Of a stretch of DNA of 32,000 nt, positions 1 to 32,000 are shown in pieces. A program made the position numbers and the translations under genes. How positions within the stretch are numbered: position 1 is the stretch's first letter; each line of letters starts with the position of its first letter. The notes below the pieces were generated by a model, which saw nothing but the letters and a program-made list of their open reading frames with translations, did no database searches and was not told where the DNA came from. The DNA is taken from positions 6,382 through 38,381 of the forward strand of contig JAWXTY010000017.1 of the NCBI GenBank assembly GCA_044433115.1, given 5' to 3'. The stretch is from Opitutales bacterium. Lineage in GTDB: Bacteria > Verrucomicrobiota > Verrucomicrobiia > Opitutales > Intestinicryptomonadaceae.

Positions 1-504
1 ACATTAGATAGCCCAAGAAATTCTTGGTACTGCACTAAAAAGGATTATAAGGGCAATATGATTATTACTTTTTACTGGAAGTGGGGCAATGATATTCAAG
101 GTAATTCTGGTATGATGTTGCGTGCTGGTATAAATAAGAGACAGTGGCTAGATGGCATACAAGTTGAGATTGAGCAAGACCCAAATCGTGGCTGGACTGC
201 AGGTATTTATGGCGAAGGCGTGTTTAAGTGGCAATATTCTTTGTCGAGAGAAGAACACGACGCTGCAAGAAAAGCAGGAGCAAATTTATACGAGTGGAAC
301 AAGATGACAGTTATGTATAAAGATGGCTATGTTAAGACTTGGTCAAACGGCGTACCTTGTGCTAACTTAAAGTGGAACACAGACTTAGACACTGAAAGAC
401 GCCAACTTAACGACACAGATGTAATTGGTTTCCAAGTTCACTTCAACAAAAAAATCGAAGGCTCTCAAATCAAATTCAAAGACATAATGATTAAAGAACT
501 CTAA
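1..504 (+). CDS. DUF1080 (3-keto-disaccharide hydrolase-like) domain protein, 5'-truncated by the window edge
   Basis: Frame 1 is open from nt 1 (TLDSPRNSWYCTKKDYKGN precedes the Met at 58), with the stop at 502-504. GNSGMMLR, WTAGIYGEG, EWNKMTV, VIGFQVH and the C-terminal IKFKDIMIKEL follow the usual DUF1080 pattern (GNSGi.lR ... eWN ... iglQ.H ... v.fRnI.ikeL). Confidence 0.7.
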   Translation, partial: TLDSPRNSWYCTKKDYKGNMIITFYWKWGNDIQGNSGMMLRAGINKRQWLDGIQVEIEQDPNRGWTAGIYGEGVFKWQYSLSREEHDAARKAGANLYEWNKMTVMYKDGYVKTWSNGVPCANLKWNTDLDTERRQLNDTDVIGFQVHFNKKIEGSQIKFKDIMIKEL

Positions 505-524
505 AGAGCAAAGGCAATCAATAG

Positions 525-560
525 AAAAAGGAATAAGTTTTATGCTTATTCCTTTTTTTT
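525..560. terminator. Bidirectional intrinsic terminator between convergent genes
   Basis: AAAAAGGAATAAG (525-537) pairs with CTTATTCCTTTTT (545-557) around a 7-nt loop. An A-run precedes the stem and a T-run follows it (to 560). It lies between the DUF1080 gene (+) and the STAS gene (-). Confidence 0.7.
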
Positions 561-643
561 GGTGTGCCGAGTATGGCAATTAGCTAAGAGGCGAAAGTCC
601 TTAATGGAGGTTAGGGGCAAACTGCCCTTGCCTAAAATCTTTC

Positions 644-1123
644 TTAAATTTTACTAAGAAAAGATATAACGTCTTCGAATTTTTTGGCGTTATTGCTGTC
701 TGCTTCGACTAGGGATTTATGGGCTTCTAGCATAGCAGGCTTAGAAGAGGGGAGGGAGTCTAGGAAATTAGAGGGTTGAGCTTTTTCTTGGGGTTTTGTT
801 TCTATTTTAGTAATTTTGTCGATGCCGAGGTTTTGGACAACTTCGAGGTTACGTTCTTCGAGGTTAGTTAAAGATACGCAATCGAAAGAGCCATTTATCG
901 CCTTAAGTTTTATAGCGAGCTTGGCTATAATACCTAAAAATGTACTGTCTAGTCCAGTACATTCTTTAAGGTCGATGATTACATTTTTATATTTTGCTCT
1001 AATAATAGTGTCAAAAAATTCAGACACGCCCATACAGTTAAGGTAGCTAGCTCTGCCTTTGATGACGAGCTGAGCTTCCTTATCTTGGGTGTGGACTAAA
1101 TATTTTGTACTATCTTGAGCCAT
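644..1123 (-). CDS. STAS-domain protein (RsbV/SpoIIAA-like anti-sigma-factor antagonist) with a ~50-aa C-terminal extension
   Basis: 159 aa. The STAS-like core is VIIDLKECTGLDSTFLGII, in which the D-S of the GLDSTFLG motif sits where the phosphorylatable Ser of RsbV/SpoIIAA (iDSsGlg) lies. It starts 30 nt downstream of acnA on the same strand. Confidence 0.7.
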   Translation of the reverse strand: MAQDSTKYLVHTQDKEAQLVIKGRASYLNCMGVSEFFDTIIRAKYKNVIIDLKECTGLDSTFLGIIAKLAIKLKAINGSFDCVSLTNLEERNLEVVQNLGIDKITKIETKPQEKAQPSNFLDSLPSSKPAMLEAHKSLVEADSNNAKKFEDVISFLSKI

Positions 1124-1153
1124 TTTGTGTAATTATAATTATTAAGCTGATTA

Positions 1154-3793
1154 TTAAGCTAATATTTTGTCTAATACGTAAGGAAGGATACCGCCTGCTT
1201 GGTAGTATTCGATTTCCATAGGAGTATCTATACGTAAAAGTATGTCGACGTATTCAACACTTTCGTCAGCTCTTTCTATTTTAAGTTTAGCAGGGGCAGC
1301 AACTTCGATACCATTTGCTAACTCTATAGAGAACTTTTCTGTGCCATTTAGTGCTAGAGTATCTGCGTCAACGTCTCCTATAAATTCAAAAGGAAGGATA
1401 CCCATACCAACTAGGTTGCTTCTGTGTATTCTTTCGTAAGATTTTGCAATAACAGCTCTAACTCCCAACATAGAAGTACCTTTAGCAGCCCAGTCTCTTG
1501 AGCTACCCATACCATAGTCTCTGCCAGAGAAGATTATTAAGCCTTCGTCTTTGCTTGCGTATGATTGAGCTGCGTCGTAGATTAGAACGTCGTCGCCAGT
1601 GCCGTACATTTTAGTGTAGCCACCTTCACGTGGGGCAACGATTTTGTTTTTAATTCTAATATTTGCAAAAGTGCCACGAGACATAATTCTATCGTTGCCT
1701 CTTCTTGAGCCATAAGTATTGAAGTCTTTAACAGCTAAGCCCTTTTCACCCAAGAATTTAGCAGCTGCACTATCGAGAGATATAGCCCCTGCAGGAGAGA
1801 TGTGGTCAGTTGTTACGCTATCGCCGAATATCGCCAATGCACGCAAAGAGCCAAGTGTACGTTTCGCAGGGTCTGGCTTTTCAAAGAAAGGAGCTTCTTG
1901 AATGTAAGTACTATCTAAGTTCCAGTCGAATACAGGAGAGTTTTGGCACTCAACTTCTTGCCATTGCTTAGGTCCTAGCATATTTGAATATTGAGCCTTG
2001 AAGAACTCAGATTTTAGCCCCTTGTTCATCGCTTCTTGGATTTCAGCGTCAGTAGGCATAATATCCTTTAAGTACACTGCTTTACCACATTTTGTAGTTC
2101 CTATAGCTTCCTTTTCAAAATCTATATTTACTTTGCCAGCCAATGCAAATGCTACTACAAATGGAGGCGACATTAAGTAATTTGACTTAATTAGAGCGTG
2201 AACTCTCGCTTCAAAGTTTCTATTGCCAGAAAGAACACTAGCACAAACAAGGTTTTTGTCTTTAACAACCTTAGTGATTTCTTCGTCTATAGGACCAGAG
2301 TTACCAATACAAGTTGCACAGCCATATCCAGCTAAATTGAAACCAAGCTTGTCAAAATATTCTTGTAGACCTGCTTCTTTTAGGTAATCGCTAACAACTC
2401 TTGAACCAGGCGCTAGAGTAGTTTTAACGTATGCAGGAACTTCTAAGCCAAACTCGCAAGCCTTTTTCGCCAACAAGCCTGCACTTATTAATACAGAAGG
2501 GTTAGATGTATTTGTGCAACTGGTAATTGCTGCAATTAAGATAGAGCCATCGCCAATTTCGCCCTTAGCTGTAGCAGTTTTTTCTGAAGTAGCTTCAGGG
2601 AAAGACTCTGCAAATGCAGCCTTTGCTTGGAATAAATCTATTTTATCTTGAGGGCGTTTTGGACCCGAAATTGATGGGCTTATTTCGCTCAAATCTACTT
2701 CTAATAAAGTAGTATATTCGCAATCTTGAGCCTTAGGCATACCATATAAGCCTTGAGCCTTGTAGTAATCTTTAGCCAATTCAACTAACTTTTCGTCTCT
2801 GCCAGTTAGCTTCATATAGTCCATAGTTTGCTCGTCTATAGGGAAGTAGCCCATAGTTGCACCATATTCAGGAGCCATATTTGCAACAGTTGCCCTATCT
2901 GCAAGAGATAGATTTTTAGCCCCCTCGCCAATATATTCAACAAATTTACCCACTACCTTTTGTTCTCTCAAAAGCTTAGTCATATGTAAAGCTAAGTCTG
3001 TTGCGTTTGTGCCTTCTGGAAGTTTACCCTTTAGGTTTACGCCCACAACTTCAGGTACTTTGAAATATATAGGTTGACCAAGCATACCAGCTTCAGCCTC
3101 AATACCACCTACGCCCCAAGCGACAACGCCCAAGCCATTAATCATAGTAGTGTGTGAGTCTGTGCCAACTAGAGTGTCTGGATATAAAATATTTTTGCCA
3201 TTTTCTTCTTTTTCAAATACTAGCTTTGCCAAATATTCCAAATTAACTTGGTGGCAAATACCTATAGAAGGAGCTACCACTGAAAATGTATTAAATGCTT
3301 GCTGACCCCACTTTAAAAACTCGTAACGCTCTTGATTTCTTGAAAATTCCATATCCAAGTTTTTAGTATAAGAGTCAGATTTTCCAAAAGCGTCCATTTG
3401 AACAGAGTGGTCTATAACCAAGTCTACAGGTACTAATGGTTCAACCAACTCAGGGTTCTTGCCTCTACGCTTTGCCTCAGACCTCATTGCAGCTAAGTCC
3501 ACAACTAGAGGCACACCAGTTAAGTCTTGCAAGATAATTCTTGAAACCACAAAAGGAATTTCAAAGTCGCCAGTGTCTTTTGCATTATAGCTAGCCAAGT
3601 TATGCACGTCCTGCTCGCTTGCTAAACCATTGAAATACGCCCTTAGCACACTTTCTAAGACAACCCTAATTGAAACAGGTAATCTATGTAAATTAGGATA
3701 AATCTCTCCTAGCTTTGCCAAGCTGTATACAAAAGAGCTTTTGCCCGCATTCTCAGTTTTTAGTTCTACTAAACAATCCTTAATATTACTCAT
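1154..3793 (-). CDS. acnA: Aconitate hydratase A
   Basis: 879 aa with full-length aconitase A architecture. Typical blocks include ILQDLTGVP, VGTDSHTTM, TSCTNTSNP, GCATCIGNSG, SGNRNFEAR and the swivel-domain DHISPAG. Confidence 0.95.
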   Translation of the reverse strand: MSNIKDCLVELKTENAGKSSFVYSLAKLGEIYPNLHRLPVSIRVVLESVLRAYFNGLASEQDVHNLASYNAKDTGDFEIPFVVSRIILQDLTGVPLVVDLAAMRSEAKRRGKNPELVEPLVPVDLVIDHSVQMDAFGKSDSYTKNLDMEFSRNQERYEFLKWGQQAFNTFSVVAPSIGICHQVNLEYLAKLVFEKEENGKNILYPDTLVGTDSHTTMINGLGVVAWGVGGIEAEAGMLGQPIYFKVPEVVGVNLKGKLPEGTNATDLALHMTKLLREQKVVGKFVEYIGEGAKNLSLADRATVANMAPEYGATMGYFPIDEQTMDYMKLTGRDEKLVELAKDYYKAQGLYGMPKAQDCEYTTLLEVDLSEISPSISGPKRPQDKIDLFQAKAAFAESFPEATSEKTATAKGEIGDGSILIAAITSCTNTSNPSVLISAGLLAKKACEFGLEVPAYVKTTLAPGSRVVSDYLKEAGLQEYFDKLGFNLAGYGCATCIGNSGPIDEEITKVVKDKNLVCASVLSGNRNFEARVHALIKSNYLMSPPFVVAFALAGKVNIDFEKEAIGTTKCGKAVYLKDIMPTDAEIQEAMNKGLKSEFFKAQYSNMLGPKQWQEVECQNSPVFDWNLDSTYIQEAPFFEKPDPAKRTLGSLRALAIFGDSVTTDHISPAGAISLDSAAAKFLGEKGLAVKDFNTYGSRRGNDRIMSRGTFANIRIKNKIVAPREGGYTKMYGTGDDVLIYDAAQSYASKDEGLIIFSGRDYGMGSSRDWAAKGTSMLGVRAVIAKSYERIHRSNLVGMGILPFEFIGDVDADTLALNGTEKFSIELANGIEVAAPAKLKIERADESVEYVDILLRIDTPMEIEYYQAGGILPYVLDKILA

Positions 3794-3881
3794 AATCTTT
3801 GCCTTTTGGAGCTATGTAAAAATTAGCTCGTCCTTTTATTCTAAGTCTCAAAAGTAGGGTAAAAACCCTATTTATAAGTCA

Positions 3882-3910
3882 AATATAGAAAATTTATGCC
3901 GAAATTCCAA
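3882..3910 (-). promoter_or_regulatory. Candidate sigma70-type promoter for acnA (TTGGAA-17 nt-TATATT on the minus strand)
   Basis: The reverse complement of 3905-3910 is TTGGAA and that of 3882-3887 is TATATT, with a 17-nt spacer. The ~80-nt leader would contain the hairpin TAGGGT-TTTT-ACCCTA (3855-3870) and the GCTAATTTTTA...CTCC motif (3808-3827). Sequence pattern only. Confidence 0.3.
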
Positions 3911-4020
3911 GAAAATATTTAAATTATTGCAAAAAAATGTTGAAAAATTGTCATATCTCAAAATAATACTAGCTTAATTATATTATTGGCGACTTTAAAA
4001 AATTAGTTTCTAAAAAGATA

Positions 4021-4239
4021 AGAAAGAACACACTTGCTCTTTTTTGCCTATTTTATTCTAATTTCTTCTGTTTTCTCCTTAGATAACGCTGTTATCCTCC
4101 TTGAAAACATAAAAAATTATCTTTAAAATAATCTAAAAAATAGCTAAGTGCTAATTTTTTAAAATCACCTTATTAAATATGTAGCTACAAAAAGAAAAGC
4201 TACACTACAACTTGGATTATTTAACCTAGGAATAAAAAA
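4021..4239 (+). repeat. Intergenic promoter/leader cassette, copy A (upstream of yebC)
   Basis: Collinear with the reverse complement of 29508-29680 and with 25361-25585. Exact 24-nt (4031-4054) and 35-nt (4125-4159) identities are shared with copy B. Confidence 0.8.
4101..4129 (+). promoter_or_regulatory. Candidate sigma70-type promoter inside cassette A (TTGAAA-17 nt-TAAAAT) pointing at yebC
   Basis: TTGAAA is at 4101-4106, the spacer is 17 nt, and TAAAAT is at 4124-4129. Equivalent hexamers sit at the same cassette positions in copy B (29570-29598, minus) and copy C (25436-25464, plus). Confidence 0.4.
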
Positions 4240-4983
4240 ATGTCAGGACATAGTAAATGGGCAACAACTAAACGCCACAAGGCAGCAATAGATTCAAAAA
4301 GAGGCAAAATATTTAGCGTTTTGAGTAAGGATATTACTCTTTCAGCTAGAGATGGCGGCGGCGACTTGAACTTTAACCCACGTTTAAGAACTCTCGTAGC
4401 AAAGGCTAAGGCAAGCAATATGCCAGCTGATAATATTGATAGAGCTATCAAAAAGGGTACAGGTGAAATCCCTGGCGTGGTTTACGAACAACTTCTGTAT
4501 GAAGGTTATTCTGTTGGTGGCGTTGGTATTATCGTAGAAGTTACTACTGAAAATAAAAATCGCTCTGCTGGTGAAGTTAGATCTGCTTTCACTAAATGTG
4601 GTGGCTCTCTAGCTACTCAAGGTGCTTTGCAATTCAATTTCAATAAGCAAGGTCAATTCATTATCTCTGCTGAAGATACTACTGAAGACCAACTAATGGA
4701 AATCACTTTAGAAGCTAATGCTGAAGATATTAAAAACAATGGCGACCACTTTGAAGTTCTTTGTGGCATTGCTGATTATGACAATATGTCTAAGGTTTTA
4801 GAAGACGCTGGTATTAAATGTGCCGACTCTAACTTAGCTTGGATACCAAGTACTCTAGTTGAAGTTACTGACAAAGACGTAGCTAAAAAGGTTATGAAAC
4901 TAGTAGACCTTCTTGAGTCTTTAGACGACGTTCAAGAAGTATATTCTAACTACGATATAGACGACGCTCTTTTAGAAGGTTAA
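4240..4983 (+). CDS. yebC: YebC/PmpR family DNA-binding transcriptional regulator
   Basis: 247 aa. The N-terminus [25 protein letters not shown] and the block [17 protein letters not shown] are the family signature. Confidence 0.9.
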
Positions 4984-4985
4984 TT

Positions 4986-6377
4986 ATGGGAAAAACTTTA
5001 TTTGAAAAAGTTTGGCAAAAGCACGCTGTTAAAGAATTAGCAGATGGCTCTACCCAACTATTTATAGGAACTCACCTCCTACACGAGGTTACTAGCCCTC
5101 AAGCATTTGGTATGCTTCGCTCTTTAGGCTTAAAGGTGCGTTATCCAAATCGCTCTTTTGCAACAGTAGACCACATTATCCCTACAACTGACACAGCTGA
5201 ACCTTATTCAGATAAGTTCGCATACGAAATGTTAGAGCATATCAGAAAGAATTGTGCCGATAATGGAATTAAGTTCTTTGACGTAAATGGTGGGCAAGGC
5301 GTAATCCACATCGTTATGCCAGAACAAGGTATCATTCACCCTGGTATGACTGTTGCTTGTGGAGATAGCCACACTGCAACTCACGGAGCTTTTGGGGCTG
5401 TTGCCTTTGGTATAGGCACAAGCCAAGTTCGTAATGTTCTTGCTACTCAAACTTTGTCTTTCAAAAAACTTAAGGTTAGACGTATTGAAGTTAATGGCAA
5501 GCTCAGCGATGGCGTTTATGCAAAGGACGTAGCTCTATATATTATTAGAAAGCTCGGCGTAAATGGTGGTATAGGCTATGCTTACGAATTTGCAGGCGAG
5601 GTATTCGACGATATGGATATGGAAGGCAGAATGACTGTTTGTAATATGGCTATCGAAGGTGGGGCAAGAGTTGGATACATAAACCCAGACCAAAAAACTT
5701 TCGACTACCTAAAGGGCAGACCTTATGCTCCGAAATCTGAAGATTGGGACAAAAACGTTCAAGAGTGGAAGGCAATCGCCTCTGACGCTGACGCAGTTTA
5801 TGACGACCTAATTAAGTACGACGCAAAGGATATACTCCCTACTCTAACTTGGGGCGTAAACCCTTCTCAAGCAATTTTCATAAACGAAAATATCCCTAAT
5901 CCTGAAGATATTTCTGACCCAGTAGAAAAGAAAGAAGCTCTCGAAGCCCTCTCTTATATGAAGTTAGAAGCAGGAAGCCCTATAGAAAAAACTCCTATCA
6001 ATGTTGCTTTCATAGGCTCTTGCACTAATGGCAGAATTAGCGACTTCGAAGAAGCTGCAAAATACCTTAAAGGCAAAAAAGTTGCACCTAATGTTAGAGC
6101 ATTAGCTGTCCCTGGCTCTCAAATCGTAAAAGAAATTGCAGAGGCAAAAGGCTTAGACAAGATATTTATCGAAGCTGGCTTCGAATGGAGAAACGCAGGT
6201 TGCTCTATGTGCTTGGCAATGAATGCAGACAAACTTAAAGGCGACGAACTTTGTGCTTCTAGCTCAAACAGAAACTTTAAAGGCAGACAAGGTAGCCCAA
6301 CTGGCAGAACTGTACTTATGAGCCCTAGAATGGTAGCGTCTTCTGCTATAGCCGGCTTCATCACTTATGGGGCGTAA
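4986..6377 (+). CDS. leuC: 3-isopropylmalate dehydratase large subunit
   Basis: 463 aa. [36 protein letters not shown] and [11 protein letters not shown] are LeuC/aconitase-family Fe-S ligand blocks. The start lies 2 nt after the yebC stop. Confidence 0.9.
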
Positions 6378-6545
6378 TATTGCCCTTGATGCTCCGTTTT
6401 GAGGATTTTTGAGACTCTCACGTACAATAAGTACGCTTCGACCCTCAAAAATCCTCAAATACTCGCCTGAAGGGCAATCTTAGGCCCCATCAAAAATTTT
6501 GCTTTCGCAAATTTTTGGTCGGAAAAACTGATTGTGTTTTGGGCA
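6369..6545. repeat. Nested-hairpin intergenic element, copy 1 (long imperfect hairpin 6369-6488, small A/T-flanked hairpin 6491-6517, then a tail)
   Basis: The basal arms GGGGCGTAATATTGCCCTT / AAGGGCAATCTTAGGCCCC, middle arms GAGGATTTTTGAG / CTCAAAAATCCTC and apical CGTAC-AATAA-GTACG form a nested hairpin. The leuC stop codon (6375-6377) lies inside the basal stem. Confidence 0.85.
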
Positions 6546-6700
6546 GTTTACTTTAGGGATTTTTTGGACTCTCACGTACAATAAGTACGCTTCGACCCTC
6601 AAAAATTCTCAAATACTCGCCTGAAGGGCAATCTTAGGCCCCATCAAAAATTTTGCTATAGGCAAATTTTTGCTTGGGAAAGCTGATTGCGTTTTGGGTG
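6546..6700. repeat. Nested-hairpin intergenic element, copy 2 (left basal arm missing or degenerate)
   Basis: The core ACTCTCACGTACAATAAGTACGCTTCGACCCTCAAAAAT recurs 154 nt after copy 1 (6414 vs 6568). The right arm GAAGGGCAATCTTAGGCCCC and the small hairpin CAAAAATTTTGC...GCAAATTTTTG are retained. Confidence 0.8.
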
Positions 6701-6732
6701 ATTAAAGAAATTTAAAAATAAAAGGATAAAAT

Positions 6733-6945
6733 ATGCCAACTTATGATTATCACTGTTCTAGCTGTAATGAGACTATGGAAATTTTCCATTCTATGACTCA
6801 GCCCGACGAAACTATATGCCCTAAGTGCAAAAAACCAACGCTTAAAAAAGCAGTTGGCAATGGCTCTGGCGTTATATTTCACGGAAGTGGCTACTACTGC
6901 ACAGATTATAAGAAAAAATCTGCAGGCACAAAAGCTAAAAAATAA
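6733..6945 (+). CDS. FmdB/CxxC_CxxC_SSSS family zinc-ribbon protein
   Basis: 70 aa. MPTYDYHCSSCNETMEIF...ETICPKCKKPTLKK carries the two CxxC pairs and the N-terminal MP.YdY.C..C signature of the family. Confidence 0.8.
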   Translation: MPTYDYHCSSCNETMEIFHSMTQPDETICPKCKKPTLKKAVGNGSGVIFHGSGYYCTDYKKKSAGTKAKK

Positions 6946-7093
6946 GGGGCTTAAAATTGCCCTTGATGCTCCGTTTCGGGATTTTTTTGAACTCTCACGT
7001 ACAATAAGTACGCTTCGACCCCAAAAAAATCCTAAATACTCGCCTGAAGGGCAATTTTAAGCCCCTTCAAAAATTTGCTAAGGCAAATTTTTT
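6946..7093. repeat. Nested-hairpin intergenic element, copy 3 (perfect 19-bp basal stem)
   Basis: GGGGCTTAAAATTGCCCTT (6946-6964) is the exact reverse complement of AAGGGCAATTTTAAGCCCC (7047-7065). It is followed by CAAAAATTTGC-TAAG-GCAAATTTTTT (7068-7093). It starts on the nucleotide after the zinc-ribbon gene stop. Confidence 0.85.
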
Positions 7094-7449
7094 AGTAGTC
7101 TTTAAGAATTATTGTCTACTTAAGGCTTTAAAAAGCTCCACCCTTTGCACCCTCAAGTGCAAAGCCTAAAATTTTAAATAAAAAAATGTAATTAACTTGA
7201 AAAATATCCTTATTTTTCAATGGATGGGGATTTTGTTGATTTATCTTTAATGCTTGCATTAATTTAAATCAACAAAATGAAGAGTGGGCAACCGACTAGC
7301 ACCCCTAAGAAAACACTCTAATATACAAACGCCAACAAAAACTATGGTATCAAGTGCCTCACTTGTTTCAGGTTTTAAGGGCTGAAACCAAGCCCTTAAT
7401 GGGGTTTGGGGCAAAGCCCCAATATCTCTAAATCTTTCTTGATCTTTTA

Positions 7450-7983
7450 TTATTTTTTGCGTCTATTTCGGTTTTGTAGGATTTTGCGTAGTTTGGGTCT
7501 ATCCTCTTCGCTGACTATGTAGCCGCAGCAGTTTAGAGACCCGCATTTGCATTTGTGGTCTAGGAAGTGTTCTAGGGCGTAGCCGTAGTTAAAGAGAAGT
7601 TCTTCGCCTGCTTTTATATCCTTTGTGGCATAGAAAAATATTTGATTACCCTCTTGTACTGACTCGCAATTTGTCTGGCAGGAGTGATTTATATACTTTG
7701 CGTCGTTATAATCGAATTTGCCATCTATAAAAGTTTCTTCGTCGAGTTCGAATATATAAACAGAGCCATCTTTGGTGATTTCGGCTTGTGCTTCGTATTC
7801 CAAGCCACGCTTGTTTGCTTCGTCCTTGCCGAGTGTTTCGCCAAGATATTCCATAATTTGCGTGCCTTTTTTTATGGGGCATTTTGCAAATACGCCATTT
7901 CCGTGAATTTCCGACTTCTTTATTATATAGAGCTTTTCGTCCATTTTATTTAGGGAATTTTGAGCTTCTAACTTCATCTGCAT
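7450..7983 (-). CDS. SET-domain protein lysine methyltransferase with a post-SET Cys cluster
   Basis: IHGNGVFA (N-SET GxG), INHSCQTNC (NHSCxPN), EELLFNYGY (ELxFDY) and CKCGSLNCCG (post-SET CxCxxxxC). The longest ORF overlaps panB by 38 nt. The internal Met at 7944 (MDEKLYIIKK, 164 aa) starts 1 nt after the panB stop and is the more likely start. Confidence 0.85.
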   Translation of the reverse strand: MQMKLEAQNSLNKMDEKLYIIKKSEIHGNGVFAKCPIKKGTQIMEYLGETLGKDEANKRGLEYEAQAEITKDGSVYIFELDEETFIDGKFDYNDAKYINHSCQTNCESVQEGNQIFFYATKDIKAGEELLFNYGYALEHFLDHKCKCGSLNCCGYIVSEEDRPKLRKILQNRNRRKK

Positions 7984-8725
7984 AGGCAGAAAATGCGTCT
8001 ATAACTGTGTCTTTTAAATTTGCATATTGCTTTGAGAAGCTTGGATATTTGCCTCCTAAGCCCAATATATCTGTGCATACTAAAACCTGCCCATCGCAGT
8101 CAAGACCAGAGCCTATTCCTATTAATGGAATATTTATATTTTCTCTAATTAGGCTTGCAACATCGCTATCACAAAGCTCTAGCACTATGCAAAATACGCC
8201 AGCTTTTTCAAGGGCTTTCGCTTGGGATATTAGAATTTCAGCCTCATTTAGGGTCTTGCCTGCTTTTTTGTATGAGCCTAATTTTAGTATCTGCTGAGGC
8301 TCTAAGCCAATGTGTCCGACTATGGCAATTCCTGCGTCGCTAAGTTTTGCTATCTTCTCTAAAATATCAGGAGTTGCTCCCTCAATCTTTACTGCACTTG
8401 CCCCACCTTCTTGTATCAACGCCCTTGCAGAGTCTAAAAGCCTGTCGAAGCTATAGTGAGCTAAGCCAAAGGGCATATCGCTGACAACTAAAGCCTTTGT
8501 GTTCGCCCTTGCGACTGCCTTTGTGTGGTGTAGCATAGCGTTTAAATCTACGGCAACTGTGCTGTCGTGTCCCAAAAATGTATTGCCTACTGAGTCGCCT
8601 ACAAGAATTATATCTACGTTTGCTGCGTCAGCAAGGCTTGCAAAAAGTGCGTCGTATGCTGTAATCATCACGACTTTTTCTTTGTTCTTTTTGCTTATTA
8701 TGTCTTTTGTAGTAATTTTTTTCAT
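7946..8725 (-). CDS. panB: 3-methyl-2-oxobutanoate hydroxymethyltransferase
   Basis: 259 aa. MITAYDALFASL, ILVGDSVGNTFLGHDST, VVSDMPFG and VKIEG are typical PanB blocks. Confidence 0.9.
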   Translation of the reverse strand: MKKITTKDIISKKNKEKVVMITAYDALFASLADAANVDIILVGDSVGNTFLGHDSTVAVDLNAMLHHTKAVARANTKALVVSDMPFGLAHYSFDRLLDSARALIQEGGASAVKIEGATPDILEKIAKLSDAGIAIVGHIGLEPQQILKLGSYKKAGKTLNEAEILISQAKALEKAGVFCIVLELCDSDVASLIRENINIPLIGIGSGLDCDGQVLVCTDILGLGGKYPSFSKQYANLKDTVIDAFSAYADEVRSSKFPK

Positions 8726-8733
8726 ATTAGTTT

Positions 8734-11700
8734 TTATTTTAAAAATGAGTTTATAAAGCTGTCTGCTGCACCCTTTGCAGAATTTCCAAGAAGCTCGCCT
8801 GCATTTGTTTCTACAGCTTCGAGCGTTCCAAAAATTAGAAAAGGCTTGGTTTTGTGTAGCTTTTCTTTAGTGAGATATTTTTCGTAAATATTTGCCTTTT
8901 TGAATAAATCTGAAATATCGGCATTTTGAGTGTAGGCAGAAATTGCCACCTTTAAGTCCTGCTCATTGATAGGCAAGCCACTTTGATAGGCTATCCTGCC
9001 TAAGCCTATAATAGAGATTTCTCTGTTGTCTATTCTGAGATTTTCTAGTTTTATGTCGAGCGAGCTATCTCTGATTATGCTTGCAGAAAAGTTAGAGTAT
9101 TCAAAATTCTTAAATGTCTCTAATAGCGTATTCGCCGCATTTAGCTCCTTTGCTTTTTTACCTAAAAATCCCCCTGCAATATTTATCAAAGATGACGCCA
9201 TATCGGCAGCTGCCCCCATTGAGCTGTTAGGGTCTATAATGCTTATTGTGCCTCTTCCTATATTGTTTAGGCTTGCTTTGCCTTGTATATTTTCAACTAA
9301 GAGCTTCGCATCTTTAGCCTTGGAATTTAGATTTAAGTCTATCGCCAAAGTTCCATTTATCATAGAATATCCACTGTTGGCATTGTAGCTTAACCTGCTT
9401 GCGTCAATTTTAGGAATATTTATACTAAACTCTTTTAGCTCGTAAGGCTCTGCTTGTTTTTTGTCGAAAATTAGGGAAGATTTAACATTGCCCTTTTCTG
9501 AGCTTGCGAGGGTAAATTGAGTTTTTTCTATACTTACTGAGTCCTCATCTAAAAGTATATTGGAGTTTAACTTTGTGATAATTTTTGCCCCAGATAACTC
9601 TATGTCAGTAAGTTTGAGTTGCAATCTTAGGTCATAGCCAATATCCCAAAATGCTTTTGTGTTTGTGGTAATTTCTTTTGTGGTTGTCTTGATGGGCAAT
9701 GGGCTAGACTTTGCATTTGTTGCCTTTTGGGCGAACTGCATAGCCCTTTCTTTACGCTCTTGTACACTAGGTTTTGCGTCTGTTTGTTTCTTGTATGTAT
9801 TAGAAATACTTGGGGTTGTTATCTCTTCTAAATGAACTGATTTGCTTGTAGCTTTTGCAAGAAAAATCAAATCATCTAAAATTAGATTTATAGATTTAAG
9901 CTCGGCATTTATCTTGTTTCCACTAAGCTTTGACTTGAGGCTATAATCGCTCTTTCCCTGTGGGCTAGTTATATTTAATAGCCCTGTAAAGTTTTTTTCT
10001 GGAGTGGATAAATCAATTTTAGTGTCGAGGTCTATAATTGGAATGTAGCCATTTTCGCTCTTGAGTTTTAGATTAGTTATCTTAGTTCTAGTGCTGAAAA
10101 TATTGTCCTTAAAATCTAAATCAATTTTGGCAAAGGCACTTTGAATATTGTTATAATTTTCGAGTATACCAACCTTCATTAGGGCAGGTATGTATAGGGA
10201 AATTTTGGTGTTCGCCTTTTCTAATTCTCCTCTATTTGTCTCTACATTTATATAGCTAGTTAAGATTTCTGTTCCCTTATATTCAAGCTTGAATTTGTCT
10301 ATATAAGTCTTTGTTTTGTCGCCTGTTTTCTTGTAATCGAAAGAGGCACTTGGCGTTATTCCAGAAAAAATCTCTTGATTATTGTAGCTATAATTCCAAT
10401 TTTCTAGGATTGCAAGTCCCTTTATATTAAGTTCTTCTGGGCTTTTAATTATGTCGACTTCGCCAGATATAGAAGTTGCGTCTATATCTTTTACATAAGC
10501 TTTTAGGGTGCTAAAAGGTAGCGAGTTTGCAATGAGCTTTGCCTTGAAGTTTTTGTTTTGTAGCTCGTAATTTTTTAGAATTAGCTTTTCGCTTAGCTTA
10601 GCTTGCAAAAGGGTGAAATCGCCATTGTGCATATTTAGCTTTAAGTTATCAATTTCTAGTTTTTCGCCAATTTTTTCTATGTCGAGATTTAGGTCTAAGG
10701 TAGAATTTTTAACTTTTTCTAAATTATCTATATGCACTTGAGCTGTACTTAGAAAAATCATAACGCTTCCAGTAGCTGAAATACTTGCAATGCTCTTTTC
10801 TTCGCTACTTTTTAGAGAAACTTTTGCCTTTATTTCTTCATCTTTAGTCCTTATTAAACGCAAGTCTAAATCTGCAAGAAAATTCTTGTTTAGGTCTATG
10901 CTAGAATGTAGTTTAGCTCCTGTAAAAACATCACGAATTAGTATAGCTTCGTTCTTGAGTATTTCTAGTGCTTTAAAATAAATTTCTTCTTTTGAGTCTA
11001 TTATTAAAGCCTTATTTTCTGCGTCTAAAGATAGGCTTAAGTGGGCGTTTATCTTGTTGTCGCTAAAGTCGTAGTCCGACAAATAGCTACGCAAAATGTC
11101 GTAGGGGATATTGTCTATATAGAGGCTTGCAAAGTTTTTAAGATTTTCACTATCAGCAAGTTGATTGTTTTCAATCTCTAGGGGCTTTTCTAGCTTTAGT
11201 TGTGCTAGGATTTCGCCTTCTTTGAACAAATCGGCATCTAAGTTTTTAATGCTAAGGCTATTGCTATCCTTTTTTAGTTCGGCGTTTAGCTTTAAATTAG
11301 AGTTGCTTAAAAAGTTTAATTCTTCTATGGGGCAAATTAAATTGCCTGAGCTTGCGTCGACTCTTAGTATTGCATCTACTTCTTCAAAAAAGTTCTTTGA
11401 TTTTATGTCTACAAAGCTATCTATGTCGAGAGCAAAGGCTGAACTTTTTTGAAATATTTTAGCTAAATCTTCTTTGGAAATTTTGCAAGAACTTAAAATA
11501 CTTAAATCCTTGAAATCTTGGCTGTATTCCAATTTTAACTTTAGCAATTCTTGCCTATTAGAGCTTGCAAGAAGTTCTAAATTTCTGATATTTTCGCTTG
11601 CCTTAACTTGACTAATTAGCTTTAGGTCTTGGTTAAGGAGACCTTCTGAGGCTATGATTTCTAGCCTTAAATTGCTAAGGTCTTTAGGGCTTTTTAGTTT

Positions 11701-12276
11701 TAGGTCTTGGGCGTTTAATTCTAGCTTTGCAAGCTTTTCTGTTTTATTTTCTAAGGAAATTTGAGCTTTTATGTTTTTGATATTTATATTAAAAGGCTTT
11801 TTTGTATTCTTCTTGATTTCCTCTTTAGGAGCTTCTAGCTTAGGGCTTTGCGTGTCGCCTTTTTGCTCGATTTGTGCTACTGTAGGAGCTTGATTATTTT
11901 CTTCTGGCACAAAAGCTTCTGCAAATCTTTTTCTAGGTTTTTCTTTTTTTGCTATATCTATTTTTGCATTTTCAATTTGAATATCTTCTATATTTATTTC
12001 ATTGAAAAGCAGGCTAAAGAGGCTTGAATATTGAATAGAAACGAGGGGGGCTTCTATGTCAAAGTTGTCGTTTGTGATTTTAAGATTAGTTATATTTGCA
12101 GAGCTTAAATTTGCCTTAAAGCTATCTACTTTAACGTTTTCGCCAAAATTTTCGCTCAAAGTTTTTTGTATAAATTCATTCTGCACCTCCTCATTTGTTA
12201 AATAAAAGTATGCAGCAGAAAGGCTAATCGCACTGAGGGCGAATAGGCATAGGCTAATTTTCAAAATAGTTTTCAT
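8734..12276 (-). CDS. Giant envelope protein, AsmA/TamB-like (N-terminal signal anchor with a long repetitive beta-rich body)
   Basis: 1180 aa. It has a single N-terminal hydrophobic anchor (ILKISLCLFALSAISLSAAYFYL), then a K/N/S/L/I-rich repetitive sequence. The C-terminal stretch FSASIIRDSSLDIKLENLRIDNREISIIGLGRIAY resembles the AsmA-like C-terminal region. The family assignment comes from pattern recognition only. Confidence 0.45.
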   Translation of the reverse strand: MKTILKISLCLFALSAISLSAAYFYLTNEEVQNEFIQKTLSENFGENVKVDSFKANLSSANITNLKITNDNFDIEAPLVSIQYSSLFSLLFNEINIEDIQIENAKIDIAKKEKPRKRFAEAFVPEENNQAPTVAQIEQKGDTQSPKLEAPKEEIKKNTKKPFNINIKNIKAQISLENKTEKLAKLELNAQDLKLKSPKDLSNLRLEIIASEGLLNQDLKLISQVKASENIRNLELLASSNRQELLKLKLEYSQDFKDLSILSSCKISKEDLAKIFQKSSAFALDIDSFVDIKSKNFFEEVDAILRVDASSGNLICPIEELNFLSNSNLKLNAELKKDSNSLSIKNLDADLFKEGEILAQLKLEKPLEIENNQLADSENLKNFASLYIDNIPYDILRSYLSDYDFSDNKINAHLSLSLDAENKALIIDSKEEIYFKALEILKNEAILIRDVFTGAKLHSSIDLNKNFLADLDLRLIRTKDEEIKAKVSLKSSEEKSIASISATGSVMIFLSTAQVHIDNLEKVKNSTLDLNLDIEKIGEKLEIDNLKLNMHNGDFTLLQAKLSEKLILKNYELQNKNFKAKLIANSLPFSTLKAYVKDIDATSISGEVDIIKSPEELNIKGLAILENWNYSYNNQEIFSGITPSASFDYKKTGDKTKTYIDKFKLEYKGTEILTSYINVETNRGELEKANTKISLYIPALMKVGILENYNNIQSAFAKIDLDFKDNIFSTRTKITNLKLKSENGYIPIIDLDTKIDLSTPEKNFTGLLNITSPQGKSDYSLKSKLSGNKINAELKSINLILDDLIFLAKATSKSVHLEEITTPSISNTYKKQTDAKPSVQERKERAMQFAQKATNAKSSPLPIKTTTKEITTNTKAFWDIGYDLRLQLKLTDIELSGAKIITKLNSNILLDEDSVSIEKTQFTLASSEKGNVKSSLIFDKKQAEPYELKEFSINIPKIDASRLSYNANSGYSMINGTLAIDLNLNSKAKDAKLLVENIQGKASLNNIGRGTISIIDPNSSMGAAADMASSLINIAGGFLGKKAKELNAANTLLETFKNFEYSNFSASIIRDSSLDIKLENLRIDNREISIIGLGRIAYQSGLPINEQDLKVAISAYTQNADISDLFKKANIYEKYLTKEKLHKTKPFLIFGTLEAVETNAGELLGNSAKGAADSFINSFLK

Positions 12277-12277
12277 T

Positions 12278-13741
12278 TTATAATTTTCTCAAAAGTATTT
12301 TTTCTATGTATAGATAAATAATTAAATTTTCACGCAAGCCATAAAATTCTTCTTGATAATTTTCGCTATCAAAGTTGTCTTTTAGTTCTGGGTTGTCTGT
12401 TACTATAACTTGGGCATTTTTTAATTTTGCAATATCATTATAGCTTATATTTTTGTATTTAATCAAGTAATAAGGTATAGGAAAGGGCGAATTTTTCATA
12501 TCAAAGCTTATGCTTGCCTCGGGATTTTGTGTTTTAATTTGCTCTATGCGACTTAAAAAATTCTTTAAATCGCCCACTGTATGCACGTAAATAAAGGGGT
12601 TTCTAGGATCCATTGCAAAGCGTTGAGTAGCTAGTATGCTAGAGCTTGTCTTTGCGTATAGAGTTAAGGCTAAGGCTATGAAGCTTAAGCACTTAATTGC
12701 TTTGTTCTTGTGCAAAATTCCCACAGAAAATGCGTAGCCAAAAAGTACGCACATAGGCATAATTAAAGATAGCAAAAGCCAAGGTGTTTTGTATGAAATT
12801 AGTGAAAGGATTGAAAAATATATCACACAAAAGCTAGATATATAATTGATAATTTTTTCTCTTTTTATATATCCAATCAATGCTCCAAGTAGGGCAAATA
12901 TCGTTATTGCAAACTCGCCAAAATATACGCCTTGCGACTTTTGAAAGAACAATATTTTTGTGTAGTATAAAAATTCCTTAGAGTGAATTTCGCTCTGAGA
13001 TTTTTCAAAAAAGTGCAAGTAAGAAGCAATTCCATCTACAATTCCCTTAGGGTTTGTGCCAAAAGAGGAGTAGAGTGTTATGTATACTAAAAGGGCAAGA
13101 GCAAAGCTAATTCCTGCTTTTTTTGCAAGGCTGTAATTTAGTTTTAATTTGCTTTTATACGCTAAAATTATGCTTGGAATTAATAGGGCAAAAAGCACAA
13201 TGACAAAAGTTTCTTTGCTAGATTGAGCCAAGCCACAAGCTAGCCCAAGTGCTATAAAATCGCCAAGCTTTTGCCTTGTTATTGCCAAATAAAGGTAGCT
13301 CATTGCTAAGAAAACAAAGAGGCAAAAAAAGATTTCTTGCACAAAGTATAAAGAATACAATATGCTCAGTGCCGAAACGCTCCAGCCTGCTATTGCAATG
13401 CTTATGCAGGCAAAATTTACTTGGCTCTTTAGTGCAAAAAATGCAAGTATGCTAAGCAAAAATATAGGCAAAAGAGTCTTTCTTAAAGAAGAAATTTCGT
13501 GGTTTGGGCTTCTAAAAAGGCTCTCAGTTTTCTTTATAAAATATGCCCAATAATACAAAATGCCCCCATGAGCTCCTTCTGGGCTATATTTGTAAGAATT
13601 TGTTTGATAGAGCTTTATGTAGCAAAGAGCTTGTTCGCCCTCGTCTGCGTGAGCTACTCTACGCTCGCTACAGTCCAACCTCAATTCTACAGCAAAGATA
13701 GAAATTGCAAGTATTAAAAAAACTGCAAATGCCTTATACAT
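12278..13741 (-). CDS. Polytopic membrane protein, GT-C fold glycosyltransferase-like (PMT/ArnT-type, TIGR03663-like)
   Basis: 487 aa with more than 10 hydrophobic segments. The first loop after TM1 carries an acidic motif (HADEGEQA) and Y.YSPEGAHGGILYY, reminiscent of the DE loop and HGP motif of GT39/GT83-like enzymes. The 3' end lies 1 nt from the AsmA-like gene start. Confidence 0.45.
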   Translation of the reverse strand: MYKAFAVFLILAISIFAVELRLDCSERRVAHADEGEQALCYIKLYQTNSYKYSPEGAHGGILYYWAYFIKKTESLFRSPNHEISSLRKTLLPIFLLSILAFFALKSQVNFACISIAIAGWSVSALSILYSLYFVQEIFFCLFVFLAMSYLYLAITRQKLGDFIALGLACGLAQSSKETFVIVLFALLIPSIILAYKSKLKLNYSLAKKAGISFALALLVYITLYSSFGTNPKGIVDGIASYLHFFEKSQSEIHSKEFLYYTKILFFQKSQGVYFGEFAITIFALLGALIGYIKREKIINYISSFCVIYFSILSLISYKTPWLLLSLIMPMCVLFGYAFSVGILHKNKAIKCLSFIALALTLYAKTSSSILATQRFAMDPRNPFIYVHTVGDLKNFLSRIEQIKTQNPEASISFDMKNSPFPIPYYLIKYKNISYNDIAKLKNAQVIVTDNPELKDNFDSENYQEEFYGLRENLIIYLYIEKILLRKL

Positions 13742-14150
13742 TTGAGTTTTTGTCGAAAGCCTCTTTCATAATATTAAAGAAATGAGCAGGAGGCTTCATT
13801 GGTAGGTTTTTTTCATTTACAAAAACGTGTACAGTCTCGCCTGTACAAAGTGTGGTGTCGCCACGCTTGACTTCGTAATTAATAATAATTTTAACAGAAG
13901 GGCGTGTAGCAATTCTTGCAAAGACTTTAAGTTCGTCGTCGAATACAGCAGGTTGAGCGTACTTAAGTTTAGCTTCAATCACAGGCAAGTGGATTTTTGC
14001 CTGCGATAATTCTTTGTAGCTAAGCCCCAAGCTGCCAACGAGTTCCAGTCTAGCCACTTCAAACCACTTCAAGTAGTTTGCGTGATAGACTACCCCCATT
14101 GCGTCTGTTTCGCTAAAACGAACTTTTATCTTTGCAGAACTTTCTATCAT
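13734..14150 (-). CDS. YbgC/FadM-type acyl-CoA thioesterase (hotdog fold)
   Basis: 138 aa. VRFSETDAMGVVYHANYLKWFEVAR is the 4HBT/YbgC catalytic-Asp signature. Confidence 0.8.
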   Translation of the reverse strand: MIESSAKIKVRFSETDAMGVVYHANYLKWFEVARLELVGSLGLSYKELSQAKIHLPVIEAKLKYAQPAVFDDELKVFARIATRPSVKIIINYEVKRGDTTLCTGETVHVFVNEKNLPMKPPAHFFNIMKEAFDKNSNV

Positions 14151-14159
14151 AAGTATTCC

Positions 14160-15407
14160 CTATACTTCGCAAGCAAAGACTTCTTCTAAAGTTTGAGCTC
14201 GTCTAATTTGCCTTATGCTAGAGTCGTCTTCAATCATATATTCGGCTATAGCAGGATAAGAATTGTAGTTTTTGCAACTCATAGAGCTACAATATGCTCC
14301 ACAGCCTTCAATTACGCAAACATCGCCAATCTTAGCCTTTGCCAACTTACGTGGCTTTAAGCCCTCTGGGTCGCCAGCAGCAGGAGTCAAAATATCGCCA
14401 CTTTCGCAACAATGCCCAACTACTATATAATCTTGCTCGCAATCGCACTCTTCTTTTTGTACTATAACTATAGGGTGCTGTGCTCCATATATAGATGGGC
14501 GAAGCAAGTCCGTCATACCAGTATTTAGCTTAATAAATTTGTAGCCCTCAGTACCTGTATCGCACATATCTTGAACTTTGGCTACCACGCTTGCAGTGTT
14601 GGCAAGCAAAAATGTACCAGGCTCTATCTCAAAGTGTAACTTTCTGCCAGTCTCTTTAGCAAAATCTGCAATAGCCTCAGAAATAGGCTGAGCTATAACT
14701 TGTAAATCTGTAGAAACTTCGTCAGCCATTCTACCAACTTTATAGCCCCCACCCATATTCAAAACTTCAACGTCCTTGAATATCCTTACATTATCCAAGC
14801 TCATCTGTGCCACCTTTTGCCAAACTACAGGGTCAGAACCAGAACCAATATGAGTGTGTATCCTTATAATCTTTAAATTATACTTCTCGCAAATCTCTTG
14901 AGCTTGAGGTATATAATCTTTCCATATACCAAAAGAGGAAGCAACTCCACCAACATTAGTTCTATTAGTTCCTCCAGAACCTAAGCCTGGGTTAATTCTT
15001 AGCCCAAGCCTAGTGTTAGGTAGCAACTTGCCAAAAGTTTTCAACTGATGAAGAGAACAAGCATTGAACTTAACTCCCATATTGTACAATTCAACGATGT
15101 CATCTGGTATCTGCTGCGAAGATATAGATATATGCGAAGGCTCAATACCTGCATATATAGCTCTGCGTGCCTCATAGCCACTAGAAGCATCTATATGCAA
15201 TCCCATAGAATTAAATAACTGCAATATAGCCTTGTTCGAACTTGCCTTCATTGCATACCTCACAGTAATCCCAAAAGCATTAGGAAATGCCAACGCCTTC
15301 CTCGCTTGCTCCATTAACCTATCCTTACTATATACATAACAAGGTAAAGCATAATTATTGGCAATATCCAATGCCATCTCTCTACTCAAAAAATTTAACT
15401 TTTCCAT
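14160..15407 (-). CDS. lysA: PLP-dependent group IV decarboxylase, diaminopimelate decarboxylase-like
   Basis: 415 aa. RYAMKASSN (PLP-Lys block, cf. YAvKAN), HTHIGSGS, GGGYKVG, EPGTFLLAN, GHCCESGD and GAYCSSMSCKNYNSYP match the Orn/DAP/Arg decarboxylase family. The substrate cannot be fixed from sequence alone. Confidence 0.65.
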   Translation of the reverse strand: MEKLNFLSREMALDIANNYALPCYVYSKDRLMEQARKALAFPNAFGITVRYAMKASSNKAILQLFNSMGLHIDASSGYEARRAIYAGIEPSHISISSQQIPDDIVELYNMGVKFNACSLHQLKTFGKLLPNTRLGLRINPGLGSGGTNRTNVGGVASSFGIWKDYIPQAQEICEKYNLKIIRIHTHIGSGSDPVVWQKVAQMSLDNVRIFKDVEVLNMGGGYKVGRMADEVSTDLQVIAQPISEAIADFAKETGRKLHFEIEPGTFLLANTASVVAKVQDMCDTGTEGYKFIKLNTGMTDLLRPSIYGAQHPIVIVQKEECDCEQDYIVVGHCCESGDILTPAAGDPEGLKPRKLAKAKIGDVCVIEGCGAYCSSMSCKNYNSYPAIAEYMIEDDSSIRQIRRAQTLEEVFACEV

Positions 15408-15485
15408 TATCCCTACATAATTACAACTTTATCCCCAAAAAACAAGCCAAATTTTTATTAGAAAGGCTTTAGGTAAGGGGCAGTT

Positions 15486-15528
15486 GATGTGTACCCTGCA
15501 AGCCTGTACTGTTTTCAGGGTACACATC
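15486..15528 (-). terminator. Strong stem-loop between dsbD and the lysA-like gene (possible terminator or processing site)
   Basis: GATGTGTACCCTG (15486-15498) is the exact reverse complement of CAGGGTACACATC (15516-15528), with a 17-nt loop. There is no clear U-run, so terminator function is uncertain. Confidence 0.4.
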
Positions 15529-15557
15529 AGGCAGAATGCCACTTGTTTGAAAATTTT

Positions 15558-17264
15558 TTATAAATTATTTATTGCCTTTTCTAGGATTGAGTAAGTTAGG
15601 ATGTTGGGGAGGATTATTGGGTTTTGGGAGTTTTTGTGGTAGAGGAGGTATAGGGGGACTCCGATTGAGCCGAATTTTTCGAGTTCTTGGGCGATGATTG
15701 GGTTGCGTTTAGTCCAGTCTATGCGTAGGAGCTTTATGTTATGTTTTGCAAAGAGTTCTTTTGTAGCTTGGGTGTCTAGGACAAGTTTTTTGTTAGATTG
15801 GCAAGTTACGCACCAAGAGGCAGTAAAGTCTACAAAAACTGTTTCGCCATTGGCTCTAAGTTGGGCTAGTTTATCGAGGGCTTGGGTGGCTTCGTCGTTG
15901 GAGTTGAGGCTTGTTGGGGCTTCTTGGGCTTTATCTATAGAGGCGATTTTGGCTGTGTATATAGATAGGGCAATGAGGAGTATAGAAACAATGCAGGCAG
16001 AGTATCTGCATAGCTTAGAGAAGTGTGGGGCTTGCCATTTTCCGTATATGAATAGGGCTAGAGATAGCAGTAGTACGCTAAATAGTAGGAGGGTCGCTGA
16101 ATCTGGGTTAGTTTGTTTTATGAATACCCAAAATAGCCATATACAAGTTGCGTATAGCAGAAATGCGAGAAATTCTTTAAAAGTGTTTAGCCAATTTCCT
16201 GATTTTGGGAGGAATTTGTGTAGGGCAGGAATGAGGGTAAGGAGCAGATATGGAAATGCCATACCCAAGCCAAGGCAGGTGAATATGCTAATTAGCCTAA
16301 CTATGTCGAAGTCTTCAATGAGGACAGCCCCTACTGCAGTTGCCATATATGGAGCTGTACATGGGCTTGCAACTAGTACAGCGAGTACGCCAGATAAGAA
16401 GCTTTTTATATATTCGTTATGATTTTTATTTGAGTTATTTCCCAAATTACCAAGGCTTGCACCCACTTCAAATAAGCCAGAAAATGATAGGGCTATTGCA
16501 AAGAATAGGAGTATCATAAGGGCGACAAATATTGGTTCTTGGAGTTGGAAACCCCAGCCGTAGTGAATACCCATAGCTTTAAATATTATCAATAAGCCAG
16601 CTAGGGCGAGGAAACTGAGGACTATACCAAGGCTGTAGCTTAGAGCAGATAGGATTGCTTTGGATTTTTCGCCAGAAGCACCCTTTATAAAGCTTAGGAC
16701 TTTTATACCAATTATGGGAAATACGCAGGGCATTAAATTTAAAATCATACCCCCTAAGAACGCCATTAATGCGAGTAGGAATATGCTTTGCTTTTTGCTT
16801 TGCTCTATGCTTTGCTCTTTTAGTTCCACGCTTTGTTTTAGGGATACTTCCCCCACATCACAAGAGTCGGAACATTCGAGCCAAGAGATATTTGCAATAA
16901 TTTCATTGAGGGTTTTCGCCTTGTCGTTTATGTATATGTCAAAAGTGGCTGTGGCGTGATTAGAGTAGCCAGTGGACTTCATATCGGCATATACAAATTC
17001 TTTAGGCTCAGACCAAGTGGAACTTTTTAGCTCAAAGCCTTGAGGTAGCTCTAAATTAAGCTCTGTGGGCAATCCCATTTCCTGCTCATAATTTGCATAA
17101 ATGTGCATATCTTCAGGTATGGCAAAATCCACCTTTAAAGTGATGCTAGAATTTAGTTTAGGCGAACCTTCAATACTTAGACTTGGCACTACTTTTGCTG
17201 CTGCGAAAAGCTGGCAGAAGCTTAAGATTATAAAAAGAATTGTTACAGATATAATGTTTTTCAT
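15558..17264 (-). CDS. dsbD: Thiol:disulfide interchange protein DsbD (protein-disulfide reductase)
   Basis: 568 aa with a signal peptide and an N-terminal DsbD-alpha-like domain. The CcdA-type membrane core carries MPCVFPI and ASPCTAPY, and the C-terminal thioredoxin domain carries WCVTCQ. Confidence 0.9.
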   Translation of the reverse strand: MKNIISVTILFIILSFCQLFAAAKVVPSLSIEGSPKLNSSITLKVDFAIPEDMHIYANYEQEMGLPTELNLELPQGFELKSSTWSEPKEFVYADMKSTGYSNHATATFDIYINDKAKTLNEIIANISWLECSDSCDVGEVSLKQSVELKEQSIEQSKKQSIFLLALMAFLGGMILNLMPCVFPIIGIKVLSFIKGASGEKSKAILSALSYSLGIVLSFLALAGLLIIFKAMGIHYGWGFQLQEPIFVALMILLFFAIALSFSGLFEVGASLGNLGNNSNKNHNEYIKSFLSGVLAVLVASPCTAPYMATAVGAVLIEDFDIVRLISIFTCLGLGMAFPYLLLTLIPALHKFLPKSGNWLNTFKEFLAFLLYATCIWLFWVFIKQTNPDSATLLLFSVLLLSLALFIYGKWQAPHFSKLCRYSACIVSILLIALSIYTAKIASIDKAQEAPTSLNSNDEATQALDKLAQLRANGETVFVDFTASWCVTCQSNKKLVLDTQATKELFAKHNIKLLRIDWTKRNPIIAQELEKFGSIGVPLYLLYHKNSQNPIILPNILTYSILEKAINNL

Positions 17265-17294
17265 ATTATTTTAGATTTTAACTGTATTATAGAT

Positions 17295-17323
17295 TGACAA
17301 ATAGTCAAATAATTACGATTATT
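17295..17323 (+). promoter_or_regulatory. Candidate sigma70-type promoter for mreB (TTGACA-17 nt-GATTAT)
   Basis: TTGACA is at 17295-17300, the spacer is 17 nt, and GATTAT is at 17318-17323, about 60 nt upstream of the mreB ATG. The -35 is part of the inverted repeat TTGAC-AAATA-GTCAA. Confidence 0.4.
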
Positions 17324-17381
17324 ACATTGCGATTATTAAAATATAATCGATTAAAATATTAATTTCTTCACTTAAAATTTC

Positions 17382-18401
17382 ATGGCAGATTTCTTAAAAA
17401 ATATGTGGTCTAACGATGTGGGTATAGACTTAGGTACAGCAAACACACTTGTATTCGCAAAAAATAGGGGCATTATTTGTAGTGAACCGAGCGTTGTGGC
17501 TGTTTACAACAAATCAAAGAAGGTCTTGGCTGTAGGCGATAAAGCGAAGAGTATGTTGGGGCGTACCCCTGGCAATATCACAGCTATACGCCCTATGAAA
17601 GATGGCGTTATTGCTGACTTTGAAATCACAGAACAGATGCTTAGATATTTTATAAATAAGGCATCGAACTCTATGCGTTTGGTAGCTCCAAGGGTAGTAG
17701 TGGCTGTTCCTTCTGGTATCACAGAAGTTGAAAGGCGTGCTGTAAAAGACTCAGCTATAATTGCTGGAGCAAAATCTGTATATTTAGTGCAAGAGCCACT
17801 TGCAGCTGCAATGGGCATAGATTTACCTATAAGCGAACCTCCAGCGACTATGGTTGTTGACATAGGCGGTGGTACTACTGAAGTTGCTGTTATTTCATTA
17901 TCTGGTATAGTTTACACAAAGAGTGTTCGCATAGGTGGAGATAAGATTGATGACGCTATAATTCAATATATGAAAAAGGCGTATAACTTATTGATAGGCG
18001 AAAGAACTGCAGAAGAAATTAAAATACGCATAGGTTCAGCTTATCCTTTAGAGGAGGAATTGAAGATGGAAGTTAAAGGTAGAGACTCTCAAATTGGCTT
18101 GCCTAAGACTTTGATAATTACTTCTGAAGAAATTAGAGAGGCTTTGTCTGAAAAGGTAAGTGCTATAGTTGATGTAATTAAGGAAGCTTTAGAGCATTGT
18201 CCTCCAGAACACGCTGCTGACTTGATGGATAGAGGGATTGCCCTTGCAGGAGGCGGAGCTTTGATACGTGGTTTAACAAGAAGAATTAGCGAAACAACTG
18301 GGCTAACTTGCTTTGTTGGCGAAGACCCACTTAATGCAGTTGTAAATGGAACAGGCAGAATTTTAGAACACTTTAACTGGTGGACTAATGATAACGATTA
18401 A
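17382..18401 (+). CDS. mreB: Rod shape-determining protein MreB
   Basis: 339 aa. GIDLGTANTLV, AIRPMKDGVIADF, VVDIGGGTTEVAVISL and LAGGGALIRGL are actin-fold MreB blocks. Confidence 0.95.
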   Translation: MADFLKNMWSNDVGIDLGTANTLVFAKNRGIICSEPSVVAVYNKSKKVLAVGDKAKSMLGRTPGNITAIRPMKDGVIADFEITEQMLRYFINKASNSMRLVAPRVVVAVPSGITEVERRAVKDSAIIAGAKSVYLVQEPLAAAMGIDLPISEPPATMVVDIGGGTTEVAVISLSGIVYTKSVRIGGDKIDDAIIQYMKKAYNLLIGERTAEEIKIRIGSAYPLEEELKMEVKGRDSQIGLPKTLIITSEEIREALSEKVSAIVDVIKEALEHCPPEHAADLMDRGIALAGGGALIRGLTRRISETTGLTCFVGEDPLNAVVNGTGRILEHFNWWTNDND

Positions 18402-18413
18402 AATTTGTAGGAA

Positions 18414-19256
18414 TTGCTAAGCACACGTACAAAGACTTTAAGGGATTTGGCAATATTTATTGCTGTGGTGCTTTTGTGTTTAGTTGCTCCTCACTTTTTG
18501 AGGACAACAGCTAGCGATATTTTTGGAGAGTTTACTGCCCCCATCGACTCTGTTCCTTCTCAAGTTAGCGATTTAGTTAGCTATTGGGACATACACTCCG
18601 AGTCGAAAAGAGAGCTAATCGAAGCTGGCAGGGACTTGGCTAGATTGAATGCGTCTTATACAAATTTAGTTAGCGAGAACGAATTTTTAAAAGATAAGGT
18701 CTCACGCTACGAGGCTCTTTTGAACTTGCCTTCTACTGTTAAGTTTAACTCAGTTGTAGCAAGGGTAGTGCGTAGAGATATTAGTGCTTGGTGGCAAAAT
18801 ATAGTAATAAGGCGAGGTTCTTTAGACTCTATAAGGGTAGGAGACGCTGTAATTTCTAAATATGGAGTTGTAGGCAGAGTTGTCAAAACTACTTTGAATA
18901 CGAGCGTGGTCGAATTGGTCTCTAGCCCAAGTTTTAGAATGGCAGCATATTTTGAAGGCACAAAGACTCCTGTGATATATAATGGGGTGCAATCTAAGGC
19001 ATTTTCTAGTTATAAGGGCTTTGTAAGTTACGTTCCAAGTATTTATAATGCTAGTTATTCAAAGCCATTGCGTTTGTTTACTTCTGCATTGGCAGGGACA
19101 TTTCCTGAGGGAATTTATATAGGCGAAGTTAGCTCTTTGGATATAGATAGTGATGCGATTTTCAAGATGGGGGCAGTGAGTTTACCTAAAGAGCTTTACG
19201 ATTTACGTGAGGTTGTAGTTTTAGTTCCTTTAAGCGAAGACAGACAAAATGATTAA
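18414..19256 (+). CDS. mreC: Rod shape-determining protein MreC (TTG start)
   Basis: 280 aa with an N-terminal TM segment, a coiled-coil stretch (ENEFLKDKVSRYEALL), then a beta-rich domain (GDAVISKYGVVGRV). It sits between mreB and mreD. Confidence 0.8.
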   Translation: MLSTRTKTLRDLAIFIAVVLLCLVAPHFLRTTASDIFGEFTAPIDSVPSQVSDLVSYWDIHSESKRELIEAGRDLARLNASYTNLVSENEFLKDKVSRYEALLNLPSTVKFNSVVARVVRRDISAWWQNIVIRRGSLDSIRVGDAVISKYGVVGRVVKTTLNTSVVELVSSPSFRMAAYFEGTKTPVIYNGVQSKAFSSYKGFVSYVPSIYNASYSKPLRLFTSALAGTFPEGIYIGEVSSLDIDSDAIFKMGAVSLPKELYDLREVVVLVPLSEDRQND

Positions 19257-19785
19257 GGTTTTTGATATTAGACCCTTTGTTATGCTCTTGATAAATTTTG
19301 TGATGATATTTGTCTTGTACTCTCTTAATGACTTGTTGAGCTTTAGTGGGATATATTTGATAGTGCCAGTGCTATTTTTGGTAGTTCCTGCAGTTTATTT
19401 GAATACTGCAAAGGCGATGTTTGTGATATGTGCGACAGCCCTTGCGATGGAGTCGCTATTGCCAGTGAGGGCTTTTTCTATTTTAGTTATTTGGCTTTTA
19501 GCTGGATTTTTTTTGAGGACTCAACGCTTTAGATTTGTGAGAATGGGCTTTGCTGAGATATTTTTATTATTGGCAATATTGAATACCTTAATGATATTTA
19601 GCTATGGGATATTTTTCTTTAGTTCTAATATGGATTTTTTAGCTTATGCTTTTAAAATTTTTAACGACGCCTTTTTTTCTGTGCTATTTTTGATTTATAC
19701 TTCTTCGTATGTAATATTTTTGCATAGGGCAATTTTCAATGTATTGGGCTTGGAATTGAGCGTAGAAAAGGCGTATTTATGCTAA
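19249..19785 (+). CDS. mreD: Rod shape-determining protein MreD-like membrane protein
   Basis: 178 aa and entirely hydrophobic with about 5 TM segments. It overlaps the mreC stop by 8 nt and the mrdA start by 7 nt. The call rests on position and topology. Confidence 0.65.
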   Translation: MIKVFDIRPFVMLLINFVMIFVLYSLNDLLSFSGIYLIVPVLFLVVPAVYLNTAKAMFVICATALAMESLLPVRAFSILVIWLLAGFFLRTQRFRFVRMGFAEIFLLLAILNTLMIFSYGIFFFSSNMDFLAYAFKIFNDAFFSVLFLIYTSSYVIFLHRAIFNVLGLELSVEKAYLC

Positions 19786-21689
19786 ATAAAGTTAAAGTAG
19801 AGCGACATATACACACGAATTGGCGTATAGTTTTCTTTGTGCCAATCTTTTTGCTTATGTTTTTGATATTGCTTGGCTCTTTGGCGTATAGGCAATTATT
19901 CTCTTATGATACTTTTATGCAAAAGTCTGATATGCAGATTTTAAGGCGAATTATTAAACCAGGGGCAAGGGGCGATATTTTAGATAGAGAAGGCAATGTG
20001 CTTGTTTCTAATAGACCAAGATTTTCGGTAGTGGTATACTTCAATGAAATACGCTTGGAGTTTAGGCGTAAGTTTATAGAGTTGAAAAAAGAGGCAAAGG
20101 AAATCCCTAATTCACCATTGGCTAAGATGAAGCTTGACGACTTTATTATACATACAAGGAAAGTTGTGCTAGAGGAATATATGGCTAAAATTAATAATAT
20201 TTTAGGCACGAATTACCAACTCAATGTAAAAGAATTTAGCAAGCACTTTACTGAAAAAATGTTTTTGCCTTATCCTATTATAGAAGATTTAACTGACGAG
20301 CAATACACTATACTTGCTGAGAAATTGCCAGTTGACAGCCCTGTTCAGGTTTATTGCGACTCAGTTCGAAGCTACCCAAATGGCAGCGTTGCCGCCCACA
20401 TTTTAGGATATATAAGAAAAGAGGATAAGGCTGATACTACTGGTATTGATGGTGAGGATTTGAGGACTTATTTCTTTGAGGGGAAAGTTGGTAGAACTGG
20501 CGTTGAAAGATTTTTCGATGAGACTTTAAAGGGGGTAAATGGAATGCAAATTTGGGTAGTTGACCCACAGGGTTTTCAGTACGACTTGGTACAGGAAATT
20601 AGCCCTAAAAAGGGGCAGAGCCTTTCTTTATCTTTAGACTTAGATATGCAAAAGACAGCCGAAAAGGCTTTTGGCACAAGAAGGGGGGCATTGGTGGCTA
20701 TGGATATTTACACTGGCGAAGTTTTGGCTATGGTATCAAAGCCTGACTATGACTTAAACGATCTTTCGCCTTCTATACCTCCGAGTGTTTTTAATGAAAT
20801 TGAAAAAAATGGAGCTTGGCTAAATAGGGCTATGCAAGCGTCGTATCCCCCAGGTTCTACCTTCAAGTTGGTTAGCACAATTGCAGCTATGCGAGCTGAG
20901 ACTTTAGACCCACACGAATGTGTAAATTGCAAAGGCTTTGTGATGGTAGGAAATAGAAAATTCCCTTGTAATAGCAGGTGGGGACACGGCGAAGTCGACT
21001 TAGAAAAGGCTATATCTAAAAGCTGTAATGTCTATTTTTACGAAAAGGGCGAGGAAGCTTCTATAGAATTTATAAGCGATACAGCACGTATATTTGGGCT
21101 AGACGAAAAGACTGAAGTTAATCTACCTTTTGAAAACGCAAAGGTGCTTGTTCCAGATAGACAATATAAAAAAGATAACTTTCTTGGCTCTTGGACTATG
21201 GGAGACACTGCAAATACTTCTATAGGGCAGGGCTATCTCTTGCAAACGCCACTGCAAATGGCTTGCTTTATATCTAGCTTAGCTAGAAAAGAAACGAGGA
21301 CAAAACCTTCTATAACTAGAGAGATTTTGGGGGCGACCGACGCTACATATCATAACGCAAAGCCACTTCCTATTAGCGACGAGAACTATAAGGTTATAGT
21401 TGAAGCAATGAAAAAGACTGTTACAGAAGGTACAGGCAAGTCTGCAAGAAGTGATATAGTAGAAATAGCTGCAAAGACAGGTACGGCTCAATTTAAAGTT
21501 GCAGGAAAACCAGTGAACTTGGCTTGGATTATAGCTTTTGCTCCTGCTGATAAACCAGAAATTGCAATGGCAGTGATGGTAGAGGGCGACTCTGTAGGCG
21601 ACGTAAGTGGAGGATTAACTACAGGTCCTATAGCTAAGGAGGTCTTTGAAAGCTACTTTATAAAGAAACCTAAGGCAACTTGGAAATGA
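19779..21689 (+). CDS. mrdA: Penicillin-binding protein 2 (elongasome transpeptidase)
   Basis: 636 aa with an N-terminal TM anchor and the transpeptidase motifs STFK (PPGSTFKLVS), SxN (SKSCNVY) and KTG (AAKTGTAQ). Confidence 0.9.
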   Translation: MLNKVKVERHIHTNWRIVFFVPIFLLMFLILLGSLAYRQLFSYDTFMQKSDMQILRRIIKPGARGDILDREGNVLVSNRPRFSVVVYFNEIRLEFRRKFIELKKEAKEIPNSPLAKMKLDDFIIHTRKVVLEEYMAKINNILGTNYQLNVKEFSKHFTEKMFLPYPIIEDLTDEQYTILAEKLPVDSPVQVYCDSVRSYPNGSVAAHILGYIRKEDKADTTGIDGEDLRTYFFEGKVGRTGVERFFDETLKGVNGMQIWVVDPQGFQYDLVQEISPKKGQSLSLSLDLDMQKTAEKAFGTRRGALVAMDIYTGEVLAMVSKPDYDLNDLSPSIPPSVFNEIEKNGAWLNRAMQASYPPGSTFKLVSTIAAMRAETLDPHECVNCKGFVMVGNRKFPCNSRWGHGEVDLEKAISKSCNVYFYEKGEEASIEFISDTARIFGLDEKTEVNLPFENAKVLVPDRQYKKDNFLGSWTMGDTANTSIGQGYLLQTPLQMACFISSLARKETRTKPSITREILGATDATYHNAKPLPISDENYKVIVEAMKKTVTEGTGKSARSDIVEIAAKTGTAQFKVAGKPVNLAWIIAFAPADKPEIAMAVMVEGDSVGDVSGGLTTGPIAKEVFESYFIKKPKATWK

Positions 21690-23095
21690 TAAACAAACTT
21701 AGAAGCATTGTAAAAACTAGCAAGGTTCTTTCGGACAAAGAGTCCTTGTTTAATGCGTCTTATGATAATACTCGCTTTTCTTTCTTGCCCGAAGTTGTTG
21801 TAAAAATCAAAGAAGAAGACGATATTGCAAGCGTGCTGAAATTTGCCTATGCAAACGATATAGCCATCACCCCAAGAGGTGCAGGAACAGGTTGCTGTGG
21901 GGGTGCTTTGCCTATAAAGGGAGGAATGGTTTTAGACTTTGGCGAATATGATAAAATTTCTATAGACCCACTTTCTAAGGTAGCAAATGTGCAAGCTGGG
22001 GCAATTACTGCAAATGTCAATAAGAGAGCTAATGAATGTGGGCTATTTTACCCACCAGACCCATCTTCTGACAAATACTCAACTATAGGGGGCAACATCG
22101 CTTGTAACGCAGGGGGCTTGAGGGCTTGTAAATACTTTACCACAAGGGATTATTTACTTAGTGCCACAGCATTTTTGGCAAATGGGGAGCGACTCGAATT
22201 ATCCTTAGACTTGAAGAAATGTGCCATAGGCTATAACTTACGAGACTTGCTTGTAGGCTCTGAAGGCACGCTTGCAGTTATTTCAAGAGTGTCATTGCGA
22301 TTGCTAGATTTACCTAAATTTCGCTTAGCTTGCCTTGGAACTTTTAAAACTCAAGACGAGGCTTTTGACTCAATTAATGAAATTTTAAAATCACACTTAA
22401 AGCCATCTATATTTGAATTTATGGACGCTCAAAGCTACTATGCTGGGCAAAAATATATGGGAAAATCTGATTGTAATAGCGAAACTTGCTCTGTTTTGCT
22501 GGAATTTGATGGCAATGATAAGAGGGATATAGATGGCTCTTTTGAGGAGTTGAAAGCTCTTGATTGTGGGCAGAATTTTGTATTTGCCAAAGATGAAAAC
22601 GAGAGCCAAGCCTTGTGGCAACTTCGAAAAATTTGTAGCCAAGCTTCTTATTTATATGCAGATACAAAGCTAAATCAAGATATAGTTTTGCCCTTTGATA
22701 GAGCCAAAGATTTCTTTATAGAATTTAAGGCAAAGTGCAAGCAAGGGGGATTTTATAGCCCAACTTTCGGACACTGTGGCGATGGTAATTATCATATACA
22801 TATAATGTATGACTCGAAAAATTCAAGCCAAGAACAGAGGGCTAAGGCTCTTATGAGTAGTATTATAGAGAGGGTTGTGGAACTTGGAGGAGCGATTTCT
22901 GGCGAACACGCAATAGGGCTTTCTAAGCTCAAATATATGCACTTGCAACACTCAAAGGCAACTTTGAGCCTAATGAAGTCTATTAAAAACACCCTAGACC
23001 CCAAAGATATACTCAACTCCCAAAAAGTTCTCGGCAACTTCGACCTCTACCAACACACCCCCCTAAAATCCCTCAAAACCCCTTGGGATAAGTAA
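21686..23095 (+). CDS. FAD-binding oxidoreductase, GlcD/D-lactate dehydrogenase family
   Basis: About 470 aa. It has an FAD_binding_4-type N-terminus (ITPRGAGTGCCGGALP) and a C-terminal FAD-oxidase domain (GGAISGEHAIGLSK). The ORF track starts at TTG 21680. The ATG at 21686 forms an ATGA overlap with the mrdA stop and is the likelier start. Confidence 0.8.
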   Translation: MINKLRSIVKTSKVLSDKESLFNASYDNTRFSFLPEVVVKIKEEDDIASVLKFAYANDIAITPRGAGTGCCGGALPIKGGMVLDFGEYDKISIDPLSKVANVQAGAITANVNKRANECGLFYPPDPSSDKYSTIGGNIACNAGGLRACKYFTTRDYLLSATAFLANGERLELSLDLKKCAIGYNLRDLLVGSEGTLAVISRVSLRLLDLPKFRLACLGTFKTQDEAFDSINEILKSHLKPSIFEFMDAQSYYAGQKYMGKSDCNSETCSVLLEFDGNDKRDIDGSFEELKALDCGQNFVFAKDENESQALWQLRKICSQASYLYADTKLNQDIVLPFDRAKDFFIEFKAKCKQGGFYSPTFGHCGDGNYHIHIMYDSKNSSQEQRAKALMSSIIERVVELGGAISGEHAIGLSKLKYMHLQHSKATLSLMKSIKNTLDPKDILNSQKVLGNFDLYQHTPLKSLKTPWDK

Positions 23096-23108
23096 AAAAG
23101 GCGAAGCC

Positions 23109-24374
23109 CTATTTTCGAACCTGTCCTGTGCCTGTGATTTTATATTTGTAGGTGCAGAGTTCTTTGAGACCCATAGGTCCTCTGGCGTGGAGTCTGTCGG
23201 TGCTGATACCGATTTCTGCCCCTAAGCCGAACTCGTAGCCATCTGTAAATCTAGTTGAGGCGTTCCAATATACGCAAGAGCTATCTATTTGATTTAGGAA
23301 AGCTTGGGCATTTTCTACATTTTCTGTAACAATACTATCGCTGTGCGATGAGCTATGCTCGTTTACAAAACTTAGGGCTTCTTCAAAAGAGTCAACGACT
23401 TTTATAGAGATGATATAGTCAGTATATTCTGTGTAGAAGTCCTCTTGAGTTGCGTCAGTTGTAGCAAAGCCTTTGTCGTTTAGAATTGTTTTAGAGATTT
23501 CGTCGCAACGCATTTCTACATTAGAAGCCACAAAGCCTTGGGCAACTAAAGGCAAGAAGTCTTGGGTTATATCTTTGTGTAGAACCAAGTTTTCGATGGC
23601 ATTGCATACGCCAGCTCTTTGGCATTTTGCGTTTAGGGCAATGTCTTTTGCCATTTCTAAAGAAGCCTCTTTGTCTATATATAAATTACAAAGTCCTTTG
23701 TAGTGCTTAATTACAGGTATGTTTGAATTTTCGCATACGAAGCGTATCAAGCCTTCGCCACCACGAGGGATAATGCAGTGTACGTAGTCGTTTAGCTTTA
23801 GTAGCTCGTTTAGGGCTTTTCTGTCTGTAGTAGGTATTAGCTGTATTGCGTATTCAGTTACGCCACAAAGCCTTAGGGCTTCGGCGATGATTTTTGCAAA
23901 AATAGTATTCGTATAAAAAGCCTCTTTGCCCCCTCTAAGTATTGAAACATTGCCACTTTTTAGGCAAAGAACAGCACAGTCTATAGTAACATTTGGGCGA
24001 CTTTCGTAGATGATACCTACAACACCTATAGCTACAGATACCTTTTGTATAGTCATTCCATTTGGGTGCGTTTGCTCGCTTAAAATTTCGCCAACTGGGT
24101 CAGGTAGTTGGGCAACTTCCTTTACGCCTTGGGCGATTTTTTCTATAGAAGAAGCACTTAGAGTGAGCCTATCTATCATAGCCATAGTCAAGCCTGCAGT
24201 CTTTGCATTTTCTATGTCTATAGCATTTTGAGCTAGGATTTCGCCTTGCTTTTCTATGAGAACTTGGGCGATTTTTGCCAAGACTTCGTTTTTCTTTTCG
24301 CTAGAGAGATTTGCAACTTCATAAGAAGCCTCTTTAGCCTTCTTCGCCATATCTAATATTGAAAATTCTGACAT
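23109..24374 (-). CDS. proA: Glutamate-5-semialdehyde dehydrogenase (gamma-glutamyl phosphate reductase)
   Basis: 421 aa with full-length ProA similarity (IYESRPNVT, LRGGKEA, IPRGGEGLI, CNAIENLLV-type block, HSDSIVT, NASTRFTDG). Confidence 0.95.
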   Translation of the reverse strand: MSEFSILDMAKKAKEASYEVANLSSEKKNEVLAKIAQVLIEKQGEILAQNAIDIENAKTAGLTMAMIDRLTLSASSIEKIAQGVKEVAQLPDPVGEILSEQTHPNGMTIQKVSVAIGVVGIIYESRPNVTIDCAVLCLKSGNVSILRGGKEAFYTNTIFAKIIAEALRLCGVTEYAIQLIPTTDRKALNELLKLNDYVHCIIPRGGEGLIRFVCENSNIPVIKHYKGLCNLYIDKEASLEMAKDIALNAKCQRAGVCNAIENLVLHKDITQDFLPLVAQGFVASNVEMRCDEISKTILNDKGFATTDATQEDFYTEYTDYIISIKVVDSFEEALSFVNEHSSSHSDSIVTENVENAQAFLNQIDSSCVYWNASTRFTDGYEFGLGAEIGISTDRLHARGPMGLKELCTYKYKITGTGQVRK

Positions 24375-24379
24375 AGTTT

Positions 24380-25345
24380 TTATAAATTTGAAATTTTAAT
24401 TAGCTTTTCCACTCTATTTTCGACTTCTTGCATACCAAGCTTTTCGAGTTGCCTACAAGAGAAATCTTCCACAGTCATTGAGGCAGTCGCACTTGCATAA
24501 TACATTGCTCTTTTCATAGTCTCAAAATCAGTGTTGCCCTTCGACGCTATGTATCCAAGCATTGCACCTGCATAAGAGTCGCCAGCTCCAGTTGGGTCTT
24601 TTAGCTCTAGCACTGGGTAGGAAGGGGCAATGAACATATCGTCTTTACTAAATAGAACAGAGCCGTGTTCGCCCTTTTTAATTAGTACGCTCTTTGCTCC
24701 CATTTCCACAATCTTCTTTGCTGCAATGAAGATATTTTCTTCGCCAGTTAAAAGCTCAGACTCAGAGTCATTAAGGATAAATAAGTCTACCTTAGGCATA
24801 ACATTTAGCAAGTCAGGCTTTGCGATATTTATCCACAAGTCCATTGTATCTAGGATTACAAATTCAGGGGAATTTAGTTGCTCTAAGCAAGAATTTTGCA
24901 ATGCAGGCGATATATTTGCGAGCAATACATACTTAGAAGCCTTTAGACTATCTGGCAAAATTGGATTGAAATGCTCGAATACATTTAGCTGCACTTCGAG
25001 AGTCTCACGCCTATTGAAATTGTCGAGATACTTGCCACTCCAAAAAAAGGTGTCGCCTGAATTATCCACTTGCAAGGCACTTAGGTCTATGTCTCTACTT
25101 TTTAGCAAATTCATATCCTTTTCATTAAAGTCTTTACCTACAACGCCAAGCATCGCAGCTTGAGTGAAATAGGAACAAGCCAAGCTTGCATAGCTTGCAG
25201 AACCTCCTAAAATGTTATCTTCTTTTGCGTAGCGAGTTTCGATATTATCATACGCCACTGAACCTAAAACTAATACTTTTTCTTTCATTATCTCTATTGT
25301 GGGGGCTTTAAAAAATTGGTTTTTTATAGGAAGCAAAAATTTCAT
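24380..25345 (-). CDS. PfkB-family carbohydrate kinase
   Basis: It carries the ribokinase-like motifs GGSASYAS and DPTGAGDSYAGAMLGY. The 321-aa ORF has a poorly conserved 19-aa leader. The Met at 25288 (MKEKVLVLGS) is a plausible true start. It ends 5 nt before proA. Confidence 0.85.
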   Translation of the reverse strand: MKFLLPIKNQFFKAPTIEIMKEKVLVLGSVAYDNIETRYAKEDNILGGSASYASLACSYFTQAAMLGVVGKDFNEKDMNLLKSRDIDLSALQVDNSGDTFFWSGKYLDNFNRRETLEVQLNVFEHFNPILPDSLKASKYVLLANISPALQNSCLEQLNSPEFVILDTMDLWINIAKPDLLNVMPKVDLFILNDSESELLTGEENIFIAAKKIVEMGAKSVLIKKGEHGSVLFSKDDMFIAPSYPVLELKDPTGAGDSYAGAMLGYIASKGNTDFETMKRAMYYASATASMTVEDFSCRQLEKLGMQEVENRVEKLIKISNL

Positions 25346-25360
25346 TTTTGCATTAAAATA

Positions 25361-25585
25361 AGCTATAATTGCTCTTTTTTATTTATTTTTGCTTGAATTT
25401 CCTTGTTTTTACGTTAAATAATTGCATTATTCGCCTTGAAAAACAAGAAAATTACGCTAAAAATAAACTAAAAAATAACTAATTGCCAATTTTTAAAAGC
25501 TCCCAATAAACTATACATTTCATAAAAATAGAAAAGCAAAAAATACACTTGCCCTTTAGTTTAGGATTTAATAGCGTTATTTTCT
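25361..25585 (+). repeat. Intergenic promoter/leader cassette, copy C (upstream of the histidine kinase)
   Basis: Collinear with copies A and B but more diverged. It has TTGCTCTTTTTT, the palindrome AATAATTGCATTATT (25417-25431), TTGAAA (25436-25441), the A-rich hexamer around 25458-25464, CTAAAAAATAACTAATTGCCAATTTTTAAAAGCTCCC (25468-25504) and AAAAAATACACTTGCC (25538-25553). Confidence 0.7.
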
Positions 25586-26710
25586 ATGCAAGGTTCAGGT
25601 AAAAAAGGCAAATTATTGCGTCTATTAAAGTTAAACAAACGTTTGGCTGACGAAGTTTTGGAATTTCAAACTATCTTCAATTCTCTTGAAGAGTCTGTAA
25701 TTGTATTCAATAAAGAGGGCAAAATCTCTTTTGCAAACAACTCTAGCAAAAAGCTACTTGGCATACCTGAAATATACGAAAATTACCCCCTATATAAACT
25801 CATTCCAAGCCTTGAGCTTGATATAGAAAATTTCCAAGGGCGAGTTCTAAGACGTGAATTTCAAGTTAGCTACCCTGAAGATAGATACTTAAAGTCATAT
25901 TTACTCAGCTTTAAGCAAAGCGAGGCTACCTTCGAATACGAGAAGCTTTGGGTTATAATACTTAGCGACACAACTAAGGAAAGAATTGTGGCTGAAGAAC
26001 TTATAGAAAACGAAAAAATCAATTCCATACTCGATTTAGCCTCAGGTATTGCCCACGAAATAGGTAACCCCCTAAACTCTATGAGTATACACTTGCAACT
26101 AGTCAAGCGTAGTTTAGCGAAGATAGACGACGAAAAGTTGCGAGGGCAAATAGAAAATTCTATAGAGATTTGCAAGAGCGAAACGAAGCGTCTCGATGGC
26201 ATTGTTAAAAATTTCCTAAAGGCTATACGCCCCCAAAAGGCTATATTAGTAGAAATGAACGCAATTAGCCCACTAATGGAAGTCTTGAAAACTTTGGAAA
26301 TTCAACTTTCAAAACAAGAAATTTCTATAAACATTCAAAGCGAAAATATCCCCCCTGCAATCTTGGGCGACTTTACTTTGTTGCAACAGCTCTACTTTAA
26401 TATAATTAAAAACGCTATCGAGGCAATAGGCTCAAAGGGTAATATAGATATTAAAATTACTAGCGACGACGAATTTTTAAATCTTGCCTTTATCGACAAT
26501 GGCTGTGGTATGTCGCAAGAGAATATTAGTAGGATTTTCGAGCCTTACTACACAAATAAAGAAGAGGGTAATGGCTTAGGTATGATGCTGATAGAGAATA
26601 TAGTTAAGTCCCACAATGGCAAAATTGCCCTCGAGAGCCAAGAGGGAATCGGCACTATGTTAACTATATCCCTTCGCCGCAGCTCCCCAGTCCTCAAACG
26701 CCTAGCTTAG
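25586..26710 (+). CDS. Cytoplasmic PAS-domain sensor histidine kinase (NtrB-like), with no adjacent response regulator
   Basis: 374 aa with no TM segment. H-box HEIGNPLNSM, N-box FNIIKNAIEA, G1 DNGCGM and G2 GNGLGM are present. The N-terminal ~120 aa are PAS-like. Confidence 0.85.
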   Translation: MQGSGKKGKLLRLLKLNKRLADEVLEFQTIFNSLEESVIVFNKEGKISFANNSSKKLLGIPEIYENYPLYKLIPSLELDIENFQGRVLRREFQVSYPEDRYLKSYLLSFKQSEATFEYEKLWVIILSDTTKERIVAEELIENEKINSILDLASGIAHEIGNPLNSMSIHLQLVKRSLAKIDDEKLRGQIENSIEICKSETKRLDGIVKNFLKAIRPQKAILVEMNAISPLMEVLKTLEIQLSKQEISINIQSENIPPAILGDFTLLQQLYFNIIKNAIEAIGSKGNIDIKITSDDEFLNLAFIDNGCGMSQENISRIFEPYYTNKEEGNGLGMMLIENIVKSHNGKIALESQEGIGTMLTISLRRSSPVLKRLA

Positions 26711-26721
26711 TTTATTTTTAT

Positions 26722-27693
26722 TTAGCTTTTGCGTCTTGTTAATGCTTTTTCAAGAGCCAAGCCTATTTTATCCAATTTCTTTTGAATTTTGGGTGTAACA
26801 TCTATTTTTATTAAGCTTTCTTTTGGCATTTTCTTTAAATTAAAAAGTTTTTTGGCGTTTTGGGAGAAGATGGCTTTGTGGAATTTTGTGGGGATATTTC
26901 TTTGGGCTTCTTCTTTGAGTTGATTGAAATCTGCTTTGAGGGATATTTTGGGGTAGAGAGCTAAAGAGTAATCTGTGCCAAAGCATAGATTTTTGAGTTG
27001 ATTGAAATCGAGATTTGCCCAGTCGCTTTCTTTATATAATAGGGGAAAGGCAGCACAATCGAGATATATGTTTTCAGCAAAATCGCTCGCTCTAAATGCT
27101 CTACCTCCTGCAAGGTGTGAGAAGATGAACTTTTGTTTTGGGAACTTTTTGGCAAGGGCAAATAGTGCCTCATTATCTGTAATTATCTTGCCCTTATAGT
27201 CCTTTCCAAGCTCGTCGCTAAGGTGTATACATATAGGAAGCTCCTCAGCTTGGCAGATTTTGACTATCTCGCAAAAGCCATCGCTTAGAAAGTCAAAGCC
27301 TTGCACTTTATCGCATAATTCGCCAACTGCTACAAAGCCTAAGCCCCTTGCTTGCTTTAGAAATGCTATGCTTTCTTCTACAAATTTAGGGCATATAGTT
27401 GCCATAGGCAAAATTCTATCAGGGTAAGACTTTGCGAAGTCGAGAGCAGTTTTGTTGAAATATTCGCAGGCTTCGACGCTTTGATAATACGCCCCGTTTA
27501 TCACAGCCTTGTCTATATTTGCCCTATCCATTTGAGCAATAAATTCTTCTTTGCTAACTAAGTCTTGCAGGCTCTTTTTCTTTTGTGGAAAGAGCAAATC
27601 AAGCCAATAAGTCTCGCCAAAATCCCTTAGAACTTGCTCTAAATTATCTCTTGGAAAGTAATGCGTGTGTATGTCTATAATCTCGCTAGGCAT
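26722..27693 (-). CDS. Amidohydrolase-2 family metal-dependent hydrolase (TIM barrel)
   Basis: 323 aa. The N-terminal IIDIHTHYFP metal-binding HxH motif and a later HL..G/D pattern are typical of PF04909-type amidohydrolases. Confidence 0.65.
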   Translation of the reverse strand: MPSEIIDIHTHYFPRDNLEQVLRDFGETYWLDLLFPQKKKSLQDLVSKEEFIAQMDRANIDKAVINGAYYQSVEACEYFNKTALDFAKSYPDRILPMATICPKFVEESIAFLKQARGLGFVAVGELCDKVQGFDFLSDGFCEIVKICQAEELPICIHLSDELGKDYKGKIITDNEALFALAKKFPKQKFIFSHLAGGRAFRASDFAENIYLDCAAFPLLYKESDWANLDFNQLKNLCFGTDYSLALYPKISLKADFNQLKEEAQRNIPTKFHKAIFSQNAKKLFNLKKMPKESLIKIDVTPKIQKKLDKIGLALEKALTRRKS

Positions 27694-28589
27694 ATATAAA
27701 AAAGCACAAGGCTTAGAGCTATTCTATACCAAGCAAAAGGAGCTAAGCCCCACTTGGACAAGAAGTATACGAAAAATTTAACGCATATAAGAGCAAATAT
27801 GAAAGATACTAAAATTCCCCAAATTGCACTTTGCAAAGAAATTGCATCTAGCATAGCCTCATAGTCAGTTAAAATCTTAAAGGAACTCGCTGCCCCAAGG
27901 GTAATTAGCCCAAGCAAAAAGCTAAATTGAGCTGCCCCCTTAGGGTTTAGCCCTATGACATAGCCCCCTAAAATAGTCATCATAGACCTACTTGCCCCAG
28001 GGATAAGGGCAAAGCATTGCAAAAAGCCCACAATCAAGCTTTGCTTTATGCTAAGTTTAGAAAGGCTTATATCTGCCTTTTGCTTTGCCTCTTTTTCGTA
28101 TTTAGCCCTTACAAATAGCATAAGCAAGCCTCCGACAAACAAGCTGATTGCCACAGGCAAAACGCCAAAGAAGAAGCTTTCTATGAGCTTATATAGGCTT
28201 AGCCCAATGACTGCCGCAGGCAAAAAGGCTACAAATATATTTCTAGCTAAATAAAGCCCATCTTTGTCTTTGCCAAGCACTCCTAAAATTATGCTCTTTA
28301 GGCTTTTCCAGTATAGGAAAATTACAGCAAAAATCGCCCCTATCTGTATTACAACTGCATAAATATCTGCAGAAGCCTTTAGCTTTTCGTCATCATTTAG
28401 CCCCAAAGCCTCATTTGCCAATATTAAATGCCCAGTCGAGGACACTGGCAAATACTCAGTAAGCCCCTCAACTATACCCAAAACAGTTGCGTCGTAAGTA
28501 TCTATTTGAAGTTTTGGCTCGCTCTTTTCGCCAGCAAAAGCACTTAGGCTTAGGCAACAAAAGATAAGTATCGCTAGGATTTTTTTCAT
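27675..28589 (-). CDS. uppP: Undecaprenyl-diphosphate phosphatase (BacA/UppP) with an N-terminal signal-like extension
   Basis: 304 aa. GIVEGLTEYLPVSSTGHLIL and PGASRSMMTILGG are the two UppP signature blocks. About 30 extra N-terminal residues look like a signal peptide (MKKILAILIFCCLSLSAFA). Confidence 0.9.
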   Translation of the reverse strand: MKKILAILIFCCLSLSAFAGEKSEPKLQIDTYDATVLGIVEGLTEYLPVSSTGHLILANEALGLNDDEKLKASADIYAVVIQIGAIFAVIFLYWKSLKSIILGVLGKDKDGLYLARNIFVAFLPAAVIGLSLYKLIESFFFGVLPVAISLFVGGLLMLFVRAKYEKEAKQKADISLSKLSIKQSLIVGFLQCFALIPGASRSMMTILGGYVIGLNPKGAAQFSFLLGLITLGAASSFKILTDYEAMLDAISLQSAIWGILVSFIFALICVKFFVYFLSKWGLAPFAWYRIALSLVLFYICLARL

Positions 28590-28600
28590 AACACACTTGC

Positions 28601-29197
28601 CTAATAAATTTTTCTTGCGTCTAAGGCACTTTTTATAGTTGAAGAATCTGCAAATAGCAATGCACTACCACTAGGCAAGCCAAAGCCTATTCTTGTTAAA
28701 TTCACTTGAGAGCCATCTACTATGCACTCTTGTATATAGTGGCAAGTCGCTTCTGCCTCTATATCATTAGACAAAGCAAGGATTAGCTCGCTAATTTCCC
28801 CAGAGTCGACTAGAGCCTTGAGCTTTTCCATTTTTAAATTTTCAGGGCTAATACGTTTCATAGGCGAAAGTTTGCCCCCTAATACAAAATATCTGCCCTT
28901 GAACGCTCCAGATTTTTCTATAGACATCAAGTCCAAGACGCTTTCTACCACGCATATAGAGTGTTGCTCTCTCGAAGAGTCTGCACAGATATTGCAAAGT
29001 TCTCCACGCTTTGCCATTGCTCCACAAAATTCGCACTCGCCAATAGCCACTTGAGCCTTAGCGAGGCAATCTTGCAAGTCTTTAGCCAAACTTGGCTCTT
29101 CTAAAACCAAGTTTAGGGCTATACGCTCAGCTGCCTTGGGTCCAAGAGAGGGTAGCTTGCGTAGAATTTTCTTTAGATTGTCAAATTCCTGACTCAC
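28601..29197 (-). CDS. recR: Recombination protein RecR
   Basis: 198 aa with the LPSLGPKAAERIA helix-hairpin-helix, a C4 zinc finger (CEFCG...CNIC) and a Toprim domain. Confidence 0.95.
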   Translation of the reverse strand: MSQEFDNLKKILRKLPSLGPKAAERIALNLVLEEPSLAKDLQDCLAKAQVAIGECEFCGAMAKRGELCNICADSSREQHSICVVESVLDLMSIEKSGAFKGRYFVLGGKLSPMKRISPENLKMEKLKALVDSGEISELILALSNDIEAEATCHYIQECIVDGSQVNLTRIGFGLPSGSALLFADSSTIKSALDARKIY

Positions 29198-29198
29198 C

Positions 29199-29507
29199 TT
29201 AGAATAGTCCAGGTAGGCTAAAACCTCCTGTTACTGTAGACATTTTTTCGTCGCTTAGAGCCTTTGCCTTTACTGCCGCCTCATTGATAGCTGACAATAT
29301 AGTAGACTCTACAGTTGCAGCGTCTTCCTTTAAAAATTCAGGATCTAACTTCAAGCTTTTCAAAGCTCCGTGTCCATTTACATTAACTACAACAGCTCCG
29401 CCGCCACTAGAAACTTCAACAATTTCTGTTTCTAAGCCCGATTGAACTTCTTCCATAACTTTTTGCATCTTTTGTGCTTGCTTTAATAGTTTTCCTACTC
29501 CTGCCAT
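29199..29507 (-). CDS. ybaB: YbaB/EbfC family nucleoid-associated protein
   Basis: 102 aa. It shows LLKQAQKMQKVMEEVQ, a GGGAVVV...NG block and a C-terminal GGFSLPGLF. It lies directly upstream of recR, as is usual. Confidence 0.9.
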   Translation of the reverse strand: MAGVGKLLKQAQKMQKVMEEVQSGLETEIVEVSSGGGAVVVNVNGHGALKSLKLDPEFLKEDAATVESTILSAINEAAVKAKALSDEKMSTVTGGFSLPGLF

Positions 29508-29680
29508 TTTATTTCTTTCTTTTATTTATGGTGGTTTCTAAAAATTAGCACTTAGCTATTTTTTAGATTATTTTGAGGTTGATTTTTTATGTTTTTAAGG
29601 AGGATAATGAATTATCTAACGCAAAAACAGAGAAAATCAAAGCAAAATAGGCAAAAAAGAGCAAGTGTATTTTTCTTATT
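29508..29680 (-). repeat. Intergenic promoter/leader cassette, copy B (upstream of ybaB-recR-uppP)
   Basis: The reverse complement aligns with 4021-4169, with exact identities of 24 nt (29644-29667) and 35 nt (29540-29574). The minus-strand TTAAAA (29593-29598) -17 nt- CAAAAT (29570-29575) points at ybaB. Confidence 0.8.
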
Positions 29681-29691
29681 CTATTTTAAAA

Positions 29692-31146
29692 CTAATTATT
29701 AGAAGCCACCTTATGTTTAATTATTAGAAGCGTCATATCATCTGCATAAGAATATGTTGCTCCACAAAATTTTTGTACGTCTAGTAATATATCAGTATTT
29801 ATGTCTATAGCACTCTTTTGAGCGAAACGCTTTATAGACTTTTCTAGGCGATTAGACCCAAACTCTTCCTTATTTGCATTTAAGGACTCAGTTATACCAT
29901 CTGTATACATAACCAAAACAGAGTCTTTGCCAAAAGGGAAAATAGTGTCTTCTATTACCATATCAAATATTTCAGGGTCTACCATTCCCACTGCCATTCC
30001 TGCTGAATTTATCTTCATAGATGGGCTTTCGCTCGTGTATTTAGCACAAAGGAGGGCTTGTTCGTGTCCTGCTCTTGCCATAGTAATTTCGCCTTTATTT
30101 ATGTCTAAAATTGCATAAATCATAGTTATGAACATATCCTCACGCAAGATTGGGGCAATCTCTCTATTTAGAGCCTTTAGTGCTTCTGCTGGAGTTTCGT
30201 AATTCTTGGCAATACTCTTGAGTTTTGTTTGAACTATAGCCATCACCATTGCTGCAGATACTCCCTTGCCAGATACGTCTGCAATAACTATACCCAATTT
30301 TGACTTTGGCAATTCTATAAAGTCGTAAAAGTCGCCCCCTATAGATTGCTGAGGCACATAACGCACTGCAAACTCATAATCTTCAAGTACTGGCATTTGC
30401 TGAGGCAATAGATATTTTTGCACGCCCCCTGCAAGCTTTAAATCGAATGTAAGCTTGTTACGCTCCACAAATTGGTCGACTGCATTTGCGTTAGAAATTG
30501 CAATTCCTGCTTGCTCTGCAAGAGTTTTAAGTATGCTAACTTCCATCTCGCCAAATAAATTTTCGCCCATAGGATTTAGTACTACCATAACAGCAATGAC
30601 TTCGCCATCTACTCTTATAGGCATATATATTGCACTAGTGATATTTAAAGAAGGGTCGTCGCTCTTAATTATGCGAGGGTCTTTAGTTGCGTCGCTAATT
30701 AATATAGATTTACCTTCTGAGCCAACTTCGCCAACTAGTCCTTCGTTTGCGTCTAAAATCTCGCCTTCGTAGATTTTTTCCATACGCTCAGCCTTAGTAC
30801 TTTCGTCGCCTTTTAGCTTTGAGCTTCTCTTTTGAGGGGGAAACAAGCCTTGAGTTCCAGCTGACATCCAAGTTCCACTTGCTTGTTTTAGATATATACA
30901 AGAGCTTTGTGCGTTTACGCTAGTTGCTGACAAATGTATAGCCTTTTTACAAATTTCTAGCAGGCTCACTCCCCCTTGAAATTCTAGGGCAAATCGACGC
31001 ATAACGTTGACTATGAGTACTTTGTCCTCACGCAATTCGTCATTTTCTCTAAGCAAGTCTTGCCACTGACGCCTTACAATAAAGTAGTGAGGCACAATAA
31101 ACAGCACAAAAAATACAGATAGAAATATGCAAATAAAAGTTATCAT
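29692..31146 (-). CDS. Membrane-anchored GAF-domain PP2C (SpoIIE/RsbU-type) serine phosphatase
   Basis: 484 aa with an N-terminal TM (ITFICIFLSVFFVLFIV) and a central GAF-like region. PP2C/SpoIIE motifs are SIGGDFYDF, ADVSGKGVSAAM and MYTDGITES. Confidence 0.85.
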   Translation of the reverse strand: MITFICIFLSVFFVLFIVPHYFIVRRQWQDLLRENDELREDKVLIVNVMRRFALEFQGGVSLLEICKKAIHLSATSVNAQSSCIYLKQASGTWMSAGTQGLFPPQKRSSKLKGDESTKAERMEKIYEGEILDANEGLVGEVGSEGKSILISDATKDPRIIKSDDPSLNITSAIYMPIRVDGEVIAVMVVLNPMGENLFGEMEVSILKTLAEQAGIAISNANAVDQFVERNKLTFDLKLAGGVQKYLLPQQMPVLEDYEFAVRYVPQQSIGGDFYDFIELPKSKLGIVIADVSGKGVSAAMVMAIVQTKLKSIAKNYETPAEALKALNREIAPILREDMFITMIYAILDINKGEITMARAGHEQALLCAKYTSESPSMKINSAGMAVGMVDPEIFDMVIEDTIFPFGKDSVLVMYTDGITESLNANKEEFGSNRLEKSIKRFAQKSAIDINTDILLDVQKFCGATYSYADDMTLLIIKHKVASNN

Positions 31147-31256
31147 TCTTAAAAATAATTACTCGATTAAAGCAAAACAACTTCCAAAGTGCAAGTGTAT
31201 TTTTTGGGAGGCTTCTAAAAATTGCTTCTAATTAGGACACAAAACTTTGTCTCATA

Positions 31257-31329
31257 GTGGGCAAAGTGGGACATTGCGTGGCACACAGTGGGACATTTTG
31301 TCTCAGTATATTGTGCAAAAAGTGGGACA
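31257..31329 (+). promoter_or_regulatory. Array of GTGGGACA-type direct repeats upstream of dnaK (candidate operator array)
   Basis: The repeats are GTGGGCA at 31257, GTGGGACA at 31266, GTGGCACA at 31278, GTGGGACA at 31288 and GTGGGACA at 31322. The first four are spaced 9-12 nt apart. The array lies 90-160 nt upstream of the dnaK ATG. Confidence 0.4.
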
Positions 31330-31351
31330 CTGAAATTGGGCATAAGTTTAA

Positions 31352-32000
<649 letters not shown>

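Follow-up and report, generated by a model that had tools for sequence, protein, structure and literature searches.

Why should similar intergenic DNA stand in front of unrelated genes? In a 32-kb stretch of DNA from an Opitutales bacterium (32,000 nt, hereafter the window), an earlier note described a promoter and leader cassette repeated before yebC-leuC, ybaB-recR-uppP and a histidine kinase (HK) gene, and it offered two explanations: a mobile or duplicated promoter-bearing element, and a shared regulatory leader defining a regulon. We find that the three regions are probably (at a probability of roughly 0.8) copies of a non-autonomous, non-coding transposable element, similar to the MITEs of other prokaryotes. 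The copies and their neighbours are as follows.

3988-4169, forward strand: MITE-like copy A, 182 bp, in the divergent aconitase/yebC spacer (nhmmer E = 8e-51)
29710-29530, reverse strand: MITE-like copy B, 181 bp, between the SpoIIE-type phosphatase gene and ybaB (nhmmer E = 9e-53)
25301-25504, forward strand: MITE-like copy C, 204 bp, in the divergent pfkB/histidine kinase spacer (nhmmer E = 1e-47)
Around copy A: aconitase at 1154-3793 (reverse strand), then A, then yebC-leuC (forward strand)
Around copy B: SpoIIE/GAF phosphatase at 29692-31146 (reverse strand), then B, then ybaB-recR-uppP-amidohydrolase (reverse strand)
Around copy C: PfkB kinase at 24380-25288 (reverse strand), then C, then the PAS histidine kinase at 25586-26710 (forward strand)

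The three regions are homologous over their length, as the earlier note held. A three-way alignment has a mean column identity of 74%, with global identities of 77% for A/B, 66% for A/C and 68% for B/C (the B and C slices include a few flanking bases), and copy C is the most diverged. A profile of the core finds B (29676-29527, minus strand, E = 3e-43), A (4021-4172, E = 4e-41) and C (25358-25507, E = 1e-38) by nhmmer, and adding the outer arms to the profile gives the E-values listed above, down to 9e-53. Both exact blocks reported as common to A and B are present: the 35-nt block is as described (4125-4159, the reverse complement of 29540-29574), while the one given as 24 nt is really 25 nt long (4030-4054, the reverse complement of 29644-29668). 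With these blocks and E-values, the similarity goes beyond low-complexity A/T matching. The intervals first proposed contain the core but miss the left ~40-65 nt, which hold the left terminal repeat and an unpaired bulge, and add native DNA downstream. Similarly, the resemblance of A and C towards the start codon is real in local alignment but belongs to a separate short native motif outside the repeat unit. A fourth full copy lies at 192-338 of metagenome contig MDSP01025657.1 (L014), with a different flank on an otherwise unrelated contig, so that four dispersed copies are known in all (three in the window and one in L014). The unit is 181-204 bp long and AT-rich (~25% GC), its frames are broken by stops in all six readings, and it holds no long ORF.

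Redefinition of the unit changes its anatomy. The outer left arm of each copy is the reverse complement of the sequence just past the CACC/TCCC at which the repeat had been thought to end, so that each copy is bounded by a 19-bp terminal inverted repeat (consensus GGnGrCTTywAAwAATTrG; 17/19 positions complementary in each of A, B and C). The ends read GGCGAC/GGTGGC/GGGGGC.

3988-4006, forward strand: copy A left terminal inverted repeat, GGCGACTTTAAAAAATTAG, 17/19 complementary to 4151-4169
4151-4169, forward strand: copy A right terminal inverted repeat, CTAATTTTTTAAAATCACC, from sequence and pair counts
29710-29692 and 29548-29530, reverse strand: copy B terminal repeats, GGTGGCTTCTAATAATTAG and CTAATTTTTAGAAACCACC, paired arms
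25301-25319 and 25486-25504, forward strand: copy C terminal repeats, GGGGGCTTTAAAAAATTGG and CCAATTTTTAAAAGCTCCC, with a TTGG/CCAA compensatory change
4030-4150, forward strand: copy A inner long hairpin, ACACTTGCTC...AGCTAAGTG (RNA fold -26.7 kcal/mol, z = -7.7; covariation)
3983-3987, no strand: TTATT direct repeat left of copy A, a putative target-site duplication with its partner at 4170-4174, read from sequence
4170-4174, no strand: TTATT direct repeat right of copy A, read from sequence

Inside the left terminal repeat, and on the left side only, is an unpaired bulge of 23-45 nt, which in copy C carries an extra 22-nt mini-hairpin. It is followed by an inner stem-loop of 120 nt, ACACTTGCTCTTTTTT...AAAAAATAGCTAAGTG, paired nearly to its tip. 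Inverted ends, one-sided bulge and inner stem-loop thus make the whole element a single long imperfect hairpin. The core profile also matches the opposite strand of every copy (nhmmer, E = 5e-8 to 1e-5), and the unit is therefore a long palindrome. Folded as RNA, the core is more stable than shuffled controls on both strands (z = -2.3 to -7.7, with values of -6.3 and -7.7 in copies A and B when read towards the downstream gene); folded as DNA, the whole unit gives z = -4.9 to -5.5 (copy A, -5.4). The local palindrome AAAAAATAGC-TAAGT-GCTAATTTTTT, which had been placed near a predicted transcription start, turns out to be the junction of the inner stem with the right terminal repeat. It is lost in C and L014 (TAAC...GCCA) while the long-range pairs are kept.

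Direct repeats flank two of the three copies in the window. Besides TTATT around copy A, copy B has ATAA (or CATAA) on both sides, at 29715-29711 and 29530-29526, and at copy C there is no recognisable target duplication. These are short AT-rich matches with a chance probability of ~1-4% each by a rough estimate, and the element-free relatives at the copy B site are diverged (SpoIIE 51-57% identical), so that ATAA may have stood there as an existing repeat before insertion.

Comparison with relatives suggests that the copies are insertions. We recovered four Opitutales contigs via the SpoIIE protein (L096-L099) and a fifth via PfkB (L100, NCBI GCA_028748565.1). Together the five related contigs cover all three sites with their flanking genes conserved, and the element is missing at each orthologous position. 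At the copy B site, L096 encodes a SpoIIE 57% and an aconitase 75% identical to the window proteins, in the order aconitase-STAS-SpoIIE-ybaB-recR-uppP-amidohydrolase and all in one direction; L097, L098 and L099 share this order and have a G+C content of 38-39%, like the window. The SpoIIE stop and the ybaB start are 25 nt apart in L096, 2 nt apart in L097-L099 and 184 nt apart in the window, where 181 nt are copy B. The element even supplies the end of the SpoIIE protein.

29692-29709, reverse strand: last five codons and stop (VASNN*) of the SpoIIE-type phosphatase, lying within copy B's left terminal repeat

The C-terminus is ...IKHKVASNN* in the window, ...IKHKTKE* in L097 and L098 and ...IKHTN* in L096. 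Excising copy B together with one ATAA would restore a sensible stop and spacer, ATT AAA CAT AAA TAA followed by AAGAAAGAAATAAA-ATG, and this reconstructed pre-insertion junction aligns with the relatives' CATAAAACAAAGGAATAAAAATG. At the copy A site, where leuC-yebC diverges from aconitase, the spacer measures 171-183 nt in L097-L099 versus 446 nt in the window, and the DNA bordering copy A can be aligned to that shorter spacer both towards yebC (...AGCTTTTGTA..ATATTT...) and towards aconitase (TTCA(A)CATTTT...TGCAATA). The copy C site is covered by L100, a much closer relative (PfkB 89%, HK 80% and aldehyde dehydrogenase 81% identical), in which the divergent pfkB/HK spacer has 80 nt versus 297 nt in the window, runs colinear with the DNA on either side of copy C (anchor TATACAT) and lacks a full element. 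Neither the profile nor a covariance model finds a copy in ~188 kb of Opitutales relatives. Element-free sites and the lack of copies in these relatives argue that the copies represent insertions of a lineage-specific MITE-like element and not a conserved regulon leader.

This evidence bears on the two explanations offered at the outset. The mobile one gains from the terminal inverted repeats, the short flanking direct repeats and the element-free sites for three copies. Under the other, each copy would be a shared cis-regulatory leader or operator, an RNA or a protein-binding palindrome, that makes a regulon of yebC, ybaB and the kinase gene; it could account for the same orientation towards the downstream gene in 3/3 copies, for the conserved block CTAAAAAATA(G/A)CTAA(G/T)TGC(T/C)AATTTTT and for the strong structure. 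However, the element is missing from the relatives' orthologous sites, interrupts a SpoIIE-ybaB junction that is tight elsewhere, overwrites the SpoIIE stop codon and begins 12 nt from the pfkB start on its other side, and the unit has no Rfam match and loses the local palindrome in C and L014 while long-range pairs stay. We consider the regulon largely refuted and give it very little credence. A link to the nucleoid proteins YebC and YbaB looks coincidental, as the other neighbours encode aconitase, PfkB kinase, a histidine kinase and a SpoIIE-type phosphatase. The description of three unrelated operons holds only in part: in relatives yebC-leuC adjoins aconitase-STAS-SpoIIE-ybaB-recR-uppP divergently.

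The two arms covary. Across the four copies, 15/61 pairs of the full hairpin have changed on both sides and yet remain complementary, and the arms therefore co-evolve along their entire length and not at the ends alone. Five of these two-sided changes fall among the 19 terminal-repeat pairs, a helix that is 91% paired. For example, TTAG/CTAA in A and B corresponds to TTGG/CCAA in C, and TA/TA in A to CT/AG in B. Overall 94.7% of cells are paired; 0/500 shuffles reach the observed values, and sliding the registers by 1-3 columns drops pairing to 45-58%. With four sequences, possible causes are selection on a single-stranded hairpin, arm-to-arm conversion and descent from distinct symmetric master copies. 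A DDE transposase that reads only the ends would not require complementarity over the full length, which hints at selection on a single-stranded DNA or RNA hairpin; in REPINs, compensatory change has been taken as an argument for selection at the level of the hairpin (PMC3116915).

The same observations invite two other readings. If the element were no DDE cut-and-paste MITE but moved in single-stranded form, as a DNA hairpin processed by an enzyme of the HUH/RAYT type (REPIN-like or derived from IS200/IS605), complementarity over the entire 180-200 nt, with its 15 two-sided changes, and the missing target duplication of copy C would both be natural. Yet HUH elements do not make GG...CC inverted ends with direct repeats, as found in 2/3 copies. 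The unit is also far longer than a REP doublet, its ends lack the GTAG/CGTC head motifs of REPs (PMC3733652), and the window contains no RAYT, RAYT-like or TnpA gene, which leaves this reading unlikely. Alternatively, each copy might be a small RNA gene, with transcription starting in the left arm that contains TACACT, crossing the hairpin and reaching a T-run after the stem. Such a gene would fit the A-rich tract and TACACT at the left, the stable 120-nt hairpin, the CTAATTTTT(T) right after the stem and the stem covariation. But a terminator scan finds nothing at that place, no Rfam family matches, the reverse strand folds equally well or better, as expected of a DNA palindrome, and the outer inverted repeats and the insertion behaviour would be left without explanation. 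We therefore regard a small RNA gene as highly improbable and return to the transposable element.

Part of the element's interior resembles native DNA. The left interior is similar to a motif, AAAAAATACACTTGC, found upstream of the HK and SpoIIE genes, and the motif AAWACACTTGCNCTTT occurs 4 times in the window versus 0.5 expected. Two of these occurrences are the start of the inner-left arm in copies A and B; the other two stand alone, 33-45 nt upstream of the starts of HK (25542-25557) and SpoIIE (31201-31186).

25525-25559, forward strand: native module AAAATAGAAAAGCAAAAAATACACTTGCCCTTTAG upstream of the histidine kinase, outside the element and homologous to its bulge and inner-left arm
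31166-31225, reverse strand: right-end-like fragment GCAATTTTTAGAAGCCTCCC (31225-31206), then the module (31205-31166), 20 nt upstream of the SpoIIE start
4190-4215, forward strand: weaker module copy AAAAGAAAAGCTACACTACAACTTGG between copy A and the yebC start, aligning via GAAAAGC...TACACT

The HK-upstream module appears to be native, because the element-free L100 carries GAAAGAAAAAAATAATACACTTGCTCTTTTTTTATCATTTTG at the orthologous place, and this sequence resembles ~50 nt of the element's bulge and left arm (nhmmer E = 5e-4). Upstream of SpoIIE, ~55 nt align locally with the HK-upstream DNA. SpoIIE is parted from aconitase-STAS in the window (STAS ends at 644, SpoIIE starts at 31146) and contiguous with them in relatives, so that the DNA now preceding it is made up of element-like pieces. 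The module sites are either the source of the element's interior, as a native leader or promoter, or decayed older insertions.

Such likeness raises the question of whether transposition is needed at all. The copies could have spread by duplication or recombination of the native HK/pfkB control region, as promoter reuse, given that ~50 nt of the left interior resembles HK-upstream DNA in both L100 and the window (25525-25559), that a related 55-nt leader precedes SpoIIE after rearrangement, and that there are reports of duplicated promoters not carried by known mobile elements (PMC3575422). However, the three full copies share sharp ends with inverted repeats and are inserted in colinear spacers, a signature of transposition and not of segmental duplication with its ragged ends, and the native module spans only a quarter of the unit. 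Promoter reuse without transposition is accordingly quite improbable. In a bolder version of the transposition reading, the element would be no mere passive parasite: its interior would have been built from the native module AAAAAATACACTTGC..., which it spreads as a mobile promoter, selection on RNA or single-stranded DNA would keep its full-length hairpin, and it would have helped to re-wire expression after the break-up of aconitase-STAS-SpoIIE-ybaB in this lineage. We put this forward as a doubtful extension; arm covariation and likeness to a native leader could inform the origin and upkeep of palindromic elements.

Whether the element carries a promoter is a narrower question, and promoter activity is plausible. 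A sigma70-like pair with a 17-nt spacer had been claimed for each copy, and a scan reports it in two of them.

4101-4129, forward strand: sigma70-like pair TTGAAA-17-TAAAAT in the right arm of copy A, a candidate outward promoter facing yebC (10/12 matches)

A simple consensus scan scores the homologous position in copy C (25436-25464) at 9/12 and reports no -35/-10 pair for copy B (TTAAAA-17-CAAAAT) or L014. At the very right end of C and of L014 it picks out, in addition, a -35-like TTGCCA, with an 18-nt spacer to an AT-rich hexamer in the flank. A -35 at the right end combined with a hexamer in the flank is the classic route by which insertion elements make hybrid promoters. In this AT-rich DNA the number of promoter-like sites lies within ~1-2 standard deviations of the shuffled mean, so the promoter reading is suggestive only.

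The copies' positions may have consequences for their neighbours. All sit between genes, in AT-rich DNA and with start codons 12-80 nt away; in 3/3 copies the nearer downstream gene (yebC, ybaB, HK) lies on the side of the asymmetric right end, an orientation that is informative only for B. Since copy B cuts off ybaB-recR-uppP from SpoIIE, to which they were once joined, and copy C begins, at its left end, 12 nt away from the start codon of pfkB, we infer that adjacent genes must be transcribed through the hairpin or from within the element. Expression of recR and uppP, downstream of a formerly tight junction, would then hinge on the element, either through read-through transcription or from a promoter inside it. 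There is precedent for both: Correia elements and several other MITEs carry promoters, and co-transcribed Correia hairpins are processed by RNase III (PMC2649163, PMC10969869).

Searches beyond the window returned little more. The exact pattern of the conserved right-end block has 0 matches in 185,579 species genomes and 0 in viral contigs; in JGI metagenomes it has 5, and L014 alone among them is a true copy. Run over 220 kb (the window and its relatives), the hairpin covariance model finds only the four known copies. Rfam gives no match at the gathering threshold and only chance-level matches at E <= 10. A translated open frame of the element, searched among 5.8 billion proteins for spurious ORFs, finds nothing, and BLAST of plasmids and phages finds nothing relevant. 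Across 80 yebC loci of other genomes the element is absent, with synteny only in Opitutales; the closest YebC in the species-representative genome set comes from Candidatus Merdousia sp. (72% identity), followed by other Opitutales. Two candidate protein-binding sites were dropped along the way: AAGTGCTAA near dnaK as a CIRCE site (HrcA operator), by eye just a half-site, and an IHF binding site, for which no consensus match was seen by eye.

Prokaryotic MITEs are described as shorter than 500 bp and AT-rich, with terminal repeats of 4-30 bp and with direct repeats in younger copies; they lie in AT-rich intergenic DNA, yield stable hairpin transcripts and in several families carry sigma70-like promoters (PMC10969869). 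The element agrees with this description in its length below 500 bp without a transposase gene, its terminal inverted repeats, its dispersed copies and its filled versus empty sites. Being small, non-coding and AT-rich, with inverted ends, dispersed copies and element-free sites, it is best read as a new MITE family specific to this lineage: a genomic parasite of an ordinary kind, possibly with promoter activity as well. The 32-kb window contains no transposase and no autonomous element with matching ends. A transposase encoded elsewhere in the genome would presumably move the element in trans, recognising the terminal repeats and making a 4-5-bp target duplication; its autonomous partner would be an ORF-bearing element bounded by GGTGGCTTCTAAWAATTAG. 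Surviving insertions would be those that do not silence neighbouring genes. One way to avoid silencing would be an outward promoter, from TTGAAA-17-TAAAAT in the right arm and/or from the right-end -35-like TTGCCA/GTGCTA combined with an AT-rich flank; another would be read-through of the element as a long RNA hairpin. Either route would explain why the right end faces yebC, ybaB and HK in 3/3 copies.

The practical weight of the element lies in assembly breaks, mis-called ORF ends and a possible re-wiring of adjacent genes. Logan short-read contigs from this organism terminate within the copies, as expected of a repeat, and the repeats break short-read assemblies exactly where they lie. As proof of many further copies these contig ends hold only in part, because the 35-nt block common to A and B explains the breaks there; the break in copy C, at 25408/25413, may reflect another copy or the palindrome itself. 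Annotation is affected at two genes. The longest PfkB ORF, used in the Logan gene calls (start 25345), reaches 19 codons into copy C, and the true start is 25288, as in the 302-aa orthologue P0122; at the other gene, the C-terminus of SpoIIE is encoded by the element. More broadly, the copies illustrate MITE insertion cleanly in a Verrucomicrobiota lineage that is uncultured and associated with the gut or the environment, and our literature search found no description of MITE-like elements in this lineage. They leave the current understanding of MITEs unchanged and add little that is conceptually new unless the mobile native promoter or the hairpin under selection holds.

Known systems resemble the element in different respects. 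Like it, the Correia elements of Neisseria (CREE/NEMIS) are small (~100-155 bp), non-coding and bounded by inverted repeats, and they lie mostly just upstream of genes, with some overlapping ORF ends (PMC2649163; PMC10969869). Promoters can arise at either of their ends, and they form RNA hairpins processed by RNase III (PMC2649163; PMC10969869, citing PMC3024310). Several features distinguish the two: the host here belongs to Verrucomicrobiota and not to Neisseria, sequence and composition are unrelated as judged by reading alone, and the present element has 19-bp terminal repeats, a putative 4-5-bp duplication, full-length pairing and a one-sided bulge. The target duplication of Correia elements is TA.

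ERIC elements, at 127 bp, are comparatively GC-rich, whereas the element described here has 181-204 bp and ~25% GC, a contrast by description only. The ERIC/IRU elements of enterobacteria and Yersinia share with it a whole-length imperfect palindrome and an intergenic position and are often co-transcribed, and their orientation matters for the neighbouring mRNA (De Gregorio 2005, PMC1291288, as cited in PMC3575422). REPINs are likewise hairpin-forming mobile units whose arms show compensatory changes (PMC3116915), but a REPIN is built as an inverted doublet of short REPs, palindromes of 20-40 nt with GTAG/CGTC heads, leaves no target duplication and has an associated RAYT gene; neither the heads nor the RAYT link is seen here. 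The mobile promoters and promoter reuse described by Matus-Garcia and co-workers likewise place highly similar upstream regions before unrelated genes of one genome (PMC3575422); here, in contrast, the carrier is a discrete element bounded by inverted repeats, and its promoter is only a candidate. We file the element as a family separate from Correia, ERIC and RUP, set apart by host phylum, length and base composition. By analogy, its closest functional counterparts would be Correia elements and ERIC, while its co-evolving arms recall REPINs.

Four contigs from related Opitutales that lack the MITE-like element at orthologous sites (L096-L099) carry aconitase-STAS-SpoIIE-ybaB-recR-uppP-amidohydrolase as a single colinear block adjoining divergent yebC-leuC. 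In the window, this block is broken between STAS and SpoIIE (segments 644-3793 and 26722-31146), and the SpoIIE half lies ~26 kb off, across yebC-leuC. The rearrangement breakpoint carries the 13-mer TAGCTAATTGCCA (574-586, minus strand), located immediately after the STAS stop. Compared with the element's right sub-terminal block, which reads TAACTAATTGCCA in copy C and in the metagenome contig L014, 12/13 positions match, a likeness that may reflect either an element remnant or chance. The spacer upstream of SpoIIE has a repeated structure of its own, and dnaK is seen on its far side in L095:

31262-31335, minus strand: three (A)TGTCCCACT direct repeats, in the spacer that separates SpoIIE from the divergent dnaK-side genes

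This triple repeat could be a regulator-binding array.

Copy C, in the pfkB/histidine-kinase spacer, bears on the annotation of PfkB. If the longest ORF is taken, as also in the Logan gene calls (P0121, 321 aa), the protein gains 19 codons (25289-25345, minus strand) that reach into copy C. A start at 25288 is backed by the orthologue P0122 (302 aa) and by the Pfam match. The 19-codon extension is an annotation artefact, arising because copy C inserted there. On L014, which holds the fourth element copy, a second, partial right-end module (332-376; nhmmer E 9e-4 to 0.03, varying with the search) directly follows the first. The remainder of this contig (400-1850) is pyrimidine-rich, of low complexity and different from the window, and L014 may be chimeric.

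The window also holds three copies of a second palindromic repeat family of ~150 nt, unrelated to the MITE-like element:

6367-6519, plus strand: first copy
6524-6674, plus strand: second copy
6944-7094, plus strand: third copy

These copies, which flank a small zinc-ribbon ORF (6733-6945), have GGGGCGTAATATTGCCCTT...AAGGGCAATCTTAGGCCCC at their ends, followed by a hairpin, AAAAATTTTGC-N4-GCAAATTTTT; the loci of relatives lack this family. Ends of Logan contigs (short-read contigs of the same organism) fall within it. One contig that reaches beyond the window start breaks off upstream of hemC at 'AAGGGCGTA', probably a further copy.

Elsewhere, cmscan matches 7190-7419 (plus strand) weakly to cyanobacterial tmRNA. 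The score of 18.5 bits (E 0.011) falls well short of the gathering score, which is 70, and ARAGORN finds no tmRNA or tRNA in the whole window. In a 1180-aa ORF at 8734-12276 (minus strand), the Pfam search detects no domain at E <= 1e-5.

Finally, the element-free relative L097 carries GCAAAAAAAGACACTTGC at ~283 (minus strand), ~45 nt upstream of an ATG. Its presence there suggests that the clade's native promoter or leader signals may include the motif AAAAAA(T/G)ACACTTGC.

Follow-up and report, generated by a model that had tools for sequence, protein, structure and literature searches.

The 3' end of leuC in an Opitutales bacterium (Verrucomicrobiota) from the human gut is followed by a sequence repeated three times around a small zinc-ribbon gene, and the question is whether these repeats are mobile elements, a family of structured RNAs or ssDNA structures, the product of a local duplication, or transcription terminators. 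We addressed it in a stretch of 32,000 nucleotides from this genome (hereafter the window). We consider it probable that they represent an ERIC-type (MITE-like) hairpin element, small, non-coding and non-autonomous, which is co-transcribed in 3' UTRs, and that two of the copies are complete and one is a partial tandem duplicate.

Three repeats at the leuC and zinc-ribbon genes

An earlier note, made from the sequence alone, had described three copies with a common core. Our analysis agrees: the 31-nt core ACTCTCACGTACAATAAGTACGCTTCGACCC occurs exactly three times in the window (starts 6414, 6568 and 6991), with no exact match in 100 shuffles and a chance expectation of 0. A repeat search of the window returned a 134-nt direct-repeat family (starts 6366, 6520 and 6943), and inverted arms of 46–47 nt delimit copy 1 (6367-6413/6444-6490) and copy 3 (6944-6989/7022-7067). 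The element is 124 nt long (<300 bp), its inverted arms extend to both ends, and the only ORFs called inside the copies are short ones that overlap the flanking genes or the hairpin arms. A 154-nt unit composed of the hairpin, a small hairpin and a tail of ~27 nt is repeated in tandem as copies 1 and 2 (Table 1). Contigs break at the core, for which the three local copies alone can account.

Table 1. Features of the repeat cluster and the adjoining genes (positions in the window)
Feature	Position	Strand	Basis or score
leuC, 3-isopropylmalate dehydratase large subunit	4986..6377	+	ORF; 84%-identity homologues named Opitutales LeuC
Copy 1, complete 124-nt nested hairpin	6367..6490	motif strand +	inverted repeat and fold
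R1 match, copy 1	6401-6456	-	64.8 bits
Apex core of copy 1, invariant, C-TCA-CGTAC-AATAA-GTACG-CTTC-G	6414..6444	+	31 nt
Small A/T-flanked palindrome 1, CAAAAATTTTGC-TTTC-GCAAATTTTTG	6491..6517		repeat family
Tail of unit 1, GTCGGAAAAACTGATTGTGTTTTGGGCA, recurs after copy 2	6518..6545	+	direct repeat and alignment
Copy 2, 5'-truncated, right arm near-identical to that of copy 1	6546..6644		repeat, alignment, fold
R1 match, copy 2	6555-6610	-	50.3 bits
Small A/T-flanked palindrome 2	6645..6672		repeat family
Tail of unit 2, directly 5' of the zinc-ribbon gene	6673..6698	+	direct repeat
Zinc-ribbon gene, 70 aa, Pfam Zn_ribbon_8 PF09723, FmdB-like	6733..6945	+	E 1e-13; elements on both sides
Copy 3, complete 124-nt nested hairpin, perfect 21-bp basal stem	6944..7067		inverted repeat and fold
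R1 match, copy 3	6978-7033	-	57.7 bits
Small A/T-flanked palindrome 3	7068..7093		repeat family

Two of the copies lie at stop codons, as the earlier note had read them. The leuC TAA stop codon (6375-6377) lies within the left basal arm of copy 1, which supplies the final two codons of the gene (GA) together with the stop, and LeuC of the window accordingly ends in ...ITYGA*; the C-termini in relatives are ...ITY* and ...CRKI*. An identical leuC is present in the sequencing runs SRR26879383, SRR26879390 and SRR26879374. Copy 3, placed by the note right after the zinc-ribbon stop, has its GGGGC starting at 6946, one nucleotide beyond the end of the ORF (6945), and its base overlaps the final two bases of the stop codon. 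It is located between convergent genes, namely the zinc-ribbon gene and the SET-panB operon. An exact-sequence look-up did not find the zinc-ribbon protein on record. The note had also advised a search for empty sites in related strains, and in both sets of relatives (84% and 81% LeuC identity) the 3' end of leuC carries no element. Since the downstream gene order differs in these relatives as well, their leuC loci are not clean empty sites. The whole cluster coincides with a point at which the gene order departs from that of related species, and one relative has an ordinary G+C-rich terminator after leuC.

A scan of the 32-kb window with the model R1 (see below), with filters off, recovered only these three copies, all inside 730 bp, and with none elsewhere in 32 kb a local duplication alone could explain the cluster. 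According to this explanation one ancestral hairpin-plus-terminator unit at a rearrangement junction was copied two or three times by slippage or recombination, and the element is functionless and not (or no longer) mobile in this genome. The tandem arrangement of copies 1 and 2, whose right halves are nearly identical, and the position at a gene-order break agree with it, as does the presence of the same small hairpin downstream of all copies, because of which no independent target-site duplications are visible. However, a gene lies between copies 1 and 3, whose identity is no more than 86%, the three copies differ in their arms but not in the apex, and genomes of related Opitutales have clusters of related elements elsewhere, with one to three R1 matches at each of the loci L073, L075 and L108. 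Local duplication would account for the multiplication of the unit but not for its nature, and as a full explanation we find it improbable.

Folding of the repeats and of the small hairpins

Copies 1 and 3 do fold into the three-tier hairpins that had been proposed for them (MFE -66.5 kcal/mol, z -11.6 for copy 1; MFE -65.8 kcal/mol, z -10.3 for copy 3), and copy 2, which had rightly been said to lack the left basal arm, folds far less well (z -4.4). The differences between the copies had been interpreted as partly compensatory. In the middle stem of copies 1 and 3 pairing is indeed kept, with the T run and the A run lengthened in step. In the basal stem, on the other hand, the claimed changes are mostly not compensatory: one pair is truly compensated between the copies (T-A vs A-T), but two pairs that are altered on both sides are mismatched in copy 1 (G.G and T.C).

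The small hairpin that was said to follow each copy is present after all three as an A/T-flanked palindrome, but it was not borne out as a good intrinsic terminator: a consensus scan for intrinsic terminators (G+C-rich stem of at least 5 bp, then a T run) returned 0 sites at 6200-7500, and the stems have 2-3 G-C pairs (dG -8.5 to -14 kcal/mol). Another explanation has the repeats act as bidirectional intrinsic terminators, which would serve leuC and the zinc-ribbon gene on one side and the convergent SET-panB operon on the other, with the large hairpin as an accessory. In its favor, the copies directly follow stop codons, copy 3 separates convergent genes, and runs of A and of T border the palindromes in the manner of bidirectional terminators. 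Both of the above results argue against it. The ordinary terminator after leuC in a relative points in the same direction, and neither the cross-phylum conservation of the apex nor the target-site duplications of a sister subfamily, both described below, would be explained by termination, which we regard as a highly improbable account of the element.

A conserved apex on unrelated hairpins

What defines the large superfamily to which the element belongs is a nearly invariant apical stem-loop and not the ends. The apex, C-UCA-CGUAC-N5-GUACG-CUUC-G (on the complementary strand C-GAAG-CGUAC-N5-GUACG-UGA-G), tops nested hairpins of 100–180 nt whose arms are unrelated, and its 19 specified bases are identical on such hairpins from Verrucomicrobiota, Desulfobacterota, Alphaproteobacteria and Gammaproteobacteria, including Cocleimonas, another gammaproteobacterium, Pseudodesulfovibrio, Desulfurivibrionaceae and Rickettsia(ceae). 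A metagenome-assembled genome (MAG) of Actinomycetota has the motif and both boxes described below, and judging from this sequence it probably also belongs here. The earlier note had named confinement to this single locus as grounds for refutation; instead, the apex was found on at least 120 metagenomic contigs and in several phyla, at least three of them besides Verrucomicrobiota. Copies elsewhere lie beside unrelated genes, between tRNA genes and in tandem arrays, and one copy from Rickettsia sits inside an M20 peptidase ORF. Two boxes in the internal loops, (C)AAGGCG and (C)AACGC, recur in many members.

The arms are entirely different between lineages yet still complementary. In the stem beside the apex 82% of cells are paired, vs 57% in shuffles and 25-47% when the partner is slid, and this stem shows 193 double-sided changes. 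Where R1 matches lack the exact motif, the apex helix varies in a compensatory way (CATAC/GTATG, TGTAC/GTACA and CGTAT/ATACG). The impression that this is not a named family was borne out by Rfam 15, which for the whole window gave 0 matches at gathering thresholds and only sub-threshold miRNA-like noise at E<=10. BLAST searches of plasmids with the window element and with a copy of the Desulfobacterota type returned no match, and a literature search with the motif as a text string found only primer coincidences. A scan of viral contigs gave a single match, which fell inside coding-like sequence and was judged to be due to chance.

Transposition footprints in a sister subfamily

In a sister subfamily of the Desulfobacterota type, with the same apex and the ends GTAACTATCCAGC...GCTGGATAGTTAC, the 8-mers flanking 9 of 14 copies are identical at 7 or more of 8 positions, and in 7 of those 9 they are perfect (control: 0/14). 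With clean 8-bp target-site duplications in one of its subfamilies, the superfamily includes true MITEs. Around the window copies no convincing target-site duplication turned up when we searched for one; all three copies have the same right flank, so the right end is ambiguous and no duplication can be defined. Among the 23 window ORFs scanned against Pfam there is no transposase, integrase, RAYT or Y1 transposase, and a search for an autonomous partner, as pairs of subfamily ends 0.6-4.5 kb apart in the retrieved loci, found only neighboring MITE copies. An invariant apex on a variable base is the reverse of the conservation expected for a transposase-defined MITE.

If the copies in this genome are mobile, as we infer, the element would have been inserted at the 3' end of leuC, where it replaced the native stop codon, and also after the zinc-ribbon gene, where the gene order differs from that in related species. 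It is most likely co-transcribed with both genes. The 3' UTR would then contain a very stable hairpin and, behind it, a weak A/U-rich one, and the two would set or protect the 3' end of the mRNA or alter its stability, as experiments have shown for ERIC in Yersinia. The apex most likely serves as a recognition or folding-nucleation module for a widespread factor, encoded either by the host or by a mobile element.

Strand asymmetry and the possibility of a structured RNA

The two strands of the superfamily hairpins are not equivalent. When the arms alone are considered, one and the same strand is the better folder in 46 of 61 representatives (p 3e-5), and it is mostly antisense to the neighboring genes; the upstream gene runs in the direction of the motif strand in 53 cases vs 25. 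In the window the motif strand is the + strand, and the covariance model matches the better-folding orientation on the - strand. Neither the asymmetry of the strands nor the bias in orientation would be expected from a simple "mRNA hairpin" model. Deamination of C to T on the sense strand was considered as a cause of the asymmetry and rejected, as it predicts the opposite sign.

A family of structured cis-acting or small RNAs, or of ssDNA structures, that is kept for a cellular function and is not mobile would use the apex to bind a protein or an RNA, and the arms would do no more than present it. The invariance of the apex across phyla and the covariation of the stems fit this explanation, as do the bias in orientation and the folding asymmetry, which is significant and not predicted by pure dsDNA evolution. 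On the strand that folds better, the internal loop GAA/GA could furthermore form tandem G.A pairs, a common protein-binding platform. However, such a family accords poorly with the 8-bp target-site duplications of the sister subfamily, with the scatter of copies beside unrelated genes, between tRNA genes, in arrays and inside the Rickettsia ORF, and with the absence of the element at orthologous loci of relatives; no Rfam family matches either. As an alternative to a mobile element we therefore consider it unlikely, although the two readings are compatible in so far as a functional RNA module may travel on a mobile element.

Likeness to ERIC

The earlier note had offered an ERIC-, Correia- or MITE-type element or a structured 3' UTR as possible readings, and they are supported by the architecture of ERIC, by the target-site duplications of the sister subfamily and by the absence of the element in relatives. 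We read the ERIC architecture from real copies of E. coli, Salmonella, Pectobacterium and Klebsiella. ERIC, the enterobacterial repetitive intergenic consensus also called IRU or RU-1, is similar in size (127 nt vs 124 nt for the window element), and both are imperfect palindromes over their whole length, with three tiers. They have a common central hairpin, [stem]-GA(A)G-5 bp-4/5-nt loop-5 bp-TGA-[stem'], so that the layout on the complementary strand of the window element, [stem]-GA(A)G-C(G/T)TAC-loop-GTA(C/A)G-TGA-[stem'], is also that of ERIC. ERIC also has (C)AAGGCG and (C)AACGC(A/C)G as boxes that flank the apex at a distance of ~20-25 nt. The better-folding strand is the same one in ERIC (-56.5 vs -40 kcal/mol in E. 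coli), and one ERIC copy from Klebsiella has the helix CGTAC-N5-GTACG. Both elements occupy intergenic space at the 3' ends of genes, transcribed in the case of ERIC and probably so here, with the possibility of stop-codon replacement: ERIC has been reported to become joined to the 3' ends of genes, where it takes the place of the stop codon (PMC2759123), and to be co-transcribed and change mRNA stability via RNase E in an orientation-dependent manner (PMC2229807, PMC10969869).

The window element is nevertheless not ERIC in the strict sense. ERIC ends in TATAC...GTATA, with TA termini and TA duplications, whereas the window element (GGGGC...GCCCC) is without either; its ends read (A)TGGGGC...GCCCCA(T) and AAGGGGC...GCCCCTT, with TA as left flank and TC as right flank. 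In place of CGTAC-N5-GTACG, the apex of ERIC is usually CTTAC-ATAA-GTAAG, and ERIC is known only from Enterobacterales and Vibrionaceae, whereas the host of the window element is a verrucomicrobium. Models R1 and R2, which comprise the apex plus stem, did not detect ERIC. Model R3, which adds the two boxes and was trained without ERIC, gave its top match in 50 kb of E. coli to the only ERIC element there (17.7 bits, E 0.068) and aligned full-length and in register to 5 of 9 ERIC copies (23.4 to 11.9 bits), with E-values of 2e-4 to 0.07 that refer to a small database and are marginal at genome scale. The statistical link is thus marginal; taken together with the architecture, we conclude that the superfamily probably includes the classic ERIC repeats of E. 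coli.

A possible portable module

It is conceivable, if rather less than an even bet, that the apical stem-loop and the boxes (C)AAGGCG and (C)AACGC constitute an ancient functional module, and we suggest with the same reserve that this module may be common to hundreds of hairpin-repeat families from at least four phyla, including ERIC, Correia and RPE-like elements. Since it occurs on elements with different ends and different duplications (8 bp vs TA), it would not be the transposase-binding site. A tentative interpretation is that it represents a portable cargo or recognition signal, acting as RNA or ssDNA on the better-folding strand, and that propagation, processing or host tolerance perhaps depends on its use by a widespread factor. 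Strain typing makes wide use of ERIC and Correia repeats, which were first described around 1990; we know of no mobilizing enzyme for either of them, in particular no transposase, and of no reason for their conserved center.

The literature that we searched treats bacterial MITEs as taxon-specific and defined by their ends. If such a module exists, it would unify elements held to be unrelated and taxon-specific for 35 years, and would provide a defined 24-nt handle for finding the factor. If the link to ERIC holds, the function of ERIC-type repeats becomes open to study in E. coli via a defined motif, protein families that co-occur with the apex could point to its partner, annotation becomes possible for a very large class of metagenomic intergenic hairpins, and assembly breaks could often be traced to a recognizable cause.

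Comparison with other known systems

Several known structures were considered and rejected. Integron attC sites and gene cassettes have the R'' (RYYYAAC) and R' (GTTRRRY) boxes at the base and a variable apex, so that conservation is reversed in the window element, and there is no integrase in the window. REP/REPIN sequences with RAYT are palindromes of 20-40 nt, tagged GTAG-/CGTC- and arranged in doublets, whereas here we find a 124-nt untagged nested hairpin and no RAYT; tags and subterminal hairpins, as in IS200/IS605 ends, are also lacking. For the K-turn, sarcin-ricin/loop E, hammerhead and hairpin ribozyme, as well as for group II intron domain V and the tRNA T-arm, the loop sequences are off consensus and Rfam is silent.

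The largest metagenomic subfamily with the same apex has the ends GTAAGCG/GTAAC and 8-bp duplications, and presumably resembles the IS66 family, to which we liken it from ISfinder conventions. The ends of these IS66-family-like MITEs are unlike those of the window element, around which no duplication is detectable.

Correia elements (NEMIS, CREE) of Neisseria are likewise non-coding hairpin MITEs that are co-transcribed with neighboring genes. The short 105-bp form, ACAAGGCGG...CGAAGC...GTAC-AAATA-GTAC...GGCAACGCCG, has its parts in the same order as the window element, and two short copies are the two best R3 matches in 40 kb of N. gonorrhoeae, albeit weak ones (15.1 and 14.4 bits, E 0.2-0.3); full-length 155-bp copies gave no R3 match. 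The Correia apex is without the UCA/CUUC internal loop, and Correia elements have a 26-bp TIR (TATAGTGGATTAA...), a TA duplication, a central IHF site and promoters, none of which was seen in the window element.

The Rickettsia palindromic elements (RPE) are a further possible parallel. At two loci of Rickettsia(ceae) a nested hairpin bears the exact apex, and one of these hairpins lies inside the M20 peptidase ORF mentioned above, which is intact (438 aa); the two may belong to named RPE families. The window copies are otherwise intergenic, but here, as in the Rickettsia ORF, the element contributes to coding sequence, by giving leuC its last two codons and its stop.

Sequence and fold of the three copies

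Exact matches to the 31-nt core ACTCTCACGTACAATAAGTACGCTTCGACCC start at 6414, 6568 and 6991; with up to 3 mismatches allowed, the rest of the window contains none, and 0 of 100 dinucleotide shuffles contained a match; the three-copy repeat described in the earlier note is thus real. The three-tier hairpin was reproduced for copies 1 and 3, with a CGUAC-AAUAA-GUACG apical stem-loop, an A/U-rich middle stem of 13–16 bp and a basal stem of 17–21 bp (minimum free energy -66.5 and -65.8 kcal/mol, z -11.6 and -10.3, respectively); copy 2, as had been noted, lacks the left basal arm (z -4.4). Differences between copies 1 and 3 had been called partly compensatory. This holds for one basal pair, which is truly compensated, and for the middle stem, where pairing is kept via matched T-run and A-run changes, but not for two further basal pairs, which are altered on both sides and mismatched in copy 1. 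Copies 1 and 2 represent a 154-nt tandem unit composed of the hairpin, a small hairpin and a ~27-nt tail.

The small palindrome CAAAAATTT(T)GC-loop-GCAAATTTTT (repeat family D2) follows 3' of every copy. It had been likened to an intrinsic terminator, but these hairpins contain only 2–3 G-C pairs (dG -8.5 to -14 kcal/mol) and the terminator scan calls none of them, which makes an explanation of the repeats as plain terminators most improbable. A sigma-70-like match on the minus strand (7081-7054: TTAGCA, 16-nt spacer, TAAAAT; 9 of 12 positions) is built from the loop of the third small hairpin and the base of copy 3, and is directed into the element, on its better-folding strand; the corresponding match in copy 1 is weaker, and the element region contains 3 such matches vs 2.6 expected by chance.

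Features of the window and genome-scan loci with apex-capped hairpins
Feature	Position	Remark
Repeat cluster	6367-7093	three copies
Copy 1	6367-6490	
Copy 2	6546-6644	5'-truncated
Copy 3	6944-7067	
Direct-repeat family, 134 nt	6366, 6520, 6943	repeat search
Inverted arms, 46-47 nt	6367-6413/6444-6490 and 6944-6989/7022-7067	repeat search
Second repeat family	3975-4172 (+), 25364-25498 (+), 29527-29723 (inverted)	
Apex-capped hairpin		Cocleimonas (two loci)
Apex-capped hairpin		another gammaproteobacterium
Apex-capped hairpin		Pseudodesulfovibrio
Apex-capped hairpin		Desulfurivibrionaceae
Apex-capped hairpin		Rickettsiaceae MAG and 'Ca. Rickettsia vulgarisii'

The leuC junction

As the earlier note stated, the basal stem of copy 1 contains the leuC stop codon, and copy 3 stands directly 3' of the zinc-ribbon stop. 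The leuC stop is at 6375-6377, in the left arm of that stem, and the zinc-ribbon gene encodes 70 aa and is of the Zn_ribbon_8 type. LeuC homologues with 84% identity are named as Opitutales and are encoded on long human-gut metagenome contigs, Hadza samples included; the window therefore derives from a gut verrucomicrobium of low G+C content (~38%). LeuC of the window ends in ...ITYGA*, the GA and the stop being supplied by the element; in the 84% relatives it ends in ...ITY* with gyrB next, and in an 81% relative in ...CRKI*, with an ordinary G+C-rich terminator and then other genes downstream. Model R2 (apex and stem), run with filters off, detected no element at the leuC loci of either group. 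Given the missing element and the different LeuC ends of the relatives, the element is lineage-specific at the leuC of the window, where it has replaced the native stop. For ERIC, replacement of a stop codon has likewise been reported, in an Erwinia amidase gene whose 3' end it occupies (PMC2759123).

The cluster sits at a break in gene order (6378-7449, compared with relatives L015-L020 and L152). The window has leuC, then the elements with the zinc-ribbon gene, then SET-panB; in the relatives gyrB or other genes come after leuC, and SET-panB adjoins an amidohydrolase-BacA-RecR block, which in the window lies 20 kb away (26722-31146). All 15 short-read contigs with identical LeuC terminate inside the 31-nt core, which shows that their assembly was broken by the repeat, the three local copies being a sufficient cause. 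The other window ORFs that were scanned have housekeeping functions (aconitase, YebC, PanB, a SET-domain protein, MreBC, PBP2, RecR, BacA and others), and the cognate transposase that the earlier note proposed to look for was not found among the scanned ORFs, nor was an integrase or RAYT.

A second, unrelated family of intergenic repeats (~200 nt, 72–89% identity) lies directly 5' of a yebC-like gene, a histidine kinase gene and ybaB, in constant orientation relative to the gene. This family may represent a further repeat element or a common regulatory region.

An apex-defined superfamily

The main value of the finding lies beyond the window: the apex ties the element to a very large cross-phylum superfamily. 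Searching one genome per species for TCACGTAC-N5-GTACGCTTCGA gave ten loci, in seven of which the motif caps a 100–150-nt nested hairpin with arms unrelated to those of the window; an eighth, from an Actinomycetota MAG, has the motif and both boxes (see below) and by its sequence is probably a member. The earlier note had considered confinement to a single locus; instead, the apex occurs in several phyla, and a metagenome scan for CTCACGTAC-N5-GTACGCTTCG matched at least 120 contigs, with the same arrangement in nearly all matches listed. The invariant apex reads C-[UCA]-CGUAC-N5-GUACG-[CUUC]-G on the P strand and C-[GAAG]-CGUAC-N5-GUACG-[UGA]-G on the complementary F strand. The element has no Rfam match, in agreement with the earlier failure to recognise a named family.

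Covariance model R1 (apex and stem) recovered further copies without the exact motif, with compensated apex helices (CATAC/GTATG, TGTAC/GTACA, CGTAT/ATACG), 5' loops GAAG, GGAG, GTAG, GCAG or GATG, and hairpin loops of 4–6 nt. In 28 diverse members, 82% of cells are paired over the 16 positions that flank the apex on either side, vs 57% after shuffling and 25–47% with the partner slid, and 193 changes are double-sided; because these members had been preselected to have 10 or more complementary positions out of 16, this test lacks full independence. We take the pairing and the compensated apex helices as evidence that structure, beyond sequence, is maintained in the superfamily. A functional family of structured RNA or single-stranded DNA, which would be compatible with mobility, is an unlikely though not negligible alternative to the mobile element that we favour. 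In about one third of the non-redundant members, two boxes accompany the apex at a distance of ~20 nt: on the F strand a 5' box (C)AAGGCG (18/61 vs 4 in the control arm) and a 3' box (C)AACGC (16/61 vs 3). Their equivalents in the window copies are TCAGGCGAG and GAAACGGAGC.

Purely local duplication would give repeats such as those of the window, but is distinctly improbable, as related Opitutales genomes (L073, L075, L108) carry clusters of 1–3 related elements at other loci. Hairpins with a different, analogous apex (e.g. CAA-GTGC-TTAA-GCAC-ACTC) are found there upstream of the match in L073 (~1560-1650) and downstream in L075 and L108, together with apex variants, e.g. GG-TCA-CGTAC-GTTTA-GTACG-CTCC; the apex thus has sister types. 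Some members are flanked or adjoined by tRNA genes (L023, ~650-800; L037/L091; L038), the order in L023 being a tRNA 3' end (...GGTTCGAATCC...CACCA), the element and the next tRNA. Others have an extra ~20–55-nt insertion inside one arm (right arm in L055, L101 and L122; also L041, L045, L052 and L111), e.g. TAGCTGAGCTGGGCAGCTTGTCTGCCCTAGCGAAACTTATACCC or GGTAAGCGAAGACTCCGAG, the latter mirrored on the opposite arm in L052, which suggests nested small elements or arm extension.

Mobility and tandem arrays

The largest subfamily is Desulfobacterota-like, with many copies per contig and the layout GTAACTATCCAGC... long left arm folded back on itself around the apex, a 32-nt spacer, and GCTGGATAGTTAC. 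Both ends are present in 14 distinct copies; in nine of these the flanking 8-mers agree at 7 or more positions, and in seven at all 8, vs 0/14 in a shifted control (mean agreement 2.5/8). These 8-bp duplications identify the copies as true miniature transposons, and the superfamily is mobile at least in part. GTAAGCG or GTAAC ends with 8-bp duplications are what we take, following ISfinder conventions, to be an IS66-family signature; a scan for end pairs revealed no autonomous partner in the retrieved loci. ERIC differs from this subfamily in duplicating TA (PMC2229807, PMC3184786). As elements with differing ends and duplication lengths share one apex, a role for it as the transposase-binding site is unlikely.

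Locus L034 contains six R1 matches at exactly 116-nt spacing (7285-7920), in two alternating unit types with 5'-loop variants GAAG, GGAG, GTAG and GCAG, and L053 three apex hairpins at 149-nt spacing (25-378). Both resemble array growth more than dispersed transposition. Tandem copies also recur in the window, at 154-nt spacing.

Strand asymmetry and proposed mechanism

In 103 of 121 instances, F is the more stably folded strand. With the apex swapped for a neutral loop it is still better in 46 of 61 non-redundant representatives, the advantage of the arms averaging 4.25 kcal/mol (Wilcoxon p 3e-5), and G.U pairs are in modest excess (358 vs 286). ERIC behaves likewise (-56.5 vs -40 kcal/mol). 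By crude ORF calls, the P strand runs in the direction of the upstream gene in 53 cases vs 25, a pattern that the window copies fit, and the better-folding strand is therefore mostly antisense (template) to the flanking genes. None of the explanations tried covers both the stability of F and the co-direction of P. One possibility is selection against a very stable F hairpin inside mRNAs, which would fit the orientation-dependent mRNA destabilisation reported for ERIC (PMC2229807, PMC10969869).

We consider it probable that an ERIC-type non-autonomous hairpin element, mobile in this genome, inserted at the leuC stop and 3' of the zinc-ribbon gene and then underwent partial tandem duplication. 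Co-transcription would yield a 3'-UTR hairpin of -60 to -66 kcal/mol, which could block 3' exonucleases or make processing sites, with the conserved apex serving a putative factor; we infer that the element moves in this genome, that it is transcribed and acts on mRNA, and what its apex does. The earlier view of an ERIC-, Correia- or MITE-type element or structured 3'-UTR was essentially right, a sister subfamily having the 8-bp duplications.

Comparison with RPE, Correia and ERIC

The exact apex occurs in Rickettsia(ceae) members at L009:5389-5532 and L006:6813-6956. In L009 the copy is embedded in the ORF of a 438-aa M20 peptidase (4892-6208), which is intact. RPEs behave in this way, and in its position the copy resembles them.

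Model R3 (box, stem, apex, stem, box) was built from 18 sequences including copy 3 of the window and no ERIC. The Correia consensus used matches N. gonorrhoeae at 99.4%. In 40 kb of N. gonorrhoeae with five Correia copies, the top two R3 matches were the two short 105-bp elements, in register on AAGGCGG, GTAC-N5-GTAC and CAACGCCG; their low scores (15.1 and 14.4 bits, E 0.2–0.3) make the Correia link suggestive only. Two PLSDB entries filed as plasmids (NZ_CP119140.1, NZ_CP119142.1; N. gonorrhoeae, 2.17 Mb), with at least 40 Correia matches each, are evidently chromosomes.

On its better-folding strand, an E. coli ERIC copy (L141:361-487) reads ...GTTGCAGGAAGGCGAC...CCCCAG-GAG-CTTAC-ATAA-GTAAG-TGA-CTGGGG...GCAAACGCAGCACATGCAAC... 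and matches the superfamily F strand in architecture, TGA and GA(A)G loops, boxes and box order. R1 and the broader R2 did not detect ERIC (best 8.9 bits, E 2.6). In 50 kb of E. coli, R3 ranked the sole ERIC element first, full-length and in register (17.7 bits, E 0.068); the element makes up ~0.1% of that search space. R3 aligned in the same register to five of nine ERIC copies from Pectobacterium, Salmonella, E. coli and Klebsiella (23.4, 22.8, 17.7, 15.8 and 11.9 bits), and a Klebsiella copy combines typical ERIC arms with the apex CGTAC-AGCGC-GTACG. The reviews and the 2024 MITE census consulted handle ERIC, Correia and RPE separately and regard MITEs as taxon-specific. A distant relationship to ERIC is probable, short of proof; the superfamily is apparently undescribed and probably includes ERIC.
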